This document shows positions 1 to 64,000 of a stretch of DNA of 64,000 bases, in pieces; within the stretch, counting starts at the first letter, position 1; each line of letters starts with the position of its first letter. Made by a program: the position numbers and the translations under genes. The notes under the pieces are model-generated. The model had not been told where the DNA came from, did no database searches, and saw only the letters and a list, made by a program, of their open reading frames with translations. Source of the stretch: a plasmid; the NCBI RefSeq assembly GCF_055900595.2, contig NZ_JBVWEU010000003.1; one strand, given 5' to 3'.

Positions 1-864
1 CTGAACCAGACCTCATTTACTGAAAGCACATACCGTCAGGTAAAGAACCCGAATCCGGTATTCACACCCCGTGAAGGTGCCGGGACGCTGAAGTTCTGCG
101 AAAAACTGATGGAAAAGGCCGTGGGCTTCACCTCCCGTTTTGATTTTGCCGCGCATGTGGCGTATGCCCGTTCGCGCGGCCTGCGCCGGCGTATGCCGCC
201 GGTGCTGCGCCGCCGGGCGATTGATGCGCTGCTGCAGGGGCTGTGTTTCCACTATGACCCGCTGGCCAACCGCGTGCAGTGCTCCATCACCACGCTGGCC
301 ATTGAGTGCGGACTGGCGACGGAGTCTGAGGCCGGGAAACTCTCCATCACCCGTGCCACCCGTGCCCTGAAGTTCCTGGCTGAGCTGGGGCTGATAACCT
401 ACCAGACGGAATACGACCCGACAATTGGCTGTAATATCCCGACCGACATCACGTTCACGCCGGCACTGTTTGCCTCACTCGATATCTCAGAAGAGGCAGT
501 GGCTTCCGCACGCCGCAGCCGCGTGGAATGGGAAAACAGGCTGCGCAAAAAGCAGGGGCTGGATGCGCTGGGTATGGATGAACTGATAGCGAAAGCCTGG
601 CGTTTTGTGCGCGAGCGTTTCCGCAGTTATCAGGCAGAGCTTAAGTCCCACGGCATGAAACGTGCCCGTGCGCGCCGCGATGCAGGCAGGACCCGTCAGG
701 ACATTGTCACCCTGGTGAAACGGCAGCTGACGCGTGAAATTGCGGAAGGGCGTTTCCGGGGAAGCCTGGAAACCGTGAAGCGCGAAATCGACCGTCGCGT
801 GAAGGAGCGCATGATAATGTCGCGGAACAACAACTACACACGGCTGGCCACAGCCTCACCCTGA
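1..864 (+). CDS. repA: Replication initiator RepA1/RepZ family, 5' end outside window
   Basis: Frame 1 is open from base 1; translation (…[39 protein letters not shown]…RLATASP) matches my recollection of FII/I-complex RepA1 proteins. Confidence 0.85.
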
Positions 865-899
865 GAGTGACCTCATCTGAATAATCCGGCCTGCGCCGG

Positions 900-1400
900 A
901 GGCTTCCGCACGTCTGAAGCCCGGTGACGCACAAAAAAGCAGCACAGCACACAAAAAACAGCCTCATTATCTGCCTTCCGGCTCGCCTTGCTCCCCCTGT
1001 TTTTCACGCAAAACACGTATCACAGACGGGGAATTCTGTTTATCCACATTTAACTGCAAGGGACTTTTCCGTAAGGTTACAACCGTTCATGCTATAAAGC
1101 GCCAGCCGCAGGCGTTACAGGGTGCAATGTTTCTTTTAAACCCCAGTACTGTATTTCCTTTAAACTACTTAATTACTTCCATTTAAAAAGAAAACCTGTT
1201 CAGTGCCTGTCCTGTGGACAGACAAATATGCACCTCCCACGCTGACGCGCGGGCCCCGAACCTCACCGTTCTGGAACCACAACAAAAAAACATCAGAAAT
1301 AAAAACACCACACAAACGCAGCACCGTGCCCACCCCTCATAACTGAAAAGCGAGGCCGCCCCCGCCCGAAGGGCGGGAACAACATCGCTTTTAATTATGA
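900..1400. other. Putative replication origin region downstream of repA (DnaA box TTATCCACA near 1040-1048, AT-rich stretch near 1140-1200, GC hairpin near 1360-1385)
   Basis: Perfect DnaA-box consensus and adjacent AT-rich tract immediately 3' of repA, as in FII-type oriR; extent not determined. Confidence 0.45.
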
Positions 1401-1819
1401 ATGTTGTAACTACATTATCATCGCTGTCAGTGTTCTGGCTGGAAGTTCTGAGTACACGCTCGTAAGCGGCCCTGACGGCCCGCTAACGCGGAGATACGCC
1501 CCGACTTCGGGTAAACCCTCGTCGGGACCACTCCGACCGCGCACAGAAACTCTCTCATGGCTGAAAGCGGGTATGGTCTGGCAGGGCTGGGGATAGGTAA
1601 GGTGAAATCTATCAATCAGTACCGGCTTACGCCGGGCTTCGGCGGTTTTACTCCTGTGCCATATGTAGCCACATCATGCCGCCTTCCATGCCGCTGGCGC
1701 GGCATATACCGGCAGTACAGCTATCTGTGTTTGATAGTATTTAAAGCGACGTTTTTTTCTTGAACCTGTGTCACTTATAAGAGACAATATACACAGGTTA
1801 AGGGAATGAGGGCGGCAAG

Positions 1820-2155
1820 ATGCCTTACACGGCGAAACGATATCAGACAGAAAACGGTGAGATCCCATACACCGACTGGATGAAAAAATTAAGACGCAAA
1901 GACCAGGCCGCAGCGTTAAAGGTGGATTCCAGAATTGCCCGCGCTATGAGCGGAAATTTCGGAGATCATAAATTTGAAAGGGACGGTGTCTGGGAATTAC
2001 GGATTGATTACGGTCCTGGTTACAGGGTTTATTATTCAATCGAAGATGGCGAAATAATTCTTCTGCTCATTGGCGGGAATAAAAAAACTCAGACAGCCGA
2101 TTTAGATAAAGCCGTTAGTTATCTGCAAGATTTTAAAAAGAGGTCAAAAAAATGA
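1820..2155 (+). CDS. RelE/ParE-superfamily toxin (HigB-like addiction module killer)
   Basis: 111-aa basic protein; 4-bp ATGA overlap with the downstream HTH antitoxin gene; toxin-first order typical of HigBA. Confidence 0.7.
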   Translation: MPYTAKRYQTENGEIPYTDWMKKLRRKDQAAALKVDSRIARAMSGNFGDHKFERDGVWELRIDYGPGYRVYYSIEDGEIILLLIGGNKKTQTADLDKAVSYLQDFKKRSKK

Positions 2156-2502
2156 CAGCCACCAAAAATGTGAAGGCGCAGAAAAATGGTTATCCGGCAT
2201 CCGTTGATCACAATGCCGCCATGATTGAAGAATTGCGCGCAGATCCTGATTATGCAAACGCTTATCTTGCTAATGCCCTGGAAGAAATAAACGAGCCTGG
2301 TGGTTTAGGCGGTTTTCTTGTTGCGCTACGTCAGGTCATCGAGGCGCGAGGGGGGATTTCCGAAGCTGCCAGGAAATCTGGCCTTGCCCGTCAGAGTATT
2401 TACCGCGCATTATCCCCGAACGGGAATCCGACCATCACAACACTTGCACAACTTACATCAGTAGCCGGATTACAGTTCACTCTCAGTAAATCCAGCCACT
2501 AA
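2152..2502 (+). CDS. HTH antitoxin (HigA-like addiction module antidote)
   Basis: 116 aa with a C-terminal HTH-like segment (SGLARQSIYRAL…TITTLAQL); translationally coupled to the toxin. Confidence 0.7.
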   Translation: MTATKNVKAQKNGYPASVDHNAAMIEELRADPDYANAYLANALEEINEPGGLGGFLVALRQVIEARGGISEAARKSGLARQSIYRALSPNGNPTITTLAQLTSVAGLQFTLSKSSH

Positions 2503-2631
2503 TCTCTCCGGTTCCCCCTGAGCGGGGGAATTTCACTGGCACTTATTGCGGGGAACAAAACCATCGGACGGGGGAAACATCTGTATTTCTGTGTGTCCTG
2601 GTGTAATACGGTGGATTTGTGTGTGTCTGGA

Positions 2632-2668
2632 AGCTTAATGCTAATGTATGCGTACATTAGCATTAAGC
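2632..2668. promoter_or_regulatory. Long near-perfect palindrome (GCTTAATGCTAATGTA…TACATTAGCATTAAGC)
   Basis: 16-bp arms read directly from the sequence in the noncoding gap between the TA pair and the finO-like gene. Confidence 0.4.
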
Positions 2669-2844
2669 CTGTTTTCCCGTCGTGTCGGGGTCAGTCTGGG
2701 AAACGTACAATATTGTGTGTTTCTTGCTGTAGGGGAACGAGGTAACGTTTACACACTCGCGAGTGAGCGGATGAAATAATATCTCATTCAGTACTCTTTT
2801 TATCTGCTGCCGTTTTTTCCGGTGATTTTTTTTCTGCATACAGA

Positions 2845-2878
2845 AAAAAAGCCTGCCCGGAGGGCAGGCATGAAAGAC
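2845..2878 (-). terminator. Rho-independent terminator-like hairpin on minus strand
   Basis: GCCTGCCC-TCCG-GGCAGGC stem followed by a T-run when read on the minus strand. Confidence 0.35.
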
Positions 2879-3220
2879 AATCGCACAGTCAGTGTTGAAA
2901 TTAATGATGTCACGCATTTTCCCGGCGGATACACAAACCATCCCGGCCAGTACCGGCGGCATCGTAATCAACGTCTGCGGGCTGTGCAATGCTCTTTTTG
3001 CTGATTTAAGATAAAGTTATTACAGCCCCTGACGGAGACGAAAACAACGGCAGACAATATACGGGAAATATAATCAGACCGTTTTAATATTATTTCCAGG
3101 AACGCGACGAAGTCAGGCAGATTTATATATTTCTGGCCGGGCTGACATTCCGGATTGGTGTATATAATAATACGTTTGTGATATATTTATAATCGGTTTT
3201 ATTATGTTGCCGGGGTATTT

Positions 3221-3844
3221 ATGGCCAGGAATCAGGAAAAGAAAACGCCCGTCATTGTGGTGAAAAAACGTCGCGTTATTTCACCTCCTGTCGTCGATAA
3301 AACAGAGACTGTCATTCCGCCTGTACCGGAAGTGGCGGTACCACCGGCAGCTGCTGATGCGCAGCTGCCAGCCCCCATCCCGGATGCGTCTCCTGCGCCT
3401 GCTGCCGTCGGAAAGAAAAGGAAAGGAAGACCACCACGCAGGCTCCTCAGAGAGCACTGGACACGGGAGTTCACCGACCAGTGCATGGAAAAGGTCAAGG
3501 CAATTTTCCCGCATCTTCGCGCTGAAGGCGGCGGTTTTCTGCCTCTCAGGGTCGGTATCTCCCGCGATATTACTGCCTGGCTGGCTGAGCACCCTGAAGC
3601 CGGACTCACCCGGGATGAATGGGACTGTGCCGTATCCTGTATCACCTCCCGGCGTGTCTATCTGTTGCGTACCGCTGTCACCGGTGCCACCCGCTATGAC
3701 CTCGATGGTAAGCCTGCCGGGCAGGTTTCTGAGGATGAGGCAAAAAATGCTCAGCGCTGGCTGGCCATCCGGGACCGCCGGTGGGAGAAAAAACAGGCCG
3801 CTCTGGCCGGGGCAACAGGCGGGGAGAATACGACCGCAAAATGA
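3221..3844 (+). CDS. FinO/ProQ-like RNA chaperone domain protein (tentative)
   Basis: 207 aa; Pro/Ala-rich N-terminus with basic KKRKGRPPRR patch, then a C-terminal domain that resembles FinO by pattern; family assignment is from memory only. Confidence 0.4.
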   Translation: MARNQEKKTPVIVVKKRRVISPPVVDKTETVIPPVPEVAVPPAAADAQLPAPIPDASPAPAAVGKKRKGRPPRRLLREHWTREFTDQCMEKVKAIFPHLRAEGGGFLPLRVGISRDITAWLAEHPEAGLTRDEWDCAVSCITSRRVYLLRTAVTGATRYDLDGKPAGQVSEDEAKNAQRWLAIRDRRWEKKQAALAGATGGENTTAK

Positions 3845-3947
3845 CTCAGCTCCCGGCCGGGCAAGCCCGTCACTCTCCGACCGCCGAACCGCAGGTTGTC
3901 ATTGACTGGCTGGCCAGAAGCTGGGGCTGGTTGCCCGCGCCATGCTG

Positions 3948-4931
3948 TTACTGTTTACGGTGCTGATTCCCTTCGCCGTAAATTTGACAATCTCCGCGCC
4001 CGGGGTGCGGAGATTGTCGCTCGTTATATGGTTTGAATGCCTGTTTTTGCTGTTTCATTTCATTTATCAAAAAATCAGTAAATGCTCTTACTTTGGGGGA
4101 CAATTGCCTGTTAGTCGGCCACATTATCATTAAGTCTCCAAAAGGGGCCATGAACTCGGTCAACACGGGATATAATTCACGTGATTCTAATGCATCATGA
4201 GCAACATATATGGGAAGGTGGGCCAGACCTAACCCATTTACTGCTGCATATAACCCCGCGTATGTGTTATTGAAAATGAAGTTTTGAGGTAGTGTTATAT
4301 TTTTATATGGTGGAATGAATGACCATGGAGCGATCTTTCCATTAGATGGATATTTAAAATGAATACAGCTATGTTCTGATAATTCCGATGGGATTTGTGG
4401 AGCGCCATATCTGTCTAAATAGGAGTAACTACCACATACAACGAAATGTTGCTTCCCTATATATCTGCTTACTAACCTTGAGTCTACGGGATTACCGCTT
4501 CTTATTGCTATATCTATACCTTCTTTTATGATATCCACAACATGGTCTTCAAAGTCAATATCTAAATGGATTTCAGGATATAATAAATTAAACTTTGATA
4601 TTAACGGCATTAATAGTTTATGCCCAAATATATGAGGTGCTGTGATGTGCAAGGTTCCCCTGGGAGTACACATATTTGATGAAATGATTTCTTTTGCACT
4701 ATATAGTTCATCTAATATTAAACAGCATCGTTCATAAAACAAGAAACCATTTTCTGTTAAACTAATACTTCTTGTTGTTCTATGGAAAAGTCTTGTTCCA
4801 AGTTCATCTTCCAGCTTTGATATACTTTTTGCAATAGCGGAGGGAGATAGCCCAAGAACTCTGGCAGCTTGTGCGTAGCTATTATGTTTTACCGCATATA
4901 CAAATGCGGTTATACCTTGGAAACCCTTCAT
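3948..4931 (-). CDS. LysR-family transcriptional regulator
   Basis: N-terminal HTH (YAQAARVLGLSPSAIAKSISKLEDELG…LFHRTTR) plus ~300-aa co-inducer domain; divergent from the adjacent operon; AT-rich codon usage. Confidence 0.85.
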   Translation of the reverse strand: MKGFQGITAFVYAVKHNSYAQAARVLGLSPSAIAKSISKLEDELGTRLFHRTTRSISLTENGFLFYERCCLILDELYSAKEIISSNMCTPRGTLHITAPHIFGHKLLMPLISKFNLLYPEIHLDIDFEDHVVDIIKEGIDIAIRSGNPVDSRLVSRYIGKQHFVVCGSYSYLDRYGAPQIPSELSEHSCIHFKYPSNGKIAPWSFIPPYKNITLPQNFIFNNTYAGLYAAVNGLGLAHLPIYVAHDALESRELYPVLTEFMAPFGDLMIMWPTNRQLSPKVRAFTDFLINEMKQQKQAFKPYNERQSPHPGRGDCQIYGEGNQHRKQ

Positions 4932-5053
4932 GATAACTAATATCTGGATTAGTGAAAAAGAGTCATGATTATAATGACTGAATTTGATATTTACAATGGG
5001 GGGAGGGGTAATAAAATCAAATCGCCAGTAATATGATTTCTCTGTAAATAGTA

Positions 5054-5906
5054 ATGGTAGGTATATTTATGAGTTACATGCCCAAGAAAATTGAAGGGGC
5101 TTCTGTTGATGAGCTTGTGCTAAAAGGGGTTAAGCATATTATTAATAATGGCGAGAGAATATCCTCAAGAGCTGGAGGGGCTATTCAGGATTACGGAGTT
5201 ATATATGTTTTGTCCGATCCCCTAAACAGAGTTCATTCCTTGAGAAACGGAGCTATGAGGTATTTTGCAAGAGAGTTGATTGCCTATTTTTCAGGGAGTC
5301 TAAAGGTTGAGGATGGATTGGCTAAGGCATCAAAGTTTTGGGCATCGCTTGCAGATGAGAACGGGAATATAAACTCAAACTATGGATACTATGTGTTCCA
5401 TGAGAAAATAGATAAATATACAAATCAATATAATTGGGCTAAATGTGTCTTGTTAAAAAACAAAGATACCAGACGAGCCATAATCAATATAAATCAGGTT
5501 CGTCATAAGTCTGACACGAAAGATTTTCCCTGTACTGTAAGTATTCAGTTTTATATTAAAGATAATGAGTTGTACTGCGAAACTAATTCTCGAAGCACAG
5601 ATATTATAACAGGATTGCCATATGATATGGGATTTTTTTTCGTTTGTTCATGAGTTAATGTGGAAAGATCTTATCGAGAATGGATTGGAAGATTTGAAAC
5701 TTGGACCAACTATAATGAAAACAACATTTACTCAGATTTATGATAAAACAATAAATAAAGCATATGAAATTCTGAATAATGAATGTAATGATCTTAATGT
5801 TATAAATATGCCAAGTGTAATATCTGCTCAGGATACTTTAAATGATATAATGTCAGGAAGTTCGAAAACGGATGTTGTTAAGTGGATATATAAATATGCA
5901 GAGTAA
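5054..5906 (+). pseudogene. Thymidylate synthase-family enzyme (ThyA / dNMP C5-hydroxymethylase-like), split by a +1 frameshift in a T8 run near 5633-5640
   Basis: ORFs 5054..5653 and 5622..5906 together align with ThyA: DTRRAI versus DSRR, FPCT versus catalytic PCH, GLPYDMGFFSFVHELMW versus GLPFNIASYALLVHMM. Seven T's would restore a single ~280-aa frame. Confidence 0.7.
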
Positions 5907-6438
5907 AAAGAAAATATTCTTAACATCAAACAATCCAGCTAAAGTAGAAGCTGTCAAAATAGTTTGTTCTAAATTATTTGATGTTTTTTCTATCAAGCAT
6001 GAGGATATAGCGTCAGGTGTTAGTGATACTCCATTTACAGATGATGAGGCTATTTTAGGATGTTATACAAGAATTAATTCATCTGAGCATAATTTAAGTG
6101 AGCATGTGGATTACATTATTGCATTAGAAGGATTGATAGAGAAAAAATCATTTGGACAATTTGTTTATGGATGGGCTGTTATAAAGGAAATGGAAAGTTC
6201 GAGTTTTTTTTATGGATGTAGTGGGAAAGTTTATTTGCCAAATCGTGTTATGCAAAAGATGTCTTCCCAGAAAAGATTGTCTGATGTTGTTCTTGAGTTG
6301 TATCCAGGAACAAGTGCTGATGAGTTAAAGTTGATAGGAACGAATGGTGTATTGACCGGTGGACTATATACGAGAGCGATGGAGTTCGAGACAGCTTTAT
6401 TGTGTGCTTTCGGTTCTATGATGACAAGTAAAGTTTAA
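5896..6438 (+). CDS. YjjX-like non-canonical purine NTP phosphatase (inosine/xanthosine triphosphatase family)
   Basis: Aligns along its length with my recollection of E. coli YjjX (NNPAKVEAV; SGVSDTPF; YGWAVIKE; C-terminal GVLTGGLYTRA). Start taken at the internal ATG (MQSKKK). Confidence 0.6.
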   Translation: MQSKKKIFLTSNNPAKVEAVKIVCSKLFDVFSIKHEDIASGVSDTPFTDDEAILGCYTRINSSEHNLSEHVDYIIALEGLIEKKSFGQFVYGWAVIKEMESSSFFYGCSGKVYLPNRVMQKMSSQKRLSDVVLELYPGTSADELKLIGTNGVLTGGLYTRAMEFETALLCAFGSMMTSKV

Positions 6439-6453
6439 AAAAAAGGTGATATT

Positions 6454-7734
6454 ATGTTATTTAAAAAAGTAAATTTTCTTGATCATCATGATATGAGCTT
6501 TAGAAGAGGTGATATCCGTGTGATGGGTAATATGATCGTACAAATAGATGATGATCTGCAACCTATTGGAGATGAAGAGTTTGTTACATTGGATCATATG
6601 ATTGTTTTACCTGGGATTGTAAATGCACATCTACATCCAAGTAAGGAGATATATGGATGTTTATATGAATCAATGAACATAAATGATGTTCTTAACTCTG
6701 TTCATAAAAACAATAAAATGGAAACATCTGATGTGCAGTTTTTGTCTTCAACTAAAGCGTTAGTAAATGCATTAAAGAAAGGTGTTACAACATTAGGGTT
6801 ATTTACTAGTAGAGTTGATAGCGATTATGTTGCTGCTAAATGTGTTGGTGGGCGTTATGTTATAAATTTTTGTCAGAGTAATTACTGGTGCGCTGATGGT
6901 GTTCCTCCTGAAAGAATAGAGATCAGAGATATTATTAAAAACTACGATTTATATAGTAAACAAAAAAATGATTCTAAGATAATATTCTCAGCTGCAACAG
7001 CTTCTGAGTTATCTGCTGATGACCAATTGATCAAAAAATGTCATGATTATGCAGCAAGTAACAATTCAAGGTTTTTTATCCACATACATGAAGGTGCTGA
7101 ACAGGTTGCAAAACATAAATTACATTTTAATGAAAGTGGCATTAGTCGATTGTTTAGACTAGGGGTTTTAGATGAATATACAACTCTAATCCATGCAACT
7201 CATCTCTTGGATAGTGATCTTGATATTATTACCAGATCTCACTGTAATATAATTCATTGCCCTGTGAGTAATAGCTTTGTTACAGCGGGAACAATGCCAT
7301 TAAGAAAAATGATATCAGTAAATAGATTTGTTGGATTGGGTACTGATGCAGCTATGGTTAATCCAGTTAATGACATTACATTTGATGCACTTTTTGCTCT
7401 ATATCATCATGGTGACAGAAATTCTAACTTGAAAGTATCTGCCAGTGAAATAATAAATATGATCACATTTAAAGGAGCTGGAGCATTAGGATTGGATAAT
7501 ATAGGACTAATTAAAGCTGGTTATAAAGCAGATCTTATTTTTTTTGACTTGGAGAATATTGATGGCGATTATATAAATACGCCCGTATCTATATTGAAAA
7601 TGTTGCATAAAGAAACACCTATACATGTAATGGTTGATGGCAAGTTTATTATATACGAACATATGTTCGTGAATTGTAATTTTAATGATGAGCTTGAAAA
7701 ATACGCTTCTTTAAAAAAAGAGATTGTGAAATGA
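6454..7734 (+). CDS. Metal-dependent amidohydrolase-superfamily deaminase (cytosine/guanine/MTA-deaminase-like)
   Basis: 426 aa with N-terminal HxH metal motif (VNAHLHP) and downstream HATHL, HCPVSN, GLGTDA motifs typical of nucleobase or nucleoside deaminases. Confidence 0.75.
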   Translation: MLFKKVNFLDHHDMSFRRGDIRVMGNMIVQIDDDLQPIGDEEFVTLDHMIVLPGIVNAHLHPSKEIYGCLYESMNINDVLNSVHKNNKMETSDVQFLSSTKALVNALKKGVTTLGLFTSRVDSDYVAAKCVGGRYVINFCQSNYWCADGVPPERIEIRDIIKNYDLYSKQKNDSKIIFSAATASELSADDQLIKKCHDYAASNNSRFFIHIHEGAEQVAKHKLHFNESGISRLFRLGVLDEYTTLIHATHLLDSDLDIITRSHCNIIHCPVSNSFVTAGTMPLRKMISVNRFVGLGTDAAMVNPVNDITFDALFALYHHGDRNSNLKVSASEIINMITFKGAGALGLDNIGLIKAGYKADLIFFDLENIDGDYINTPVSILKMLHKETPIHVMVDGKFIIYEHMFVNCNFNDELEKYASLKKEIVK

Positions 7735-8339
7735 AAAATGTTGCATTTATTTTTTCAGGGAGAGGTAGTCTCGTTACAACTGTTTTGGATGCTATTAGAG
7801 ATAGTAAGACACAATCCAGATTATCCTTAATGATTACAAATAATGTCGAGTTTGATGAGAAATTTACCCCTAAGGGTGTTGATTTGGTTGTTTTAGACCG
7901 GAATGAGTATGTGAAAAGGAATGATTTTGAGAAAAAGATAATATTTGAGTTGAAAAAAAGAAATATTAGCTTAGTTATTCTTGGAGGTTTTAAATTCATT
8001 TTTTCAGAAAAATATGTTGATCTTTTTGGAAACATTACAATAAATACACATCCATCATTACTTCCTGCTTTTCCTGGAGATAAGGCGCAACAAAGGGCTT
8101 TAGCTAAAGGAGTTATATATACTGGTGCAACAATTCATTTTATAAATGAGCATGTTGATGATGGACCTATTATTGACCAAGAGGTTGTCAGGGTTGAAGA
8201 GGGTATGACGGAGTATGAGCTAAAGGAACAAATTATTGAAGTTGAAAAGATAATGATTTACAGATCTGTTAAGGCATTTCTCGACGGAAGATTATATTTA
8301 AAAAACAATCAGGTTATATATGGGGTTGATGATGTATAA
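7731..8339 (+). CDS. PurN-like formyltransferase (GAR transformylase fold)
   Basis: 202 aa; N-terminal FIFSGRGS, NTHPSLLPAFPG (Asn/His catalytic pair) and DDGPIIDQ (catalytic Asp) match the PurN family; ATGA overlap with the upstream gene. Confidence 0.8.
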   Translation: MKNVAFIFSGRGSLVTTVLDAIRDSKTQSRLSLMITNNVEFDEKFTPKGVDLVVLDRNEYVKRNDFEKKIIFELKKRNISLVILGGFKFIFSEKYVDLFGNITINTHPSLLPAFPGDKAQQRALAKGVIYTGATIHFINEHVDDGPIIDQEVVRVEEGMTEYELKEQIIEVEKIMIYRSVKAFLDGRLYLKNNQVIYGVDDV

Positions 8340-9519
8340 GATCAAAAATGATATACTTGCAGCTAGTTGTGTTGCCAGTATTCTGTTTGTGGCTATTATA
8401 TGTTTAGGATTGTCACTGGCAATATTACCCTTGTTTGTGAATAAAATATTACACTTGTCGCCTTTATTCGTTGGAGGAGTTATCTCTGTTGAGTCGATCT
8501 CTACATTGTTATCAAGAGCATCTTCTGGACGGTATTCAGATAAAAATGGCCCCAAAAAAGGAATGATTGCTGGTCTTACATTGATTGTTTTATCTGGTGT
8601 TCTTGTTTGTATATCTTTTGTTCTTAAAGAGAACGTTATTGCTTCATATATAGTGCTTATTATATCACGTATTATTATGGGGGTTGGTGAGAGTTTGGTT
8701 TTTACATGTAGCGGCACATGGCCTATAGGACTGGTTGGCAGGGAACATGCCGGGAAAATAATGTCATGGGTGGGGATTGCTATGTTCATGGGGCTGGCTT
8801 TAGGAAACTATATTGGTGTCTGGTCATTCTATAAATATAATATTATGGTGTCGGCCATTAGTATTACATTGTTTCCATTATTAGGGTTTATTATTGTCTG
8901 TATTGTCAGAAGTGTTCACTATCATCCCGATGTTATTTCTCCATCAATTGTTTATGGCATAAGAAAAATATGGAGAGCAGGAACAGGTTTTGCTCTCGCA
9001 AATATAGGATATGCATCAATCACCACATTTTTAGTTTTGCTTTTTATCGATAATGACTGGGGGAGATATAGTGCTCTTGGTTTATCTCTTTTTGGTATTG
9101 GGTATGTTACTTCCCGCTTAACAATAGGATGGGCGGCCGATCATGTAGGGTTAAAAACAACAATATTTTCACTTGGTCTTGAAGCTTTAGGATTATTATT
9201 TGTTGGTTTGTCAGTTAATATGTATCTGTCTATGTTTGGGGCTTTCTTAACAGGCTTCGGATTATCAATGGTGTATCCACTGTTGGCATTACCTGCAATT
9301 AAAAACATGCCAGAAGAAAATATTGGATTTGCAATTAGCCTTTATGAATCATGCTTTGATATTGGCATACTCATTTCCGGTTTTTTAGGCGGTCTGATTG
9401 TATCTTGCTTTGGGCTTCAATATATATTTTACTTTTCTTTTATATGTTGTCTGATCGCGATTCCTCTTTCTGTTATGGCATATCAGGTATCATCCACGTT
9501 AAATAAAGAATGCAGATAA
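8320..9519 (+). CDS. MFS transporter (likely efflux)
   Basis: 399 aa, about 12 predicted hydrophobic helices with glycine-rich loops; overlaps the purN-like stop, so probably co-transcribed. Confidence 0.8.
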   Translation: MGLMMYKIKNDILAASCVASILFVAIICLGLSLAILPLFVNKILHLSPLFVGGVISVESISTLLSRASSGRYSDKNGPKKGMIAGLTLIVLSGVLVCISFVLKENVIASYIVLIISRIIMGVGESLVFTCSGTWPIGLVGREHAGKIMSWVGIAMFMGLALGNYIGVWSFYKYNIMVSAISITLFPLLGFIIVCIVRSVHYHPDVISPSIVYGIRKIWRAGTGFALANIGYASITTFLVLLFIDNDWGRYSALGLSLFGIGYVTSRLTIGWAADHVGLKTTIFSLGLEALGLLFVGLSVNMYLSMFGAFLTGFGLSMVYPLLALPAIKNMPEENIGFAISLYESCFDIGILISGFLGGLIVSCFGLQYIFYFSFICCLIAIPLSVMAYQVSSTLNKECR

Positions 9520-9529
9520 ATCGGACAAC

Positions 9530-9793
9530 TTGTATGCTGCCAGGATGTTGAAATACTTCTGCTGTGACTGCCAGCACGGTACATTGTACGAAGGGACTCG
9601 GGGGGATACTGTGATGTTGCATGAGGATTTTCAGGAGCTTGAGCAGCCGGGGCCGGACAATGTGCAGGAATTTGAAGAGAAACGGCGGGATGAACTCAAC
9701 CTGCTCTATGTGGCGGCCACGCGGGCCCGGAAGACGCTTGTTCTGAACAGTGTACTTCGCCAGATTCTGGCAAACAGTCGCTTCACCGGATGA
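9530..9793 (+). pseudogene. C-terminal remnant of a UvrD/Rep-like helicase
   Basis: 87-aa ORF ends with the helicase C-terminal motif LNLLYVAATRARKTLVL; no N-terminal ATPase domain upstream; composition jumps back to GC-rich exactly here. Confidence 0.45.
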
Positions 9794-10054
9794 TTGCCTG
9801 GCCGTGACGAAAACAGCATGATACCGGTACTGGAACCGTGTTTTCAGGGAGTACCGGATATGTGGTTTTTTTCGACAGTTCTGTTTCTGCTCATTGTTAT
9901 CTGTTGCGTGGCTGGCGTTGTGAATGCACTGGCGGTGCAGCGTGAATTACATGCACGCAGGGAGCAGGAATATCATGCCCGGATACGCGCGGAGACAGGT
10001 GAGCGTATCCGGCGGGAATGGTATGAGCAGTGCCGACAGAAAAGAACACAATAA
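9794..10054 (+). CDS. Hypothetical small membrane protein
   Basis: One hydrophobic helix (FFSTVLFLLIVICCVAGVV) followed by a charged tail; no recognisable family. Confidence 0.3.
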   Translation: MPGRDENSMIPVLEPCFQGVPDMWFFSTVLFLLIVICCVAGVVNALAVQRELHARREQEYHARIRAETGERIRREWYEQCRQKRTQ

Positions 10055-10349
10055 ATAAAAACAGCGGTTACGAAGCAAAATGCATCGTGAGAGTACATTC
10101 AGTTATTTTTTGTTATTTTGTTTTTTATAAAACAAAATAACAGGCATGGTTAATGCGAGGTGTTTTATAGAAAAATGCCCTCAGAGGAGATAGTGAGGGC
10201 ATAAAGTAAAAACCGATTCGATGGATAGTCTGTTAATTATAATTTTAAATGGAAATTTTAAAACATGCAGAAACAGGATACAAACCGAAAGATAAAAAAT
10301 GTGATACAGAAAACAGAATATCACTATATCACGGTCAGCATGATGGCTG

Positions 10350-10561
10350 TCATTCTGCTGATGAGCAGTTGCTTAATACAGGTCTGTCATTCCCTTCTAC
10401 CAGATCGGCTTTTTTCCCTTTTGTGTACAGTTTATATGAGTAGTTTTTGTTGATGGCTTCGTAATTCGCTCCGGAGGCCATTTTCATAAGCTGCATGGGT
10501 ATCATCTCATCCATCTGATTTATCACTGCATAGGAGTTTCCGGCAGTGGTGTTGATATAGA
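10350..10561 (-). pseudogene. mliC-like lysozyme inhibitor gene, C-terminal part (displaced by the IS66 insertion)
   Basis: Minus-strand translation from the target duplication gives …YINTTAGNSYAVINQMDEMIPMQLMKMASGANYEAINKNYSYKLYTKGKKADLVEGNDRPVLSNCSSAE*, with the MliC-type SGA.Y motif; in frame with the N-terminal part at 13261-13395. Confidence 0.6.
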
Positions 10562-10591
10562 GTAAGCGGCTCGTCAGAACCGTATTGATAT

Positions 10592-12163
10592 TTACTGAGA
10601 GCTCAGATCAACTTTCCAGGGCAACAGATCGCGTACCCGGTTTGCCGACCAGTCCTGGATATGTTCAATGACGTAACGCAGCCACTTTTCTGGCTCCACA
10701 TTGTTCAGACGGCATGTGCCGATCAGCGAGTACAACACCGCCGCATGTTCACCACCGCTGTCGGAACCCGCGAACATCCAGTTTTTCCGGCCTACGGCCA
10801 CTCCCCGTAAGGCGTTCTCTGCGATGTTGTTGTCGATTTCCACCCAGCCATTACTGCAGTACACGTTCAGTGCATCCCACTGTTTCAGCAGGTATGCGAA
10901 CGCTTTTGCCGTATCTGAGTGACGCGACAGTGTTTTCATCTGAGTCTGTATCCAGTCGTACAGTGACTGCATCAGTGGCGCAGCTCTGGCTTTTCTTGCC
11001 GCCAGACGCTGTTCTGCTGAACATCCCCGGACCTCTGCCTCGATTGCATACAGTTCACCGATACGCTGCAGGGCTTCCGTGGTGATATCGGTAGGCGCTC
11101 TTGCATGCACATCGTGGATTTTTCTCCGGGCATGGGCCATACACGCGGCTTCCGTTATTCTGCCGGATTCGTATAACGCCCGGTAACCACCGTAAGCATC
11201 GGCCTGAAGCACACCGCTGTAACCGGCCAGGTGATTCTGTGGATGGATACCTTTCCGGTCCGGGCTGTACGCGAACCAGACCGCCGGGGGCATCTGTGAA
11301 CCGGTGTTACGGTCATCACGGACGTAAACCCACAGCCGGGCAGTTCTTGTTTTACCACTGCCCGGCTCCTGGACCGGAACGGGGATATCATCCGCATGGA
11401 CTTTACCGGGCATCAGCACATACTGGCGCAGCACGTCATACAGCGGCTCCAGCAGTTCAGCAACGGCACTGGTCCAGCGCCCCAGCGTGGCGCGGCTCAG
11501 TTCCACGCCCTGACGACGGTATATTTCTGACTGGCGGTATAACGGCAGATGGTCTGCATACTTCCCGGTGACGATATGAGCCAGAAGCCCCGCTCCGGCA
11601 TAACTGCGTGCAATGGGTTTTGAAGGTACTGGTGCCTGCACGATATGGTCGCACCGGCAACAGGCCAGTTTCGGACGTTGTGTTTCGATAACCTTAAAGG
11701 CGCTGCTGATAAGCTCCAGTTGCTCTGACACATCACATCCCAGAGAACTGAGTTCGCCACCACAAGCCGGGCAGCATTCCTCTTCCGGCCGGATAACCCG
11801 GGATTCACGGGGAAGTGCAGCCGGTAACGGTTTACGGGCTGAAGACTGGCGCAGGGAAGATGGCAGTGCCGGGTCATATTGCTCACCCAGTGTTTCCGCC
11901 ATTTCTTCCTGAAGTGCGCTGATTCGCTCCTGTGCTTCCTGTATCTGTCGTTCGGTTTTTGCGCGAAGTTTTTCTGAGCTTTTACCGAACTGCATGCGCT
12001 GCAGTTTTGCAACCAGCGCCTTCAGCCGGTTGATTTCAGAAGCATAAGCCGCCACCCGCTGTGAGAGCAGGCAATTGTATTCGGCCATCTGGCGGATGGT
12101 GTCCTGTTGCGCCTGCAACAGTGCCCGCAGGCGGGCGTTCTCATGAGCAAGTGAGGTGTCCAT
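10592..12163 (-). CDS. tnpC: IS66-family transposase TnpC
   Basis: 523 aa with an N-terminal coiled coil, a Cys cluster (CPACGG…CCRCDH) and a DDE-type core characteristic of IS66 TnpC. Confidence 0.9.
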
Positions 12164-12182
12164 ATCCTCACTTTACAACGGG

Positions 12183-12530
12183 TTATATGCGGATTCCAGC
12201 GCGTTCCGTTCGTTTTGGATGTTTCCAGTCGATGCCCTCAAGAAGCATGGATAACTGGGCCGGAGTAAGGTGCACCTTGCCGTCACGGGTGACCGGCCAG
12301 ACGAAGCGGCCCCGCTCCAGGCGTTTGGTGAAGAGGCACAGTCCGTCGCTGTCAGCCCACAACACTTTTATCTGGTCACCCCGGCGTCCGCGGAAGATGA
12401 ACAGGTGTCCGGAGAACGGGTCATTCTTCAGGACGTTCTGAACTTTTGAGGCCAGGCCGTTAAAGCCATTTCGCATGTCGGTGATACCGGCAACCAGCCA
12501 GATACGCGAACCTGCAGGGAGAGATATCAT
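12183..12530 (-). CDS. tnpB: IS66 Orf2 (TnpB)
   Basis: 115 aa with the conserved IS66 Orf2 signature (WLVAGITDMRNGFNGLA…GHLFIFRGRRGDQIKVLWAD). Confidence 0.9.
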   Translation of the reverse strand: MISLPAGSRIWLVAGITDMRNGFNGLASKVQNVLKNDPFSGHLFIFRGRRGDQIKVLWADSDGLCLFTKRLERGRFVWPVTRDGKVHLTPAQLSMLLEGIDWKHPKRTERAGIRI

Positions 12531-13207
12531 CAGTGGCTGCTCCCTTTCATTTCGCGGATAAGTGTCTGTAATAAGGCCGGTGTCAGTTCACCTTTCAGCC
12601 TGAGAGTTCCGGCCGGCAGAACCAGCTCACAGCACAGACTGTCGGACGGTGTATTTATCTGCTCTGGTTCCTGTGCCGGAGCCGGGATTTTATTATCCGG
12701 CTCCGGCGTTAACGTCACGGGAAGCAGTGCAGGCATATTTTTTCCGGAAGGCAGCAGGCCACCTTTCCGGTATTGATGGCGCCAGTTGAAGAGCAGGTTA
12801 TCGTTGATTCCGTTTTCACGGGCGATCTGCGCCACACAGGCTCCGGGCTGCAGTGACTGCTCCACTAAGGCGATTTTAAACTCATAAGGAAAATTAGGCC
12901 GCCGGGGACGTTTTTTTACCACCGGGACTTCGGACATAACGGTGTTTTCAGTAAGTACGACAGGTACTGTGGAGGCACTCCCGTAAAGACGGGCATCAAG
13001 TTCCCGCTCCGACATACCTGCGGGAAGAGGCCATGAAAGGCCAGCTTTGCGGAAGCGCACGAACATACCACAAACTGTTGATTTTGGTACGCCCAGGCGA
13101 CGTCCGGCCACAATCCGTGGTAAATGTTCTTCAAAGTGAAGACGTAAAGCTTCGGTGATCCAGGTCCGGTATTCCATACGATAGTGTCCATTAAAAATGA
13201 TGGACAT
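12530..13207 (-). CDS. tnpA: IS66 Orf1 (TnpA-like) with N-terminal HTH
   Basis: 225 aa; sits first in the three-gene IS66 arrangement and overlaps Orf2 by one base. Confidence 0.7.
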   Translation of the reverse strand: MSIIFNGHYRMEYRTWITEALRLHFEEHLPRIVAGRRLGVPKSTVCGMFVRFRKAGLSWPLPAGMSERELDARLYGSASTVPVVLTENTVMSEVPVVKKRPRRPNFPYEFKIALVEQSLQPGACVAQIARENGINDNLLFNWRHQYRKGGLLPSGKNMPALLPVTLTPEPDNKIPAPAQEPEQINTPSDSLCCELVLPAGTLRLKGELTPALLQTLIREMKGSSH

Positions 13208-13395
13208 TATTTTTGTGGAGCCGGAGGAAACAGACCAGACGGTTCAGATGAGGCGCTTACGATATAGACAACCTCCATTGTCTTGTTTCCATCACAGACA
13301 TAGGCTTTTTTTGAGATTTCTTGTGTGGCAGCGGAGGCTGTCATACAGGAGCAGGCGAGAATGAGTGCAAGGACGGCTGAAGAATATTTTTTCAT
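13207..13395 (-). pseudogene. mliC-like lysozyme inhibitor lipoprotein gene, N-terminal part interrupted by IS66
   Basis: Signal peptide with lipobox (LILACSCMTA) then YVCDGNKTMEVVYI; the original frame leaves at the target duplication and the ORF runs on into IS66 sequence. Confidence 0.6.
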
Positions 13396-13848
13396 AACAA
13401 CTCCTTCTGTAGGTTAAAAAGAGAGGTGCTTTGCCGGAGTTATATTAATAATTCATTCATCAGAGAAAACTTTTTTTTGTTACGGCAATAATAATGAGAC
13501 AATTCCAGGTAAGCCCGGTGCCGTTCTACGGTTGCACCGGGAGGGCTGGAACTCAGTGCGGAGATTTTTTACCATCCTGGTGATATAAATGATCATGTGC
13601 TGTTTTGCGGTCCCTGTATATGCCCATTAGACTGGCCCCCTGAATCTCCAGACAACCAGTATCACTTAAATAAGTGATAGTCTTAATACTAGTTTTTAGA
13701 CTAGTCATTGGAGAATGTAATGAACGCATCCCAACTATTTGAGTATGAAGCCGGGGTTGGCAGGAAAAGTGTGGAGCCTCGCAGATTTCCGGCATCATAG
13801 TGCCCAATACGGGATGCATAAAGCTCCCTCAGACTGGAGACTCCACAA

Positions 13849-14436
13849 ATGAAATATACACCGGTTGGCGTTGATATCGCAAAACATGTCATTCAGGTTC
13901 ACTTCATCAATGAGCACACAGGGGAAGTGGTGGATAAGCAGGTTCGTCGTCAGGATTTTCTGGCGTATTTCAGTAACCGCGAACCCTGCCTGATTGGCAT
14001 GGAAGCTTGTGGAGGCTCCCTGCACTGGGCGCGTGAATTAACAAAGCAGGGACACAAAGTCCGATTGTTGCAGGCTCGCTTCGTTAAAGCATTCGTCATG
14101 GGCAATAAGAATGACGTGATGGATGCGCGAGCTATCTGGATGGCGGTACAGCAGCCAGGCAAAGAAATCGCCGTCAAAACAGAAGAACAACAGTCAATAC
14201 TGGTTCTGCACCGTTCCCGCAGACAACTGGTGAAGTTCCGGACCGCGCAAATTAATGCCCTGCACGGGAGGTTACTGGAGTTTGGTGAAACCATTTCTTT
14301 TTCAGTCTGTATCGCAGAACTGCGTAATAATCTGAAGGAGAACTCTTCCTGGCTGGTTGCTCTCTGTGATTTCATTTTTGCACGTTTCAGGCAGTGCTGT
14401 ATTCGTCTCTGGATACAGATCCGATCATCTTCCTGA
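13849..14436 (+). pseudogene. IS110-family transposase, truncated or frameshifted
   Basis: The first ~150 aa (MKYTPVGVDIAKHVIQVHF…GMEACGGSLHWAREL…) match the IS110-family DEDD N-terminal domain; the ORF stops at 195 aa with a non-conserved tail. Confidence 0.55.
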
Positions 14437-14551
14437 AGGTAGTTCAGCAGCAATTCCTGCCAGCGTGCAGCGGCTCTGCGCCATAATCCCCGCTGTTCGA
14501 GCTCTTCAGCTTTTTTATCAGTAATCATATTCACCTCTGCTCTGGTCGGTC

Positions 14552-15352
14552 ATGCTTTCTTCCCGGTATGTTATAGTTATTAAGATACTTTTGTCCCTGT
14601 TCTGTTCCGGAGTGAACATGATTTTTGTCTGTTCTGTTGTACTGGCTGGCAGGGCATTCACCCTGCAGTTTGCCGGGAAAATGCTGTCCCTTTCTGCAGG
14701 AGATGTGCTTCTGATTGATGATGCTGATCGTGAGGATTTTCAGCCTCATGCTGAGCATATCACTGAGGTGAGGCTGGATGAAAATATCATCCGCAGATAT
14801 CTGGAGAGTTGTGGCGGCAACCGGGAGGCCGACAACACGGTTTCTTCTGGTTTCATCAGAGTGGCCTTTGCTCATCCTGCGTTGTTGCGTGACGTTATGC
14901 ATCATCTGAATTCGGGAGGATTTGTTCATCCCGGATTTTCCGAGCAGATGTTTTTTTCCTGCATTGCTGTCTTTGCATCAAAAAAAGGCTTTCTTCCTTT
15001 GTTGCTGGGCGGAATGCTTTCTGTGGCCGGGAGAGTGAGGCATATCATCTGTACTGACCTTTCACGCCAGTGGAAGCTGCGGGATGTCAGCAGTCGTTTG
15101 TATATGAGTGAAAGTCAGCTGAAAAAGAAACTGAAGGAAGAAGGATGTTCGTTCACCGGAGTGCTTCTGGATGTGAGAATGGGCTATGCACGCCGTCTGT
15201 TACAGGCCCGTCTGCCGGTCAACAGGGTGGCCGCGCAGTGTGGTTATGTAAGCACATCTTATTTTATCTGCGTGTTCAGGGAATGTTTTGGCGTCACGCC
15301 TCACAGGATGCTGGCGCTTCAGGAGCACGGGCAGCATAAAAGTGAATGCTGA
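14552..15352 (+). CDS. AraC-family transcriptional regulator
   Basis: C-terminal double HTH (RDVSSRLYMSESQLKKKLKEEG…VAAQCGYVSTSYFICVFRECFGVTP); the true start may be the internal MIFVC. Confidence 0.7.
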   Translation: MLSSRYVIVIKILLSLFCSGVNMIFVCSVVLAGRAFTLQFAGKMLSLSAGDVLLIDDADREDFQPHAEHITEVRLDENIIRRYLESCGGNREADNTVSSGFIRVAFAHPALLRDVMHHLNSGGFVHPGFSEQMFFSCIAVFASKKGFLPLLLGGMLSVAGRVRHIICTDLSRQWKLRDVSSRLYMSESQLKKKLKEEGCSFTGVLLDVRMGYARRLLQARLPVNRVAAQCGYVSTSYFICVFRECFGVTPHRMLALQEHGQHKSEC

Positions 15353-15535
15353 GTTTGAATTATTCTGAAGAACGGCGGGCATTTTATGGAAACGGCACAT
15401 TTCCGTGTCTCTGTGGTCATTCCCGATTGCTGTTGACGCATCGCCACTCACCGGAAATGTGCCGGAATATTTTAATCGTTCTTCACCGTCTGTGAAGGTC
15501 CTGTGCTTACATTGCTGAGCGGAAAATGGCTGGTA

Positions 15536-15573
15536 GGGGTTTGAGGTCCAGTGGAACGAAAACGTACGCTAAG
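15536..15573. mobile_element. Tn3-family 38-bp terminal inverted repeat (GGGGTTTGAGGTCCAGTGGAACGAAAACGTACGCTAAG)
   Basis: Matches the Tn3/Tn21-type IR consensus (GGGG…GGAACGAAAAC…ACGCTAAG) read directly from the sequence; the element interior lies to the right. Confidence 0.6.
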
Positions 15574-15662
15574 AGAGTAATTCGTTGTTTTTAAATAGCT
15601 TAATACGTTGAATCCGGGAGAGTTTAGCCTTCCCGGATTAGATGCGACGTAATCCCATTACC

Positions 15663-15880
15663 TCACATTCAGCGATAAACCGAACGTGCAATGCGGGTAT
15701 ATGTATGCCTGACTCCGCGAATGGCAATACTATAAGCTAGGATGTTCTCCGGTAGTGCCATCCCCATATAGCCGGTATCACCAATATGGTGCAGATCGGC
15801 CCCTGCCATTTTGCTCATTAACGCTATTTGACGAATGGTGCTTATATCAGCACCTTCCTGGCGGTTCCGGCGTAGAACCC
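15663..15880 (-). pseudogene. Probable 3' remnant of a Tn3-family tnpA
   Basis: A minus-strand frame ending ~90 bp inside the IR, oriented as tnpA is relative to its IR; assignment rests on context, not on recognised sequence; truncated before the par iterons. Confidence 0.3.
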
Positions 15881-15934
15881 CCTATTAATATTTGTTTTGT
15901 TTTAGGTTCTATTCAACATAGGTCATCCTAAAAT

Positions 15935-16015
15935 ATATTGAAGATAACAAGATAACAAGATAACAAGATAACAAGATAACAAGATAACAAGGTGTTATCT
16001 TGTTATCTCAAGGTG
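15935..16015. repeat. Iteron array: tandem 8-bp AAGATAAC units (about 6-7 copies) plus inverted GGTGTTATCTTGTTATC copies, downstream of the par operon
   Basis: Direct read of the sequence; a related array lies upstream at 17065-17120. Confidence 0.6.
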
Positions 16016-16318
16016 TTATCTTTGTTTTACTTCTGCTATCAATCGTGATACCTCTGTTTTTGATAGTGTTTTAAGTGCTTCTACCGCCGCCCTGACAACA
16101 TCAGAACGATTCACTCTGCCTTTACCTGAAACCATCTCAGCCGTTATAAGGGCATCAATGTCTTTTAGGTTTTCTTCAAAAAAAGAAATACTCACTGGTT
16201 TTGCTTTGCTTACAACCGATGATTTATCTGATGACTTTTTGGTATTATCAAGGCCAGCCGTGCCACCGTTAATAAATGCTGCCTCGTCACGAGGTGAAGT
16301 GTTTGCTCTATTTCTCAC
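16016..16318 (-). CDS. Small partition/centromere-binding protein (ParG/ParB-like, tentative)
   Basis: 100 aa, overlaps the parA stop; basic N-terminus; non-ATG (GTG) start per ORF track. Confidence 0.45.
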   Translation of the reverse strand: MRNRANTSPRDEAAFINGGTAGLDNTKKSSDKSSVVSKAKPVSISFFEENLKDIDALITAEMVSGKGRVNRSDVVRAAVEALKTLSKTEVSRLIAEVKQR

Positions 16319-16941
16319 AGAATAACCTCTTTCACTAACGCTTCGATTTCTTGCTGGGCTTTATCATTTTGCGTTTCAAAAATTGTCATTGATTCGGCCC
16401 AAGCATCTCGATGTGCTTTACGATCACATACCCGGGAGTTTGCCAGATGCATTTCAGGGTAATCCTTAAGTACTTCAGCTGCCTCATTGGCTTCATTAAC
16501 AAACATATTTGTGGGCGTCATGTTTAAAACGAGATATCCCCGAACATCCCCATTAAAATCTTTTGCTGCTGTAAAAACGGAGCATGTATGAGGCACAACA
16601 TCCAGGTCCATCTGAGATGGGCGCAAAGGAGAAATGAATACATCTGCGGCCATCAATCCACTACGCATTTCTGCGCTATCACGGCCAGCACAGTCTGCAA
16701 TAACAAAATCATAGGATTTTTCGTGTTCCTTTAACATGGCTTTGATGTTACCTGTCGCGCCTGTAACCGGAATATGAGGGAGATCTTCAGGGCGATTGTT
16801 GTACCAGGTTAATACTGATTTCTGGTCATCTGCGTCGACAATAATCACTCTATTGCCTAGTGACATCAGATACGCAGCTATAGATACCGCCAGTGTACTT
16901 TTACCTACCCCACCCTTTTGACTACCTAATACTATTATCAT
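16315..16941 (-). CDS. parA: ParA-family partition ATPase (type Ib)
   Basis: Deviant Walker A motif KGGVGKST at the N-terminus; 208 aa. Confidence 0.9.
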   Translation of the reverse strand: MIIVLGSQKGGVGKSTLAVSIAAYLMSLGNRVIIVDADDQKSVLTWYNNRPEDLPHIPVTGATGNIKAMLKEHEKSYDFVIADCAGRDSAEMRSGLMAADVFISPLRPSQMDLDVVPHTCSVFTAAKDFNGDVRGYLVLNMTPTNMFVNEANEAAEVLKDYPEMHLANSRVCDRKAHRDAWAESMTIFETQNDKAQQEIEALVKEVIL

Positions 16942-16949
16942 TATAGCCT

Positions 16950-17120
16950 CATATTAAGTTGTTAAGTTAACAACTTAATATTGCCATCTGAACGCGAATC
17001 ATGCAATTATTTTTGTTATATTAACAACTTAACAAGTTATTAAGTATTTGATTTATAGATTAATTAATATAACAAGATAACAAGACAACAAGATAACAAG
17101 ATAACAAGATAACAATATTA
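16950..17120. promoter_or_regulatory. par promoter/operator region with palindromes (AAGTTGTTAAGTTAACAACTTAA) and upstream AAGATAAC iterons
   Basis: Read from sequence immediately upstream of the parA start. Confidence 0.5.
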
Positions 17121-17136
17121 TGGGTGGATTACATAT

Positions 17137-18408
17137 TCATAACTGGGCTACTGGCAAATCTGTCCATCTGGTGGTATACGCAGGAGAAAGCATTTCCCGT
17201 TTCATTTGCCACTCAGGGGCGGTTCCTCGCCCCGCAAACCACACTTTCCCTTTTCCCGACTGGTTCAGTTCATCGAGTGTTTTCATTAACTTTTCACTGT
17301 TTTTACGGGGCTGGATTTCATCAAATAATCCCGGCTGCGCTATACCCGATGGTGTGAAATCAGCCAGCATGACTCCTGCCTTCATATAGCGGTACCCTTC
17401 ACGCCAGACATGGTTTAAGGCCCTGCATGCGGCGGCAATAATGTCCCGGCTGTCCTGTGTGGGCAATGAAAGCTTTTCCACAGCGGCATTGCTGTAACAG
17501 GGTTCTTTTACTGCAAAGGGGGATGTCCGTACAAATGTCGTCACCTGCCGGCAATACTGACGTTCCCCACGTAGTTTCTCTGCGGCCCGCTCTGCATACT
17601 GAACAACAGCCTGGTGCATGGCATCTTTGTCTGTGATTCGTTCACCAAAACTGCGACTACAGACAATCTGCTGTTTTGCCGGTGGTGCTTCTTCCAGGGA
17701 TATGCAGGACTCGCCGTTGAGTTCGCGTACCGTACGCTCAAGAATGACGCTGAAGTTTTTCCGGATGAATGCCGTGTTAGCCTGCGCCAGCTGCAGTGCT
17801 GTGTTAATACCCAGCGCATTCAGCTTTTCCGTCAGTCTGCGTCCTACTCCCCAGACCTCACCAACTGGCTGCAGCCCCAGTAGCTTCAAGATCCGATTAC
17901 GGTTTTCTGCCGTCAGCGCGACCACACCGGAAAACTGTGGCCATTGCTTTGTTGCCCACTGTGCACTTTTAGCCAGCGTTTTTGTAGGCGCAATGCCCAC
18001 CCCCATGGTGAGTCCTGTCCAGCTCTTTACCTGTTCCCTGAGCTGATGACCAAAAACCTCCGGAGAGATGCAATGATTTATCCCCCGCAAATCAATGAAC
18101 ATTTCATCAATTGAGTAGGGCTCAACTGCGGGAGAAAGCGACTCCAGAACAGCCATAACCCGTTGGCTCATGCTGTGGTACAGCGCATAATTGCTGGAAA
18201 ATACATGTATTTTCTTCTCCAGGCGCATCTGTCTCACCTGAAACCAGGGCTGCCCCATTCTGATGCCAAGGGCTTTTGCCTCCGGGCTGCGCGCGATCAC
18301 ACAGCCATCGTTATTGCTGAGTACGATGACCGGTTCGTTGCGAAGGTCCGGGCGGAAAACTTTTTCACATGAGGCGTAGAAACTGTTGATATCAGCCAGT
18401 GCAAACAT
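17137..18408 (-). CDS. impB: Y-family error-prone DNA polymerase subunit (UmuC/MucB/ImpB)
   Basis: 423 aa starting MFALADINSFYASCE…, the conserved Y-family polymerase N-terminus. Confidence 0.9.
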   Translation of the reverse strand: MFALADINSFYASCEKVFRPDLRNEPVIVLSNNDGCVIARSPEAKALGIRMGQPWFQVRQMRLEKKIHVFSSNYALYHSMSQRVMAVLESLSPAVEPYSIDEMFIDLRGINHCISPEVFGHQLREQVKSWTGLTMGVGIAPTKTLAKSAQWATKQWPQFSGVVALTAENRNRILKLLGLQPVGEVWGVGRRLTEKLNALGINTALQLAQANTAFIRKNFSVILERTVRELNGESCISLEEAPPAKQQIVCSRSFGERITDKDAMHQAVVQYAERAAEKLRGERQYCRQVTTFVRTSPFAVKEPCYSNAAVEKLSLPTQDSRDIIAAACRALNHVWREGYRYMKAGVMLADFTPSGIAQPGLFDEIQPRKNSEKLMKTLDELNQSGKGKVWFAGRGTAPEWQMKREMLSPAYTTRWTDLPVAQL

Positions 18409-18845
18409 CAGCGTAACTCCCGCGTCCTGTGTATCACGTGAGTGACAACACCAAAAATACAGATGTTTTCCGGATACAGTGTGCGGAACTCCGGGCTGTC
18501 TGAAACCGGCTCCAGTGCCGGGCGTGGGCGCAACAGCAGTCGTTTGACGGTGAACTCACCGTCGATCTCAGCGATAACGATGTCCCCGTGTTGTGGTTTT
18601 TCGGCCCTGTCCACTACCAGCAGATCACCATTCTGCACGCCAGCCTGGTTCATCGATTCACCGCTGGCGCGCAGAAAGAAGGTGGCTGCAGGTCTGCTGA
18701 TGCAATAGCTGTTCAGATCCAGTTCCTGCTCAGCATAATCAGTGGCAGGCGAAGGAAAACCGGCCTGGCAACGATCGGCAAACAACGGTCGCACGTAACT
18801 GTCATCGCCTGAAGGGTCAGCCGGACGGTGATAAACGGTACTCAT
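18408..18845 (-). CDS. impA: UmuD/MucA/ImpA-like LexA-type self-cleaving protein
   Basis: 145 aa with S24 peptidase-like signatures (GESMNQAG… and a downstream Lys); overlaps the impB start. Confidence 0.85.
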   Translation of the reverse strand: MSTVYHRPADPSGDDSYVRPLFADRCQAGFPSPATDYAEQELDLNSYCISRPAATFFLRASGESMNQAGVQNGDLLVVDRAEKPQHGDIVIAEIDGEFTVKRLLLRPRPALEPVSDSPEFRTLYPENICIFGVVTHVIHRTRELR

Positions 18846-19090
18846 GCTGCAGGCAGCCAGCTGTCGTCCTGCCAGATTTCTTCCAGCAGAGACAGGATAC
18901 GTTCTTTATCCTTGTCGTTGCGGGCTCCTGTGACAGATACAGACGGGGCGCTGCCCTGGTCTATACGCAGCCAGATTTCCGGGTAGTGTGGTTTCAGACG
19001 TTGTTCGATTTCATTCTGTAGCGCCTGAAGTGTGCCTGATTTGAGGTTTTTTGTGCTCTGGCGGTCGAAAAGAATTTCAATGCGGATCAT
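18842..19090 (-). CDS. impC: DinI-like protein (ImpC)
   Basis: MIRIEILFDRQ…LLEEIWQDDSW resembles DinI; start taken at the internal ATG; the longer ORF to 19150 begins with GTG. Confidence 0.65.
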   Translation of the reverse strand: MIRIEILFDRQSTKNLKSGTLQALQNEIEQRLKPHYPEIWLRIDQGSAPSVSVTGARNDKDKERILSLLEEIWQDDSWLPAA

Positions 19091-19113
19091 GTTCTCATCT
19101 CCCTTTTCTTTTG

Positions 19114-19129
19114 CTGTATGTATATACAG
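19114..19129. promoter_or_regulatory. LexA (SOS) box CTGTATGTATATACAG
   Basis: Perfect CTGT-N8-ACAG palindrome immediately upstream of impC. Confidence 0.7.
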
Positions 19130-19777
19130 TATTCTAATAACTGAATCCACACACAGTCAAATGTCATTATTGTGACTAAAAAACGCTCAATTCTCTGAGG
19201 GTGTGGCTGTATGCCTGCTGTGGACTGCTGTGTCCAGCTTATCCACAGCATTTTGCGCACGGTTCTGTGAATAAAATACCTGGTTACCCAGGCCGTGCCG
19301 GCACGTTAACCGGGCTGCATCCAATGCAAGTGTGTCGCTGTCGCCGGCATCCTCACCAGGTCACTCAGCAGTCAGGGAGAAAAATGGCGGATGAAGTATG
19401 ACGGAGACGGTCGGGCAAGTGCCCGTTTCTTTTCCGACAAAGGATGTCGCCGTGCTCCTCTTTTTACTGCGCCGGCTGACGCGGCGCGGCATAAACGCTG
19501 CCTGTGGTCAGTGTCCCGCGTCCGGCGGGCACGGGACGGGCGCTTTTACCGCTCCCGGCTGGCGTCGGTGACAGTGTACGCCAGCCCGTCGCCCTTTTCT
19601 GATGAACGCCCTTCAAGCCGCTTTCGCGGCATAGCCTTGCCGTCAGAAAGACGACGGCTGCGGTATTCCACGGTCGGCCTGACCCGTTACCGGACGCGGT
19701 GAACAGCCCACAGGCAGCGGGGAACGGGCACCACAGGGGTGCCCTCCCGGTGCCTTCTGTAAGAGAAGGAGGCTTTT

Positions 19778-20461
19778 ATGTCCCGTTTTATCCTGGGTGA
19801 CTGCGTGCGAGTTATGGCCACGTTTCCGGACAATGCTGTCGATTTCATCCTCACCGACCCGCCGTATCTCGTCGGTTTCCGTGACCGTTCCGGGCGCACC
19901 ATCGCCGGCGATAAAACCGACGAATGGCTGCAACCGGCCTGTAATGAGATGTACCGCGTGCTGAAAAAAGACGCGCTGATGGTGAGCTTCTATGGCTGGA
20001 ACCGCGTCGATCGCTTTATGTCTGCCTGGAAAAATGCGGGATTCAGCGTTGTTGGTCACCTGGTCTTCACCAAAAACTACACATCGAAGGCCGCATATGT
20101 GGGCTATCGCCACGAATGCGCCTACATCCTGGCAAAAGGCCGTCCACGTCTGCCACAAAACCCGCTGCCGGACGTGCTGGGCTGGAAATATTCAGGCAAT
20201 CGTCATCACCCGACGGAAAAGCCTGTTACCAGCCTGCAACCGCTGATTGAGAGCTTCACACACCCGAACGCAATTGTGCTGGACCCGTTTGCAGGCAGCG
20301 GCTCAACCTGCGTTGCCGCCCTCCAGTCCGGACGCCGGTATATCGGTATCGAGCTGCTTGAGCAGTATCACCGTGCCGGACAGCAACGACTGGCCGCCGT
20401 GCAACGGGCCATGCAGCAGGGGGCCGCGAATGATGACTGGTTTATGCCGGAGGCTGCGTAA
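19778..20461 (+). CDS. Orphan DNA N6-adenine/N4-cytosine methyltransferase
   Basis: DPPY catalytic motif near the N-terminus and a C-terminal FAGSGST SAM-binding motif; no adjacent restriction enzyme. Confidence 0.85.
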   Translation: MSRFILGDCVRVMATFPDNAVDFILTDPPYLVGFRDRSGRTIAGDKTDEWLQPACNEMYRVLKKDALMVSFYGWNRVDRFMSAWKNAGFSVVGHLVFTKNYTSKAAYVGYRHECAYILAKGRPRLPQNPLPDVLGWKYSGNRHHPTEKPVTSLQPLIESFTHPNAIVLDPFAGSGSTCVAALQSGRRYIGIELLEQYHRAGQQRLAAVQRAMQQGAANDDWFMPEAA

Positions 20462-20683
20462 ATGAACTATGCCGGACACGAAAAACTTCGCGCCGAAGTG
20501 GCGGAGGTGGCCAACACCATGTGTGACCTTCGGGCCAGGCTGAACGATATGGAGCATCGCTGTCGTTTTGATTCCGATGTGCTTGTTGAACGCCTGACAC
20601 GCCAGACGCTGTATCGCGCCAATCGCCTGTTTATGGAGGCGTATACCGAAATTCTTGAACTGGATGCGTGCTTCAAAGATTAA
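20462..20683 (+). CDS. Hypothetical protein (leading region)
   Basis: 73-aa ORF directly after the methylase stop; no family recognised. Confidence 0.4.
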   Translation: MNYAGHEKLRAEVAEVANTMCDLRARLNDMEHRCRFDSDVLVERLTRQTLYRANRLFMEAYTEILELDACFKD

Positions 20684-20695
20684 GGGGGAGACGAA

Positions 20696-21130
20696 ATGTA
20701 CGGAACATGCGAAACGCTGTGCCGGGAGCTGGCAGCGCAGTATCCGGGAGACACGCCGCTGATGCTGGTTGTCTGGTCCCCGGAAGAGATTCAGGCACTG
20801 GCTGACGGTATGGATATTTCTCTGACCGATCATGAAATCAGGACCGTCCTGTCGCGCCTGGAGGACATCCCGGAAGACCAGCGGAGTGAATCCGGTATTT
20901 CTTCCGGTGCGGCGATGGAGATCATCAATAACGTGAGAGAAAACCGCCAGGTGACCGTCCCTGCTGAACTGCTGGCGTCCCTGATTCAGACCGCCGAACA
21001 GGCACTGTGGAAACGTGAGTGGGCCGCCCGTGATAACGGCCTTGCCGTCCCGGAATGTGTTACCCGCCGTCAGGCAGTGATTAATCAGGCCCGCACCCTG
21101 CTGAAAAACAACACACACGAAAACAACTGA
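20696..21130 (+). CDS. Hypothetical protein (leading region)
   Basis: 144-aa acidic protein preceded by a GGGGAG Shine-Dalgarno-like sequence. Confidence 0.45.
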   Translation: MYGTCETLCRELAAQYPGDTPLMLVVWSPEEIQALADGMDISLTDHEIRTVLSRLEDIPEDQRSESGISSGAAMEIINNVRENRQVTVPAELLASLIQTAEQALWKREWAARDNGLAVPECVTRRQAVINQARTLLKNNTHENN

Positions 21131-21179
21131 TGTTATCGCCGCCTGCCCTGCGGGCGGCGATACAGGGAGACCATGAATC

Positions 21180-21950
21180 ATGAACGAAACGCTGAATGCA
21201 CTGGTTTGTCGTCACGCCCGTAACCTGCTGCTGGCGCAGGGCTGGCCGGAAGAGACGGATGTTGACCAGCGAAATCCGAACTATCCGGGCTGGATCAGCA
21301 TTTACGTGCGGCTGGATGCGCCCCGGCTGGCGACGTTACTTATCAACCGTCACGGCGGCGTACTGCCGCCGCTCCTGGCCTCTGCCATTCAGAGACTGAC
21401 CGGAACCGGGGCGGAACTGGTACTGTCCGGCAGTCAGTGGCAGTCGCTGCCGGTACTTCCGGCAGACGGAACGCAGGTGTCTTTCCCGTATGCCGGAGAA
21501 TGGCTGACCGAAGACGAAATCAGGGCTGTTCTTGATGCGGTGCACGATGCGGTACGAAGCATCTGTTACCAGGTGGCAGAAGATACGCGGCGTATCCGTG
21601 CGGCGCTGACCACCACCGGTCAGACGTTGCTGACCCGCCAGACGCGCCGCTTTCGCCTGGTCGTGAAGGAAAGCGATCATCCCTGCTGGCTCGATGAAGA
21701 TGACGAAAACCTGCCCGTAGTGCTCGATGCCATCGTGAACCGGGGCGCACGTTTTTCGGCAGTGGAAATGTATCTGGTCAGTGAGTGTGTGGAGCATATC
21801 CTGTCCAGTGGGCTGGCCTGCGATGTGCTGCGTATACCGGATGAACCGCCCCGCCGGTGGTTTGACCGTGGTGTTCTGCGGGAGGTGGTCCGGGAAGCCC
21901 GGGCCGAAATCCGCAGCATGGCGGATGCCCTGGCAAAAATCCGGAAATGA
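21180..21950 (+). CDS. Hypothetical protein (leading region)
   Basis: 256-aa ORF in the same-strand gene array; no family recognised. Confidence 0.45.
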
Positions 21951-22011
21951 TGACACTGGCGGGGTAAATCCCCGCCTTTTTCCTGCCGGTCCCCGGACAG
22001 AGCACAAAGGA

Positions 22012-22350
22012 AGTCGCCGCAGGCTCCGCTTTACCCGGCCATGCGGGGCATGGCCTTGTGGGTTTTCAGTTATGTGGCCTCAGCGTCGTGTGCGGGCTGT
22101 GCCGTGCCTCCATCGTAGCCGGGCTTCTGCGGGCGGGTTGCAAGGTAAGGTGAACCGCTGCGGTCACCCGGTCCCTCCTTCCCGTCTGCCGTGATTTTCC
22201 GGTCGTTCACCCGCTCAGATTTCGCGGTCTCACCCTCCAACTCCCGTCAGCCGTGTGCGTCAGGCTGCGGCTTCCCTTGCGCCCTTGCAACCCTGCAGGC
22301 CCGGCAAAGATGGAGGCACGGCACCGCCCGGTGTCGCGGAATATGTGAAC
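22012..22350. repeat. Leading-region structured repeat, family A, copy 1 (upstream of klcA)
   Basis: About 340 bp nearly identical to 28968-29306; GC-rich with multiple hairpins; the ORFs drawn across it are probably spurious. Confidence 0.7.
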
Positions 22351-22366
22351 AACGGAGGAAAACATC

Positions 22367-22792
22367 ATGCAATATGCGAAACCTGTCACTCTGAACGTTG
22401 AAGAGTGCGACCGTCTGTCTTTTCTGCCTTACCTGTTTGGCCTGGATTTTCTGTATGCCGAAGCGTCTGTATACGCGCTGGCGAAAAAAATGATGCCGGA
22501 ATATGAAGGCGGATTCTGGCACTTCATTCGCCTGCCGGACGGTGGCGGTTACATGATGCCGGATGGCGACCGTTTCCACATGGTGAACGGTGCAAACTGG
22601 TTTGACCGTACCGTGAGTGCTGATGCCGCAGGCATCATCCTTACCTCCCTTGTGATTAACCGCCAGTTGTGGCTGTACCACGACAGCGGGGATGCAGGGT
22701 TGACACACCTGTACAGGATGCGTGATGCGCAGTTGTGGAGCCACATCGAATTTCACCCCGAATGCAACGCGATTTACGCGGCACTTGACTGA
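22367..22792 (+). CDS. klcA: KlcA/ArdB-family anti-restriction protein
   Basis: 141 aa; LSFLPYLFG…GGFWHF…DGGGYMMPD…SADAAGII follows the KlcA/ArdB pattern. Confidence 0.8.
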
Positions 22793-22838
22793 TTAACGGA
22801 CGGGGCGGCAATGCCGCCCCTGTAAAGGAGACGAGAAC

Positions 22839-23261
22839 ATGTACTGTACTGTTAAAGAAATCATCCGCGATGTACTGGATACAGACGTGCCGGACAGTGA
22901 ATGCGTTTTTGCCGTGGTGCTGACCCGTGGGGATGTGCGTCACATAGCCCGGGACTGGAACCTGTCAGACGATGAGCTGGAAACCGTCATGCAGCGACTG
23001 GACGATGCCTTTGAGCATGGTGCGGATGTCAGCGTTGTTCACGACGTTGTTCGTGAACTGATGGAAGAAAAGCGCGCCAGCCGTCATGTGACAGTCCCGG
23101 CGGTGATGCTGGAAAAAGTGATGGCGCTGGCAGGCAGTGAAATGAAGCGCCTGTATGCCGTCGGGAGTGAGAACGGGGGCGACGGTGACGCATTCGTCAG
23201 GGAGGAACGCGAAGCAATGGACGTTGTGTTACAGGCGCTGGACGGGGAGACGATGTCATGA
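22839..23261 (+). CDS. Hypothetical acidic protein (leading region)
   Basis: 140-aa ORF preceded by AAAGGAGA Shine-Dalgarno-like sequence. Confidence 0.45.
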   Translation: MYCTVKEIIRDVLDTDVPDSECVFAVVLTRGDVRHIARDWNLSDDELETVMQRLDDAFEHGADVSVVHDVVRELMEEKRASRHVTVPAVMLEKVMALAGSEMKRLYAVGSENGGDGDAFVREEREAMDVVLQALDGETMS

Positions 23262-23449
23262 ATATCAGCACAGAAACTCGCGAAATTCTGCGTAATTACA
23301 GGGCCGTGATTAATGCGCGGCGTCGTGAAATGGGGCAGAAACCGCTCACCACCGCGCAGATTGTTGATGAAATCTGCGATTTTGTGGCGAATCAACAGGC
23401 GGTTTTCCTGGGCGGTCACTACATCTTACAGGGCAGCAGAAACAGGTGA
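23258..23449 (+). CDS. Hypothetical small protein
   Basis: 63-aa ORF overlapping the upstream stop (ATGA). Confidence 0.3.
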   Translation: MNISTETREILRNYRAVINARRREMGQKPLTTAQIVDEICDFVANQQAVFLGGHYILQGSRNR

Positions 23450-23652
23450 TACAGGGGCAGGCGGTGGAGGGCGCCTGTCAGCCCGCGCGAAAACCCCTGG
23501 CAGGCTGGCGCCTGCCGGAAACGCGGGGTGCAGCGCCTGCGGCGCTGCCGGCCCGGCTTTCCGGTCAGAAGGTAGTGTATGGCTGTATGCCAGGAACAGG
23601 TGTGATGTTCCGTGACACTGTCACCGTTTCTGGCTGTTTTTTGTTGCGCCCA

Positions 23653-24150
23653 CTTCGGCTCCCGGCTGCCTGACGGCATCCGGTCGTCAGGCCCGACTCC
23701 GACAGGCAGCTGCTGGCGCACCCGCCAGTCTCCGCCGAACCCGCTGGCGCGGTTTCGGGCTGTCGCTACGGTCCGATGCGTGAAAACCCGGGCTTGCAGC
23801 GACCGTTCCGGTCGCGCCGCCCCTGTCGCGCCGTGACCTGCGCTCCCTGCACACCTGACGGTGTGTGAGGAAACTGCGCCTGATGGCGCAGCAGTCCTCC
23901 CTCCTGCCGCCACCCCTGCGGCCTGTTTCCCGCTGTGGACTTTCCGGGGGGCAGACGTAACCCCCTCCCGTTCCATCTGTCCAGGGTGAGATGCACCGGC
24001 CACAAAATTTTTAGCCATGAACCCGGCAAAAAATTTTGCGTCCGCCCCCGGACAGCTGCCCCGTGAGGCGGTAAACGGGCCCCCATCGGAAAGGTCCACT
24101 GCGGGGAGAAACCCCTGTGAAGTGGACGGCAGGAGGAGCTTTCGCTCCTC
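23653..24150. repeat. Leading-region structured repeat, family B, copy 1 (upstream of ssb; single-strand-promoter-like)
   Basis: About 500 bp shared with 30005-30512 and, in part, 33030-33365; contains hairpins CACACCTGACGGTGTG and CTGCGCCTGATGGCGCAG. Confidence 0.65.
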
Positions 24151-24219
24151 TGAAGGGGCACATGAACGTCCCGTCGCCGGTATCCGGTTTATCTCACATC
24201 TTTCAGTCAGGAGGTTCTT

Positions 24220-24747
24220 ATGAGTGCACGTGGTATCAACAAGGTCATCCTCGTCGGGCGTCTGGGCAATGATCCGGAAGTCCGTTACATCCCCAACGGG
24301 GGTGCAGTGGCAAACCTGCAGGTGGCTACGTCAGAAAGCTGGCGCGACAAACAGACGGGGGAGATGCGGGAGCAGACGGAATGGCACCGCGTGGTGCTGT
24401 TCGGCAAGCTCGCGGAAGTGGCAGGTGAATATCTGCGCAAGGGCGCGCAGGTCTACATCGAGGGGCAACTCCGTACCCGTAGCTGGGAAGATAACGGTAT
24501 CACCCGTTACGTCACTGAAATTCTTGTTAAGACCACGGGCACCATGCAGATGCTGGGGAGTGCACCACAGCAGAACGCTCAGGCGCAACCGAAGCCTCAG
24601 CAGAATGGGCAGCCACAGAGTGCTGACGCGACGAAAAAAGGTGGCGCGAAAACGAAAGGCCGTGGACGTAAGGCCGCGCAGCCCGAGTCTCAGCCGCAAC
24701 CGCCGGAGGGGGAGGATTACGGGTTTTCAGACGATATCCCGTTCTGA
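24220..24747 (+). CDS. ssb: Plasmid single-stranded DNA-binding protein
   Basis: OB-fold N-terminus ([23 protein letters not shown]…), Gln/Pro-rich linker and acidic tail DDIPF. Confidence 0.95.
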
Positions 24748-24765
24748 CTGGCCTGACTGTGATAA

Positions 24766-25038
<273 letters not shown>

Positions 25039-25101
25039 GAGAGGTGCCGGACGGGAACGCGTCCGGCAGACATACAACCATCCCGGTCAAAGGAGAAATA
25101 T

Positions 25102-27060
25102 ATGTCAGTTACAGAGTCTAAGACAAAAACGGAGCGTAAATCCAGCCGTAAACCTGCAAAAACGCAGGAAACAGTCCTGTCTGCCCTGCTGGCGCAGACG
25201 GAGGAAGTGAGCGTGCCGCTGGCCTCACTGATTAAGTCACCGCTGAATGTGCGCACGGTGCCGTATTCTGCGGAGTCCGTCAGTGAACTGGCTGATTCCA
25301 TTAAGGGGGTCGGCCTGCTGCAGAATCTGGTTGTTCATGCCCTGCCAGGTGACCGCCACGGTGTCGCCGCAGGTGGTCGCCGACTGGCTGCACTCAATAT
25401 GCTGGCAGAGCGTGGCATCATTCCGGCGGACTGGCCTGTCCGCGTGAAGGTTATTCCGCAGGAACTGGCGACGGCGGCATCAATGACTGAAAACGGTCAT
25501 CGTCGGGATATGCACCCTGCTGAACAGATTGCCGGATTCCGCGCAATGGCGCAGGAAGGCAAAACACCTGCACAAATCGGTGATTTGCTGGGCTATTCAC
25601 CCCGCCATGTCCAGCGAATGCTGAAACTGGCTGACCTTGCGCCTGTCATCCTCGATGCGCTGGCAGAAGACCTCATCACCACCGAGCACTGTCAGGCGCT
25701 GGCGCTGGAGAACGACACCGCTCGTCAGGTGCAGGTGTTTGAAGCCGCCTGTCAGTCAGGATGGGGCGGTAAACCGGAAGTGCAGACCATTCGTCGTCTG
25801 GTGACCGAAAGTGAAGTGGCGGTGGCGGGGAACAGTAAATTCCGCTTCGTGGGGGCTGATGCCTTCTCGCCAGATGAACTGCGCACCGATTTGTTCAGCG
25901 ATGACGGGGACGGTTATGTCGACCGCGTGGCGCTCGATGCCGCCCTGCTGGAAAAACTCCAGGCTGTCGCTGAACACCTTCGGGAAGCCGAAGGCTGGGA
26001 ATGGTGCGCCGGACGTATGGAGCCTGTCGGTTTCTGCCGTGAGGATGCCGGAACATACCGCAGTCTGCCGGAGCCGGAAGCTGTGCTGACGGAGGCGGAA
26101 GAAGAACGCCTGAACGAACTGATGGCACGTTACGACGCGCTGGAAAATCAGTGTGAGGAATCCGACCTGCTGGAAGCAGAAATGAAGCTGATGCGCTGCA
26201 TGGCGAAGGTCAGGGCGTGGACGCCGGAGATGCGTGCCGGAAGTGGCGTGGTGGTGTCCTGGCGTTATGGAAACGTATGTGTCCAGCGTGGTGTGCAGTT
26301 GCGCAGTGAGGATGACGTGGCTGACGACGCTGGCCGCACGGAACAGGTGCAGGAGAAAGCCTCCGTGGAGGGAATCAGTCTGCCGCTGCTGACGAAAATG
26401 TCTTCCGAACGCACGCTGGCAGTCCAGGCGGCACTGATGCAGCAGCCGGACAAATCCCTGGCACTGCTGGCATGGACGCTCTGCCTGAATGTGTTTGGCA
26501 GCGGAGCGTACAGTAAACCAGCACAAATCAGCCTGGAATGTAAACATTATTCGCTGACCAGCGATGCGCCATCGGGGAAGGAAGGTGCCGCGTTCATGGC
26601 GATGATGGCAGAAAAAGCCCGTCTTGCGGCCCTGTTACCGGGGGGATGGTCACGGGACATGACGACGTTCCTTTCACTCAGTCAGGAGGTGCTGTTATCC
26701 CTGCTCAGTTTCTGCACCGCGTGCAGCATCCACGGCGTTCAGACCCGCGAGTGTGGTCACACGCCACGCAGCCCGCTGGACACGCTGGAGAGCGCCATCG
26801 GTTTTCACATGCGCGACTGGTGGCAGCCGACAAAAGCAAACTTCTTCGGACACCTGAAAAAGCCGCAGATTATCGCAGCCCTGAATGAGGCAGGACTGTC
26901 CGGTGCCGCACGGGACGCGGAGAAGATGAAGAAAGGCGATGCGGCTGAACATGCAGAGTTCCATATGAAAGACAACCGCTGGGTGCCTGGCTGGATGTGT
27001 GCACCACGTCCACAGACGGATACCACTGAACGCACTGATAACCTGGCTGATGCCGCCTGA
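25102..27060 (+). CDS. ParB-like nuclease-domain protein (large leading-region protein)
   Basis: 652 aa; N-terminal ParB/Srx-like motif (LQNLVVHALPGDRHGVAAGGRRLAA) followed by HTH-like segments. Confidence 0.75.
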   Translation: MSVTESKTKTERKSSRKPAKTQETVLSALLAQTEEVSVPLASLIKSPLNVRTVPYSAESVSELADSIKGVGLLQNLVVHALPGDRHGVAAGGRRLAALNMLAERGIIPADWPVRVKVIPQELATAASMTENGHRRDMHPAEQIAGFRAMAQEGKTPAQIGDLLGYSPRHVQRMLKLADLAPVILDALAEDLITTEHCQALALENDTARQVQVFEAACQSGWGGKPEVQTIRRLVTESEVAVAGNSKFRFVGADAFSPDELRTDLFSDDGDGYVDRVALDAALLEKLQAVAEHLREAEGWEWCAGRMEPVGFCREDAGTYRSLPEPEAVLTEAEEERLNELMARYDALENQCEESDLLEAEMKLMRCMAKVRAWTPEMRAGSGVVVSWRYGNVCVQRGVQLRSEDDVADDAGRTEQVQEKASVEGISLPLLTKMSSERTLAVQAALMQQPDKSLALLAWTLCLNVFGSGAYSKPAQISLECKHYSLTSDAPSGKEGAAFMAMMAEKARLAALLPGGWSRDMTTFLSLSQEVLLSLLSFCTACSIHGVQTRECGHTPRSPLDTLESAIGFHMRDWWQPTKANFFGHLKKPQIIAALNEAGLSGAARDAEKMKKGDAAEHAEFHMKDNRWVPGWMCAPRPQTDTTERTDNLADAA

Positions 27061-27114
27061 TGAACAACCACACCGCCCCGCCGGAGACGGGGCGGCAGCA
27101 AGGGAGATACCGTG

Positions 27115-27549
27115 ATGAAAACTGAACTGACCCTGAATGTATTACAGACCATGAGTGCACAGGAATATGAAGATATCCGTGCTGCGGGAAGCGATATGCG
27201 CCGTAATCTCACTCACGAGGTGATGCGTGAAGTGGACGCACCGGCTAACTGGATGATGAATGGCGAGTATGGCAGTGAGTTCGGGGGCTTTTTCCCCGTC
27301 CAGGTTCGTTTCACGCCAGCCCACGAACGTTTCCACCTGGTATTATGTTCGCCGGGAGAAGTCTCTCAGCTCTGGATGCTGGTTCTGGTGAATGGTGGTG
27401 GACAGCCTTTCGCCGTCGTTCAGGTGCAACATATCTTCACGCCTGTCGCGATCAGTCACACGCTGGCGCTCGCCGCGACACTTGATGCGCAGGGATACAG
27501 TGTTAACGACATCATTCATATTTTGATGGCAGAAGGAGGTCAGGCATGA
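27115..27549 (+). CDS. psiB: Plasmid SOS-inhibition protein PsiB
   Basis: [26 protein letters not shown]… matches PsiB; ATG follows the track's GTG by one codon. Confidence 0.9.
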
Positions 27550-28265
27550 GCGCACGTTCACGGGCACTGATCCCCCTCAGCGCAGAACAACAGGCCGCCA
27601 TGCAGGCTGTGGCTGTCACCGAACAACGTCGTCGTCAGGGACGCACACTTTCAGCATGGCCTTATGCCAGCGCTTTCTTTCGCTGCCTGAATGGCAGTCG
27701 CCGGATTTCGCTGACCGATCTCCGCTTTTTTGCTCCTGCGCTGACGAAGGAGGAATTTCATGGCAACCGTCTCCTGTGGCTGGCTGCCGTGGATAAACTG
27801 ATTGAAAGTTTTGGTGAAGTCTGTGTTCTTCCCCTGCCATCCGATGCGGGGCACCGTCTGTTCCCGTCCGTTCCTTTTCGTGAAGGTGAGCGTCGTCGTC
27901 AGAAAACCACGCTGACAGAGCAGAAATACAGCCGCCAGCGGGAACGTGAGGCAGAACGACGGGAACTGGAATACCAGACATGTTTTGCTCAGGCGCAGAT
28001 TGACCTTGCGTTTCATACTCCCTCCACGGTCGGAAGCTGGTTGTCCCGCTGGTCTGGTGTTGTTGAGGAGCATGATCTGGAAACGATTTTCTGGGGGTGG
28101 TGCGGGCGTTTTCCGTCACTGTCATCATTTGACCGTTTTTTCTGGCAGGAGGAACCACTCTGGCGGCTGATTTTTGAAGCCGGTGAGGCCGGTCGTGGTG
28201 CACCGGTACAGGTACGTGCACTTGAGCAGTGGATGATCCCGAACAAGCTGGAGAACGTAATATGA
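27546..28265 (+). CDS. psiA: Plasmid SOS-inhibition protein PsiA
   Basis: 239 aa immediately after psiB with a 4-bp overlap; the canonical psiB-psiA pair. Confidence 0.85.
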
Positions 28266-28858
28266 TGAAATCAGACGAAAAATACCAGGTTCCCGCGTGG
28301 ATGCGACCTCTGTTGCCGTTGCTCTGCAACACCGGGGAGAACGATCCGGAAGAACTGCTGAATGATACAGAAACCACTGCCAGTGCGAATGTTGTCCGTT
28401 ATGTACTGATAGTTGCAGTGCGGTCGCAGGTTGATCTGCTGCAGCTTCTGTACAGGAAAGGGCTGTTGCGCACAGAGATACCAGGTGGCTTTTCACCGGA
28501 AGAAGCGCAGGAACTCCTGGATAATCTGGTGCGCAGCCATATCAGCAGGGCGCTGTCGGGTGAGCGAATGGCAGCCCGTGACAGGAATGCCGATCTGGCC
28601 TGGATTCGACAGCAACTGGTCGATGCCGCCTGGTTTGTCCGTGCCACACTGGAAGCGCATGGGATGAGCGTCGGAAATGAGAGTCCCCCTGCTCAGCCGG
28701 AGACAATGCCGGACATACAGACACGGGAACTGGTGATGTTGATCAAGCGACTGGCATCATCGCTGAAAGCGGTGAAACCGGACAGTTGTGTGGTGCGTGA
28801 AGCGCAGGACTGGCTGCGCGACAGAAAACTTGTGAGCATCACGGATGTTCTTCGGTGA
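28262..28858 (+). CDS. Hypothetical protein (leading region)
   Basis: ORF starting at the ATG (MMKSDEKYQ…) that overlaps the psiA stop. Confidence 0.4.
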   Translation: MMKSDEKYQVPAWMRPLLPLLCNTGENDPEELLNDTETTASANVVRYVLIVAVRSQVDLLQLLYRKGLLRTEIPGGFSPEEAQELLDNLVRSHISRALSGERMAARDRNADLAWIRQQLVDAAWFVRATLEAHGMSVGNESPPAQPETMPDIQTRELVMLIKRLASSLKAVKPDSCVVREAQDWLRDRKLVSITDVLR

Positions 28859-28967
28859 ACCAGTGGAGGTATGCTTGAGGGGCAGGGACATGCCGGTCAT
28901 GATCGTTTCGTTCCAGGGGTGGTCTGGAGATCATGCGGCGTGTCCTCTGCACTCGCCGGAATAAGGA

Positions 28968-29306
28968 CGTCGCCGCCGGCTCCGCTTTTACCCGGCCATG
29001 CGGGGCATGGCCTTGTGGGTTTTCAGTTATGTGGCCGCCGTGTCGTGTGCGGGCTGTGCCGTGCCTCCATCGTAGCCGGGCTTCTGCGGGCGGGATGCAA
29101 GGTAAGATGAACCGCTGCGGTCACCCGGTCCCTCCTTCCCGTCTGCCGTGATTTTCCGGTCGTTCACCCGCTCAGATTTCGCGGTCTCACCCTCCAACTC
29201 CCGTCAGCCGTGCGCGTCGGGCTGCGGCTTTCCTTGCGCCCTTGCATCCCTGCAGGCCCGGCAAAGATGGAGGCACGGCACCGCCCGGTGTCGCAGAACA
29301 TGTGAC
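28968..29306. repeat. Leading-region structured repeat, family A, copy 2 (upstream of ardA)
   Basis: Near-identical to 22012-22350. Confidence 0.7.
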
Positions 29307-29322
29307 TATGGAGGATTCGGGA

Positions 29323-29823
29323 ATGTCTGTTGTTGCACCTGCTGTATACGTTGGAACCTGGCACAAATATAACTGCGGAAGCATCGCCGGCCGCTGGTTT
29401 GACCTGACCACGTTTGATGATGAACGCGATTTTTTCGCCGCCTGCCGTGCCCTTCACCAGGATGAAACCGATCCGGAACTGATGTTTCAGGATTATGAGG
29501 GTTTCCCGGGGAATATGGCCTCTGAATGTCATATCAACTGGGCCTGGGTTGAAGGCTTCCGCCGGGCACGGGATGAAGGCTGCGAAGAGGCTTATCGTCT
29601 CTGGGTGGATGATACCGGTGAGACGGATTTTGACAGCTTCCGCGATGCCTGGTGGGGCGAGGCTGACAGTGAGGAGGCTTTTGCGGTTGAGTTCGTCAGT
29701 GATACCGGCCTGCTGGCTGACGTGCCGGAGACGGTGGCGCTCTATTTTGACTATGAGGCGTATGCGCGGGATTTATTCCTGGACTCCTTCACCTTTATTG
29801 ACGGTCATGTGTTCCGTCGGTGA
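29323..29823 (+). CDS. ardA: ArdA anti-restriction protein (DNA mimic)
   Basis: MSVVAPAVYVGTWHKYNCGSIAGRWFDL…DYEAYARDLFLDSFTFIDGHVFRR matches ArdA; start taken at the internal ATG. Confidence 0.9.
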   Translation: MSVVAPAVYVGTWHKYNCGSIAGRWFDLTTFDDERDFFAACRALHQDETDPELMFQDYEGFPGNMASECHINWAWVEGFRRARDEGCEEAYRLWVDDTGETDFDSFRDAWWGEADSEEAFAVEFVSDTGLLADVPETVALYFDYEAYARDLFLDSFTFIDGHVFRR

Positions 29824-30004
29824 TTTACTCCCCCGCTCCGGCGGGGGTATGGCCTGCCGGGCCGCCGGAAAACCCTGGCAGGCTTACGCCTGCCTGAAAT
29901 GCAGGAGGGCCGCGCCTGCGGCGCTGCCCTTCCTGCCCGTCATGGTGTGAGGCATTTTTCTGTTATGTCGTTTCTGTTGTTCTGATTTCCGGAGGCGGGG
30001 ACAC

Positions 30005-30512
30005 CCTTCGGCTCCCGGCTGCCTGGCGGCATCCGGTCGTCAGGCCCGACTCCGACAGGCAGCTGCTGGCGCACCCGCCAGTCTCCGCCGAACCCGCTGG
30101 CGCGGTTTCGGGCTGCCGCTACGGTCCGATGTCTGAAAAACCAGGCCTGCAGCGACCGTTCCGGTCGCGCCGCCCCTGTCGCGCCGGAAACGGCGCTCCC
30201 TGCACACCTGACGGTGTGTAAGGCCACTGCGCCTGATGGCGCAGTTGTCTGCCCTTCCGCCGCCACCCCTGCGGCCTGTTTCCCGCTGTGGACTTTCCGG
30301 GGGCTGAAGCGGCCACAACACGTTTCAGCCGTCCAGGGGAGAGATGTACCAGCCACAAAACTTTTTGCCGCAGGCGTCAAAAACTTTTGCGTCTGCCCCC
30401 GGACAACTGCCCCGTGCCGTGGCAGTCGCTGCCCCATCGGAAAGGTCCACTGCGGGGAGAAACCCCGAAGAAGTGGACGGCAGAAGGGGCTTTCGCCCCT
30501 CCGGGGAATAAC
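30005..30512. repeat. Leading-region structured repeat, family B, copy 2
   Basis: Shares the hairpin-rich sequence with copy 1; immediately precedes the ORF at 30555. Confidence 0.65.
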
Positions 30513-30554
30513 CGGTCGGCCCGGCGACCTGATTCAGCAGAAGGAGACGTTTTC

Positions 30555-30989
30555 ATGACAGTCAGCAGCACGATTTCCGTTTTTTGCCGAGACGGGGTGT
30601 TCCGTACCGTTTACTGCCACCTGCACGGTGAGCCGACCTGGAACGGTCGCATCCTGCATACCCACTATGCCACCGGTCAGCTGGCCGAAGCCCTGGTTGA
30701 ACACGGAGATATCCGTTGCCTCGGTCCCCGTTGCGACAAACCCGCCGGGCATACGCTTCAGAACCCGGTGGACGGTGTGACGGCTTATTACGGACGTGAC
30801 AGTGGTTTCCGGATGGACAGTGAAGCGCGTGAGTACCGCTCTTTCAGGGAGGCTATTGCCACTGAAAGCACAGAAGAGGTGCGCTTCCATTATGTGTTCA
30901 TCGACGGCTACTGGAAGGTGATGTACCGCACGCCGGAAGGCTGGAAGATGAAAGCGCTCGCGCTGGCACTGCGTCGCTGTCCGGAATGA
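30555..30989 (+). CDS. Hypothetical protein downstream of a family-B repeat
   Basis: 144 aa; AGGAGA Shine-Dalgarno sequence before the ATG; same position relative to the repeat as ssb. Confidence 0.5.
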   Translation: MTVSSTISVFCRDGVFRTVYCHLHGEPTWNGRILHTHYATGQLAEALVEHGDIRCLGPRCDKPAGHTLQNPVDGVTAYYGRDSGFRMDSEAREYRSFREAIATESTEEVRFHYVFIDGYWKVMYRTPEGWKMKALALALRRCPE

Positions 30990-31081
30990 AAAAAAGCAGG
31001 GCGATAAACCCTGCCTTTCTCCGCCGGCGCTTCCCCGTACGGAAGTCCGGCATCTCATTCACTAACTATGGAGATTATGCT

Positions 31082-31348
31082 ATGAGGCCATCAATTATCT
31101 TCGCAACCGCCGAGTATGTAAAGCGTCTGCGTGAAGAGTGCCGGCGGGAGAACAAACCCCTGCACCGCCATACCCGCTTCAGACGCCAGGAACTGGCACC
31201 GGATGAGATTAACCCGGACGTCCTGGCGATGGGCGGTCATATCGCCAGACGCTGCAGTGAGCGGAAGCGGGTGCGTATCCCCGCCATGAAAGTCAGCGAA
31301 TGGGGCCACCTGCTCCGCGCGCTTGAAATTGAGCGGGTCTGCCACTGA
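31082..31348 (+). CDS. Hypothetical basic small protein
   Basis: 88 aa starting MRPSIIF after a GGAG Shine-Dalgarno-like sequence. Confidence 0.35.
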   Translation: MRPSIIFATAEYVKRLREECRRENKPLHRHTRFRRQELAPDEINPDVLAMGGHIARRCSERKRVRIPAMKVSEWGHLLRALEIERVCH

Positions 31349-31412
31349 TTAACCCTTGCCGTCTGCCTGTGCAGGCGGCAGGATACGTTCAGACATCTCA
31401 CCAGGAGGAACC

Positions 31413-32330
31413 GTGAGTAAGAAGAAAACCACCACGACGCCCACGCCGCATGATGCCGCGTTCCGGTCGTTCCTGGCGAACCCCGACGTCGCCAGAGATT
31501 TTCTGGAACTGCATCTTCCGGCGGAGTACCGGCAGTTGTGCGACCTGTCCACGCTGAAGCTGGAACCCGCCACCTTTGTTGAGCCGGACCTGCATCAGTA
31601 CGCCAGCGATATCCTCTGGAGTGTGAAAACCACCGGGGGTGAAGACGGCTATATTTATACGCTCATCGAGCACCAGAGCACCGAAAATCTGTACATGCCT
31701 TTCCGCATGTTACGTTACAGTGTGGCGGCGATGCAGAGACATCTGGAGCAGCACAAAACATTGCCACTGGTGATTCCGGTGCTGTTCTATCATGGTGAGC
31801 GCAGCCCGTACCCGTACAGCATGAACTGGCTGGACTGTTTTGAGGATCCGGCACTTGCGGCTAAAATATACACAAAGCCGTTTCCGCTGGTTGATATCAC
31901 TGTCGTTGATGACAATGAAATCATGAACCATCGCCGGATGGCCGCACTGACGCTGCTGATGAAGCATATCCGTCAGCGGGATATGCTGATGTGTCTGGAC
32001 AACCTGGTCAGGGCACTGCAGGACATCCAGGATGAAGAGCAGATTACAGTTCTTTTCAACTATCTGCTTAATGGCAGCGAACATGTAACGGTTAAATTTT
32101 TGCAGACGCTGGCGCAGCGACTGCCGCAGCACGAGGACAGCATTATGACACTGGCAGAACGTCTTAAGCAGGAAGGAATACAGCAGGGAATACAGCAGGG
32201 AATACAGAAAGGCCGCATGGAGGAGAAGCTGGATATTGCGCGTCAGCTTCAGAAAACGGGAATGTCATTTGCACAAATCTGTCAGATCACCGGACTTTCT
32301 GAAGCCGAACTGAAAAAAATCGCCCACTGA
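31413..32330 (+). CDS. Rpn-family (YhgA-like) recombination-promoting nuclease
   Basis: GTG start 7 bp after AGGAGG; N-terminal HDAAFRSFLANPDVARDFLELHLP and YTLIEHQST motifs typical of Rpn proteins; C-terminal QQGIQQGIQQGIQKG tail. Confidence 0.7.
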   Translation: MSKKKTTTTPTPHDAAFRSFLANPDVARDFLELHLPAEYRQLCDLSTLKLEPATFVEPDLHQYASDILWSVKTTGGEDGYIYTLIEHQSTENLYMPFRMLRYSVAAMQRHLEQHKTLPLVIPVLFYHGERSPYPYSMNWLDCFEDPALAAKIYTKPFPLVDITVVDDNEIMNHRRMAALTLLMKHIRQRDMLMCLDNLVRALQDIQDEEQITVLFNYLLNGSEHVTVKFLQTLAQRLPQHEDSIMTLAERLKQEGIQQGIQQGIQKGRMEEKLDIARQLQKTGMSFAQICQITGLSEAELKKIAH

Positions 32331-32342
32331 GTAAACATCACA

Positions 32343-32368
32343 GCCCGGCAAAATGCCGGGCTTTTTTG
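32343..32368 (+). terminator. Rho-independent terminator after the Rpn gene
   Basis: GCCCGGCAAAATGCCGGGC hairpin followed by TTTTTT. Confidence 0.6.
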
Positions 32369-32394
32369 TCAGCAGGAGCAGAGCAAACAGCATG

Positions 32395-32550
32395 ACGATT
32401 GCAGAACGTCTTATTCAAAAAGGCGCTCTTGAAGTGGCGCGGGAAATAGCCTGCCGGCTTCGGGATATGGGCTGGACGCCGGAACGGATTCAGGAGGCAA
32501 CCGGACTTTCCGGTGAAGAACTGAAAAAACTGTTTCCTGATGAGCTGTAG
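32395..32550 (+). CDS. Free-standing small protein resembling the Rpn C-terminal tail (RpnS-like)
   Basis: MTIAERLIQKGALEVAREIACRLRDMGWTPERIQEATGLSGEELKKLF parallels the last ~55 aa of the adjacent Rpn (MTLAERLKQEG…ICQITGLSEAELKKIAH). Confidence 0.45.
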   Translation, partial: TIAERLIQKGALEVAREIACRLRDMGWTPERIQEATGLSGEELKKLFPDEL

Positions 32551-32580
32551 CCTGGCATTCTGCCAGGCTGTGAATCACGC

Positions 32581-32832
32581 TCACACATCCTCTGCCGTTT
32601 CCCCCAGTTCATTTTCCAGTCGCCTGATGATATCTGCCTTACGCATCCCCTGCATGTGAGGCAGCAGGTCACGGACTGAAAGAGCCTGGGTGGTCCTCCA
32701 GACGGTGACGTCCACCTGTTCCGCATTTTCCCAGGCGTGCCATGTTCTCTGCGTCACGCCAAATTCTCTGGCCGCTTTTTCGCGTGACCAGAGCATGCTT
32801 TTTCGCCAGATTCGCAGTTCCCAGCCGGTCAT
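32581..32832 (-). CDS. Putative small HTH DNA-binding regulator
   Basis: 83 aa; KAAREFGVTQRTWHAWE is HTH-like; divergent from the downstream operator-like palindromes. Confidence 0.4.
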   Translation of the reverse strand: MTGWELRIWRKSMLWSREKAAREFGVTQRTWHAWENAEQVDVTVWRTTQALSVRDLLPHMQGMRKADIIRRLENELGETAEDV

Positions 32833-32844
32833 AAAACACCTTTG

Positions 32845-32935
32845 AAAAAGTGAAAAAACTTCACTTTATTTTATCATCATAATCATCAAATCAGCGCGAT
32901 AAATAAGTGTGAAAAAGTGAAGAAATTTCACTTTT
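32845..32935. promoter_or_regulatory. Two operator-like palindromes AAAGTGAA-N5-TTCACTTT
   Basis: Two copies about 65 bp apart in an AT-rich spacer between the HTH gene and the family-B repeat. Confidence 0.4.
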
Positions 32936-33029
32936 TTTTGATTGTGGGTGTCGTGCTGTTTTCTCTGTTTTCACCTGTGCGGGAGTGGTGCGCCAGTGAC
33001 CACAGCATGCCGTTGTTGTGCCGTCGGTT

Positions 33030-33365
33030 TTCTCCGGTCGCGCCGGATGCGGCGCTCCCTGCACACCTGACGGTGTGTAAGGCCACTGCGCCTGATGGCG
33101 CAGCTGTCTCTGCCTGTCTGCCGCCGCACTGCGGCCCGTTCTCCGCAGACGGACTTTCCGGGGGTACATACACGACCACATCCCGTTTCAGTCGTCCAGG
33201 GGAGAGATGTACCAGCCACAAAACTTTTTGCCGCAGGCGTCAAAAACTTTTGCGTCTGCCCCCGGACAACTGCCCCGTGACGTGGTGAGCGTCCCCCGTC
33301 GGAAAGGTCCACTGCGGGGAAATCCCCGAAGACCCGGACGGCAGAAGGAGCTTCGCTCCTCCGGG
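33030..33365. repeat. Leading-region structured repeat, family B, copy 3 (partial)
   Basis: Shares the distal ~330 bp of copies 1 and 2; precedes the ORF at 33410. Confidence 0.6.
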
Positions 33366-33409
33366 AAATGACCTGGCTGACCCGGCAGTCGTGACGATGA
33401 GGAGACAAT

Positions 33410-34261
33410 GTGATGAATCAGACTTTACCCACTGCTGACCTGAATACTGCCGGCACGACAGATGTTATTCCGTCTGTGGCTATCGACCGCATCATCGCGC
33501 AGCGTAACGAAGGTATTACACTGTTCATGCAGGCGATGGAATGCCTGGCGACAGCGCGCAGGATTCTGCTCGATGCGTCAGGTGATATTTTTCTTTACGG
33601 GTTTGAAGACTGCGTGACTGATTCCGTTCGTCGCATGGATAAACCGGAAGAAGCGAAAAGGAATATCACCCGTCTTGCCGACCGGAAAATCTGGGACCGC
33701 CTGATGACAGATACGGGCATGTACACCTTCATGAGTTCATGCCAGCGTGATGAGTGGAACAGCCAGCTGATGAGCGACACCTGTCCTGAAATCACCCTGG
33801 ACAATGTACTGGCAACATTCCGCCATCTGAATGCCAGCAAAATGCAGACATTTGAACAGGGACTGATTGATGTCTACCGGAAATTGTCATGGGATTACAG
33901 AACCAATAATCCCTGCCGTCTGGGCAAGAAAATCATTATTGAAAACCTGCTGTACCGCTGGAGTAACGGGCGTGTGACGCTGGACTGCAGCGGACGGGAG
34001 GCACTGGATGACCTGGTACGTCCGTTTTATCTGCTGGAGGGGCGCAACGTTCCTGACTTCCGGAGCAGCATCGGGGCGCAGTATTGTGAATTTCTCGGGA
34101 ACGGCGACAATATCGGTGAGTTGTTTGAAGGGGAATATTTTACGGTGCGTGGCTACCAGAAAGGAACCGTACACATTGTCTTTAAGCGTTCTGACCTTGT
34201 TGAAAAACTGAATGATATTATTGCACGGCATTATCCTGGTGCATTGCCGCCACGAGTCTGA
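33410..34261 (+). CDS. Hypothetical 283-aa protein downstream of a family-B repeat
   Basis: GAGGAGA Shine-Dalgarno sequence before the ATG; followed by a terminator hairpin with a T-run (34272-34300). Confidence 0.5.
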   Translation: MMNQTLPTADLNTAGTTDVIPSVAIDRIIAQRNEGITLFMQAMECLATARRILLDASGDIFLYGFEDCVTDSVRRMDKPEEAKRNITRLADRKIWDRLMTDTGMYTFMSSCQRDEWNSQLMSDTCPEITLDNVLATFRHLNASKMQTFEQGLIDVYRKLSWDYRTNNPCRLGKKIIIENLLYRWSNGRVTLDCSGREALDDLVRPFYLLEGRNVPDFRSSIGAQYCEFLGNGDNIGELFEGEYFTVRGYQKGTVHIVFKRSDLVEKLNDIIARHYPGALPPRV

Positions 34262-34346
34262 TTAAACAGAAAAGCCCTGGTATTTATGCCGGGGCTTTTT
34301 TTTCTGTAATCATCATAATCTCAGAACACGATGTGACATTGTCACA

Positions 34347-34688
34347 TCAATTGTTGTTCATATCGATGCCATCTTTCCTGCCTGAATCTGTCTTTTTAGG
34401 TGCTGTTTTAGAGGAAGAACGGCGGGATGGTTTTTTCGATTCTGCTTCCCGAATAATGTCACGAAGTGCCTTCTCTCCTACTTCATACCCTGCATTTTTG
34501 AGCGTGTCACGAACATCTGCAAGTGTATAACCCTTTGTCCTTACCAGGACAATGATGTCATCACGAATGGCATCAAGAAAATCACGCAATGTTTTCCGTT
34601 GAGCGGTGAGGTCCGGCAATTCCGATAAGGCAGATTTTGCCAGCTGGATGTCATCATCTGAGTAAAATTTTTTAGAAGCCATTGGCAC
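34347..34688 (-). CDS. Hypothetical protein adjacent to oriT (possible DNA-binding accessory protein)
   Basis: 113-aa ORF with a basic Ser/Lys-rich C-terminus, divergent from nikA; family not recognised. Confidence 0.35.
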   Translation of the reverse strand: MPMASKKFYSDDDIQLAKSALSELPDLTAQRKTLRDFLDAIRDDIIVLVRTKGYTLADVRDTLKNAGYEVGEKALRDIIREAESKKPSRRSSSKTAPKKTDSGRKDGIDMNNN

Positions 34689-34719
34689 TGTCTCTCCGTT
34701 TCATGTTGAAGCCTGATTT

Positions 34720-34910
34720 TATCATCAAAAACTGACTCCTGGCAGGGCTGCGCCCTGCCTCTGCCGTCTGCATAAGACTATGATGCACAAAAATAACAGG
34801 CTATAATTGCATGAAAAACGGGACAGGATGTGGGAATGTCGGACCGCGCACGCGCACTCAGACATTCCCCACCTGGTCAGGGCTTTGCCCCGACACCCCG
34901 GTAAGGAGCA
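34720..34910. other. Origin of transfer (oriT) region
   Basis: Inverted repeats GGCAGGGC-TGC-GCCCTGCC and GGGAATGTC…GACATTCCC; minus-strand GGTGTCGGGGCAAAGCCCTGACCAGGTGG resembles the R64-type nick region as I recall it; lies directly upstream of nikA. Confidence 0.55.
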
Positions 34911-34914
34911 GACC

Positions 34915-35247
34915 ATGAGTGAGAAGAAAACCCGAACGGGCAGTGAGAACAGGAAGAGAATTGTAAAATTCACGGCGAGATTCACGGAGGATGAGGCTGA
35001 AATCGTAAGAGAAAAAGCGGAGTCAAGTGGACAGACGGTTTCAACATTTATACGAAGCTCTTCACTGGATAAGGTGGTTAACTGCCGTACTGACGACCGT
35101 ATGATTGATGAGATTATGCGTCTTGGCCGCCTTCAGAAGCATCTGTTTGTGGAGGGAAAACGCACTGGTGATAAGGAGTATGCAGAGGTTCTTGTTGCCA
35201 TTACTGAATATGTCAATGCTCTGCGAAGAGACTTAATGGGACGCTGA
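34915..35247 (+). CDS. nikA: Relaxosome accessory protein NikA (ribbon-helix-helix)
   Basis: 110 aa; RFTEDEAEIVREKAESSGQTVSTFIR…RLGRLQKHLFVEGKR matches NikA/MobC-like proteins; GGAG Shine-Dalgarno before the ATG. Confidence 0.85.
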   Translation: MSEKKTRTGSENRKRIVKFTARFTEDEAEIVREKAESSGQTVSTFIRSSSLDKVVNCRTDDRMIDEIMRLGRLQKHLFVEGKRTGDKEYAEVLVAITEYVNALRRDLMGR

Positions 35248-35258
35248 GATAACTGCTG

Positions 35259-37979
35259 ATGAATGCCATTATTCCGCACAAAAGACGTGACGGCAGGTCT
35301 TCCTTTGAAGACCTGATTGCGTACACGTCTGTGCGGGATGATGTGCAGGAAAATGAGCTCACAGAAGACAGCGAAATCAAGAGTGATGTCCCTCACCGCA
35401 ACCGTTTCAGACGGCTTGTTGATTATGCAACACGCCTGCGTAACGAAAAATTTGTCTCCCTGATTGATGTGATGAAAGACGGCAGTCAGTGGGTAAATTT
35501 CTATGGCGTAACCTGTTTCCATAACTGCAATTCACTGGAAACAGCTGCTGAAGAGATGCAGTACAAGGCGGACAAAGCTGTTTTTTCCCGTAATGATACA
35601 GACCCCGTTTTCCACTACATTCTTTCCTGGCCTGCGCATGAAAGCCCGCGTCCTGAGCAGCTTTTTGACTGTGTGCGTCACACACTGAAATCTCTTGAAC
35701 TCTCAAAACATCAGTACGTGGCTGCCGTTCATACGGACACGGATAATCTGCATGTGCATGTTGCCGTGAATCGTGTACATCCTGAAACTGGTTATATTAA
35801 CTGGCTTTCCTGGAGCCAGGAAAAACTCAGTCGTGCATGCCGTGAACTTGAACTTAAGCACGGATTTGCGCCGGATAATGGCTGCTTTGTGCATGCACCC
35901 GGCAACCGTATTGTGCGCAAAACAGCGCTGGTACGTGAGCGCCGTAATGCCTGGCGACGCGGGAAAAAGCAGACGTTCAGGGAATATATTGCGCAGATGT
36001 CGATTGCCGGGCTGCGTGAAGAGCCCGCACAGGACTGGTTATCTTTGCATAAACGGCTGGCCAGTGATGGTCTGTATATCACGATGCAGGAAGGGGAACT
36101 GGTGGTGAAGGATGGCTGGGACAGAGCGCGGGAAGGTGTTGCACTCAGTTCGTTCGGACCGTCATGGACAGCTGAAAAACTGGGGCGGAAACTGGGGGAA
36201 TATCAGCCTGTACCGACAGATATTTTCAGTCAGGTGGGGACACCCGGTCGTTATGATCCGGAAGCCATAAACGTGGATATCCGGCCGGAAAAAGTGGCAG
36301 AAACGGAGAGTCTGAAACAGTACGCCTGTCGTCACTTTGCTGAACGCTTACCGGAAATGGCGCGAAATGGTGAACTGAAAAGTTGCCTGGCTGTACACCG
36401 TACTCTGGCAGAGGCGGGATTATGGATGGGGATTCAGCACGGGCATCTGGTACTGCATGATGGATTTGATAAACAACAGACACCAGTACGTGCAGACAGT
36501 GTGTGGCCGTTAATGACGCTGGATTATATGCAGGATCTGGATGGTGGATGGCACTCTGTACCGAAGGATATTTTTACTCAGGTTATACCCGAAGAACGAT
36601 TCCGGGGACACAGTATTGGCACTCAGGCTGTCAGCGATTACGAATGGTATCGCATGAGGATGGGCACTGGTCCACAGGGTGCCATAAAGCGTGAACTGTT
36701 TTCCGATAAGGAAAGTCTGTGGGGATACGCTCTTATTCAGTGCAGGAGCCAGATTGAAGAGATGATAGCTGGCGGGGATTTCAGCTGGCAGGCATGTCAT
36801 GAGATGTTTGCGCGTAAAGGGCTTATGCTGCAGAAACAGCATCATGGTCTCGTGATTGTGGATGCGTTTAATCATGAACTGACACCGGTGAAGGCCAGCA
36901 GTATCCACCCGGATTTGACGTTATCCCGGGCCGAGCCTCAGGCCGGGCCATTTGAAATTGCGGCTGCAGATATTTTCGAACGGGTGAAGCCTGAATGTCG
37001 CTACAATCCGGAACTTGCTGCCAGTGATGAAGTGGAGCCCGGCTTCCGGCGCGATCCTGAGCTGCGTCGTGAGCGCCGTGAAGCCCGTGCAGCTGCGCGG
37101 GAAGATTTGCGTGCGCGTTATCTTGCATGGAAGGAACACTGGCGTAAACCCGATTTACGTTACGGCGAACGGTTGCGGGAAATTCATGCTGCCTGCCGTC
37201 GTCGCAAGGCTCATATCCGCGTGCAGTTCCGGGATCCACAATTGCGTAAACTGCATTACCATATTGCAGAAGTGCAACGTATGCAGGCGCTGATCAGACT
37301 GAAGGAAAATGTCAGGGAAGAGCGACTGGCGCTGATGGCGGAGGGTAAGTGGTATCCGTTGTCCTACCGGCAGTGGGTGGAACAACAGGCGGCGCAAGGC
37401 GACAGAGCTGCAGTGTCACAGCTCCGAGGCTGGGATTATCGCGATCGTCGCTCGCGTAATAAGGATAAAAGACGCACAACTAATGCTGATCGTTGTGTCG
37501 TTCTCTGCGAACCCGGAGGAACGCCACTTTTTAATAATGTTGCAAAACTTGAAGCTCGTCTTCAGAAAAATGGAAGTGTTCATTTCAGGGATACGCGGAC
37601 AGGAAAAAATGTCTGTACGGATTACGGAGATCGGGTTGTGTTCTACCATCACACGGACCGAAATGAACTGGCAGAGAAGCTTGATTTAATTGCGCCAGTT
37701 CTGTTCAGCCGCAACGGAAAGCTTGGTTTTGAGCCGGAAGGTTCATACCAGCAGTTTAATGATGTGTTTGCAGAAATGGTGGCCTGGCACAATGCAGCGG
37801 GAATAACCGGAAACGGACACTTCACCATTACTCGTCCGGACGTGGATTTGCACCGTCAACGCAGTGAGCAGTATTACCGGGAATATATCAGACAGCAGAC
37901 CCGTTTATCGGAGAGCCATGATGATAATTATACGTTACGGCAGGAGAAAACATGGGAGCCACCATCACCTGGAATGTAA
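35259..37979 (+). CDS. nikB: Relaxase NikB (MOBP family)
   Basis: 906 aa immediately after nikA; N-terminus contains HxDTDNLHVHVAVNRV (histidine triad). Confidence 0.85.
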   Translation: MNAIIPHKRRDGRSSFEDLIAYTSVRDDVQENELTEDSEIKSDVPHRNRFRRLVDYATRLRNEKFVSLIDVMKDGSQWVNFYGVTCFHNCNSLETAAEEMQYKADKAVFSRNDTDPVFHYILSWPAHESPRPEQLFDCVRHTLKSLELSKHQYVAAVHTDTDNLHVHVAVNRVHPETGYINWLSWSQEKLSRACRELELKHGFAPDNGCFVHAPGNRIVRKTALVRERRNAWRRGKKQTFREYIAQMSIAGLREEPAQDWLSLHKRLASDGLYITMQEGELVVKDGWDRAREGVALSSFGPSWTAEKLGRKLGEYQPVPTDIFSQVGTPGRYDPEAINVDIRPEKVAETESLKQYACRHFAERLPEMARNGELKSCLAVHRTLAEAGLWMGIQHGHLVLHDGFDKQQTPVRADSVWPLMTLDYMQDLDGGWHSVPKDIFTQVIPEERFRGHSIGTQAVSDYEWYRMRMGTGPQGAIKRELFSDKESLWGYALIQCRSQIEEMIAGGDFSWQACHEMFARKGLMLQKQHHGLVIVDAFNHELTPVKASSIHPDLTLSRAEPQAGPFEIAAADIFERVKPECRYNPELAASDEVEPGFRRDPELRRERREARAAAREDLRARYLAWKEHWRKPDLRYGERLREIHAACRRRKAHIRVQFRDPQLRKLHYHIAEVQRMQALIRLKENVREERLALMAEGKWYPLSYRQWVEQQAAQGDRAAVSQLRGWDYRDRRSRNKDKRRTTNADRCVVLCEPGGTPLFNNVAKLEARLQKNGSVHFRDTRTGKNVCTDYGDRVVFYHHTDRNELAEKLDLIAPVLFSRNGKLGFEPEGSYQQFNDVFAEMVAWHNAAGITGNGHFTITRPDVDLHRQRSEQYYREYIRQQTRLSESHDDNYTLRQEKTWEPPSPGM

Positions 37980-38198
37980 GCCCGGATAAGTGATGGTGCA
38001 AAGATTCAGCCCAAAAACGGCAGGAACCTTCGTCAATAAGGGCGGGAGTAGTCACTGAATTGAGTTTATACCCGGTTAACTCTGAATTAAGGGCCGTGTC
38101 TGCGGCCCTTATCCAGTGCGCCGTAAACCCCGGACTTAGTGAACAGGGTTTTACAGTCTGATTGACAGATATGGTCACCAGAAAATATTTGTATTCCT

Positions 38199-40499
38199 TC
38201 AGTATTTTTCGTCAGTTGTTGGTTGTGCTCCACATGATTTCTGGGGATGATCATTATTTATTGTCTGCGATTTATTATTTTCAGCGACCGGTAACAGTAT
38301 CTCCAGGGGGAGCAGGGTATTCAGAATCGCCTTCACTGAAGGTATATCTTCAGGACCGGAGTGTTCCTCTTCCGGACGATTCAGTGTGATATAACATACC
38401 CGGCGTTCTTCCCTGGTTGTGTTATTGATAGTGTGCACAGCCTTTTTCCACAGTTCGTTTGCCCGGGATTCGATATCTGTATCATATTGCGGAAGCAGAT
38501 CCAGTGATGTCTGCGCTGTTGCCAACCGGCGCTGGAATGTATCAATGATACGGTAAGGCTCTGTACGGTTTTTACGACGTTTACGGGATGGTTTTGCTGT
38601 CAGTACACCAATAATGCTGCTGACATGCTCCGGTGTGGGAAAACGGCGCTGCACTGTCCTGGGGACAAGACGGCGGAGACGTTCCAGTCGGGGGGCTTCA
38701 ACAGAGATATAACGGTTGATGACCACTGGATCACTGTCGCAACTTTTTTCGCTGTCCGGAATATACACAGAGGCTGACGGCACCACATCCCCCTGGAAAA
38801 CGGTAAAGAATTCACCGGCATTCAGTTTGATTAAATCCTGCACGTTGATTTTGCTTTCCATCTGGATTGTGATCTGGTTACCGTCCACCCAGGACTCTCC
38901 CATCACACCATCGTGGCGCTGCAGGCTGCCCATTCTGGCGCGGGCCTCTTCACCGGCGGCATTTTTCACCGTCCTTGCTGTTTTGTCGTCACTGACAATG
39001 CGTCCGGCGAATTTGGTGCCGGCGTTCTGCATCAGCGTGGCGGTGTTGGTGGCAGAAGTCTGCCCTTCGATTCGCTCCTGATCCTGCGCCGTCATTATCA
39101 GGGAGAACTCCAGTGAACGTACCTGGGTGGCCTCCACTGCAATGCGGTCCGTGTAGTAGGCACCGACTTCGTCAAGGATACAGATATAGGGGAAGCGGCC
39201 TTTGTATTTTTTGACTTCCAGGGTCTGTGCATCTGTGCCTTCCAGGCGGTAGCCCAGGTCACGGGCGAGGATCATGCTCTGCTGGGTGATGAACATACGA
39301 CCGAGTGCCGACGTGGTATGGGCTGATGTGTCCAGTGCGGGGATCATCACAATCAGAATTCGGTCGCTGTGGATACTGTCGCGAATATCGATGTCGCCGG
39401 CATCTGCCGCAAAGACGTCCCCGAAGGTTTCGGCAAAGGTTGTGAACGTTTCCGAGAACTGACCGGAGAGATAAGCATGCTGTTTACGGGGCTCCTCAGT
39501 CCAGGCTGACGGCGTTCTCACCAGTGACATATCGAATCCCGGGACATCCTGCAGGTAGTTTCGCAGTGGTGCGATAGCTTCTTCCGGCCACTGGTCATCA
39601 AGGCCACGGCAATAGAGTTTTGCCATCCCTTCCAGCGTCATATGTTCCCGTAACATATGCAGGGACATGGTTTTACCTTCCCGGACGCACCAGAATTTTG
39701 TGCCAAAGACCAGGGCCTTGTTCATGGCTATCGCCCGTGACTGCCATTCACCGCCCTGAACGTTCTGGGGCAGCATGGACTGCATGGTTTCGGCGGTGAA
39801 GGCTTCGGTGCTGAATGCGAACGGGTTCCAGGTGTTTGACTGTGGGCGGGATTTATCGCCACTCTGAATGACTTCACTGCGGGATTTTCCGCCGTTCATG
39901 AAGTTGATGACCTCGATATCATCCTCCCGGCCAAAACGTCGGGAGAGATACCAGATTGTCCTCGTGGTATCGTTCTGTGCCTTTCCGTCAACAAAGGTAA
40001 AGCCTCTTCCCCAGCAGAGCGGGTTGAGCAGCCAGGCAAAGGTGGTTTCTGTTTTACCGCCACCGGTGGTGGAAAAAAATATGATATGCCGGGTGAGGTC
40101 ATCCATGCTCAGCCAGAGCTCACGACCGATATCGTTGATACGGCGGTAACCGACATAAAAAATCCCCCGTGCGGGGGATGTTTCATCTGCTTCATACTGA
40201 AACAGGGTAGGCCAGAAGCTGAAGAGGCTTCGCCTGACCTTTCTGTCCTGGGAGGGGTCATCAAGGCTGAGCGTCATGGGCATACGCAGGGGGCATCGCC
40301 AGCGTTGCAGCGTGAATATCACGGAGGTGACCAGGGTGAACAGCAGACAGACAGGAAGGGCCAGTGGCCATATCAGGGCCGTAATGATACTGCCAGCCAG
40401 ACACAGACCAATGATGTTCAGGTTGTGCAGTGCATTCCACAGCGGGTTTCCCCAGGCCGTGCGGTGTATGAGGTCAGGATTAACGTGATGCTGGCTCAT
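38199..40499 (-). CDS. trbC: TrbC-like conjugal transfer protein (membrane-anchored ATPase-type)
   Basis: 766 aa; N-terminal transmembrane helices then Walker A STTGGGKTE; last gene of a trbA-trbB-trbC array convergent on oriT. Confidence 0.75.
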   Translation of the reverse strand: MSQHHVNPDLIHRTAWGNPLWNALHNLNIIGLCLAGSIITALIWPLALPVCLLFTLVTSVIFTLQRWRCPLRMPMTLSLDDPSQDRKVRRSLFSFWPTLFQYEADETSPARGIFYVGYRRINDIGRELWLSMDDLTRHIIFFSTTGGGKTETTFAWLLNPLCWGRGFTFVDGKAQNDTTRTIWYLSRRFGREDDIEVINFMNGGKSRSEVIQSGDKSRPQSNTWNPFAFSTEAFTAETMQSMLPQNVQGGEWQSRAIAMNKALVFGTKFWCVREGKTMSLHMLREHMTLEGMAKLYCRGLDDQWPEEAIAPLRNYLQDVPGFDMSLVRTPSAWTEEPRKQHAYLSGQFSETFTTFAETFGDVFAADAGDIDIRDSIHSDRILIVMIPALDTSAHTTSALGRMFITQQSMILARDLGYRLEGTDAQTLEVKKYKGRFPYICILDEVGAYYTDRIAVEATQVRSLEFSLIMTAQDQERIEGQTSATNTATLMQNAGTKFAGRIVSDDKTARTVKNAAGEEARARMGSLQRHDGVMGESWVDGNQITIQMESKINVQDLIKLNAGEFFTVFQGDVVPSASVYIPDSEKSCDSDPVVINRYISVEAPRLERLRRLVPRTVQRRFPTPEHVSSIIGVLTAKPSRKRRKNRTEPYRIIDTFQRRLATAQTSLDLLPQYDTDIESRANELWKKAVHTINNTTREERRVCYITLNRPEEEHSGPEDIPSVKAILNTLLPLEILLPVAENNKSQTINNDHPQKSCGAQPTTDEKY

Positions 40500-41604
40500 T
40501 GTGATTATCCTCGGTATCTGTGGCTTTCAGGAACAGGCTGACGGTAGTGGCGTCTTTCAGGATGCCGGACGGCAGGTGCCAGCCGGTATCGGATAACACC
40601 CATGGGGTACCGCCAAAACCGAACTGGCGGAAAGCCTGGTTATTGACATCGATGGCAGCACGAGCAGCGGTCAGACACTTTTCATCCGGTGCAGCCGGTG
40701 CATCGACGGTGGGTGCCATACCACCGTCTGCGGAATACAGCTGATGCCATCCGGTCGCCCGTTTTTGTGCGTCCGGTTCACACAGCAGTGGCGCAGTCCG
40801 GTTTGTGCTGGCCTCTCCGCCGATTACGGAGACCGGATAAATCACCACGCTGAATTCCCGGGCCAGTTGCTTAAGCGCGGGCTCCAGAAGACGGCAGTTG
40901 ATGCATGCGGGGTCAAGGAAGGCGTAGAGTGTGCGTTCATGACCAGTGGAGAGATTAATGGTGAACATACCCCGGTCCGCGTTGCGTTTAAGTACTGTGG
41001 ACAGATTACGGCGGGCCTCAGCGGCCTGAACGTGTTGTTCTTCCGTCACTGCCGTCGGGGCGGGGGCAGAAGAAGGTTCCTGCTGTGTGGGAGCCGGGCG
41101 GGCCGGGATGCTGTTAACATGATGTTCCGTATGTGGGCGTGGTGTCTCTGTGTCGGTTACTGGTTCAGCTCTCCATTCCTGAGATGTAGGGTAAGCCAGC
41201 GTGGAAGGGGGCTCTGCCTTCATCCAGTGGTAACCTGCAACTGTCGCCGGCAGAGCAATTCCGGCGATAAAGCCACACATCAGTGTCCGCCAGAAGCCAT
41301 ATTTCCGGGAGGGATGTTTTCCTTTTCCGGCATATTCGGCATCCAGGCAGGCATCAATCGCTGAGAGCATTCTGCCGATGTGATGTCCGGGACGTTCTGC
41401 ATCAACGGTATCAACAAGCACCGTTTCGGTTATTTCGCGAAAAGGGGAACTGAAGGACAGGTGCATCAGCCTGTTATTACGGTTAATCAGTGCGCCCAGT
41501 TCTGTTACCGGCAGGATGGCAATCACCTCCCGATTACCGTCAGGGTACAGGGCGGTCAGGGACAGGTGTTTATTATTCAGTGTTGCAGTGTAGTGGATGG
41601 TCAT
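40480..41604 (-). CDS. trbB: TrbB-like thiol-disulfide isomerase (DsbC-like)
   Basis: 374 aa with a thioredoxin-type CxxC (DPACINC) in the C-terminal half. Confidence 0.7.
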   Translation of the reverse strand: MTIHYTATLNNKHLSLTALYPDGNREVIAILPVTELGALINRNNRLMHLSFSSPFREITETVLVDTVDAERPGHHIGRMLSAIDACLDAEYAGKGKHPSRKYGFWRTLMCGFIAGIALPATVAGYHWMKAEPPSTLAYPTSQEWRAEPVTDTETPRPHTEHHVNSIPARPAPTQQEPSSAPAPTAVTEEQHVQAAEARRNLSTVLKRNADRGMFTINLSTGHERTLYAFLDPACINCRLLEPALKQLAREFSVVIYPVSVIGGEASTNRTAPLLCEPDAQKRATGWHQLYSADGGMAPTVDAPAAPDEKCLTAARAAIDVNNQAFRQFGFGGTPWVLSDTGWHLPSGILKDATTVSLFLKATDTEDNHNEPASR

Positions 41605-42962
41605 TGTTCTTTTTCCTTGTCGGCGGGATCCTGTTTTTCGGTGGTTTCGGTGGTTTCGGTGGTTTCGGTGGTTTCGGTGGTTTCGGTGGTTTCGGTGGTT
41701 TCGGTGGTTTCGGTGGTTTCGGTGGTTTCGGTGGTTTCGGTGGTTTCACCAGTGTCAGTGTCTTCGTCGTTATCATGGCGGCGGGGTATCACGTCATCCG
41801 TGAGTGACCAGCGGGTCCTGATCTGACGTTTACGATCGCGATCTGGCTGAGGTTCGTCCCATATCAGGCCCAGCCCCAGCATGTCCCGTCGAAGCCCTTC
41901 AATGGCCTCTTCCACACAGGGTTCCGGGCAGGGGAGGCCGAGACGGCTGGCTTCATTTTCTGCCCGGGCAACGGCCACCACGCCGGCCCCTTCGATGAAG
42001 CCTTTTGTGGTGTTTGCCCGGTGAAGGGCATAGAAGAGCGTCCGGTCAACGCCCTTGAGCCACAGCCAGTTCGGAGGCGTCAGGCGCAAATCATGTGCGT
42101 AAAGCCAGACCAGACCGCTGCGAACGTAACGGTGCTGCCTGAGCCACTTTTGTGCGCCTTCTGTTTTGATGACCCGGATAAAGGCGTTTCTGGCCAGTGA
42201 ATACACCGGCGTGCTGAAACGCCCCTGGTCCCGTTTACTTTTGAGCCTGCAGGAGAGATTGAGGTTGTTCATCAGGGCTACCGCTGCTTTCCGGTCACCG
42301 AGGAAGAACTGCAGGCCAAAGATGGCAAAGAGCGCTTTTTCATGTGGGGCCATGTCTTTCCAGCTGGTCAGTGGTTGCCCCAGTTGCGCCATGAAGCACT
42401 GGCGTGTGGACGCAACATCGAGCTGCATGTTGCGGATAAGGTTGTTCTGCTCCACAAAGGCTTCGGGGGTTAGTGCGACACGGCGCTCGGGACGTTTTTG
42501 TCCGTGGAAGAGTCTGTTGTTGTCTCCATCAGCCAGAACGGGGGCGATCGCCGGTGACAGAGCTGAAAAAATATGGGGCAGTGTGTGGATATTCAGTGGC
42601 CTGCGGGTAAAACGGGGCTGGGCCGGATGGTGAAACCACATCCACAGAAAGCCGAATGTCATGGGAAGCAGAATCAACCAGAGGATCCCCACTGTCCGGG
42701 ACATAACATCCAGCCACTGGCTGAAAGTGATGGTTGCCGCGTTGTTAGCAGTGATGGCCAGCAGGTTGTAACGGGGGGCGGCAAAGTTGTGAAAGGGCCC
42801 CCAGTCAATCATGCCCCACAGTGTGTGCAGGATCAGGCAGGAGGCGAAGACGATTTCAGGTAAAAAGCGCCAGATGATAATCGCAAAGAGCAGGCATATG
42901 GCACCGACGATATACCATATAGCCATTGGATCTTCGGCGGCAGACGTCTGTTGGTAAGACAC
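41601..42962 (-). CDS. trbA: TrbA-like membrane protein with C-terminal (ETT)n repeat
   Basis: 453 aa; multiple transmembrane helices; the C-terminus is encoded by tandem 9-bp repeats. Confidence 0.7.
   Translation of the reverse strand: MSYQQTSAAEDPMAIWYIVGAICLLFAIIIWRFLPEIVFASCLILHTLWGMIDWGPFHNFAAPRYNLLAITANNAATITFSQWLDVMSRTVGILWLILLPMTFGFLWMWFHHPAQPRFTRRPLNIHTLPHIFSALSPAIAPVLADGDNNRLFHGQKRPERRVALTPEAFVEQNNLIRNMQLDVASTRQCFMAQLGQPLTSWKDMAPHEKALFAIFGLQFFLGDRKAAVALMNNLNLSCRLKSKRDQGRFSTPVYSLARNAFIRVIKTEGAQKWLRQHRYVRSGLVWLYAHDLRLTPPNWLWLKGVDRTLFYALHRANTTKGFIEGAGVVAVARAENEASRLGLPCPEPCVEEAIEGLRRDMLGLGLIWDEPQPDRDRKRQIRTRWSLTDDVIPRRHDNDEDTDTGETTETTETTETTETTETTETTETTETTETTETTETTEKQDPADKEKEQ
41637..41755. 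repeat. Tandem 9-bp repeat GGTGGTTTC, about 13 copies (in-frame, encodes Glu-Thr-Thr repeats at the TrbA C-terminus)
   Basis: Direct read of the sequence; on the coding strand GAA-ACC-ACC. Confidence 0.9.
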
Positions 42963-43104
42963 GGGGATTCCTCCATAGATGAATGGATAAATTTCGGGAT
43001 TAAGTCGGGTGGCATGAATGCGAATCAGCGCCGGTAATAACCGGACAGGAATGAGTTCAACAGGACATTTTCACAGAGAAGAGCGTGGGAGACAGGTACA
43101 AAAA

Positions 43105-43135
43105 AACCGACTGGTGAGGTCGGTTTTTTTGCTAT
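43105..43135. terminator. Bidirectional terminator-like hairpin (A-run / CCGACC…GGTCGG / T-run)
   Basis: Symmetric stem flanked by A7 and T7 runs, downstream of trbA start region. Confidence 0.4.
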
Positions 43136-43292
43136 TCCGGGGCGGAGTTGGTGACTCTGACCGAAAGGGAAATCACTCTACATCTAACACCATCATAGTA
43201 GGCTGCGCTTCTCTTTTTTGCAATCAGAAAAATGACTATAATCGCTCCGTTAGCTCTGTCTGGTGATGCTTCTGCCCTTTAATAAAATATGC

Positions 43293-43469
43293 TCAGGTTA
43301 AAAATCGAAAACCTTCCTGCACTTCCTGTGCCTGTTCCCGTGAGTCAAACATGAGCCGGCTTTTACCCGGAACTCCCCAGGAAATATATTCTACATCCAC
43401 CCACCATTTTCCGTATTCTTCATATGGTCCGGATATCACTTTAGTGACAAATGCATCAACCAGGTTCAT
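43293..43469 (-). CDS. Hypothetical 58-aa protein between nuc and trbA
   Basis: ORF I translated myself (MNLVDAFVTKVISGPYEEYGKWWVD…), below the track's 60-aa cutoff. Confidence 0.25.
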   Translation of the reverse strand: MNLVDAFVTKVISGPYEEYGKWWVDVEYISWGVPGKSRLMFDSREQAQEVQEGFRFLT

Positions 43470-43619
43470 TTTTACACCTTTCTGTTATTCTGCTTATTAC
43501 GACCAGCAGACAGCAAATATTAAAAATAACGCGGCGGTAAAAATGGCAATTTTTTCCCATACTGTATTTTTTCCATTTATTTGCTTTGAAATGTTTTTTT
43601 GCTTCATATCAGTAAATGA

Positions 43620-44111
43620 TTATTTTTTATTCTGTTTCCTCCAGGCCCATGGTGGCACCGGATTTTCATCTGCCCATAATCCCCGTTTAAGGGCACGGGC
43701 ATCGCGCTGGAGAGCCGGGAGAGTATAGTCCTTGTTGTAGTCCGGGTATACCCAGGCCGCTCCCTTCCTGATTTGCTCACGATTCGCTTCAGTGCCGTCA
43801 GCGGTATAGACTCTGCCGAGAATACGGTTATATCTGTCGGTCTGTAAGTATTGTACGGTTACAGGCTTTCCGGCCACCAGGTCCTTCAGCTGAGTGGCTG
43901 ACCAGCGTCCAAAGGGCTGTTTCTTTTCCGGTGCATCAATATTTGCCAGGCGGACCCTGACAGTTTTTTTATCCTGTAATATTTCCAGTGTATCACCATC
44001 AAGAACGCGGATAACGTTTCCCTGAATCTGTGCAGCGCAGAGGGAACCTGAAAAAATAATAGCGAGAGAGAACATATATTTTATCATTTTATTACATCCT
44101 TTTTTATTCAT
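43620..44111 (-). CDS. nuc: Secreted thermonuclease-family endonuclease
   Basis: Signal peptide then staphylococcal-nuclease-like motifs (RVLDGDTLE…RLANIDAPE…GLWAD). Confidence 0.8.
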   Translation of the reverse strand: MNKKGCNKMIKYMFSLAIIFSGSLCAAQIQGNVIRVLDGDTLEILQDKKTVRVRLANIDAPEKKQPFGRWSATQLKDLVAGKPVTVQYLQTDRYNRILGRVYTADGTEANREQIRKGAAWVYPDYNKDYTLPALQRDARALKRGLWADENPVPPWAWRKQNKK

Positions 44112-44208
44112 GAAAAACAGGCGGCGTTTATATTACGGAATAATATCGTTAAGTTGAGTTTATGTTTCCGGTAATGTAATGCTTCACGCAGAGGGTAATG
44201 ACTCCAAC

Positions 44209-44712
44209 TTACTGATAGTGTTTTATGTTCAGATAATGCCCGATGACCTTGTCATGCAGCTCCACCGATTTTGAGAACGACAGTGACTTCCGTCCCAGCC
44301 TTGCCAGATGTTGTCTCAGATTCAGGTTATGTCGCTCAATGCGCTGAGTGTAACGCTTGCTGATAACGTGCAGCTTTCCCTTCAGGCGTGATTCATACAG
44401 CGGCCAGCCATCCGTCATCTATACCACGACCTCAAAGGCCGACAGCAGGCTCAGAAGACGCTCCAGTGTGGCCAGAGTGCGTTCACCGAAGACGTGCGCC
44501 ACAACCGTCCTCCGTATCCTGTCATACGCGTAAAACAGCCAGCGCTGACGTGATTTAGCACCGACGTAGCCCCACTGTTCGTCCATTTCAGCGCAGACAA
44601 TCACATCACTGCCCGGTTGTATGCGCGAGGTTACCGACTGCGGCCTGAGTTTTTTAAGTGACGTAAAACCGTGTTGAGGCCAACGTCCATAATGCGTGCA
44701 CTGGCGCGACAT
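44209..44712 (-). pseudogene. insB: IS1 insB' split by an in-frame TAG where canonical IS1 has TGG (…FEVVV*MTDGW…)
   Basis: Two consecutive same-frame ORFs (97 + 69 aa) separated by a stop at the position of the conserved Trp codon. Confidence 0.7.
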
Positions 44713-44906
44713 CCGACGCCATTCATGGCCATATCAATGATTTTCTGGTGCTTACCGGGCTGAGAGGCGGTGTAAGTGAACTGTAGTTGCCATGTTTTAC
44801 GGCAATGAGAGCAGAGATAGCGCTGATGTCCGGCAGTGCTTTTGCCGTTACGCACCACGCCTTCAGTAGCGGAGCAGGAAGGACATCTGATGGAAATGGA
44901 AGCCAC
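44631..44906 (-). CDS. insA: IS1 InsA
   Basis: [43 protein letters not shown]… is the IS1 InsA sequence. Confidence 0.9.
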
Positions 44907-44967
44907 GCAAGCACCTTAAAATCACCATCATACACTAAATCAGTAAGTTGGCAGCATTACCTTTCAT

Positions 44968-47133
44968 TTATTGTTTTATTCCGTCTTTATCATCTCCATT
45001 AATATTTTTCAGTTTTTCTTCACGAACGCCAGGTGTTCTGCGCATATTGGTATTACCTCCGGCAATAATATCTTTGACTGAAGAAACCATATTCCCCAGC
45101 ATATTAACGCCGTCACGTCCGCCCAGAAAATTAATTACATGGTCAGGCAGATAAGCCTGAAGTGCAAAAACGGCGGCAACCAGCGTGGTACAGACGCGGG
45201 CATAAATCATCAAAAATCCTGCCATGCTGAACACGCCCGTCACAGAATTTATCTGGACATTCATCAGCGCGGCGGCAAACAGCGCATTCAGGATTGTGCC
45301 GCCGGCCACGATGGCGACCGATGCAAAAAAGAACCCGAATACCATCAGCAGCGGTCTGATCATGCTGTCTATCAGGTAGATGTAACCGTAAGCGGCCCGG
45401 CTTCCCCGGTCCTGGCTTGTTCCCAGATGGGTGGCCGCCCAGAGGGGGCCAGCAGCACATCCAATCAGTACGCTAACTATCCAGTTACCAATGCCGGTCA
45501 TCCAGAAGATAAACGGAATAAACGGCAGGTAAATGGATAACGAAAAGCCGGCACAGAACAGCAAAAACAGCAGGAAGTAGAGCGGTGGAGCGGCTGCTTC
45601 CAGAAAAGCCTTTGCGGCGTCAGATAATCCGCTGACGGCATTGACCAGTCGACCAAAAACGGAGTTGCTGCCGGCCGTGGAAAGTACCCTGACGGTGGTA
45701 TAACCCGCCCAGATGGTTTCGGTTGTAACCATGGTGTAATCGCCAATGTTTTTCATTTTTATCAACGGATTTAGTTGATTAGTTGTGGTACCTGTACCGC
45801 TCAGATAAGTGGCTGTCCAGTTAGTCATTCTTGTTAGGTTAAACCCAATCAATTTTAAGATTGCTGATTGAGGGTCTTGAGTTTTAGATGCGTGGTATTC
45901 ACTGGCAGAGGTGGCGGTTCCCAGTGCAGGAGTATACGCTGAGTTCTGCAACTGTGCCTGGTAAGCTCCTCTGACTTCCTTCAGGAACTCCGTATCCCCG
46001 GCTTCGCCCAGTGACGAGACGCCACTCACAGTAGGAGCGCGGTTGGCCAGGTCTTCCAGTCGCTGGTTGGCGGTGGCAAAGGTCTGGTACCAGGCACCCA
46101 GGGCAACCCAGCCGTAGGTGGTCAGGTAGGATTTCAACTGCTCCCTGCGCTCAGTTTCTGCGTTATCTGCCGGCAACGCCTTCTGCACCGTTTCTTCATA
46201 CCGGTTGGCTGCCTTCTGAATACGGCTTTCAATATCCGGCAGGTTGCCGTTACCCGTGTCGCGTCGGGTCCGGTACGCTGACACAAATTCCTGTGCTGCG
46301 CTGTCCAGGTCACGGAGCATGGTATCCATGGCGGAGCGTTGTGCCGTCAGGACTCCCTGATACTCCGTTTCAATGAAGGGATTGAAAAAATGGGCCAGCG
46401 CGGACTGGTTGTTGCTGCCATTCCCTTTCACGGTGAGACTCACACTCCCGCAGGTGGCACTGCCATTTGAAACGGTGACGGTATACCTGCCGTTCTCTGT
46501 CCGTGAGGATTCGCTCATGGGCGGCGTTGATGAACGTGCGGTACGGTTAAAGTCATCGAGGCCCGTATTCATGGCGTGTTTGCACAGCGCCATCTCCAGA
46601 ATTCCCCGTGCTGCCGTGCGGGTGGAGACATGTACTGGCTGTACGGTCATTGAATAGCCTTCAGCGATGTTTTCTGCAGCAGTCTGAACCATGATATTGG
46701 CGGAACCGATGCCCATGATGGATGCGCCCCAGAGCATGACCAGTTGTGCCAGGCTCCAGCCGGAAGCGGTGGGCACAATCATCATAAAACCGCTCACAAT
46801 ACTGAGCATTCCGACGACGTCCCGTCCGTTGTTAAAGACATTGCCCTGGTGGCCGGTGCGGACAGCATGGCGGATTCCAATAAACAGGAACCAGACTATC
46901 CCCATAATGGCGATAATTGCGTTAAACACCATGAACAGGTTGCCGATAATGGTGTTGCTGCTGGCTGTCAGGGGATTTGTGACCACATCACCAAAAATGG
47001 TGACCAGTGCCTGGCGCGACAGGTCATCCGGATTGGTGGCGGCGCTCACAATGTCCTGATAGGTGACGAATGCCTGTGCAGGTACGGCAGCCAGCGCCAG
47101 ACCCGCACTCAGTGCTCTGGGTATGATTTTCAC
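44968..47133 (-). CDS. traY: TraY-like polytopic inner-membrane transfer protein
   Basis: 721 aa with many transmembrane segments; position before traX/W/U matches the I-type tra order. Confidence 0.65.
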   Translation of the reverse strand: MKIIPRALSAGLALAAVPAQAFVTYQDIVSAATNPDDLSRQALVTIFGDVVTNPLTASSNTIIGNLFMVFNAIIAIMGIVWFLFIGIRHAVRTGHQGNVFNNGRDVVGMLSIVSGFMMIVPTASGWSLAQLVMLWGASIMGIGSANIMVQTAAENIAEGYSMTVQPVHVSTRTAARGILEMALCKHAMNTGLDDFNRTARSSTPPMSESSRTENGRYTVTVSNGSATCGSVSLTVKGNGSNNQSALAHFFNPFIETEYQGVLTAQRSAMDTMLRDLDSAAQEFVSAYRTRRDTGNGNLPDIESRIQKAANRYEETVQKALPADNAETERREQLKSYLTTYGWVALGAWYQTFATANQRLEDLANRAPTVSGVSSLGEAGDTEFLKEVRGAYQAQLQNSAYTPALGTATSASEYHASKTQDPQSAILKLIGFNLTRMTNWTATYLSGTGTTTNQLNPLIKMKNIGDYTMVTTETIWAGYTTVRVLSTAGSNSVFGRLVNAVSGLSDAAKAFLEAAAPPLYFLLFLLFCAGFSLSIYLPFIPFIFWMTGIGNWIVSVLIGCAAGPLWAATHLGTSQDRGSRAAYGYIYLIDSMIRPLLMVFGFFFASVAIVAGGTILNALFAAALMNVQINSVTGVFSMAGFLMIYARVCTTLVAAVFALQAYLPDHVINFLGGRDGVNMLGNMVSSVKDIIAGGNTNMRRTPGVREEKLKNINGDDKDGIKQ

Positions 47134-47205
47134 GATAACTCCGGAACCGAAGGGATGCAGGGCATCAGCCTCCGGAATGAGGAAAAGGAATTGCAGACCG
47201 GACGG

Positions 47206-47775
47206 TCAGTACTGCCGGTGGGTAATGGCCAGCCATGTGGCCTGTTTCCAGCCGTGCCGGGCCTGCAGGTAATCGGGGAAGGTGCCCTGTTCGTCCTCGC
47301 TGACCCGCCGTTCATTCAGTTGCCAGAGGCGGTATGACACAATCAGGGTTTTTGAGGCACACAGTGCTGCAATGGCACTCATCAGTAACAGGCAGGCCAG
47401 TATACGTATCAGGGTGATGGCCGGCAGCGCTGTGGCAGCAAGGGCCATGCCGCACAGCAGAAGTACCGGTATCATCATCAGCCAGAATCCTGTCCGCCAG
47501 AACATCCTGCGACGTCGCAGACGCCGATCCAGTTCGTTGACCGTAAGGCCGCTGGCCCTGACGGCTTCTTCCCAGGTCATACAGACCGGAATCTCCGGTT
47601 GCCGGTCGGGCATGAGGCGCTTCAGGCGCGTTTTATGCTGGCCCAGCATATGGCGGCAGCTGCGCAGCATCCACCGGGTTTCGGCCAGTGGTGCGAACAG
47701 GTTTATCCCGATGTCACCGATGCGGCGGAGACGGGGGGCCGGTTTTTTTTTGTCGGTGCTGTTGTCGTCTTTCAT
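47206..47775 (-). CDS. traX: TraX-like transfer protein
   Basis: 189 aa with two central transmembrane helices; assigned by position and size. Confidence 0.5.
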   Translation of the reverse strand: MKDDNSTDKKKPAPRLRRIGDIGINLFAPLAETRWMLRSCRHMLGQHKTRLKRLMPDRQPEIPVCMTWEEAVRASGLTVNELDRRLRRRRMFWRTGFWLMMIPVLLLCGMALAATALPAITLIRILACLLLMSAIAALCASKTLIVSYRLWQLNERRVSEDEQGTFPDYLQARHGWKQATWLAITHRQY

Positions 47776-48977
47776 CTTACGCTCCCCTGGCTCATGGCCT
47801 GTGACAGTTCACCGAGACGCTGTCCGTAATACTGTCGTGCCGCCAGTGCCAGCTGCTGCCCGGCGATAACATTACCCTGGCGTATCTGCTCTTTCAGGTC
47901 GTTCATCTGCCAGTTCAGCAGGGCGGTAGTGCGCAGCAGTTCACGGAGAAGGTTATCGCCTTCCATGCCCTGCAGATCCTGCTGCCAGTCGGTGTTTGCA
48001 TAGCGTCTGCCGGCTTCAAAGGCCTCAAACTCCCGCTGGCTCATGTGACCACGGGTGCGGGCCTCTGATGATGCGGTCCGGTCAAAATATGCCGCAGCGG
48101 ATGGTGACTGCAGGGCTTCAGTCAGTGCTCCACGGGTGGCCTCATTAGGGGTACTGTCAGCTATCAGTGACAGTTGCGGATGAGAGGCGGCATCGATGAT
48201 GCCGTTGTATTCATTCTGCAGGCCCACATACGTGCGCCCGGTCTGTGTTCCCACTTCACCTTTCCCCGGGGCACGACCCGCTGACGGTCTGGCGGTGTTT
48301 TTCATGTAAGCCGTGGCAGCATCAATCTGTTTCTGATCCCAGGTGAGGGCGGCAGGGGTATCTGCTGTGCCTGCACCCTGATAGAGCGATCGCACCTGGC
48401 TGTCTCCGCCCGGCAGCTCGCCCACGGCAGGGCAGACATCGGTTCCGCCAAAGCGGGCATATTCAGCTTCCGTGCAGTAACCGGCATGAATGCCTGCACT
48501 GTCATATGCCTCGCGGGTTGGTGAGTCTGCTGCCCGGGAGAGACGTTCACGGATGGGTTTACTGCTGACGCCTCCTCCCTGACTCAGACGTGCAGCCGCA
48601 GACGCTGCTGCACGGCGACTTTCAGCTGCAACTCCGGAGGCGGATTCACTGCAGATGGAGTCCGGCACGCTGAAGCTCTTCCGGGCTTCCTCAAGCCGGC
48701 GGGTTTCATTACTGAATATCATCTGCTGACGGGTGGCCTGCCCATCCTGTGCGATGACAGAGGCCAGCTTCTCTGAACTCTGGTTGATGGCTGTGCCGGT
48801 GGCTGTCTGCATACGGACCATCTCTGCCATCACGCCCTGAATAGCGGCCAGCTCCGGCATGATTTGTGTGGTGACAGGCTGGCTGGCCACTACGGTCACA
48901 GAGTAGGCATGGGTGGCAGGAATAACCGCACAGCCTATCAGGAGTGCAAGCAGTGTGGTTGCAGATTGTCTTTGCAT
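47772..48977 (-). CDS. traW: TraW-like lipoprotein
   Basis: Start taken at MQRQSATTLLALLIGCAVIPATHA (signal/lipobox-like); about 400 aa. Confidence 0.55.
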   Translation of the reverse strand: MQRQSATTLLALLIGCAVIPATHAYSVTVVASQPVTTQIMPELAAIQGVMAEMVRMQTATGTAINQSSEKLASVIAQDGQATRQQMIFSNETRRLEEARKSFSVPDSICSESASGVAAESRRAAASAAARLSQGGGVSSKPIRERLSRAADSPTREAYDSAGIHAGYCTEAEYARFGGTDVCPAVGELPGGDSQVRSLYQGAGTADTPAALTWDQKQIDAATAYMKNTARPSAGRAPGKGEVGTQTGRTYVGLQNEYNGIIDAASHPQLSLIADSTPNEATRGALTEALQSPSAAAYFDRTASSEARTRGHMSQREFEAFEAGRRYANTDWQQDLQGMEGDNLLRELLRTTALLNWQMNDLKEQIRQGNVIAGQQLALAARQYYGQRLGELSQAMSQGSVR

Positions 48978-49555
48978 TCTTTTTTCTCCGTTTTCGGGGG
49001 ATACAGGATGTCTGGTACGCGATGACTGAGTGATTCCGGCAGCGGAGCCAGCGGGAAACACTGGAAGCGGCGCGTGATCCATCCCTGACGGTTACGGTTA
49101 TCGATGAGCGTGAAGGTACGACGCTTCACGCGTTTCAGTGTCGGGGTGTCGCTTTCCATGACCGGCCAGTCTCCGGCTGTGAGTGCCGGTGTGCCGGGGA
49201 CATCCGGCCACAGCCAGGTGTTGTCAGACATCAGCGCAGTGAGTGGTGCGGGCAGAAGCCAGTGAATGACATGCTGTATATCAAAAGGCGGTCGCTCCGG
49301 CACGTTAACCTGCCAGGTGGCCGTTGTAATCAGCGTGCCTGTCTCTCCGGGCAGGGCCAGGCGAATACCACTCATCTCCCCGTCAGCCCGTCTGTCACTG
49401 GCAAAAATGACCCGGGGATTGGGGGACGGTCGCAGTGTGAAGCAGGCGGACGGCAGGGTGAAGCTGAAACTGTCACCGTCCACGCGCAGCGTTTTCAGGA
49501 AGACCTGTCCCCGTGCAGGACGCCGGCAGCGGGGAGTGATGTGTATGCTGTACAT
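48938..49555 (-). CDS. traV: TraV-like transfer protein
   Basis: 205-aa ORF between traU and traW; assigned by position only. Confidence 0.4.
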   Translation of the reverse strand: MYSIHITPRCRRPARGQVFLKTLRVDGDSFSFTLPSACFTLRPSPNPRVIFASDRRADGEMSGIRLALPGETGTLITTATWQVNVPERPPFDIQHVIHWLLPAPLTALMSDNTWLWPDVPGTPALTAGDWPVMESDTPTLKRVKRRTFTLIDNRNRQGWITRRFQCFPLAPLPESLSHRVPDILYPPKTEKKECKDNLQPHCLHS

Positions 49556-52500
49556 CAGAGGTGATATCCCTGCTTACGGATGAGTTCCGCAGCCAGATCA
49601 TGGATGACGTTTTCACTGTCATGTGTACGGGCGCGGTGTTCTATCAGTGAGGTGGCTGAACCACGGGGAAAGTTTTCTGCCAGGATCTGGCGTGCCCGCA
49701 GTGACCCGAGCTCCTGCGTCAGCGCACGTCTCAGGGCGCTGTCTTTGGGTGAGGAATTCAGTGCCCACAGCTCCAGTGGACCGAGAGTGAATTTCAGGAT
49801 CCGGGCCAGCGTACCGTTTTTTACACGGAACACAGCCAGTACCGGGACACCGCTGCCATCCGGTGCAGCCCCTTCCGGCATTTTCAGGAAGCGCCGCAGG
49901 GTGACTTCAGGGACACCAAAATTATCCCGCAGAAACGGAATTTCGTCAGGGCGGTAACGCAGCAACCAGAGGGTGTTGGCGGATTTGAGAACTGCCGGTG
50001 GATAGTCCTGCAGTAGCTGGGTGCTCAGCACTGTGCGTATCCCGAACTTACGCTGCTCCAGCTCCTGGGTGTCCAGGGCTTCCCAGATGAAATTGATCCC
50101 TTTTGCATTGTGCAGTTCGTCATAGACTTTGGTCTTGACCTCCTGATCAAGCTGTTCAATGCGGCGGAAAATCACCTCATGGTAGCGTGGGTCGAGATTT
50201 TTCCGTATTTCCTCCTGATACTGCGGCAGGACAAAATCCCCGCCGGCGATTTGTCCTGCCAGCAGGTACATGATGCCGGTGCGCAGACGCCCGGCAGGTG
50301 TCTTGTCACCGGCCACATTGTTCAGATCAACGGCCACAACGCGGGTGTCGGGGCTGAGCATAAACCGGGTACAGCCGGACATCATCGGGTAGTCACTGTG
50401 TCCCTGATCGAGGGCACGGCGGATGTAGTCCAGTAACAATTCTGCTGAGTTATCGCGCTGAACTGTGCCGAACACATCCCGGATGGATGGCTGTCCCAGC
50501 AGGGCGGACATTTCAGCCAGCAGGGGCATGGCCTGGTAGTGTGCCCGCTGGGCTGCGGGGATATTGCCAGCCATATGCAGCATGTCCCTGATTTCAAACC
50601 AGGTGGCAGCATTCCACCATCCAGCGTCATGTTGTTCTGCGATGCCACTCTCTTCCAGGGCGAGATCCACAAGGGGCTCTGTTCCTGCACGGTACAGTCT
50701 GGGGTTGTTTTCGCCATACTCCCTGAAGGCCAGATCCACCAGGTTGCTTATGATTTGCCGGGTGTCACCGGGATTACAGGGCTGACCGGTGCCGGTATCC
50801 ACGCACAGTGCGCAGAGTACAGATACCATGAAGTTCTTTTCCGGGGTGGCGGGTTTTTTAGCACCGTACATCACATCAAACAGGTTACGGGTGTGTTCCG
50901 GATCATTGCTCAGAATGATCCCCACGGCTTCGTCCTTTCTCTGCTCCGGCAGGCTGTCACGGATAAGCTGTACCAGTCCCTGTGCACTGAATCCCTTGTC
51001 GATATAGGCAATGAAAGGCAGGTTCTTCTGGGCTGAGGCTATCTGGATCTCCGACAGTGCGTTGATGAGTACCGATTTGCCCAGACCGGGTGCGCCGGGC
51101 GTCAGTTCCGTGTGCTTGTTCTGTTGTGACGATGCCAGCGCGACCTCCCATGCAGAGCCGTCCTCGGTGTGCATCATCAGATTTCCCTGTCCCCGCCAGA
51201 CAGAGCCGGCCCTGTTCAGGGGAAACAGGGAAAGGGCGTGTGAAAGGGGCGGGTAAAGGGGGACTGGACCGGAACCGTGGGAGGCCGCCAGAACCGTGTT
51301 CACCCAGGCACGTCTCGGATCACCGAAGGTGGTGGTGGTGCCGCATACCCCCCAGCCTTCCAGCGCAGATTTCAGGAGAGCCTGGTTACGGGTACAGACT
51401 TCCCGGCTGTTTCCCCATGTGGTGGCAACAATGGTCATGATACAGACCGGATCATGTTTGTTGATGTCATTCAGCATCATCACCGAGTCATACATGGGCC
51501 GGAGAGGGGAAATAAAGCTGCTGTAGGTCAGCAGGGTTTTCTTGACCCCAAGCGCCTTCATGCCGCCGGGCATCAGATCCATCCGGATACGCCAGGGGAT
51601 TGCGCGGGGCACATCCCTGACCAGCTGGTTGAATGTCCGCAGATTCTGGGGGGGCAGGGTAATGGCGACCATACCGTGCCAGAGGTCACCGGCCTTTATC
51701 AGGCTGCCGTGTGTTTCAGGCTGTGTGGTGAATAACTGCAGATTCAGCGACGGTGCGTGGAATACAGAGGTATCCTCGCCCTGTCGCCAGCCGGCAGGAC
51801 GGGCATCTTCAGGCAGATGAGGCTGCCATACTGCAGGTGTGCTGTTGCGCTCCAGTTGACGGCGGATTTCCCGTCCCACTTCATGAATATCTATCAGGCG
51901 AACCAGCAGACCATCAGAATCATGTGTCAGGGCCTGCTCCAGCGTGTCCAGAAAGGCGTCATGCCGTATTTTGAGTGCGGAAAGTGTCCAGCGCCATGGA
52001 TCCTGCGCAAATCGGGCTGGCGGAGCGTGTTCAGCGAGTTTCCTGATACGGGTCTGGTGGTCCTTGCGATCGGTCCGGCTCAGCAGTTCTTCAGAGCTCC
52101 AGACGGTCAGCCAGCAGCGTTCCCGGACAAGCCAGGGGGTGAGCGTGGTGACTTTTTCATCCAGAACGTCCTGAAGCAGGATCCCCGTACGTGCGATGGA
52201 TTTTCGCTGGGGTAAGAGCATGGCTTCGATTTCATCCCTTCCACGCTCCGGATCGCGTTCGAAAACAAAACTGATTTTGTGACCGGTGTTTTTCCAGGCA
52301 GTGTTCATTCGCTCTGCCAGCGCTGTAATCAGTGATTCCAGTGTGCCGGGGGCTGTCAGGTCCGGGTTTTCATCCATTTCTTTCAGGGCACCGCTGATTT
52401 CAAAGACGGAAAGGTAATACCCCTGTTTGGTGGTGGCAATGTAGGGGGCTTTCAGCCAGGGGCGGCGTTCGCGGTCCTGCTGGTCCAGACCGATGACGGT

Positions 52501-52611
52501 GTGCAGATCACAGTAATCGGGGAAGAATGCGGAAACGGAATACCGTGACAGGGTACTGATACAGTCTTCAATGGCAAAAATAATGCGGTTGATATTCATG
52601 GCATGGAGCAC
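49555..52611 (-). CDS. traU: TraU-like conjugative ATPase (DotO/IcmB-type, VirB4-like)
   Basis: 1018 aa with Walker A GAPGLGKS and Walker B-like regions. Confidence 0.8.
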   Translation of the reverse strand: MLHAMNINRIIFAIEDCISTLSRYSVSAFFPDYCDLHTVIGLDQQDRERRPWLKAPYIATTKQGYYLSVFEISGALKEMDENPDLTAPGTLESLITALAERMNTAWKNTGHKISFVFERDPERGRDEIEAMLLPQRKSIARTGILLQDVLDEKVTTLTPWLVRERCWLTVWSSEELLSRTDRKDHQTRIRKLAEHAPPARFAQDPWRWTLSALKIRHDAFLDTLEQALTHDSDGLLVRLIDIHEVGREIRRQLERNSTPAVWQPHLPEDARPAGWRQGEDTSVFHAPSLNLQLFTTQPETHGSLIKAGDLWHGMVAITLPPQNLRTFNQLVRDVPRAIPWRIRMDLMPGGMKALGVKKTLLTYSSFISPLRPMYDSVMMLNDINKHDPVCIMTIVATTWGNSREVCTRNQALLKSALEGWGVCGTTTTFGDPRRAWVNTVLAASHGSGPVPLYPPLSHALSLFPLNRAGSVWRGQGNLMMHTEDGSAWEVALASSQQNKHTELTPGAPGLGKSVLINALSEIQIASAQKNLPFIAYIDKGFSAQGLVQLIRDSLPEQRKDEAVGIILSNDPEHTRNLFDVMYGAKKPATPEKNFMVSVLCALCVDTGTGQPCNPGDTRQIISNLVDLAFREYGENNPRLYRAGTEPLVDLALEESGIAEQHDAGWWNAATWFEIRDMLHMAGNIPAAQRAHYQAMPLLAEMSALLGQPSIRDVFGTVQRDNSAELLLDYIRRALDQGHSDYPMMSGCTRFMLSPDTRVVAVDLNNVAGDKTPAGRLRTGIMYLLAGQIAGGDFVLPQYQEEIRKNLDPRYHEVIFRRIEQLDQEVKTKVYDELHNAKGINFIWEALDTQELEQRKFGIRTVLSTQLLQDYPPAVLKSANTLWLLRYRPDEIPFLRDNFGVPEVTLRRFLKMPEGAAPDGSGVPVLAVFRVKNGTLARILKFTLGPLELWALNSSPKDSALRRALTQELGSLRARQILAENFPRGSATSLIEHRARTHDSENVIHDLAAELIRKQGYHL

Positions 52612-52774
52612 TCCGGTAAGGATGAATCATCACGGTCTGATATTTTTTGATGCCACAGCAGGGGATGTGGCATGAAAAAACAGCAGAGAAAATAAATAAT
52701 CTGTTGAGGGGCAGGTGCGTATTTCTGTGTGATTACAGTAAATAATAAAAATGTAATAAGGTGGAAACACGCTG

Positions 52775-53158
52775 TCAGCGTAGTGAATTTACTGGCGGAT
52801 AAGTGATTTTATTAATATGTACAACAATACATTTTCTTCTTTCATTTCGTATAAATACAGGGGGGATATAAAAGAAACGGAGACTGCAGAGACAGAGATG
52901 CAGTTGTTTTCCCCGTTTCCTTAATGAAAATTCAGTCAGGGGTGTGGCCGGATAATTATGCCGGGCGCTTAATTCCCTGTTGAACTGAAGTATTCCGGCA
53001 ATATTCAGCAGTATGCCGGCCAGCCTGCCGTCATCATCCCGAAGGAACCGACGGAGTAGCCGGTGCTCTTCTTTGGCGGTACTGTCAGCTTTTCCGGCCA
53101 GGTGTGCGAGGATGAGTGTTATAAGCGTCTCCGGGGATATGCGGTGAATTTTCATCAT
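52775..53158 (-). CDS. Hypothetical small protein (tra region)
   Basis: 127-aa ORF; the true start may be internal. Confidence 0.3.
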   Translation of the reverse strand: MMKIHRISPETLITLILAHLAGKADSTAKEEHRLLRRFLRDDDGRLAGILLNIAGILQFNRELSARHNYPATPLTEFSLRKRGKQLHLCLCSLRFFYIPPVFIRNERRKCIVVHINKITYPPVNSLR

Positions 53159-53553
53159 TCTTCTCCTGATTTTGTCGGGGGTACACCCGGATAAATAAAC
53201 TGCTGGCGGCGAATGAAAAAATCACAGAAGGGCATATCCGGTAATTCCGGGAGACCGGACACGGCAATATCCATCCATGAGAGATAGTTATCGACGCTCA
53301 CTGTGACGGTGATGCTGTTATGGGTACGGGATCTTTCATGAATTTCTGCAGCCAGAAAGAGCAGCCAGCCGCCGTTAAATGCCGGGTGGCGGAGAATGAA
53401 CCGGGCAATCTCTTTTTCATCTCCGTCAGGCGGAATATCGTCAGTCAGCGTCCGGATAATAAAGCGCCGGAATGCATCTGCGGAAAACTGATATCCGGCA
53501 GTGAGGGTATCCATTTTTTGTTCCTCTGTCAGTTGGGGCCGGCAGAACGTCAC
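53155..53553 (-). CDS. Hypothetical tra-region protein
   Basis: 132-aa ORF in the operon array with overlapping stop/start. Confidence 0.4.
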   Translation of the reverse strand: MTFCRPQLTEEQKMDTLTAGYQFSADAFRRFIIRTLTDDIPPDGDEKEIARFILRHPAFNGGWLLFLAAEIHERSRTHNSITVTVSVDNYLSWMDIAVSGLPELPDMPFCDFFIRRQQFIYPGVPPTKSGEE

Positions 53554-53568
53554 CGGCAGCGGTGTGTG

Positions 53569-54387
53569 TCACATGACGTACTTTTTGTCAGGAAACGAAT
53601 CCGGCAGCAGGATAAGCGCCACCCCGTCCATCTTCTCCCGCAGTGTTTTACGCTGTGCCGGCGGCCAGCGGCGCAGTGCATCAGCAAAATCCGCCGGACG
53701 CCAGGTGCGAAATTTCTCCTCAACGGCCAGACGGTTCTGTACCAGGGCATTCAGGACCGCCCGTCCCTGTCTGACACGCTTACGCTCATCGCTGAAAATT
53801 TCCTTCAGTGCCCGTGCATTGAGAGCAACTACCGAGGCCGGATGCAAATCAGGGAGCCAGACCATCACCCCCTGTGCGGCAGCGTAGCCGTTCAGGCAGT
53901 GCCAGGCGTGGCAGAAGGCACAGAGATGAAAGGGCGGGCCTTCCGGCTGCAGCAGTTCACTTTCATTTTCGCTGAGTGCATCTGTTGTGACGATTTGTGA
54001 CTTTTCCACATGACGCAGGGCCAGTCGCCTGGCCGACAGGCGGGCCTGTGCCAGGGACCGCTCCGCATCCTGCAGGGTTCGGGTGTGTTTCTTTTTTTCG
54101 TCAGCGTTTTCCGGTACCGGATGTTTTTTCAGGCGCATCACCCGGGTGAGGTTTTTTTCCAGCAGGACGACCGTATCCCGGCAGGTGTCAGCCATCTGCT
54201 GTAATGGCAATGAATCCTCCAGAATGAAGCGGTGAGTGACGGTCCTGCGACAGCAGGGACAGCGTCCGGGTGTTGAGAGCACGGGTGGTGGCAGCAGGGA
54301 TTCACCGCTGAATACCGTGTCCGGTTGCGGGAGCGGGAAAAGCCAGCGTTCCCGGGCCGGGGCGATGAGTGGCGGTGTTTTGTTCAT
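53569..54387 (-). CDS. Cys-rich (zinc-finger-like) transfer protein
   Basis: 272 aa with CPCC and CAFCHAWHC clusters; possibly DotN/IcmJ-like, assigned by pattern only. Confidence 0.4.
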   Translation of the reverse strand: MNKTPPLIAPARERWLFPLPQPDTVFSGESLLPPPVLSTPGRCPCCRRTVTHRFILEDSLPLQQMADTCRDTVVLLEKNLTRVMRLKKHPVPENADEKKKHTRTLQDAERSLAQARLSARRLALRHVEKSQIVTTDALSENESELLQPEGPPFHLCAFCHAWHCLNGYAAAQGVMVWLPDLHPASVVALNARALKEIFSDERKRVRQGRAVLNALVQNRLAVEEKFRTWRPADFADALRRWPPAQRKTLREKMDGVALILLPDSFPDKKYVM

Positions 54388-54609
54388 ACGTTTTTCTCTC
54401 TGTATACAGGGTGACGGCAGCCAGAATCAGTGCTGCGATGGCGGTGGAATAACACTCTGCAAACACAAACTCCTGATTATCCCGGTTGTCGCGGGCAATC
54501 ACGTTGCCGTGCTCTGTTCTGAGCAGGGTGAAAGGGGGCAGCTCACAGGACATGGTCTGGTCCTCTTCATTGTGTGAAGACGGCACCGGGAAACCGGTGC
54601 CGTTGTGGA

Positions 54610-55008
54610 TTAACTGATGGAGACCGGAGAAAGACCGAGCGTTTTCTGTCCACTGCTCATCATTTCCGGTACGACGGCAAGACAGGCACCGACCACAATG
54701 GACAGTATGCAGGCCAGCCCTGCTCCGGGTTTTTTACCGATTTGTTTGAGGCCAAGCAGGCCGGCAATAAAGAGCACCAGGCCAATAACCTGAGCGATGG
54801 TCACAAATGAACTGCTGGAGCCTTTTGCACCATCGCCAACGGTTTTGATCATATCGAATAGGGTGTTTGCCATCGCTGTGTGGGGCAGCAGTATCACGGG
54901 AAGCAGAAGTAACAGGCGTATCAGCCGGTCACGGCAGGCCACCAGGCATAACTGAACATAAATAAATGCAGCGCACAGATGCGCCGCCATGGCACGGAAT
55001 CGTGACAT
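54610..55008 (-). CDS. traR: TraR-like small membrane protein
   Basis: Hydrophobic protein; start may be the internal MANTLFDM. Confidence 0.45.
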   Translation of the reverse strand: MSRFRAMAAHLCAAFIYVQLCLVACRDRLIRLLLLLPVILLPHTAMANTLFDMIKTVGDGAKGSSSSFVTIAQVIGLVLFIAGLLGLKQIGKKPGAGLACILSIVVGACLAVVPEMMSSGQKTLGLSPVSIS

Positions 55009-55054
55009 ATAGTCTCCTTAACTAACAGACTGAATTACTGAAAATGAATGTGGA

Positions 55055-55585
55055 TCAGAAGGCGAGACCAAGACTCGCCAGAGAGGCATCGATGACGCGA
55101 TCGATAAAAACCAGCAGAACGCCGGCAACAAACTTGACGTTTCCTTTGCTGATGGACTCACTGCTGCTCAGGGCGGTATGCCCGTCCAGCAGGGATTTAC
55201 GCCAGATGGAAATGCCGTTCATGGCAAATCCCACTCCGGCCAGTTTTACCAGTGAGAGCATGGCATTGGCGGCACCGGCAGCGGCACCAAAGGTGGTTGG
55301 TTGTACATAAGCGATAGGGCCGAAGGAATCTGCCCTGAATCCCATCTGGGTACCCCCGGCATTGATGAAGGATGGCAGGGCGACCAGCATGCCGCAGATG
55401 ACGATACCGGCGATAAATTTTCCCGGTCCCATACTGCGACGTCCTTCTGCCCGGGCGCGCATCAGATGACCGATAAGGCCGATAATCCCCAGCAGCTCTC
55501 CCCAGGTAAAGAGAAACTCCATGCCTGCACTGAAAATACCGCTGGCAAAGTTCTCTATGGCTGTCAGGGCATCAATGCTCATCAT
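55055..55585 (-). CDS. traQ: TraQ-like membrane protein
   Basis: 176 aa with several hydrophobic helices; assigned by position and size. Confidence 0.55.
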   Translation of the reverse strand: MMSIDALTAIENFASGIFSAGMEFLFTWGELLGIIGLIGHLMRARAEGRRSMGPGKFIAGIVICGMLVALPSFINAGGTQMGFRADSFGPIAYVQPTTFGAAAGAANAMLSLVKLAGVGFAMNGISIWRKSLLDGHTALSSSESISKGNVKFVAGVLLVFIDRVIDASLASLGLAF

Positions 55586-56295
55586 CGTAATGTACCGGCA
55601 GAGGTGATGACTGCCCGGCTGGACGGGTCAATCCGGGTGATGGTGATGTTTCCCAGACTGTCGCCTTCCCGTACTGCCCAGGCACTGCCCTGCCAGCGGA
55701 TCCAGGCCATTCCTTTTTCCACCGACATGATTTGCATGCCCTGCAGGCGGGAAGGCGGGGTTTTCGTTGACTGGCCGTTATTCCCGGTCGGGATTTGCAG
55801 TGGTCCCTGCATCTGCAGGGCATGCACCTGCTTACGGGTTTCATCAAGCAACTGACGGGTTTCCTGTGCCCAGGCCTCATCTTTCCGTATGGTGTCGCCA
55901 AGGGTTGTGATGCTCTCTTTCAGCATGGTCAGGGTACGTCGGATTTCCTCATCCCGCCTGTCCAGCTCTGCTTTCAGGTCACGGGCAAGCTGCTGCATGT
56001 CTGCCTGTGGGGTGACAGGAGGCGCGGACATGGTGTTTCCGCTCCCGGTCTCCGTTATGGGCATGGGCTCTGCCCAGCTTTCGGCTGCGGGCGGTGTGAC
56101 ATCGAAGCCTGCATCTGCAGGGGGCTCTGAGGGTGTCCGCAGAAACTTGTACCAGATGGCGGCCAGGATGATGAGGGCACAGCCGGCCCAGACCGGCAGG
56201 CTGTATCCCATATACTGGCGTTTCAGGAAGGATTTGCCGGATGCCGGTGCCGGCGTTTCGCCAAAGCTGCCGGGATCTTCATGTTCGTTTTTCAT
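55582..56295 (-). CDS. traP: TraP-like protein (single N-terminal transmembrane anchor)
   Basis: 237 aa; assigned by position and size. Confidence 0.55.
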   Translation of the reverse strand: MKNEHEDPGSFGETPAPASGKSFLKRQYMGYSLPVWAGCALIILAAIWYKFLRTPSEPPADAGFDVTPPAAESWAEPMPITETGSGNTMSAPPVTPQADMQQLARDLKAELDRRDEEIRRTLTMLKESITTLGDTIRKDEAWAQETRQLLDETRKQVHALQMQGPLQIPTGNNGQSTKTPPSRLQGMQIMSVEKGMAWIRWQGSAWAVREGDSLGNITITRIDPSSRAVITSAGTLR

Positions 56296-57623
56296 GGATA
56301 ACTTTCCTGTTGTATGCCGTAGCGTTGCCGCATTTCATTCTGTTTACGGAGGACAGCTGCCTGGATTCTGTCAGAGGCCTGGTGCTCGGCCTCCGCCTGG
56401 GTGAGCGGACGTCCTGAGGATGGTGGCACTGAAGGGATACTCCCGGAGGAGGTGGGACTGATATCGTTGCTCATGACCGGCTCAACAAACAGAATTGAGA
56501 CGACCTCGCCCCGTGATACTGTCACCTGACGGTAAGGTTCGCTCTCTGCCTGGCGGGTCAGCAGCTCGCTGCCCCGTTCGGCCATGCCGCCTGCCATGAC
56601 GCCGGCCAGCGCCCTGCCATCAGGCATTCCCACCCTGCCGGTAAGACTGCCGTAGTTTCCCTGAAGGATCTGTGTGTTGGCGTCTTTGTAAAGACTCCCT
56701 CCCTTTCCCGCACCGCCAAGTATGGACGGCAGAACAATGTGCTTAAACCAGCGGTGGTTCACGTCGCTGGCCACGGTTGACATTCCTGTTCGTTCATTCA
56801 GGGCATATGCATTGACCTTCAGAAACATGCCCCGCCACATCATCCGGTCAAAGTGGATATCCATTCCCTTGCCGGCGAGTCTGGCGTCCTGGCTGTAGAG
56901 AACGGCTCCGGCCCATGGCCCGGCAGGTACGGAGGCCACCACGCGGGAGACCGCATTGTCAGAGTCCACTTCGGTGTCGATGTAAGCCGGTACGCGGGTC
57001 AGTGCCGGTATCAGCTGGATCCCCTGACGTGTAGCCGGTGTTGCCAGACTCGTCTCCTGCAGACGGGGATGCTGTGATGTAACGGTACCGGACGGTGACG
57101 CATGAGGGGCTGTCCCGGGCGCGCCGGTGGTGCTCCACATGGCAGCTGCCACTACCGGTGGCCGGGCATCCTGATGCTGTGTGTTGATACGGGCAAGCAG
57201 TTTCTGTAATGCCTCACGCCGTTTTTCCCGGGCCGTCTGATCTTCCTGAGGAGGGGATGCGTTTTGCCCGGAAGTGCCTGACTGATCATCGGGGGGATTA
57301 TCCCTTTTCTGATCGTTTCCGGTATCGGTATCCAGTCCCCGGGGCAGACTGGCGATAAACGTCTCGTTATTACGTAACGCTTCTGCAGCACCACGTTCAT
57401 TGTCAGCCCGCAGTAAATCCCGGTAGTGCTGTGTCTCCATCACGTTCCGTCCGCCGCCGGACGTTGTGCTGTTGATATTGACTGACGAGAGCGATGCGCT
57501 GTTTTCGGGGGAAAGCCAGGTGAGCAGCAGGTATCCGCCCCCGATGATAATCACGCCCCCGAGAACCAGCAGGGCTGACAGTTTTTTGCCGGACTTTGCG
57601 GCTGTGTCCTGTTCTGCGCTCAT
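56292..57623 (-). CDS. traO: TraO-like protein (DotG/IcmE-type core component)
   Basis: 443 aa with an N-terminal transmembrane anchor and Gly/Pro-rich regions. Confidence 0.6.
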   Translation of the reverse strand: MSAEQDTAAKSGKKLSALLVLGGVIIIGGGYLLLTWLSPENSASLSSVNINSTTSGGGRNVMETQHYRDLLRADNERGAAEALRNNETFIASLPRGLDTDTGNDQKRDNPPDDQSGTSGQNASPPQEDQTAREKRREALQKLLARINTQHQDARPPVVAAAMWSTTGAPGTAPHASPSGTVTSQHPRLQETSLATPATRQGIQLIPALTRVPAYIDTEVDSDNAVSRVVASVPAGPWAGAVLYSQDARLAGKGMDIHFDRMMWRGMFLKVNAYALNERTGMSTVASDVNHRWFKHIVLPSILGGAGKGGSLYKDANTQILQGNYGSLTGRVGMPDGRALAGVMAGGMAERGSELLTRQAESEPYRQVTVSRGEVVSILFVEPVMSNDISPTSSGSIPSVPPSSGRPLTQAEAEHQASDRIQAAVLRKQNEMRQRYGIQQESYP

Positions 57624-57626
57624 GAT

Positions 57627-58601
57627 TTACTCCAGTTCAGGGGTGACGTGAATGGACTGACCATTCACGGAGAAGGTGAGTAAGGGAGTCACCGGCAGTT
57701 TCCACAGACGCGTACCGTCAGCAGATGCCAGCGTCTGTTCAAATTCATCCCGCAGCATGGCCCGCGATCGCACGAGCAGATCATCGCCGTGCTGCCAGAT
57801 GGTGGTGTCCGGAACATTTCCGGAGAATTTCAGCCGACGCACGGTGGGATCATCGGGAGGAACACCGTCCAGAAAGGCCTGCAGGGTGGCATCATGCAGG
57901 GCAATCTTCTCTGATGGTACGGCTACCACAGGACTGGCAGGTCCCTGACGGGGAATGCGCAGATCCAGACGGCTGTCGATCTCCTGACTCAGGGTATTGG
58001 TGTCGGTTTCACCACTGGTGATATTCAGAATGACCGGTACAGACAGTCCTTTGAGGTAGACCGTTACATTCCCTGCAGCCCAGGCGCGCAGGGGGGTGAC
58101 GGAGACCATATTGCCGTTGAACTGCACATCAAAGTGACCGGGTGCCGCGTTATAAGGCGGATCCGACTGAGGCCACGGGGAGCCGTTGATGTCCGTGAAC
58201 GTTACCACGCTGACGTTATGCAGTGCGGTTCGGACAAGCGGCAGACTGGCCCCGGGTGACAGATTTACCGTGAGGGAGCTGATACGGGGCACCACACTGG
58301 TGACAGGTGCGCTGATGGCCCGTTCGTTATCGGCCATTCGTCCCCGCAGTTCCCGAATTTCACCTGCATTCAGGGGGGAATCCAGTGATGCGGCTTCCTG
58401 AACAAGAGGAGAGGCAGGTGGCGGCAGGGGGCCTGTGAGTTGTGTGGCTGGCGGGGGGCCGCCTGCGGGGGCGCTCCCGGGAGTCTGTCCTGTCTTTCCG
58501 CCAGCCTGTGGGGTTCGTGCGTTCTGCCAGCCCGGGTTATCTGCAGCCGTGACAGTGCCGCACACAATAAGCAGTGCGCCAAGAAGATGATGTATTTGCA
58601 T
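57627..58601 (-). CDS. traN: TraN-like secreted protein (DotH/IcmK-type)
   Basis: Start taken at MQIHHLLGALLIVCGTVTAA (signal peptide); about 324 aa. Confidence 0.6.
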   Translation of the reverse strand: MQIHHLLGALLIVCGTVTAADNPGWQNARTPQAGGKTGQTPGSAPAGGPPPATQLTGPLPPPASPLVQEAASLDSPLNAGEIRELRGRMADNERAISAPVTSVVPRISSLTVNLSPGASLPLVRTALHNVSVVTFTDINGSPWPQSDPPYNAAPGHFDVQFNGNMVSVTPLRAWAAGNVTVYLKGLSVPVILNITSGETDTNTLSQEIDSRLDLRIPRQGPASPVVAVPSEKIALHDATLQAFLDGVPPDDPTVRRLKFSGNVPDTTIWQHGDDLLVRSRAMLRDEFEQTLASADGTRLWKLPVTPLLTFSVNGQSIHVTPELE

Positions 58602-58611
58602 GATATGAGTC

Positions 58612-59307
58612 TCAGATTCCTGCTGCGGCGTTACGGGAAACCATCTGGCTGATTTCCATGCCGCCGGGTTTGATTCGTGGGTCCACGCGCCGGACAGTGA
58701 TTTCAAAGGTGAAGGCCTGCTCGGGGCGGGTGCTGGTCTGACCGACCAGACGCATCCTGACCGGATACTGGAATTTCCAGAACCAGATGCCGTTTTCCAT
58801 CTGGCCCTGATTCACCAGCGTGCCGGCCCCGATAGTGGTTGTGAGGTTAAATTTCTCCTTTTTAATGGTGTCCAGAATGTTGGAGGCCTGAAGAGCATTC
58901 ACATAGCCGGCAAAACCGGCTTCGGAAAAGCGTGGAGCCAGTGTCGTGATTTGTTTCCTGTAGTGGACAAAATCCAGATTAAAAGCTTCGCTCAGCGTCA
59001 TGCTGCCAAACGTCATGACGTCGCTCTGACTCCAGGCTGGCTGACTGGTGGGGGCCAGGCGGACCAGCCGGCCATTGTCGGTGGCAAAGTATTCGCGCGT
59101 CACGTCGGTGGCATGCCAGTACTGTATGATATTGCCGGTCAGACTGATGACGAGAGCTGCGCTGCTACACAGCAAGGCCCTGACCAGTCCGGGAACCAGT
59201 GCGGCCCGTTGTTCTGACTGTGCGATGGTTCTGAGCACGGGGTTATAAATATCTCCGCTGTTATCCGCTTCCGGTGAGACAGGGGAGGTGGGTTGTGCTT
59301 CGCTCAT
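58612..59307 (-). CDS. traM: TraM-like protein (DotI/IcmL-type)
   Basis: 231 aa with an N-terminal transmembrane helix; assigned by position and size. Confidence 0.6.
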   Translation of the reverse strand: MSEAQPTSPVSPEADNSGDIYNPVLRTIAQSEQRAALVPGLVRALLCSSAALVISLTGNIIQYWHATDVTREYFATDNGRLVRLAPTSQPAWSQSDVMTFGSMTLSEAFNLDFVHYRKQITTLAPRFSEAGFAGYVNALQASNILDTIKKEKFNLTTTIGAGTLVNQGQMENGIWFWKFQYPVRMRLVGQTSTRPEQAFTFEITVRRVDPRIKPGGMEISQMVSRNAAAGI

Positions 59308-59318
59308 GGTGCTCCTGT

Positions 59319-59669
59319 TCAGAGGTTATAGTCTTTCCAGGGGTCGATATTCCCCGGCAGATGTTCATTCACCCGATCCACGACGGCATCACAGACCTGG
59401 TTTTCCAGGTCGCGGAGGAGTTTGTCCAGGCTGGGGAACTGCGGAAGAGTGATGCTGACGTCCTTGATGCGGGACAGGCAGGACTGCAGGGAAGAGGCGA
59501 CGTCATTCTCCCGCTGTGACCATGCCTGGCTGGCTGTGCGCGCCCGCTCCCAGGCGGCTCTGCTGCCGGCTTCGGCAGCGGCCCCCGCCCGGCAGGTGGC
59601 GGCACCTGCCACCGGTGATGCCAGGGTGATGCCGGTCAGTATGACCAGCAGCGTTTTTTTCATGTTCAT
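59319..59669 (-). CDS. traL: TraL-like small periplasmic protein
   Basis: Start taken at MNMKKTLLVILTGITLASPVAGAA (signal peptide); about 116 aa. Confidence 0.45.
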   Translation of the reverse strand: MNMKKTLLVILTGITLASPVAGAATCRAGAAAEAGSRAAWERARTASQAWSQRENDVASSLQSCLSRIKDVSITLPQFPSLDKLLRDLENQVCDAVVDRVNEHLPGNIDPWKDYNL

Positions 59670-59685
59670 GGTCGTCCTTACCGGC

Positions 59686-62600
59686 TCATCGGCCGGGGCT
59701 GTGAGATTGTGCCTGTTGCAGAGTTTTTTCCTGCCTGTCCTCCGCCTTTTGGCTGTCAGACCACTCTTTCCAGGTCTGCTCAAAACCCAGAGAGCGGAAA
59801 AGCTTGTCCGGCTGCTCTTCCGGTTTATGGATGGCGGCAAACAACGGCGTATCCTGTTGCTTCAGGTGAAACTGCATCATTTGTGGGGCCGGACGCTGAT
59901 GAGTATTCTCATCGTGGTTGACAGCTTCACCGTAGCCGGCAAACTGCAGACCGTTATCCGTCAGTGCATTGATGACCAGCTGACGGTTGTTTGTTGTCGG
60001 GGTGGCCAGTGCCGGGTAGAGGGTGCCGTTCAGACGGACCACTCCCTGCAGATGCTCATCTGCGCTGTGGACCAGCAGAAGATTCAACTGACGATTGTCC
60101 TTATCGGCGGAGGCGACGGCAGGAATCAGTTCATCGGGGGCTTTACCAGCGAGGGGGAGTCGCATTGATTGATCCTGAGGTTCTGATGCAGGTTGCCTGT
60201 CTTCACCAATGTACAGATTATTGGGAGGATTTTTGGGGGAACGAACTTCCTGCATTATCTGTGGCCAGTGTTGCTGCATTTGTGACATTACCTGACTGAA
60301 TGTTTTCATCGGAAATTCCAGGATATGCTGACCAGCATGAGGAAGGTCATTATCGACGGTAATGCCGTTACTGACAGGAGTCATGGCCCAGATATTTCGC
60401 ACCCATTCCGGTTTGCCCGGTGATGAAGGTGATCTCTCCCGGGCCTGCAATGTCAGCGTGACGGGGTCGCCTTTCTGGTGGTTTTTGACCAGTTCTTCCA
60501 GGCCTTTTCCCCAGTATTCCCGTTTGCCACTGCGGTTGGTGAGCTCCACAAAAAAGCAGCGCCCTTTTCCGGGCGCATACTCTTTTTCTCCGTAGTTTGT
60601 CAGGACGGCAGTCACACTTTCACCGGGGCTGAGCTTGCCGGGCGGCTCTTCCTCCGGTGTGTCGGGTTGCTGCGGCTGTGCACTGACAGGGGCTTTTTCT
60701 GGCGCTGACGACGGGGCGGCTGGTTGTTCCGGTCTGTCGGCCCGGGGGGCTTCAGCTTTTGCCGTGACCGGCGCTTCCGGATGCGGTGTTTCAGCCGTAC
60801 TGCCTGCTGTTTGTTCAGCCTCTGCCTTCGGTGACACAGGGGGTTCCGGTTGTGCCATTGTTGTTTCTTCCGGTGACTGGCGGTTGAGTTCCGGCGTGGG
60901 TCTGTGGGTGACAATGGCATCATGCACCATCTCTTTTTCCTTGCGGAGTTTTTCCAGTGCTGCCCTCTGGGCCGGGAGTTTCATGCGAACCTTGATGTCG
61001 TATTCGACAATCAGCTGCATGGCTTTTTGTTTAAAGGCATCACTGCCGGTCAGCTCGATAACGCCGCCATAGAAGTTGGTGGCCACAGCAAGGGCAGCCA
61101 GAACCTTTTTGTCATCCGCGCTGGCACCATCCACCATTTCGAGACAATAGAGTCTGTCCAGGAAGGCTGGTTCGCCGTCAACACGGAAGAGCGCTGTCCT
61201 GTCGGGAAACTCTTCGTGCTCAAGATTTTTAATAATCTCGTCCAGGTTGTGCCGCTGCGGACTGTCGGGACGGCGGGGCGCAAAGATAATCGTGTCCGGT
61301 TCCGCTGACGATGTGTCTTCCGGGCTGTTTTCCGGTGGTGATGGTGGTGCGACCTCCTCTGTTGCTGTTTCAGCCTCCGTGGGCTTTTTCTCCTGAATAA
61401 CGGAAGGTTCTGAGGTGCGTGATTTCCCACCGGTCAGAAAACGGCGCAGACGGCTGAAAAGCGATGGCGTTTCAGGGGGGGCTGCTTCATTCGCTGTGCT
61501 GGTCTCAGTGGCGGACACAAGACGCTCTTCCTGCAGTTTATCTTCAGCCGTCGGTTCAGCGGTGGCCTGCCGGACTGGCTGAGTTTCTGCTGGTTCAGAA
61601 GGTGAGGCTGTTTCTGCTGTGCCGGTGTTGTGAACAGTGGCAGCAACCGTGGCATCGGCATTGAGCTCCTCAGGCGGTGCGTCACGGTTGTTATCGGGGA
61701 CGGCAGAGGCACTCTTTTCACTGGTATCCGTTGCAGACAGAACATCCTCTTCCTGCGGTTTATTTTCTGCCGTTGCTTCAGGGGTTGCCTGCTGAACAGG
61801 CTCAGTCCCGGCAGGTTCAGAAGGTGAGGCTGTTTCTGTTGTATCGGTGTGGTGAGCCGTGGTCATCACAGTGGCATCAGCGTTGAGGTCTTCCGCAAAT
61901 GCGCTCCAGTCGTCAGCGCTGGCCATGGAGACCTGCAGTTGTTCTTCAGTCTGCGTTGTGGTGGTGTGCTGTGTCCCGGTCGCGTCGGAGACGGAGGTTT
62001 CCGGTGTGTCGTCACCTGGGGAGAGCTCTTCTGCCTGTACGCTCTGGTTGTCAGCGGTGGTGGCAGAGGCATTTTTTTCACCGGTATCAGCGGCAGGTAT
62101 AACGCTCTCCTGAGGTTTGTCTTCTGCTGTTGGTTCAGGGGAGGACTTCTGAACAGGCTGAATCTCTGCAGGTTCAGGAAGCGTTCCTGTTTCTGCTGTG
62201 TTGGTGTTGTGAGCGGTGTCTGTACCTGTGGCGTCTGTATTGAGGTCTTCCTGGTCGCCAGCGGTAGCCGCAGAGGTATTCTCTGTGCCGGTATCAGCGG
62301 CAGACGCAATATTCTCCAGTGGTTTATCCGGGGATAACGTCTCCGTAGTTACTGACTGCAGGGATGCATAGGCGGCATAGTCATCTTCATATGCCTGGTT
62401 TTCTGTCTCTTCAGTGTGGATGTCATAAGGCGTATCCGGTGTCGCCAGCACCGTTTCCGGGGCTGTGCTCTGTTTGTTTTCAGGGGACATTTGTGGCTTC
62501 TCATCTTTTACCGGTGTGAATATCAGGTTGCCGATCACGACAGCCTCACGGTGGTCGGCAGTGTCACTGTTGGGTGTGGGGATACCGATATGTTTTAACT

Positions 62601-63717
62601 GTGCGTTCATGACATGCTGAAAGTCGTCCCGTCCCCGGCTGGCGTCCAGGTCATTGAAATCGGTCAGTCCCTGTGCTTTTTCCTCCTCCGTAAAGGCCGG
62701 AATAATGACTTCGCCATTCGTGACTTCTGCGGCTTTTGTTGCACTAAAAACCCCCTTGTTAATTTCCCGTTGATGATCGTTGTCGGCACAGAAGACAAAG
62801 GGGCTGTCAGTCCAGATTTGGCGGGCATTTTCTGCCACGGCAATCATATTGCCGGCATCAACTGTCATCAGAACCGGAAGGCCGGTGGCTTCGTGCAGGG
62901 AGGCGGCAGTAGCGTAACCTTCCGCAAATAACAGGGGACGGCCATTTTCCGGGGTTCCGAAGGTGAACCAGTTGCCGGTTTTCTCGGAGTCTTTCAGAAT
63001 GCGGGCATCCTTCCCGCCGGTGACCGGAATACGCTGGTACGAACGTATTTCCCCCCGGCCGTTGCTGAAGGGAATAACCAGCTCATTTTTATTGTTCAGC
63101 CGCACGCCAGGCGCGGCCCGGATGCCCTTGCGCGTCAGGTATTCATGTGCTGTTGCCTGTGGCAACCCGTTAATATAGGAGCGGGCATACCGGGCCTGTT
63201 TGTTGTACTGTTGCTGCAGTTTACGTGCGTTATCATCGCGCTGTTGCTGAGCGAATGCCCGCAGATGCAGTCTGGCCAGAGGATCGTGTTGTTCTCCGCC
63301 GGAAAATACCCAGTTTGTGGGACTGTCATCGGCGCTCCGGTAGTCGCGGTACCAGCCAGCGGGGCGCCCATCAAGATAGGCTTTGTATGCGCCACTTTTG
63401 GCCCCTTTTTTGTCATCCCGGGTGGCGACTCTGTGTATGGCGCCATCCATCTGTGGCAATCCCTGAATAACCAGCCCGGCGTTTTCCAGGACCTGAGCAA
63501 ATTCGGTGACCGGATCGCCGGCATCCATCGACAGTTCCTGCGGCCGGGGTAACCAGCGCTCCAGCAGAGAAAGTTCGGTACCTGCCCGGGCATACCAGAG
63601 TTTTTTTTCTGGATCCCATGCGACAGCTTTGCGGCCATTTAACGGGGGTACTGCATTTTTTACGGCTTCTGTCTCCTCAGGCGGGACAGCAAGCCAGGTA
63701 CGATATCTGGACTTCAT
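59686..63717 (-). CDS. Conjugative DNA primase (Sog/TraC-like) with a central acidic tandem-repeat linker
   Basis: 1343 aa; N-terminal Toprim-like primase motifs (LLFAEGYATAASLHEATGLPVLMTVDAGN…FCADNDHQ); the middle contains about three ~70-90-aa repeats. Confidence 0.75.
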   Translation of the reverse strand: MKSRYRTWLAVPPEETEAVKNAVPPLNGRKAVAWDPEKKLWYARAGTELSLLERWLPRPQELSMDAGDPVTEFAQVLENAGLVIQGLPQMDGAIHRVATRDDKKGAKSGAYKAYLDGRPAGWYRDYRSADDSPTNWVFSGGEQHDPLARLHLRAFAQQQRDDNARKLQQQYNKQARYARSYINGLPQATAHEYLTRKGIRAAPGVRLNNKNELVIPFSNGRGEIRSYQRIPVTGGKDARILKDSEKTGNWFTFGTPENGRPLLFAEGYATAASLHEATGLPVLMTVDAGNMIAVAENARQIWTDSPFVFCADNDHQREINKGVFSATKAAEVTNGEVIIPAFTEEEKAQGLTDFNDLDASRGRDDFQHVMNAQLKHIGIPTPNSDTADHREAVVIGNLIFTPVKDEKPQMSPENKQSTAPETVLATPDTPYDIHTEETENQAYEDDYAAYASLQSVTTETLSPDKPLENIASAADTGTENTSAATAGDQEDLNTDATGTDTAHNTNTAETGTLPEPAEIQPVQKSSPEPTAEDKPQESVIPAADTGEKNASATTADNQSVQAEELSPGDDTPETSVSDATGTQHTTTTQTEEQLQVSMASADDWSAFAEDLNADATVMTTAHHTDTTETASPSEPAGTEPVQQATPEATAENKPQEEDVLSATDTSEKSASAVPDNNRDAPPEELNADATVAATVHNTGTAETASPSEPAETQPVRQATAEPTAEDKLQEERLVSATETSTANEAAPPETPSLFSRLRRFLTGGKSRTSEPSVIQEKKPTEAETATEEVAPPSPPENSPEDTSSAEPDTIIFAPRRPDSPQRHNLDEIIKNLEHEEFPDRTALFRVDGEPAFLDRLYCLEMVDGASADDKKVLAALAVATNFYGGVIELTGSDAFKQKAMQLIVEYDIKVRMKLPAQRAALEKLRKEKEMVHDAIVTHRPTPELNRQSPEETTMAQPEPPVSPKAEAEQTAGSTAETPHPEAPVTAKAEAPRADRPEQPAAPSSAPEKAPVSAQPQQPDTPEEEPPGKLSPGESVTAVLTNYGEKEYAPGKGRCFFVELTNRSGKREYWGKGLEELVKNHQKGDPVTLTLQARERSPSSPGKPEWVRNIWAMTPVSNGITVDNDLPHAGQHILEFPMKTFSQVMSQMQQHWPQIMQEVRSPKNPPNNLYIGEDRQPASEPQDQSMRLPLAGKAPDELIPAVASADKDNRQLNLLLVHSADEHLQGVVRLNGTLYPALATPTTNNRQLVINALTDNGLQFAGYGEAVNHDENTHQRPAPQMMQFHLKQQDTPLFAAIHKPEEQPDKLFRSLGFEQTWKEWSDSQKAEDRQEKTLQQAQSHSPGR
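61400..62350. repeat. Tandem ~210-270-bp repeats inside the primase gene (about 3 copies)
   Basis: Repeated DNA blocks seen directly; the track also shows mutually similar plus-strand ORFs (61464-61664 and 61677-61886) as a by-product. Confidence 0.7.
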
Positions 63718-63780
63718 GTCGTTCTCCGGGGATTAAAGATGAGGGCGTTGTGATACGCCGGGATGATGGACAAAAGAGGG

Positions 63781-64000
63781 CTATTCTGGTCCGTGCCATT
63801 CACGGGGTAATTCTGTGCGGTGTCGGTACCACCAGGGACGTCCTGATGCCTGCTTACCCTGAAGCAGGCTGTACAGACGTATACAGAGGGTGCGGACTGT
63901 CCAGCCGGAATATCCCAGGAGCATAAAAAACAGCAGAATGCCGCTGCACACCCAGAATGTTGTTTTTGACGGATACGGAAACAACAGCAGGTAAATCATG
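63781..64000 (-). CDS. Partial membrane protein (TraK-like?), 5' end probably beyond window
   Basis: Hydrophobic ORF reaching the window edge on the minus strand; assigned by position only. Confidence 0.3.
   Translation of the reverse strand, partial: MIYLLLFPYPSKTTFWVCSGILLFFMLLGYSGWTVRTLCIRLYSLLQGKQASGRPWWYRHRTELPREWHGPE

Follow-up and report, generated by a model that had tools for sequence, protein, structure and literature searches.

What kind of element left a single 38-bp terminal repeat beside the partition (par) operon of this plasmid, and what did it once carry? The plasmid is an E. coli IncK2/Z-type conjugative plasmid of the I-complex, of which we analysed a 64-kb stretch, referred to here as the window. 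A sequence-only reading of the locus had proposed successive insertions and deletions, and this proposal held when the history was rebuilt by tracing each junction in sister sequences. The zone that separates the replication/ProQ side from the par operon is very likely an ordinary patchwork of inactive scars of broken mobile elements, and no activity is expected from 13628-14294 or 15536-15860. The sequence relationships and junctions described below are direct observations. Three of the features in Table 1, namely the 87-bp IS2 left end, the disrupted PerC gene and the intact IS66-family element, had not been listed in the earlier reading.

Table 1 Features of the region, with coordinates in the window.
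Feature	Coordinates	Strand	Basis or remark
Intact IS66-family IS, 2,699 bp, ends GTAAGCG...CGCTTAC	10562-13260	-	Comparison with pLS45-2, ORF pattern
IS2 left end, nt 1-87 only	13628-13714	+	BLAST of complete IS2 from L003, 98.9%
IS110-family element, 5' fragment	13715-14294	+	134 bp of left non-coding end plus transposase codons 1-149 of 339
PerC-family regulator gene, N-terminal 78 codons	14295-14528	-	Disrupted by the IS2/IS110 composite
AraC-family (YdeO-like) transcriptional regulator, intact	14618-15352	+	735-bp CDS annotated in near-identical plasmids
TGGTA, 5 bases	15531-15535	.	Between AraC-module end (15530, L003 homology) and outer end of the repeat
Solo 38-bp Tn3-family terminal inverted repeat	15536-15573	+	GGGGTTTGAGGTCCAGTGGAACGAAAACGTACGCTAAG
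95-bp 3' flank of the DUF7916 gene, two hairpins	15574-15668	-	Contiguous with DUF7916 in L038, L037 and L009
DUF7916 gene, 3' remnant, 63 codons plus stop	15669-15860	-	Pfam DUF7916; identity to the L038 protein
3.5-kb deletion junction, 2-bp overlap	15860-15861	.	L038 7853 = 15861; L038 11365 = 15860
8-bp iterons, AAGATAAC x 6.4 plus inverted pair	15941-16008	.	Downstream of the partition operon
ParA / small-protein partition operon	16016-16941	-	
Second iteron array	17069-17115		

The 38-bp sequence had been taken for a Tn3-family repeat, and formal comparison with Tn3-family repeats supported this identification. It is identical at 36 of 38 bases to the terminal repeats of L006, L007 and L008, the reference repeats in L006 and L007 being those that overlap the 3' end of annotated Tn3-family transposase genes in Tn1000-like elements. 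Compared with the repeat of the Tn3-like element that carries blaTEM-1 in L014, it shows 81% identity over 43 bp. One match to a Tn3-type repeat was observed in the window against 0.00 expected from 100 shuffles. With its GGGG outer end at 15536 and its TAAG inner end at 15573, the interior of the transposon lies to the right. The earlier statement that the window holds no partner repeat proved correct, the next-best 38-mer in a whole-window scan reaching only 23/38, and a cognate partner was also absent from L038 and L037. By tblastn, with two Tn3-family proteins as the TnpA queries, no tnpA- or tnpR-like coding sequence was found in the 64-kb window. The five bases TGGTA just outside the repeat may be one copy of the 5-bp target duplication of the transposon, a candidate suggested by their position.

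The frame inside the repeat had been read as a short tnpA tail extending to 15880, and neither its identity nor its extent was confirmed. The frame encodes the C-terminus of a DUF7916 protein (PF25509, E 7.9e-33, 114.2 bits for a cut-off of 27, covering model positions 234-296 of 296), and the two TnpA queries gave no tblastn match. Its 63 residues are 100% identical by tblastn to residues 247-309 of a 309-aa protein encoded on L038; a protein word-index search yielded nothing longer than fragments of 46-120 aa. The remnant stops at 15860, the base at which the backbone begins in L013 and L014. A candidate alignment that stretched the DUF7916 homology to 15880 through a frameshift was rejected, since 15860-15882 is par-side backbone common to these two plasmids. 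The remnant shares its last 63 residues with the DUF7916 family, whose members are annotated as 'PEP phosphonomutase' or 'haloacid dehalogenase-like hydrolase', but only 20% of the gene is left in the window. At least 19 Enterobacterales-type genomes have a full-length DUF7916 gene (~300 aa) on the chromosome, in some cases beside GntR and PTS genes. The closest sampled chromosomal gene, in Raoultella planticola, has only 83% nucleotide identity, so the donor is unsampled.

The 95-bp flank between the repeat and the remnant has a fold energy of -26.1 kcal/mol (z = -3.3); its hairpins, which have no T-run, lie on the strand that transcription from par would read. A consensus terminator scan found no site in 15536-15860, picking up only the palindrome in the iterons and one site where the AraC gene ends. 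A first scan of the genome collection with the hairpin motif gave 0 matches. Resemblance to the final codons of a Tn1000-like tnpA (NNELLS-stop vs NNELTS-stop) is confined to at most ~20 bp on the inner side of the repeat. We also considered whether the 84 bp on this side could be a diverged stretch of tnpA and rejected this candidate, because only these ~20 bp align with tnpA tails and the remainder matches, collinearly, the 3' flank of DUF7916 in L038 and L009.

What the element carried can be read from undeleted relatives. Sister plasmids and two metagenome contigs (L037, L038) contain, in order, the repeat, the 95-bp flank, a full DUF7916 gene, a PTS EIICB gene, a GntR gene and a 5'-truncated Tn3-like resolvase gene. 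The whole 3.9 kb is present on five complete E. coli plasmids, p135-2 among them, at ≥99.8% identity, and the carriers are mostly chicken-associated E. coli; the deleted form occurs on dozens of plasmids. Pfam recognised full DUF7916, PTS_EIIC plus EIIB and GntR plus UTRA in the undeleted copy, the DUF7916 protein of L038 scoring 402.6 bits over model positions 1-296 of 296. The resolvase remnant in L038 is a C-terminal fragment of ~85 aa, of which 79 aligned residues correspond to residues 106-184 of Tn3 resolvase (PDB 5cy1, E 2.3e-36). It has 77% nucleotide identity to the tnpR genes of L006 and L014, and its 3' end is directed at the cargo and the repeat. The deletion in the window plasmid took the rest of the DUF7916 gene, the PTS EIICB and GntR genes, the resolvase-gene remnant and 73 bp of backbone, and tblastn with the cassette queries found no PTS or GntR homologues in the 64-kb window.

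Because these relatives place the repeat first, then the cargo genes and then a tnpR fragment aimed at the repeat, it was probably the cargo side of a Tn3/Tn1000-like transposon, not the tnpA side, that ended in this repeat. The lost cargo was a GntR / PTS EIICB / DUF7916 cassette with a putative role in sugar utilisation. The earlier suggestion that the cargo, possibly resistance genes, had been lost or lay elsewhere was thus right about its loss from the plasmid and wrong about resistance, since the cargo is metabolic in the relatives. The element resembles the Tn3 subgroup (Tn3/Tn2, Tn1000, also called gamma-delta, and the unnamed Tn1000-like elements in L006 and L007) in its GGGG...TAAG 38-bp repeat, in the relatives' resolvase remnant, which is closest to Tn3 resolvase, and in the position of the relatives' cargo between tnpR and the right-hand repeat, as with bla in Tn3. 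It differs from the subgroup in its single surviving repeat, in the lack of tnpA and of a complete tnpR, and apparently of res, in any copy found, in carrying this cassette instead of a resistance gene, and in the tnpA-tail-like ~20 bp at its apparent cargo-side end. Searches of the plasmid, E. coli-genome, genome-contig and metagenome collections did not turn up the proposed transposon in intact form, complete with tnpA and a left repeat, so the full element is reconstructed from its right-hand 3.8 kb only.

The left part of the region holds the scars of an IS2/IS110 composite. BLAST with the complete IS2 of L003 found no IS2 sequence in the window other than the 87-bp left end, which is preceded at 13623-13627 by CCCAT, the left-hand copy of the 5-bp target duplication of IS2. 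In L003 the target is uninterrupted (...ATGCCCATTTCTT...), the PerC gene running from 14291 straight into 13628 and then leftwards. The ORF at 13849-14436 opens as an IS110-family transposase, and the truncation recognised in the earlier reading is real. A full 339-aa copy matched by tblastn with residues 1-149 at 13849-14295 (98.7% identity), and the frame hits Pfam DEDD_Tnp_IS110 (PF01548, positions 1-151 of 155, E 2.4e-12) and NCBIfam transpos_IS110 (NF033542, positions 2-156 of 343, E 4.9e-43, 147.6 bits against a cut-off of 140). The C-terminal Transposase_20 domain and the right end are absent, element sequence stopping at 14294. The cut falls at CCAT (14291-14294), a tetranucleotide that also occurs in the IS2 target duplication. 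Full IS110 copies are present in L015 (99.3% over window 13624-14294) and in L046, where it lies within IS2, at nt 87, with IS2 continuing beyond it. Like other members of the IS110 family (NF033542, 'IS110 family RNA-guided transposase'; full copy WP_040080126.1), for which site-specific insertion is known, the fragment has the DEDD domain and a left non-coding end and is nested at a fixed site in another IS, IS2 nt 87. Unlike them, it has had its C-terminal 190 residues and right end deleted, so it should be immobile. Neither an IS110 guide RNA nor any other RNA was recognised when 13000-17300 was compared with Rfam at E <= 1.

The PerC remnant, still recognised by Pfam (PerC, E 1.5e-12, positions 1-57 of 90), and the AraC gene form a PerC-AraC module of which the AraC gene is the right half. 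The AraC protein has the C-terminal double helix-turn-helix (HTH_18, PF12833, E 1.4e-16; HTH_AraC, PF00165, E 3.8e-14) and is closest to YdeO, at 203 bits against a family cut-off of 348. The gene is probably functional. It had been counted among the degraded mobile elements; the gene is real and intact, and it is not a degraded mobile element. The module to which it belongs also occurs on unrelated plasmids. One of these is the IncHI1B-type pYLMB10a (L003), whose homology halts at window 15530. PerC/AraC regulator pairs are known from E. coli virulence plasmids, an example being the per locus of the EPEC EAF plasmid. The module is like them in having adjacent PerC-family and AraC-family genes on a plasmid, and unlike them in its divergent arrangement, its YdeO-closest AraC protein and the disruption of PerC in the window plasmid.

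On the far left, pLS45-2 (L001) is collinear with the window except for the IS66 block, with an 8-bp overlap at the join. The IS66-family element is flanked by the 8-bp target duplication GATATAGA at 10554-10561 and 13261-13268 and splits a c-type lysozyme inhibitor gene. It shows the IS66 pattern of three ORFs (225, 115 and 523 aa), with an HTH_Tnp_1 match in the first.

We hold with high confidence that a history of five steps best explains the locus; the order of the events, the original tnpA and the original left repeat are reconstructed from sequence comparison. First, a Tn3/Tn1000-like transposon would have landed between the PerC-AraC module and par, bringing a left repeat, tnpA, res, tnpR, the GntR / PTS EIICB / DUF7916 cassette as its cargo and a right repeat. 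An early deletion would then have stripped the transposon of its left repeat, of tnpA and res and of the 5' portion of tnpR, giving the form found in p135-2, the four other complete plasmids and L038. In a third step, a further 3.5 kb would have been deleted, joining DUF7916 codon 246 to the par-side backbone at a 2-bp overlap and leaving the 325-bp remnant 15536-15860 with the repeat, the 95-bp flank and 63 codons. Independently, IS2 with its nested IS110-family element would have entered the PerC gene with a 5-bp duplication, and a later deletion of ~2.1 kb between two CCAT tetranucleotides would have left 87 bp of IS2 and 580 bp of IS110. The most recent event would be the IS66-family insertion 0.37 kb upstream, with its 8-bp duplication.

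Some observations sit uneasily with this history. The ~20 bp resembling a tnpA 3' end beside the repeat are unexpected at a cargo-side end. In addition, the nif-region contig L009 carries a diverged cargo block (85-92% identical) without the repeat and without tnpR, and this block stops exactly at what would be the inner edge of the repeat. Hundreds of Klebsiella plasmids also carry the repeat and the adjoining 84 bp as a 122-bp unit whose inner boundary is constant. The L009 block and the Klebsiella unit lie beyond what the simple model explains.

There is a small chance that the 122-bp unit (15536-15657) is a miniature non-autonomous Tn3-derived element, mobilised by a transposase in trans, that landed independently beside DUF7916 and in Klebsiella virulence-type plasmids. 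The unit is 99.2% identical, has two constant boundaries and lies in wholly different flanks in hundreds of IncFIB/IncHI1B Klebsiella plasmids, and it is also present in 5 of 8 matching metagenome contigs. However, its inner end has no second repeat (~12/38 by eye, none by scan), and neither of the two contexts shows a target duplication. L009, which lacks the repeat, has a collinear counterpart of the 84 bp in its DUF7916 3' flank, and this better fits the gene's own terminator region; the outer end of the repeat points away from DUF7916, so the unit was not inserted 'next to' the gene. A TIME-like miniature element was set aside as an identification, having one repeat only and no duplication, and is kept as a low-probability rival.

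It is very unlikely that the solo repeat or the hairpins have been retained because they are useful, the former for immunity against a cognate Tn1000-like transposon, the latter as a terminator of par read-through. A single terminal repeat on a target plasmid suffices for Tn3 transposition immunity, and by analogy the solo repeat might act likewise; the two flank hairpins stand on the par-transcribed strand, and the remnant is 99.7-100% conserved in dozens of plasmids despite the loss of the cargo. This conservation is nevertheless explained by recent common descent, because the flanking backbone is equally identical. Moreover, the remnant is missing altogether from many plasmids of the IncK2/Z and other I-complex types, the hairpins have no terminator-like site, and other Tn3-family insertions lie nearby in L014 and L037, though immunity would be element-specific. 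The GntR / PTS EIICB / DUF7916 block behaves like a discrete cassette, present within the transposon remnant and, lacking repeat and resolvase, in L009. For the cassette end that meets the repeat edge to the base, we regard as highly improbable an undescribed site-directed gain or exchange of cargo by Tn3-family ends, or solo repeats kept for immunity. Barely credible is the original view that the repeat is a tnpA-proximal Tn3 end beside a tnpA 3' end, with its cargo (resistance?) lost or elsewhere on the replicon: the repeat is genuine and the ~20 bp do resemble the last 6-7 tnpA codons of L006 and L007, with the stop codon inside the repeat, but the ORF assignment is already refuted by the DUF7916 match, both TnpA queries failed, and the undeleted relatives show a cargo-side order with metabolic cargo.

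Read as the cargo-side remnant of a Tn3/Tn1000-like transposon, the locus is ordinary, and its importance beyond good annotation is limited. RefSeq already annotates the pseudogenes of the region, and on pLS45-2 its calls agree with the remnants described here: the DUF7916 remnant is a pseudogene 'missing N-terminus', the IS110 stretch an 'IS110 family transposase, incomplete, missing C-terminus', and the PerC gene a pseudogene. The papers examined on IncK2 and I-complex plasmids contain no description of the Tn3 remnant. Our analysis corrects a mislabel, the supposed tnpA tail being the remnant of a cargo gene, and identifies the lost cargo as a putative sugar-uptake cassette. Candidate markers of IncK2/Z lineages are the junction left by the 3.5-kb deletion at 15860/61, the one at CCAT (14291-14294) and the point at 10562 where the IS66-family element inserted. 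The locus also illustrates how, in I-complex plasmids, Tn3-family and IS elements land repeatedly in the replication/ProQ-to-par zone. The content of this zone varies among the plasmids, with yagA in L012 and a colicin region in L013. In L014 a Tn1721-type repeat is inserted at window-equivalent 15929/30, and in L037 a Tn1721-type repeat lies in the PTS gene.

The nearest relatives of this region are near-identical complete E. coli plasmids of PLSDB type IncK2/Z (MOBP, MPF_I). Positions 13261-16050 are 99.6% identical to the sister plasmid pLS45-2, and 14351-16050 are 100% identical in pEGY2 and about 20 other plasmids. Locally the genes run in the order ProQ/FinO, PerC, AraC-family, the remnant under study, small par protein, ParA and a umuDC-like operon, and the AraC regulator recognized by the sequence-only reading is an intact gene, annotated at 14618-15352 in sister plasmids.

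That reading had also proposed a Tn3-family 38-bp terminal repeat, lacking a partner in the window and followed by a short tnpA tail. Formal comparison bore out the repeat: 36 of its 38 bases agree with repeats that, on three unrelated plasmids, overlap the stop codons of genes annotated as Tn3-family transposases, and searching the window with those plasmids' repeat (at most 3 mismatches) returned this one site against 0.00 expected. The lack of a partner was likewise confirmed, as no second copy occurs in the 64 kb, where the next-best match is only 23/38; tblastn of the 64 kb with two Tn3-family TnpA and one TnpR as queries gave no match. The tail had to be reassigned. On the minus strand an open frame of 70 codons runs to 15669; its last 63 residues match the C-terminal part of the Pfam DUF7916 model (positions 234-296 of 296) with E 7.9e-33 and a score of 114 bits, the cut-off being 27. 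Similarity to tnpA 3' ends is limited to ~20 bp directly inside the repeat (NNELLS* versus NNELTS* in the last codons of Tn1000-like relatives); the frame beyond is the end of a DUF7916 cargo gene. The remnant stops on the right at 15860, from where the par-side backbone is common to IncI-gamma/K1 and other I-complex-type (MPF_I) plasmids without the remnant. By tblastn and protein searches, the DUF7916 family also occurs in Enterococcus plasmids and many Enterobacterales, and a scan for its codon pattern, with each species represented by one genome, found such genes, mostly full-length (~300 aa), in 19 genomes, among them Raoultella, Kosakonia, Rahnella, Yersinia, Citrobacter and Enterobacter.

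An apparently ancestral, undeleted form survives today in relatives. Through scanning metagenome contigs with a motif of the 84-bp sequence adjoining the repeat's inner end, we recovered two contigs, L037 and L038, which share the left context of the window (AraC module, TGGTA, repeat) and continue into an uninterrupted DUF7916 gene. L038 has the backbone of the window's plasmid, and its segment 7854-11364 is absent from the window; at the window junction 15860/15861 the ends overlap by 2 bp. The resolvase piece in this segment aligns to residues 106-184 of Tn3 resolvase (PDB 5cy1, E 2.3e-36) and also to gamma-delta resolvase, shows 77% nucleotide identity to tnpR of two plasmids (L006 and L014), and stops at L038 11292, where I-complex backbone starts. 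Since its 3' end faces the cargo and the repeat, the same geometry as in Tn3 (tnpR, cargo, right-hand repeat), the surviving repeat is best read as the cargo-side end of the transposon, the tnpA side of which would have disappeared through an earlier deletion. The plasmid, E. coli-genome, genome-contig and metagenome collections yielded no copy that has tnpA or a second repeat. The whole 3.9 kb, at identity of at least 99.8%, is present on five complete plasmids of E. coli (a source is recorded for four of them, in each case chickens or chicken meat), and RefSeq annotates it as nagE-like PTS IIBC, DUF7916, GntR and a 'helix-turn-helix' pseudogene that is truncated. Dozens of plasmids share the window's deleted form, and the E. 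coli genome matches were all on plasmids (97/97).

Coordinates of features in the window and in related sequences
Feature	Position	Remarks
Tn3-family terminal repeat, 38 bp	15536-15573	36/38 match to known Tn3-family repeats
Rest of DUF7916	within L038 7854-11364	309-aa protein, full model coverage
PTS EIIC+EIIB protein	within L038 7854-11364	465 aa
GntR/UTRA regulator	within L038 7854-11364	divergent transcription, 249 aa
Serine resolvase fragment	within L038 7854-11364	C-terminal ~85 codons
IS2 nucleotides 1-87	13628-13714	first of three pieces in the 13627/14291 join
IS110-family left end, then first 149 transposase codons	after 13714	second and third pieces in the 13627/14291 join
IS110-family element loci	window 13628-14294; L046 3000-4985; L047 3005-4400; L015 3000-4420	
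IS66-family element, 2,699 bp	10562-13260	extra relative to pLS45-2; 8-bp duplication GATATAGA
10.4-kb island	3935-14350	in window and pLS45-2; absent from pEGY2 and L038

Between nifM and nifF on a metagenome contig (L009, the same as L042) the cargo block recurs in diverged form, 85-92% identical and with an internal deletion that fuses GntR to DUF7916. The limits of this copy are exactly the would-be start of the repeat on one side and the GntR stop on the other, and neither the repeat nor tnpR is present. Hundreds of Klebsiella plasmids of IncFIB/IncHI1B type carry a 122-bp unit (repeat plus 84 bp), 99.2% identical and with other flanks, and no partner repeat lies within 5 kb of it. Both cases leave the reading of the window unchanged; the simple transposon model accounts for neither. 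The degraded GntR...DUF7916 block (L009 3469-4018) is placed between a rotamase-domain and a flavodoxin gene, beside an Ogt-like gene fragment, on a contig that also has nifW and nifZ. The Klebsiella records are of virulence-plasmid type, with the unit (5001-5122 in L004/L005; also in L035, L036 and L039-L041) flanked by an aminotransferase gene on one side and hypothetical genes on the other.

The truncated IS110-family transposase was correctly recognized. The ORF 13849-14436 starts as this protein (Pfam PF01548 1-151 of 155; NCBIfam NF033542 2-156 of 343), with residues 1-149 only of a 339-aa full-length relative at 13849-14295. In pYLMB10a, which has the lysozyme-inhibitor/PerC/AraC module, window position 13627 abuts 14291. 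In the window the IS110 sequence ends at CCAT (14291-14294), which also forms the final four bases of CCCAT, the target duplication expected of IS2. A microhomology deletion therefore took out about 2.1 kb, comprising IS2 nucleotides 88-1331 and what remained of the IS110 element, and re-established the target sequence on its right side. PerC is still interrupted after codon 78. The IS110-family element is whole in L046, nested at IS2 position 87 with IS2 continuing after it, the IS2:87/IS110 junction occurs in >50 complete E. coli genomes, and in L047 the element lies inside an IS66 tnpC gene. This repeated nesting at IS2 nucleotide 87, and once in tnpC, suggests guided targeting of other insertion sequences by the element. 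Its 339-aa transposase is WP_040080126.1, and the IS2 site is just upstream of the orfA start.

The zone is a recurrent landing site of independent Tn3-family insertions in sister plasmids. L014 has a Tn1721-type repeat at the equivalent of window 15929/30 (from L014 4071), 12 bp upstream of the par iterons, which begin at 15941, and another such repeat lies within the PTS gene of L037 (3304-3341). Other I-complex plasmids hold yagA (L012) or the colicin Ia region (L013) in the equivalent zone. Next to the ProQ side, L038 also has (at 63-3850) an entire 3.8-kb tnpR-tnpA element bounded by repeats of its own. Direct repeats of 10 bp, GGCTGGTTGC, flank the 10.4-kb island (at 3925-3934 and 14351-14360), whose genes (LysR, thymidylate synthase, inosine/xanthosine triphosphatase, amidohydrolase, formyltransferase, MFS transporter) look like a nucleotide or antimetabolite-related set. 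The island and the cassette occur in all four combinations of presence and absence, with identical junctions; these plasmids have therefore recombined. The IS66-family element splits the c-type lysozyme inhibitor gene. Its first ORF (12530-13207, minus) is listed with 225 aa, longer than the usual IS66 TnpA, and since the HTH_Tnp_1 match is confined to residues 102-159, translation probably begins at an internal start.

Since neither 13628-14294 nor 15536-15860 has a complete transposase gene or a second end, no activity should be expected from them. Folding of the 95-bp flank between the repeat and the DUF7916 remnant gives two hairpins (z = -3.3); the flank lacks a T-run, and a consensus scan detected no terminator-like site there. 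In view of established Tn3 biology, the solo repeat might possibly give transposition immunity, or the hairpins might end par transcripts; the conservation is accounted for by recent common descent. The IS110, PerC and DUF7916 pieces are already marked as pseudogenes in pLS45-2 by the RefSeq pipeline. The original observation was largely right, its central detail was wrong, and the object is ordinary.

The 100-aa ParA partner protein has no Pfam match. Two arrays of the same 8-bp iteron (GATAACAA-type) bracket the ParA/small-protein operon, at 15941-16008 (6.4 copies, followed by an inverted iteron pair) and 17069-17115 (5.9 copies).

Follow-up and report, generated by a model that had tools for sequence, protein, structure and literature searches.

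A type Ib parABS cassette with octamer arrays on both sides of parAB, closely matching the partition system of pESBL-EA11

Genes and repeat arrays at the locus

The octamer AAGATAAC occurs 15 times in the 64-kb stretch of plasmid DNA analysed here (the window), against an expectation of 0.99, and none of 100 shuffles reached 15 copies. Twelve of the 15 copies sit in two clusters (15941-16022 and 17074-17113), between which lie two overlapping minus-strand open reading frames, one encoding a ParA-type protein and the other its partner. With both genes on the minus strand, 17068-17116 is the promoter-side, or 5', array and 15941-16022 the 3' array. The locus comprises the following genes and repeat blocks (window coordinates; strand given for genes).

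15941-15991: 3' parS array, direct block; six perfect 8-bp units, reading AAGATAAC on the plus strand and CTTGTTAT on the gene strand
15993-16022: 3' parS array, inverted block; three units in the opposite orientation
16016-16318, minus strand: parB; 100-aa centromere-binding protein with a GTG start
16315-16941, minus strand: parA; 208-aa type Ib Walker-type partition ATPase with Pfam, NCBIfam and ParF matches
17068-17116: 5' promoter-side parS array; six direct 8-bp units

Tandem Repeats Finder reported period-8 arrays at 15941-15991 (6.4 copies, 100% match) and 17069-17115 (5.9 copies, 94% match), as well as two inverted copies at 15993-16008. The unit is 8 bp long, and the published repeat GATAACAA is the identical repeat in another phase. 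Units of the 3' direct block have the same orientation as those of the 5' array, of which four are perfect and two carry one mismatch (ACAACAAG and the terminal ATAACAAT). The inverted units lie at 15994-16001, 16002-16009 (one mismatch) and 16015-16022, the innermost of them overlapping the parB stop codon (16016-16018). In total, six direct units are present 5' of parA, and six direct and three inverted units 3' of parB. The original prediction, made from the sequence of this region, was of a partition operon of parA and a small partner with partner-binding repeat arrays on both sides, and this holds. It had also placed embedded inverted copies in both clusters, which is correct for the 3' array and incorrect for the 5' array, where all units are direct; the inverted octamer-like sequences on the promoter side belong to a separate promoter region (16951-17044) outside that array. 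The 16-mer TTGTTATCTTGTTATC, corresponding to two units, formed no clusters in the 64 kb outside the two par arrays when up to three mismatches were allowed, and a search across the window for further octamer clusters or copies of the promoter palindrome described below, as a sign of a ParB regulon, found none.

ParA carries the deviant Walker A motif GSQKGGVGKST at residues 6-16 and lacks an N-terminal helix-turn-helix (HTH) DNA-binding domain, making it a small Walker-type ParA (208 aa) of the type Ib kind. It matches the Pfam families MipZ, AAA_31 and CbiA, and the NCBIfam model ParA_partition with an E-value of 3e-45 and 154 bits, a score under the 180-bit equivalog cut-off of that model. 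Its closest solved relative is TP228 ParF (206 aa), which aligns end to end (E 4e-14). The parA stop and the parB GTG start overlap as GTGA, and the two genes are translationally coupled.

ParB gave nothing meaningful in Pfam, NCBIfam, PDB sequence or profile searches. Its family comprises 164 homologues, nearly all of about 100 aa, from enterobacterial plasmids, whose alignment displays an invariant N-terminal tail (MRNR...E..FI.GG.A), a variable linker, an invariant KAKPVS.S segment and then two conserved helices. The protein is predicted to consist of a conserved disordered N-terminal tail and a ribbon-helix-helix (RHH) domain like that of ParG and omega, followed by an extra C-terminal helix. 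By analogy, the system would carry the fold signature of the type Ib class that includes ParF/ParG and delta/omega, and would work as they do.

In the window as in pESBL, a Y-family polymerase operon and the gene of an AraC-type regulator adjoin the cassette. Directly 5' of the cassette, on the minus strand at 17137-19150, is an SOS-mutagenesis operon of the impCAB or mucAB type, encoding a DinI-like protein, a umuD/impA-like S24 peptidase and the Y-family polymerase, the polymerase gene ending about 20 bp outside the 5' array. On the opposite flank of the cassette, the open reading frame at 14552-15352 occupies the position of a gene annotated as 'helix-turn-helix domain-containing protein' in the matching IncK2/Z plasmid, and that at 13849-14436 resembles a truncated IS110-family transposase.

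Relation to pESBL-EA11 and other type Ib systems

The locus is very probably a type Ib parABS cassette of IncI-complex plasmids, essentially identical to the system of pESBL-EA11 (NC_018659). This identification is based on the homology of the arrays and on the near-identity of both proteins, since ParB (Hp7, O3K_25817, WP_001245884.1) is identical at 100 of 100 residues and ParA at 207 of 208 (G131E). The two loci are also alike in the octamer, the two-array layout, the palindrome in the promoter region and the neighbouring Y-family polymerase operon, and the window has the pESBL-type arrays of GATAACAA octamers up- and downstream of parAB, with both direct and inverted units. The arrays differ in unit number only, the 5' array having six units in the window and seven in pESBL, and the 3' array six direct and three inverted units compared with about ten and five; the promoter region differs by a few substitutions. 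pESBL-EA11 is an IncI plasmid of E. coli O104:H4, whereas the backbone of the window is closest to an IncK2/Z plasmid. In pESBL-EA11 (150-175 of its locus), beside blaTEM-1, the 3' array borders at its outer end on a sequence recognisable as a Tn3-family terminal inverted repeat (GGGGTCTGACGCTCAGTGGAACG...), apparently the result of transposon insertion into or beside the margin of this centromere array.

The type Ib partition locus of the IncI plasmid pESBL was characterised by Poidevin et al. (Genes 2020, PMC7602700). In a Tn-seq stability screen, insertion mutants were lost over about 1 kb of the par region; the par locus stabilised an unstable mini-F, and GFP-ParB formed foci only when pESBL was present. 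Deletion of par caused no visible destabilisation of pESBL, an effect masked by conjugative re-transfer and addiction systems. In electrophoretic mobility shift assays (EMSA), ParB gave seven complexes on a probe with seven direct repeats (7-DR) and eight on a probe with 4+4 opposed repeats (8-BS), with comparable affinity for the two, and it bound octamer arrays cooperatively and in either orientation, with roughly one unit per bound species. ParB and the octamers are reported to be without sequence homology to known ParB or parS (PMC7602700). The original prediction would have failed if only one array were bound by the partition protein, a question that these shift assays already answer in part. 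The window thus adds no new kind of system, the existence of this one, the specificity of its protein for DNA and its two arrays having been published before.

Two arrays flanking one ParA system had also been thought uncommon, a view contradicted by the paper on pESBL, which describes them in that plasmid and also in pB171 and pSM19035 (PMC7602700). Constructs of pB171 par2 carry parC1 and parC2 on either side of parAB (PMC4270457), and this type Ib system (parC1-parA-parB-parC2) has, as here, a small ParA and a small ParB between two arrays of short direct repeats, a likeness that concerns layout only. Its upstream array is involved in transcription regulation and has putative centromere activity (PMC7602700). 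In the delta/omega system of pSM19035, an RHH protein binds 7-bp units, direct or inverted, in several arrays that are also operators, and the flexible N-terminal tail of omega activates its ParA partner (PMC3074162, PMC5016525). It differs from the present system in belonging to a Firmicute plasmid, in having separately transcribed genes and in its 7-bp rather than 8-bp units, and no sequence similarity was detectable between the two. ParG of TP228 is likewise an RHH protein, whose disordered tail stimulates the ParF ATPase; TP228 also has a separate operator, OF, between the centromere and the genes (PMC5016525), which resembles the placing of the palindrome between the 5' array and parA in the window.

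Distribution and variation of the cassette

The region matches 1425 PLSDB plasmid records, including 693 from Klebsiella, 438 from Escherichia, 164 from Salmonella and 57 from Shigella, and the top matches, at 100% identity, are plasmids of E. coli, for example NZ_CP019253 (IncK2/Z). The cassette is found on IncI, IncK2/Z, IncFII and IncFIA replicons. Both arrays are kept, in the same 8-bp register and orientation, in cassettes of 86-89% DNA identity (the diverged cassettes compared were from Klebsiella IncFIA/IncFII plasmids and an S. diarizonae IncFII plasmid), with 5' arrays of 6-12 units and 3' arrays of 4-14. The 5' array of the Klebsiella plasmids is long and canonical (6-12 units), and in Klebsiella and Enterobacter homologues the inverted block is absent and the corresponding position holds 10-14 direct units. 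In Megablast alignments with the Klebsiella plasmids, the homologous segment opens with base 1 of the 3' array (query 92) and closes just short of the 5' array (query 1208) or at its outer edge (1266-1269), limits which indicate a mobile module that at its fullest consists of array, parB, parA and array.

Among 23 full-length near-identical plasmids, 22 have a length that differs from that of the window by a whole number of 8-bp units (-1 to +12). NZ_CP019253 has ten units in the 3' direct block compared with six here, and all four of its extra units are in that block. The six 3' units of the window are fewer than in most of its 100%-identical relatives, which have ten or more. This variation in array length could be due to real slippage or to collapse of repeats in short-read assemblies.

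In the S. diarizonae IncFII plasmid NZ_CP022137 (1600-1670 of its locus, minus strand), the 5' array consists of six CTTAATAT units, while the 3' array keeps CTTGTTAT and the predicted DNA-binding region of ParB is identical to that of the window. Either ParB accepts AA in place of GT at positions 4-5 of the unit, or the two arrays have different functions. As the 5' units have drifted and the DNA-binding region of ParB has not changed, the 5' array may be a poorer ParB site in some plasmids.

The pESI-like Salmonella Infantis megaplasmid NZ_OW849855 (2300-3600 of its locus) carries an orphan parB (about 94% DNA identity) followed on its 3' side by only two octamers, and transposase-like ORF fragments in the position of parA. 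This looks like the remnant of a decayed cassette on plasmids of roughly 300 kb. A reading of the pESI hits as parB paired with a different parA was rejected, parA having been replaced by IS remnants and parB being an orphan.

In the Klebsiella IncFIA/IncFII plasmids, the cassette has the gene of a site-specific integrase on one side and that of a RepB-family initiator on the other. Its 5' array is about 0.7 kb from the initiator gene, a proximity that could mislead toward an interpretation of the arrays as replication iterons, that is, Rep-binding repeats of an origin, as they had been called in the original prediction. Such an interpretation would also agree with the tandem direct repeats and the AT-rich intergenic region. 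Iterons are typically about 17-22 bp long and stand beside a cognate rep gene and an origin, whereas the present units are 8 bp long, neither the window nor pESBL has a rep gene next to them, and the arrays co-occur with parAB on IncI, IncK2/Z, IncFII and IncFIA plasmids. Together with the experimental binding of ParB to the octamers (PMC7602700), these observations effectively refute the iteron interpretation already and leave it extremely improbable; the arrays are instead 8-bp centromere repeats of the parS/parC type.

Promoter region and roles of the arrays

The interval between the 5' array and parA contains the following features.

16947-16950, minus strand: Shine-Dalgarno sequence GAGG, 5 nt before the parA ATG; invariant across a six-locus alignment
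16951-16981: perfect 31-bp palindrome ATATTAAGTTGTTAA-N-TTAACAACTTAATAT, with two converging octamer-like half-sites GTTGTTAA
16978-17006, minus strand: candidate parAB promoter; -35 TTGCAT (17006-17001), 17-nt spacer, extended -10 TG-n-CAATAT (16986-16978)
17013-17044: second octamer-like cluster, TTGTTATA TTAACAAC TTAACAAG TTATTAAG, of putative function

The Shine-Dalgarno sequence and the palindrome lie within some 44 bp adjoining the parA start codon on its 5' side that are nearly unchanged in all six loci aligned, compared with a mean column identity of 65% elsewhere. Cassettes that differ by about 13% in the rest of their sequence have almost the same palindrome, which covers the -10 element and the predicted start point and is an operator candidate. 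Upstream, an invariant ATTGC lies 17-18 nt from a conserved TGGCAATAT, separated from it by a spacer that varies in sequence and is constant in length. The candidate promoter was placed on this basis, both hexamer regions being conserved and the spacer constant in length only, and TTGCAT-17-TGnCAATAT is thus, judging from the sequence, the probable parAB promoter, its direction being taken from the position of parA. This site was absent from the list of a consensus promoter scanner. The scanner promoter TTGTTA-18-AATAAT (17035-17006) was rejected, as neither of its hexamers is conserved in Klebsiella, and a reading of the conserved blocks in the plus-strand direction, as the promoter TTGCCA-18-AATTAT of the scanner, would also be possible. 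The second octamer-like cluster is related to the palindrome, lies 54 bp from it and is upstream of the candidate -35, so that the two bracket the candidate promoter. This arrangement is suggestive of autoregulation by ParB through the promoter repeats. No mention of the palindrome or of the cluster at 17013-17044 was found in the parts of the pESBL paper (PMC7602700) that were consulted.

At the other end of the operon, RNA folding predicts that the inverted and direct blocks of the 3' array form a long mRNA hairpin (-30.1 kcal/mol, z -6.9), and a terminator-like site there consists of a hairpin followed by a U-rich run, the stem having only four G-C pairs among 18. The inverted block may double as the terminator of the parAB transcript. 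It has to be asked whether it is mainly an intrinsic terminator, with surrounding repeats that slip in number and are not needed for partition, as the hairpin with its U-rich tail, the stability of the RNA fold and the changes of copy number in 8-bp steps might suggest. This is very unlikely given the paucity of G-C pairs in the stem and the situation in Klebsiella and Enterobacter, where the inverted block is missing and yet 10-14 direct units stand in its place; the Klebsiella homologues also indicate that the inverted block is not essential to the family. ParB moreover binds opposed repeats in EMSA (PMC7602700), and the roles of terminator and centromere are compatible with each other.

Separate operator and centromere roles for the two arrays are a reasonable idea. 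In its strict form, the 3' array would be the only working centromere, and the 5' array and palindrome a purely autoregulatory operator unable to support partition alone. This agrees with the position of the 5' array, about 60 bp upstream of the candidate -35 and beside the conserved octamer-like sites that bracket the promoter, with the S. diarizonae plasmid, in which 5' units have become CTTAATAT while the 3' units are canonical and the RHH region of ParB is unchanged, and with the sole mapped difference in copy number (window compared with NZ_CP019253), which is wholly in the 3' direct block. The authors of the pESBL study, too, write of the upstream array that its role 'remains to be determined' (PMC7602700). 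Against it, the probe of seven direct repeats, which is the form of the 5' array, was bound as well as the opposed-repeat probe, the upstream array of pB171 has putative centromere activity besides its regulatory role (both PMC7602700), and the 5' array of the Klebsiella plasmids is long and canonical. So strict a division of labour is unlikely.

The preferred reading, in which both arrays serve partition, follows the precedents of TP228 ParF/ParG, pSM19035 delta/omega and pB171 par2, together with the anatomy of the window locus. ParB would dimerise through its RHH domain, and the dimers would coat both arrays to form partition complexes, the coated arrays being the centromeres of the plasmid. 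The conserved arginine-rich N-terminal tail of ParB would stimulate nucleoid-bound ParA-ATP, and by analogy the resulting gradient of ParA would space the plasmid copies and so provide every daughter cell with one. Probably in concert with the palindrome over the -10 element, the promoter-side array would allow ParB to repress parAB, for which parC1 of pB171 and OF of TP228 offer precedents, and the inverted part of the 3' array may also terminate the operon transcript.

It is possible, if doubtful, that the locus has an undescribed three-part cis architecture, in which two ParB arrays of the same orientation end a mobile par module, and the palindrome and its related site bracket the promoter. 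In that case ParB, by itself or together with ParA, would have a second mode of binding, to the converging GTTGTTAA half-sites of the palindrome. The 5' array would load ParB cooperatively onto the operator, or pair with the 3' array and loop out the operon, and array length, changing in steps of 8 bp, would tune expression together with centromere strength or incompatibility.

To the published picture of this system, the present analysis adds the retention of both arrays in diverged relatives, the 8-bp steps in array length, the predicted fold of ParB and the invariant promoter palindrome. Very common resistance plasmids of E. coli, Klebsiella, Salmonella and Shigella are maintained in their hosts by this cassette, whose biology is relevant to strategies of plasmid curing and incompatibility.

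Follow-up and report, generated by a model that had tools for sequence, protein, structure and literature searches.

A probably canonical impCAB operon with a strong predicted LexA operator at the edge of a plasmid leading region

The 64-kb stretch of plasmid DNA analysed here in full (the window) carries a three-gene operon that is very probably the canonical impCAB operon of the I-complex (IncI1/B/O/K/Z) conjugative plasmids, that is, the plasmid equivalent of umuDC preceded by a dinI-like gene. Judged by its sequence, it is a plasmid Pol V-type operon of the umuDC/mucAB/impAB family, with predicted cleavage and lesion-bypass activities, and a LexA box that overlaps its promoter makes it a predicted member of the SOS (LexA) regulon, LexA binding at this copy resting on homology. 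Earlier publications already cover the operon and its LexA box, how it responds when LexA is lost, the toxicity of its overexpression and its position at the edge of the leading region. Plasmid Pol V genes bear on stress-induced mutagenesis in the hosts of resistance plasmids, and the present copy adds no new angle to that subject; its practical use is as an annotation anchor. With the transfer origin near 34.8 kb, it marks where, near 19.1 kb, the leading-region anti-defence island has its distal edge, and it also serves to identify the transferred strand.

RESULTS

The impCAB genes and their products

Three co-directional genes, impC, impA and impB, occupy positions 17137-19090 on the minus strand (Table 1); their stop and start codons overlap, and all three reading frames are intact. 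The names that the first-pass annotation had given them are correct. ImpB has a score of 797 bits with the NCBIfam UmuC subfamily (cut-off 431) and contains the Pfam domains IMS, IMS_C, IMS_HHH and DUF4113; in alignments with solved Pol IV structures, its Asp6 and Asp101-Glu102 fall on the catalytic acidic residues. ImpA reaches 143 bits with the NCBIfam model of the Pol V autoproteolytic subunit (cut-off 110), matches Pfam Peptidase_S24 and is 50% identical to E. coli UmuD, with Ala28-Gly29, Ser64 and Lys101 aligned to UmuD Cys24-Gly25, Ser60 and Lys97. ImpC is recognised by Pfam DinI at 65 bits (cut-off 24.2) and matches the solved E. coli DinI structure 1GHH over 77 residues (E = 7e-6); since it falls below the NCBIfam DinI equivalog cut-off (41 bits versus 111), it is not a DinI equivalog. 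The stop codon of impC and the ATG of impA overlap as ATGA, and impA lies immediately upstream of impB, the stop codon of the former sharing 1 nt, at 18408, with the ATG of the latter (TGATG). These overlaps suggest that the three frames may be translationally coupled.

Table 1. Positions of the imp operon, its predicted control elements and the leading-region features discussed in the text
Feature	Position	Strand	Description
impB	17137..18408	-	UmuC-like Y-family DNA polymerase catalytic subunit, 423 aa
impA	18408..18845	-	UmuD-like subunit, predicted to be self-cleaving, 145 aa
impC	18842..19090	-	opens the operon; product a small DinI-like protein of 82 aa
Shine-Dalgarno-like GGGAGA	19098..19103	-	7-8 nt upstream of the impC ATG; read from the sequence
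Strong LexA operator (predicted) TACTGTATATACATACAGCA	19112..19131	-	16-nt core at 19114-19129
Predicted imp promoter	19131..19160	-	-35 TTGACT at 19160-19155, 18-nt spacer, -10 TAGAAT at 19136-19131
Weak LexA-like site AACTGAATCCACACACAGTC	19139..19158	+	covers the -35 hexamer and spacer
Repeat upstream of ssb	23653..24150		one of three dispersed copies
Plasmid ssb	24220..24747	+	NCBIfam plasmid SSB subfamily, 386 bits (cut-off 265)
psiB	27115..27549	+	SOS inhibitor of the conjugation system, 144 aa; 265 bits with the NCBIfam PsiB equivalog model (cut-off 100)
psiA	27546..28265	+	carries the name 'plasmid SOS inhibition protein A'; 376 bits with the NCBIfam model (cut-off 243)
Transfer-origin core	34823..34871	-	nic-like motif CATCCTG|T, 8 nt after the inverted repeat GGGAATGTC...GACATTCCC

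The promoter and the LexA operator

The predicted imp promoter agrees with the consensus at 10 of 12 positions and is the top sigma-70-like site within 16900-19800. The strong operator begins at the last base of its -10 hexamer and ends 21 nt before the impC ATG (19090). The core, CTGTATGTATATACAG, is the sole CTGT-N8-ACAG in the window, and no other 20-mer in the 64 kb lies within 6 mismatches of the LexA consensus. A perfect LexA box upstream of impC-impA-impB had been claimed; the description is right for the 16-nt core only, because over the full 20-mer, taken on the gene strand, agreement with the consensus is 18 of 20.

A box of this kind could in principle have arisen by chance, or the operon could be a remnant in decay that has lost its regulation or function: the loose CTGT-N8-ACAG pattern by itself is expected 0.73 times per window by chance, and some IncF plasmids have had the promoter and the left half of the LexA box replaced, with no impB listed. 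We consider this extremely improbable here, given that the 20-mer match is expected only 0.01 times by chance, that the box abuts the -10 hexamer and is identical in R64 and pTF2, that the Imp proteins of pTF2 respond to loss of LexA and, against decay, that none of the three frames is interrupted.

The evidence on control comes from a 2025 study of the IncI1 plasmid pTF2, whose impCAB box, at -21, has a heterology index of 1.60; the operator described here is identical to it and stands at the same distance. In a LexA-defective strain, the pTF2 proteins ImpC, ImpA and ImpB rose 21-fold, 9-fold and 2-fold, respectively. The identity of the operators together with these rises bears out the earlier claim that imp is under LexA control. 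What the published pTF2 data demonstrate is LexA dependence, not induction by a DNA-damaging drug, because ciprofloxacin at half the MIC caused no significant rise in plasmid proteins.

The weak second site, AACTGAATCCACACACAGTC, has 7 mismatches to the LexA consensus. It exactly matches the pTF2 site at -48, for which the same study gave a heterology index of 13.49, and the corresponding weak box of R64 differs from it by one base. Binding of LexA at 19139-19158 is doubtful.

Among the other CTG-N10-CAG matches in the window, each has at least 8 mismatches to the LexA consensus. The pattern is in excess (42 matches versus 19 in shuffled sequences), and this might be read as a sign of many hidden LexA sites; we rejected that reading because the frequencies of the trinucleotides CTG and CAG would by themselves give about 50 sites. 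The LexA box of the pTF2 dqlB upstream region is absent from the window, even when 2 mismatches are allowed. Separately, an AgrB-type antisense RNA is present in the window.

Distribution and selection

The 2.5-kb imp segment is 100% identical in many I-complex plasmids. Of 72,556 plasmid records, 2,523 contain a segment comprising impC and the promoter, and 2,513 of the copies are at least 95% identical, which leaves few diverged homologues for comparing operator conservation. The imp genes are reported to be conserved under purifying selection across 460 I-complex plasmids, with a published median dN/dS of 0.11 for ImpB.

These values bear on whether imp might be mainly a boundary or maintenance element, with polymerase activity secondary. 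Such an element might modulate RecA or the SOS checkpoint through ImpC and uncleaved ImpA, or might serve the leading-region island as a transcriptional stop. The idea draws on the recurrence of umuCD homologues as the terminating boundary of anti-defence islands, where their role on plasmids has been described as unclear (Samuel et al., Nature 2024), on the much stronger rise of ImpC and ImpA than of ImpB in pTF2, on the DinI-like nature of ImpC and on the published toxicity of impCAB overexpression. Nevertheless, ImpB is full length, its catalytic residues are intact and it is under purifying selection. On the chromosome, too, the catalytic subunit UmuC is typically present at low levels. 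Moreover, the titles of papers on TP110 and on Shigella pINV report imp-dependent UV protection and mutagenesis. On balance, a role mainly as a boundary or maintenance element is unlikely, and we retain the reading of imp as a Pol V-type mutagenesis operon.

psiB, psiA and the leading region

Both psiB and psiA are present on the same plasmid and in its leading region, as had been noted; their family scores exceed the cut-offs, and their layout is that of R64. They do not, however, lie beside the operon, from which they are separated by 8 kb and about ten genes, and they are on the opposite strand. PsiB is 96% identical to R64 PsiB. The accompanying description of psiA as an SOS inhibitor is not upheld, since published work credits SOS suppression to psiB only; in pED208, deletion or supply of psiA did not suppress SOS.

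The two genes close a plus-strand run of ssb, DUF905, parB-like, psiB and psiA, an order shared by R64 and pEGY2 and oriented for reading from the transferred strand. The repeat upstream of ssb belongs to the direct-repeat families D2-D4, whose other copies lie at 30006-30501 and 33034-33285, and its minus strand (23653-24150) folds better than shuffled sequences (z = -3.6). By analogy, it is probably a Frpo/ssi-type single-stranded-DNA promoter element that would drive early ssb-psiB expression. This assignment is modelled on the three ssi repeats described for ColIb-P9. Just upstream of the imp promoter, the minus strand of 19140-19480 also folds better than shuffled sequences (z = -3.3); this segment falls outside the three-copy family of the ssb-upstream element, and the conserved part at 19385-19780 is a different widespread leading-region repeat.

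The transfer origin and the direction of entry

The transfer-origin core lies upstream of nikA and a nikB-like relaxase gene (35259-37979; MOBP), with RP4 and R64 as the models for its predicted nick position. Because the nic-like motif is on the minus strand, that strand is the predicted transferred strand, entering leftwards. The early genes (methylase, ssb, psiB, psiA) all lie on the plus strand. Counted from the transfer origin, the island comprises ardA, psiA, psiB, ssb, KlcA-like and methylase genes in one orientation, and the oppositely oriented imp operon stands at its end, within about 15.7 kb of the transfer origin and thus in the first-entering region.

DISCUSSION

A working model of the operon can be outlined. 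In an undamaged cell, host LexA would occupy the strong operator, which covers the likely transcription start, and keep imp repressed, a step that the pTF2 data show in part; the weak second site over the -35 hexamer may assist. Under persistent DNA damage, RecA filaments would promote self-cleavage of LexA and so imp transcription, a sequence of events that, apart from the LexA dependence, is taken from homologous systems. Homology likewise predicts that ImpA would cleave itself at Ala28-Gly29 on the RecA filament, using Ser64 and Lys101, and that a dimer of the product, ImpA', would join ImpB to form an error-prone lesion-bypass polymerase. As for ImpC, our guess is that this DinI-like protein probably tempers the RecA-dependent processing of ImpA.

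The first-pass annotation had also called the coexistence of mutagenic polymerase genes and an SOS dampener noteworthy for evolvability during transfer. Such a link is not supported, in view of the orientation of the operon, a published survey and the SOS data for R64drd. The transferred strand is the coding strand of imp, not its template, and the operon would therefore be unreadable from incoming single-stranded DNA. In the survey, 90.3% of leading-region umu-like genes are oriented in that way, and it was concluded that genes so oriented are not expressed early (Samuel et al., Nature 2024). Work on R64drd has shown that psiB is transiently expressed from a single-stranded-DNA promoter, that it inhibits RecA activation in E. 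coli recipients and that transfer into such recipients does not induce SOS.

We infer from this that psiB and imp act at different times. PsiB would be made transiently at plasmid entry and would block RecA filament formation on the incoming strand, and imp would be transcribed only once the complementary strand had been made, when LexA of the recipient could already occupy the box. Because transcription would have to await that strand, by which time LexA could be on the box, imp in its usual hosts would work in established cells, contributing there to damage tolerance and induced mutagenesis, and would not act as a mutator during transfer.

It could be argued instead that imp comes on during transfer or shortly after it, with higher mutation rates in new transconjugants as the result, and that psiB only sets the size of the burst. 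The place of the operon in the first-entering region fits this argument, as does the finding that conjugative single-stranded DNA induces SOS where PsiB is not effective, for example upon entry of R64drd into V. cholerae. Set against these points are the transfer of the coding strand, the survey conclusion, the absence of SOS on R64drd transfer into E. coli, the LexA already present in the recipient together with a very strong imp box, and the published observation that deletion of impCAB leaves the conjugation frequency unchanged. Expression of imp at transfer is, in our assessment, distinctly improbable, and a role in established cells is preferred.

A further possibility, which we regard as speculative and rather unlikely, is that the opposite orientation of imp, its very tight LexA box and a RecA-specific PsiB form a host-dependent gate. 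If so, PsiB would keep SOS off and imp would be silent at entry into familiar enterobacterial hosts; where the host RecA escapes PsiB, for which R64drd in V. cholerae offers a precedent, transfer-induced SOS would persist and imp would be derepressed after synthesis of the complementary strand. The burst of mutagenesis would then fall precisely in unfamiliar hosts.

Comparison with known systems

The arrangement had been called worth noting, but seeing it as special is not supported, since it is the standard layout of R64, the IncI1 reference plasmid. Gene order, overlapping junctions, promoter and strong LexA box are all shared with R64, and in both plasmids the imp operon is placed alike with respect to the methylase, ssb, psiB, psiA and ardA genes. 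The R64 proteins ImpA (WP_000109071.1) and ImpC (WP_000618110.1) bear the accessions of the pEGY2 copy, which is 100% identical to the present one, and R64 ImpB is 98% identical to that described here. Homology between the two plasmids breaks near 17190, so that the last ~16 codons of impB differ, as does everything downstream, where a ParA-type partition module stands here in place of ParM/ParR. No DUF1281 gene is found here between imp and the methylase gene, its usual place.

In pTF2, the promoter as well as the strong LexA box is identical to that of the present operon. By description, TP110 and the Shigella flexneri virulence plasmid carry close known impCAB systems with the same three-gene order. 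Samuel et al. (Nature 2024) described anti-defence islands of the leading region that umu-like operons delimit; the window is a textbook example of these, in which we found no difference.

The chromosomal counterparts are umuDC and dinI of E. coli. The position of the cleavage site and the Ser/Lys pair are conserved between ImpA and UmuD, ImpB belongs to the UmuC subfamily, ImpC is of the DinI fold family, and a LexA box lies at the promoter in both systems. The genes umuD and umuC overlap by 1 nt, as do impA and impB. The umuDC operator has a heterology index of about 2.8, and by this measure the imp operator, at its published value, is the tighter of the two. The present system differs in being plasmid-borne, in having the dinI-like gene joined into the same operon and in an Ala-Gly cleavage site in ImpA, as in LexA and MucA, instead of the Cys-Gly of UmuD. 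Other LexA-controlled pairs of UmuD-like and UmuC-like genes on mobile elements are mucAB (pKM101/R46), samAB and rumAB; by description, these are two-gene operons that lack the dinI-like first gene of impCAB.

The impCAB operon and its LexA site

Three genes that run in the same direction on the minus strand, together with the sequences that control them, occupy 17137-19130 (Table); this plasmid SOS mutagenesis operon of the polymerase V type is already a known feature. Stop and start codons overlap at both junctions, impC-impA as ATGA and impA-impB, with one base in common, as TGATG. A GGGAGA ribosome-binding site lies 7-8 nt upstream of the impC ATG at 19090, which fits the RefSeq protein of 82 aa; a longer impC frame from a GTG was rejected as an ORF-calling artefact. 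ImpC matches the structure of E. coli DinI (1GHH, E = 7e-6) and is called DinI-like, not DinI, because its score does not reach the equivalog cut-off of the NCBIfam DinI model. ImpA shares 50% identity with E. coli UmuD: the cleavage site Cys24-Gly25 of UmuD aligns with Ala28-Gly29, and its catalytic Ser60 and Lys97 with Ser64 and Lys101. The UmuD sequence compared is consistent with the ImpA alignment to PDB 8gmt_B. In ImpB, Asp6 and Asp101-Glu102 align with the catalytic acidic residues of Pol IV enzymes of known structure. At the level of sequence, family membership and intact active-site residues are established, and the Imp proteins look functional. On the UmuDC paradigm, RecA would stimulate cleavage of ImpA to ImpA', ImpB and ImpA' dimers would form a lesion-bypass polymerase, and ImpC may modulate RecA.

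Coordinates of the operon, its control sites, the psi genes and the transfer-origin region
Feature	Position	Strand	Length	Remarks
impC	19090-18842	-	82 aa	Pfam DinI, 65 bits
impA	18845-18408	-	145 aa	NCBIfam polymerase V autoproteolytic subunit, 143 bits (cut-off 110); Peptidase_S24
impB	18408-17137	-	423 aa	NCBIfam UmuC subfamily, 797 bits (cut-off 431); IMS, IMS_C, IMS_HHH, DUF4113
Predicted imp promoter	-35 TTGACT 19160-19155; -10 TAGAAT 19136-19131	-	18-nt spacer	10/12 matches
LexA box TACTGTATATACATACAGCA	19131-19112	-	20 nt	18/20 to consensus
Second, poor LexA-like site AACTGAATCCACACACAGTC	19139-19158			spans -35 hexamer and spacer
psiB	27115-27549	+		genuine
psiA	27546-28265	+		genuine
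Transfer-origin region GGGAATGTC...GACATTCCC, AC, ATCCTG/T	34871-34823	-		upstream of nikA and MOBP relaxase gene (35259-37979)

The top sigma-70-like promoter predicted within 16900-19800 carries a strong LexA box: the -10 hexamer shares its final base with the start of the 20-mer TACTGTATATACATACAGCA, which stops 21 nt short of the impC ATG. Its 16-nt core is the sole CTGT-N8-ACAG in the window, a pattern that alone is weak evidence (0.73 expected by chance); the consensus agreement of the full 20-mer has a chance expectation of 0.01, and no other 20-mer in the whole 64 kb lies within six mismatches of the LexA consensus. The same scan found no LexA-like site close to ssb or psiB. A window-wide excess of CTG-N10-CAG, considered as a sign of many hidden LexA sites, is accounted for by trinucleotide frequencies, and that reading was rejected.

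For the IncI1 plasmid pTF2, the identical 20-mer is listed at -21 (heterology index 1.60) and the identical weak site at -48 (index 13.49), and imp is derepressed in a LexA-defective strain, where proteomics found ImpC up 21-fold, ImpA 9-fold and ImpB 2-fold (PMC12211044, 2025). A transposon study of I-complex plasmids (PMC10286972, 2023) reported that the impCAB genes are conserved under purifying selection and that their overexpression is severely toxic. A LexA box present by chance, or a dead operon, is excluded. The first-pass annotation's identification of impCAB is borne out by the family scores, the LexA box and the match to R64, an IncI1 reference plasmid. Its condition for refutation was a lack of induction by DNA damage; the pTF2 work answers this as far as LexA dependence is concerned, but half-MIC ciprofloxacin changed few proteins there and drug induction of imp was not demonstrated (PMC12211044).

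psiB, psiA and the direction of transfer

The psi genes, which close a run of ssb, DUF905, parB-like, psiB and psiA, had been described as an SOS dampener lying beside the operon; they are 8 kb from it and on the opposite strand, and of the two only psiB suppresses SOS, and psiA may even work against that suppression. The inverted repeat of the transfer origin is followed, 8 nt on, by a nick-region motif that we take to be of the RP4/R64 type. Since this motif is on the minus strand, the minus strand should be the one transferred, with entry proceeding leftwards from about 34.8 kb. That strand would be the template of the early genes (methylase, ssb, psiB and psiA), which all lie on the plus strand; for impCAB it would be the coding strand, and thus no impCAB transcription is expected before the complement is made. 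Its orientation, the LexA that a recipient already contains and the R64 data all disfavour expression of impCAB during transfer; the proposal of evolvability during transfer is unsupported. Transfer of R64drd leaves SOS uninduced in E. coli recipients and induces it in V. cholerae, where RecA escapes PsiB. Orientation and literature together suggest that psiB would act transiently at plasmid entry, and that impCAB would act at a later stage, when an established host is under sustained damage.

Deletion of impCAB did not alter conjugation frequency (PMC12211044). The operon, assigned to the leading transfer region (PMC10286972), has its canonical position and orientation here, and a 2024 survey found that anti-defence islands of leading regions are often bounded terminally by umuCD homologues (PMC11541004). 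A mainly regulatory or boundary role for impCAB is possible but unproven.

Repeats, rearrangements and other features

Downstream of the operon, the 8-nt unit ATAACAAG is repeated in tandem, in 5.9 copies, at 17069-17115. This array, similar TTAACAAC units and inverted repeats fill the interval from the impB stop to the start of parA (17021-17115, 16953-17040), and they probably form the centromere or operator of a partition module of the ParA type; nothing resembling a terminator was found between the two genes. In L002 (CP077390.1; 3380-3540 against window 19125-19230), the imp promoter and left LexA half-box are swapped for unrelated sequence, homology to the window begins at 19125 and no impB is listed. 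The replaced promoter is found in some IncF plasmids, adjoining a ClbS/DfsB-like gene and an ISL3 element, and this type of IncF imp segment is a disrupted or deregulated operon remnant.

Upstream of the methylase gene, 19385-19780 is a leading-region repeat widespread in at least 5,000 plasmids, overlapped by an annotated 'hypothetical protein' frame (19391-19702). Elsewhere two copies usually flank a DUF1281 gene, which is absent here, as if deleted through recombination between them; only 65 records have the DUF1281-less arrangement at 80% query coverage or more. Dispersed repeat copies at 23653-24150, 30006-30501 and 33034-33285 probably correspond to the repeats described in ColIb-P9 as single-stranded-DNA promoters (Frpo/ssi). 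Distinct from these is a 300-nt repeat whose copies, 97% identical, lie at 22030-22329 (upstream of a KlcA-like gene) and 28987-29286 (after psiA).

A rare cargo cluster at 3948-9519 comprises a minus-strand LysR regulator and five plus-strand genes, for a thymidylate-synthase-like protein (199 aa), an ITPase/DUF84-like NTPase, a TRZ/ATZ-type amidohydrolase or deaminase, a PurN-like formyltransferase and an MFS transporter. None of its proteins reaches an equivalog cut-off, the gene content suggests nucleoside or nucleotide modification and export, and just 2 of 72,556 plasmid records, both from chicken E. coli, contain the cluster in full. It is followed by an IS66 element (10592-13207) and, adjoining this, an apparent transposase-like frame fragment (13849-14436, 195 aa) that lies between the cluster and a YdeO/AraC-like regulator (14552-15352); these surroundings suggest a rearranged insertion hotspot. 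On the minus strand, 43098-43187 matches Rfam AgrB (RF02891; 50.4 bits, gathering score 40), which is the antisense RNA in type I toxin loci of the dinQ type. On pTF2 a LexA box is reported upstream of dqlB, a related gene; it was looked for in the window and not found.

Comparison with R64 and other plasmids

Many plasmids of E. coli, Shigella and Klebsiella, among them pEGY2 (typed IncK2/Z, MOBP and MPF_I), carry the 2.5 kb containing the operon at 100% identity. The impC and promoter segment occurs in 2,523 of the 72,556 records, and only ten of these copies fall below 95% identity. R64 is laid out like the window, with impB, impA and impC on one strand and the methylase, KlcA-like antirestriction, ssb, DUF905, parB-like, psiB, psiA and ardA genes opposite. 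It shares its ImpA and ImpC accessions with the identical pEGY2 copy, its ImpB and PsiB are 98% and 96% identical to those of the window, and its promoter and strong LexA box are the same, the weak box differing by one base. R64 homology stops about 50 nt ahead of the impB stop codon, at a mosaic junction within impB (about 17137-17190), so that the last 16 or so ImpB residues and all downstream belong to a different backbone segment; here the window carries the ParA-type module, whereas R64 carries ParM/ParR.

Follow-up and report, generated by a model that had tools for sequence, protein, structure and literature searches.

The region at positions 19,778 to 21,950 of the window (the whole 64,000-nucleotide stretch of plasmid contig NZ_JBVWEU010000003.1, assembly GCF_055900595.2, that was analysed) contains four plus-strand genes, which encode an orphan beta-class N6-adenine DNA methyltransferase of 227 aa (19778..20461), a 73-aa protein (20462..20683), a DUF1380 protein of 144 aa (20696..21130), and a YchA-family protein of 256 aa (21180..21950). 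The plasmid has an IncI-complex, IncK2/Z-like backbone and is not IncI1; its impCAB-to-oriT stretch is collinear with that of pESBL-EA11, and oriT is placed at ~34.7-34.9 kb by collinearity with loci L001 and L003. The block lies ~15 kb from oriT and reads toward it; it is the last unit of its orientation, ahead of impCAB, which points the other way. An earlier note on this DNA had described four plus-strand ORFs at the distal end of the leading region; all four are present in the ORF list and the placement is borne out. The methylase is on the same strand as ssb, psiB, psiA, and ardA, with the transferred strand as template, and its neighbours are impCAB, the three small non-nuclease ORFs, and klcA.

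The methylase aligns to Pfam PF01555 N6_N4_Mtase (residues 21-201, E 2e-40), NCBIfam NF010253 (499.7 bits, cut-off 244), and PADLOC MTase_II PDLC03228 (E 2.6e-142), and among solved structures its best relatives are CcrM, RsrI, and DpnA. The catalytic DPPY occupies residues 27-30 (TDPPYLV, 25-31) and the SAM-binding FAGSGS residues 170-175 (DPFAGSGST, 168-176), the DPPY-first arrangement being the beta-class order, and AGGAGG lies 6 nt 5' of the ATG. The protein is an orthologue of M.EcoGIX, of YfbB of R64, and of YfeA of F, and is 92.1% identical over 227 aa to the pESBL M.EcoGIX (54782-55465 in Table 2 of PMC4288162; 4883-5566 of L003), to which YfeA and YfbB are 91% and 94% identical, respectively, as reported in the literature. 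No endonuclease linked to the methylase was found among the neighbouring genes, the 256-aa protein being modelled without a nuclease fold, and the locus thus lacks the linked endonuclease of the same specificity that marks a Type II restriction-modification system. Full-length homology, motif order, the absence of a linked endonuclease, and a leading region templated by the transferred strand are all as in the M.EcoGIX / M.BceJIII family, and on these sequence grounds the gene should be annotated as M.EcoGIX-type.

The three ORFs that follow are real genes and not chance ORFs. All have full-length PHROG family matches, are under purifying selection (dN/dS 0.10-0.38), and occur in a conserved order in about 25 loci of Enterobacterales, and each of the four genes has its own Shine-Dalgarno sequence. 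The companions were previously called same-strand and uncharacterised, and that description stands: searches of PDB, Pfam, NCBIfam, and PADLOC returned no functional label, no enzymatic domain, and no informative match to solved folds for any of them; a literature search for DUF1380 turned up no study of its function, and one by old gene names found the pESBL table alone (PMC4288162). Their products have a pI of 4.7-5.6.

The 73-aa protein (Hp9 of pESBL) matches phrog_4830 over its full length (E 1.3e-36). Its ATG abuts the methylase stop codon (TAAATG), which suggests translational coupling of the two genes, and it lies 0-6 nt 3' of the methylase in about 26 loci. Its dN/dS is 0.10-0.19, its identity falls to 34-42% in loci whose methylase remains at 88-91%, and the allele in the window comes from another lineage than that of pESBL (dS 1.0 vs 0.15-0.4 in neighbouring genes). 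The DUF1380 protein (Hp10) is acidic (pI 4.7) and all-helical and matches PF07128 with an E-value of 1.9e-53 and 180.6 bits, above the Pfam gathering cut-off of 26; a paralogue encoded in the klcA operon that comes next (22839-23261) aligns along its length at 21.1 bits, under the cut-off. The 256-aa protein (Hp11/YchA) consists of two alpha/beta halves in a confidently predicted fold without a solved relative, with an invariant E164 and conserved arginines, and an exhaustive HMMER search placed it in a small family of 180 representatives that is unlinked to any named family. The companions diverge much faster than the methylase and their presence is modular: locus L024 has the methylase and the DUF1380 gene without the 73-aa ORF, and L012, L029, and the Burkholderiales relatives are without all three.

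The gaps between the four genes are 0, 12, and 49 nt. A perfect 10-bp inverted repeat, ATCGCCGCCC..GGGCGGCGAT, lies between the DUF1380 gene and the fourth gene (21135..21162, plus strand) and is not followed by a T-run. The top-listed terminator-like site of the region, and the single strong one, comes after the fourth gene (21958..21985, plus strand), where GGCGGGGTAAATCCCCGCC, with seven G-C pairs, is followed by TTTTTCC. The next unit begins with a different promoter repeat (22007-22359), and no sigma-70-like promoter was found on the plus strand of 19000-24300. A single transcription unit of four genes is supported by this anatomy, and the suggestion of the earlier note that the three ORFs share an entry programme with the methylase agrees with the packing and with the single terminator.

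Upstream of the methylase, the minus strand, which is the transferred and template strand, contains a 224-nt three-way-junction hairpin at 19496..19719. Its outer stem pairs 19683-19719 with 19496-19535, and arms A and B span 19613-19682 and 19538-19611, respectively. The DNA fold of 19340-19790 on this strand has a free energy of -118.5 kcal/mol (z -6.3), and none of 100 shuffled sequences folded as well. Across 13 distinct homologues, pairing is kept in 98.2% of cells; compensatory changes occur at 11 pairs, whereas shuffles gave 5.7+/-1.1 (0/500) and slid controls gave 0-3. The covariation comes mostly from two sequence groups and therefore represents few independent events. The wobble cells comprise 62 G.T on the minus strand vs 5 A.C, and the fold is therefore better preserved on the T-strand. 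The hairpin is thus an unusually stable structure maintained by selection on the transferred strand. Methylase loci without upstream sequence similarity still have a long hairpin at the corresponding spot, and Rfam holds no family matching the region. A scan for -35/-10 boxes found no site in the hairpin with at least 9 of 12 matches, and a relaxed scan gave a single candidate, TACACT / TAAAAT, which is weak and lies close to the arm B tip. A small 5-bp hairpin (19728..19742), with compensatory change in three of its five pairs across homologues, stands between the large one and the ribosome-binding site of the methylase.

The same segment contains a plus-strand ORF of 103 aa (19391..19702), which is annotated in L001 and pESBL and is a RefSeq 'hypothetical protein'. 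Because it overlaps the hairpin, it is probably not a gene. Its product would have a pI of 11.7 and 26 K+R, it matches no family among the NCBIfam and PHROG profiles, its codon differences from pESBL are one synonymous and four non-synonymous, and its frame is broken in L012 though the DNA is conserved there.

The M.EcoGIX operon of the IncI1 plasmid pESBL-EA11 (NC_018659.1, 54.4-57.0 kb) consists of a class 3 ssDNA promoter, M.EcoGIX, Hp9, Hp10, and Hp11/YchA, and the window matches it in gene order, spacing, and orientation toward oriT. The methylase, DUF1380, and YchA-like proteins are each 92% identical to their pESBL counterparts and the 73-aa protein 80%, and the region upstream of the methylase is 97% identical over 398 nt. 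The flanks are also alike, with impCAB upstream and, downstream, a klcA operon that has a promoter repeat of its own; pESBL has in addition a DUF1281 gene (Hp8) between impC and the hairpin, which the window lacks. In pESBL the start site at the class 3 promoter 5' of M.EcoGIX was confirmed by 5' RACE, which together with RNA-seq showed that the M.EcoGIX operon, one of six zygotically induced operons reported, is induced in transconjugants from this ssDNA promoter (PMC12672017). Transconjugants likewise show induction of the F operon, and F is reported to have a conserved class 3 promoter (PMC12672017). We consider it probable, at roughly 0.85, that the block represents, in the window, the M.EcoGIX operon known from IncI/IncF-type plasmids and that the published mechanism carries over; all function given here is transferred from pESBL and F, and the segment upstream of the methylase should, by analogy, be read as a structured promoter, the counterpart of the pESBL class 3 element. 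The published wording 'operon', together with the gene anatomy, supports a place for the three ORFs in the induced transcript, and they should be annotated as zygotically co-expressed genes.

M.EcoGIX is an orphan m6A methylase that is single-strand-specific and acts in SAY context, as known from SMRT sequencing and oligonucleotide assays (PMC7736820). Its deletion is harmless to the donor, which means that it has no cognate nuclease, and reduces transfer into EcoRI or EcoGIII recipients up to 1000-fold (PMC4288162). By TnSeq, neither the methylase nor any of the three ORFs is required for transfer when the recipient is a permissive K-12 strain (PMC4288162). Protection is abolished by inversion of oriT (PMC7736820). 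With no nuclease among the neighbours and a 92.1%-identical enzyme published as protecting transfer, both the absence of a partner restriction enzyme and the protective self-methylation on entry proposed in the earlier note are supported; the finding is correct yet already known, the unit having been studied before. A methylome free of any motif, which the earlier note would take as a refutation, is the expected result and refutes nothing, because M.EcoGIX is reported to be silent in laboratory culture of its native host and its SAY signal to be degenerate, strand-specific, and ~40% occupied (PMC7736820).

We infer that the window copy behaves identically to its published orthologue. During conjugation the minus strand of the window would enter the recipient 5'-first from oriT (~34.8 kb) and template every leading-region gene. 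Before synthesis of the complementary strand, 19496-19719 would fold into the long branched hairpin, which host RNA polymerase would use as a promoter, and the transcript would span the methylase, the 73-aa ORF, and the DUF1380 and YchA-like genes and end at 21958-21985. The methylase would mark the entering single strand with m6A at degenerate SAY sites, and second-strand synthesis would leave many restriction sites hemimethylated and therefore spared from cleavage. In double-stranded DNA the hairpin could no longer form, and the unit would fall silent.

Another role for the hairpin, mainly as a single-strand priming signal for the complementary strand or as an RNA leader, with the genes expressed otherwise, is improbable, and the two functions are not mutually exclusive. 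Frpo-type elements are described as making primer RNA plus mRNA (PMC12672017, citing earlier work), no good -35/-10 match was found in the hairpin, and covariation alone cannot tell DNA from RNA, but the excess of G.T over A.C cells favours the minus strand, not the mRNA strand, and the 5' RACE start site coincides with the predicted ssDNA promoter of pESBL (PMC12672017), in a region 97% identical here. The class 3 element also recurs in other plasmids, where it precedes other, unrelated leading-region cargo, and the scan of 19000-24300 detected no alternative plus-strand promoter. In the reading as a promoter the hairpin resembles the class 1 elements Frpo and ssi1-3, which are likewise long, on the transferred strand, and just 5' of same-strand leading genes, and which are active only before second-strand synthesis, as the window hairpin would be. 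It differs in that it is predicted to be branched, whereas class 1 elements form a single stem, and in that no consensus-like boxes were found in it. The class 1 copies in the window (23653-24150, 30006-30501, and 33034-33365) match one another and not 19496-19719.

For the companions, the somewhat less improbable, though still unlikely, alternative is that they, or at least the coupled 73-aa protein, are accessory subunits that hold the methylase on the incoming strand or at the replication machinery, with part of the protection depending on them. The start of the 73-aa ORF immediately after the methylase stop, and its company with the methylase in so many loci, fit such a role, as does the report that M.EcoGIX, once purified, was active only as a fusion to PolI, so that a partner may be needed in the native setting; the authors of that work suspected an intermediary protein (PMC7736820). 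Moreover, neither the gentamicin-cassette replacement that produced the pESBL knockout nor the oriT inversion separates the methylase from the co-transcribed ORFs. Against this, by itself the cloned methylase gene produces SAY methylation in E. coli, and mutation of its DPPY motif to APPA is the published catalytic mutant (PMC7736820); since the cloned gene suffices, the companions are not needed for catalysis. The loci that carry the methylase without the 73-aa ORF or without all three companions also speak against it, and the disparity in identity between the 73-aa protein and the methylase is unlike what is seen for co-evolving subunits. A cryptic restriction-modification system, with one companion, most plausibly the 256-aa protein, as the nuclease, was rejected and is close to refuted: restriction enzymes are often unrecognisable by sequence and the protein has the invariant E164 and conserved arginines, but its model shows no nuclease fold and the deletion in pESBL is harmless (PMC4288162).

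Rather than methylase subunits, the companions are by our best guess proteins without enzymatic activity that bind host proteins, serve establishment or anti-defence, and are made in the same early burst. That at least one of them is a new anti-defence or establishment factor active in the first minutes after entry is a tentative proposal, with the odds somewhat against it. Because the cassette knockout and the oriT inversions also remove the early expression of the companions, part of the restriction evasion now credited to M.EcoGIX alone could then stem from them. The unit is one of few leading-region functions directly shown to widen the range of enterable hosts, and it is found on thousands of resistance plasmids of the IncI, IncF, IncK, and IncB/O groups; at 90% identity or above it has matches in more than 5000 PLSDB records.

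M.BceJIII of Burkholderia cenocepacia pBCA072 belongs to the same methylase family and has the same published single-strand SAY activity (PMC7736820). Loci in Achromobacter, Bordetella, and Paraburkholderia encode methylases 60-67% identical, with klcA/ArdB-like genes nearby, and the Burkholderiales relatives have neither the companion ORFs nor a homologue of the class 3 hairpin. Phage orphan methyltransferases likewise provide self-protection of an invader by a nuclease-less methylase, but the phage enzymes act on dsDNA at defined sites, whereas members of the M.EcoGIX family, as published, act on single strands in a degenerate context, incompletely, and only on entry.

The ORF listing bears out the earlier note's claim of four consecutive plus-strand genes: a DNA methyltransferase of 227 aa (19778-20461), a 73-aa ORF (20462-20683), a DUF1380 protein of 144 aa (20696-21130; Pfam, E 1.9e-53) and a 256-aa YchA-like ORF (21180-21950). 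The 227-aa protein matches PF01555 (Pfam, E 2e-40), NF010253 (NCBIfam, 499.7 bits; cut-off 244) and the PADLOC Type II methyltransferase model (E 2.6e-142), carries its motifs in the order DPPY (residues 27-30) then FAGSGS (170-175), and has CcrM, RsrI, and DpnA as its nearest solved relatives. The 73-aa and 256-aa proteins each match, over their full length, a PHROG family without known function, and no Pfam, NCBIfam or PADLOC model matched either. Identity to the proteins of plasmid pESBL is 92.1% (methylase), 79.5% (73-aa), 91.7% (DUF1380) and 92.2% (256-aa).

Stretch 19300-22400 has matches of 90% identity or more in over 5000 plasmid records, chiefly of conjugative plasmids from Escherichia, Klebsiella and Salmonella. 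IncK2/Z plasmids are among the best matches, with pHN7DS11 99.8% identical over 15941-24258, and the IncI1 plasmid pESBL-EA11 is collinear with the window from 15941 to 34909. The shared gene order runs from the oppositely oriented impB, impA and impC through the block to klcA/ardB, a second DUF1380 gene and a small ORF, followed by ssb, DUF905, a ParB-like gene, psiB and psiA, then ardA, more small ORFs, oriT (at about 34.7-34.9 kb in the window) and nikA. The leading-region genes all point to oriT and so have the transferred strand as template; this order and orientation put the block at the end of the leading region farthest from oriT, as had been proposed. pESBL and the majority of other matches have a 309-aa DUF1281 gene separating impC from the block's upstream hairpin; the window and the IncK2/Z plasmids lack it (junction at window 19364/19384 versus 3453-4487 of the pESBL-EA11 record), reflecting either a deletion here or an insertion there.

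The block is a known, experimentally studied system found in thousands of plasmids. In pESBL the orthologous methylase is M.EcoGIX (54782-55465), and the next three genes are Hp9, Hp10, and Hp11/YchA (Table 2 of PMC4288162); YfbB of R64 and YfeA of F are 94% and 91% identical to it, respectively (PMC7736820). M.EcoGIX produces m6A in the degenerate context SAY on single strands only, marks one strand at about 40% of sites in vivo, and is silent in the native host in culture (PMC7736820). Its deletion leaves plasmid stability and host growth unchanged, and without it transfer drops up to 1000-fold into EcoRI or EcoGIII recipients and about 9-fold into a Klebsiella strain (PMC4288162). Protection is lost when oriT is inverted, so M.EcoGIX must be produced in the recipient from the entering strand. 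RNA-seq of early pESBL transconjugants found six leading-region operons strongly induced, one of which is transcribed from a "class 3" hairpin, a new kind of single-strand promoter located 5' of M.EcoGIX, whose start was confirmed by 5' RACE; the M.EcoGIX operon is likewise induced in F (PMC12672017). Orphan methylases are among the most prominent functions in a leading-region survey (PMC11541004). This work on a 92.1% identical orthologue supports the view that the window methylase is an orphan enzyme giving protective methylation on entry. In a standard host methylome, no motif would be expected for it.

The minus strand at 19340-19790, upstream of the methylase, has a predicted fold of -118.5 kcal/mol (z -6.3), with a conserved core at 19496-19719 in which an outer stem and two arms meet at a three-way junction. 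This region is 97% identical to that upstream of M.EcoGIX in pESBL, and ten further Enterobacterales loci show 74-83% identity. Across 13 distinct aligned sequences, 98.2% of cells are paired, and compensatory double changes occur at 11 pairs. Column shuffles give 5.7±1.1 such pairs (none of 500 gets to 11), and sliding the partners by 1-3 columns gives 0-3. The compensatory changes stem mostly from two sequence groups and thus reflect few independent events. Wobbles number 62 G·T cells on the minus strand versus 5 A·C cells, which would be plus-strand wobbles; pairing in the fold thus holds for 98.2% of cells as transferred strand and for 92.5% as mRNA-sense strand. The upstream "hypothetical protein" is here newly re-read, by covariation and strand asymmetry, as a probable structured single-strand promoter. 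That 103-aa plus-strand ORF (19391-19702; RefSeq WP_072643653.1 / WP_001310011.1) overlaps the conserved hairpin, encodes an arginine-rich product of pI 11.7, differs from pESBL by four non-synonymous and one synonymous codon changes, and has lost its reading frame in one homologous comparison locus (L012). It is probably not a gene but a spurious call repeated across thousands of plasmid records.

Further copies of the class 3 hairpin precede other leading-region genes: they occur before DUF1281 in loci L017 (3041-3239) and L022 (631-716 and 3046-3243), before two unrelated small ORFs in L012 (3559-3755), and in L026/L028 (4205-4333). Locus L008 has a methylase without upstream sequence similarity, yet a long hairpin (z -4.1) at the same spot. 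Because the element recurs before other cargo, and because L008 has a hairpin without sequence similarity, these loci support a portable promoter module. A search of the hairpin for -35 and -10 boxes gave no convincing placement.

The four genes are one transcription unit. The methylase stop abuts the start of the 73-aa ORF (TAAATG), later intergenic gaps are 12 nt and then 49 nt, each gene is preceded by a Shine-Dalgarno sequence, and the block's sole strong terminator, GGCGGGGTAAATCCCCGCC then TTTTT, lies 8 nt past the fourth stop; that the unit is bounded by its terminator is new here. No sigma-70-like promoter was found on the plus strand of 19000-24300, which fits the reported silence of the methylase gene in double-stranded form. 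Between the DUF1380 and 256-aa genes, 21135-21162 holds a perfect inverted repeat of 10 bp that lacks a T-run and might serve in RNA processing or stability. Directly after the terminator lies the first of two copies of a 350-nt direct repeat (22007-22359 and 28963-29315), upstream of klcA/ardB and ardA, respectively, with 97% identity across a 300-nt core (22030-22329 versus 28987-29286); the copies match published class 2 ssDNA promoters. Three Frpo/ssi-like (class 1) repeats lie upstream of ssb (23653-24150) and before small-ORF operons closer to oriT (30006-30501 and 33034-33365). In pHN7DS11 a group II intron (ltrA; 24960-27620 of its record) sits just upstream of ssb beside the Frpo-like repeat, and the window lacks it at 24258/24259.

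The three companions are real genes, with dN/dS against five relatives of 0.10-0.19 (73-aa), 0.20-0.38 (DUF1380) and 0.18-0.33 (256-aa), compared with 0.09-0.12 for the methylase and 0.05-0.12 for klcA. Across one-genome-per-species contigs, the order methylase, 73-aa ORF, DUF1380, 256-aa ORF is kept in most Enterobacterales loci recovered. The companions diverge much faster than the methylase: where the latter is 84-91% identical, they are 34-86%, 29-59% and 38-60% identical. This difference in pace, with the methylase conserved and its three companions moving fast, is new here. The 256-aa gene is absent from six loci (L009, L011, L015, L019, L023 and L030), the first four of which have an ardA-like gene in its place; L024 lacks the 73-aa gene; L012, L029 and the Burkholderiales relatives lack all three companions; and extra DUF1380 copies occur in L020 and L022, and a paralogue lies in the window's klcA operon. 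The window's 73-aa allele is mosaic relative to pESBL (dS 1.0 versus 0.15-0.4 for its neighbours), being 97% identical to the alleles of L005, L007 and L043 while flanking genes are about 92% identical to pESBL, which suggests allelic exchange within the operon.

In pESBL, TnSeq scored neither the methylase nor any of its three companions as needed for transfer into a permissive K-12 recipient (PMC4288162). The companions are small proteins, ranging from mildly to strongly acidic (pI 4.7-5.6), in which no catalytic signature was found. Being also fast-evolving, modular and presumably expressed only in the entry burst, they most likely bind host factors, like other leading-region anti-defence proteins. 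Alternatively, they may assist the methylase: the 73-aa start directly abuts its stop, purified M.EcoGIX is reported inactive unless fused to PolI (PMC7736820), and the four genes cannot be told apart in either the cassette-replacement knockout or the oriT inversion. However, the methylase cloned alone works in E. coli (PMC7736820) and is retained without companion ORFs at some loci, and host-factor binding is preferred.

In assemblies assigned to Collinsella, Oscillibacter, Oscillospiraceae and Streptomyces morookaense, six loci (L004, L005, L013, L025, L031 and L043) carry this enterobacterial plasmid region with a methylase 89-99% identical, most likely through contamination or mis-binning of public genomes. 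In Achromobacter and Bordetella relatives (L032, L034 and L038, about 3100-5650), the methylase has a klcA-like gene some 1.5 kb upstream, preceded in L032 and L034 by a protein of around 314 aa that bears HsdM-like motifs (FFTP, EPACGAGG). The L034 methylase is followed by an overlapping ORF of 84 aa that by eye has no obvious similarity to the window's 73-aa ORF. Rfam gives the window a single match, to AgrB, the antisense RNA of a DinQ-type toxin locus (43098-43187, minus strand; 50.4 bits, gathering score 40), consistent with the DinQ-like toxin annotated in pESBL. Window 4000-9000 has a low GC content (0.32-0.37 versus about 0.55 elsewhere) and strong positive GC skew and is probably acquired cargo.
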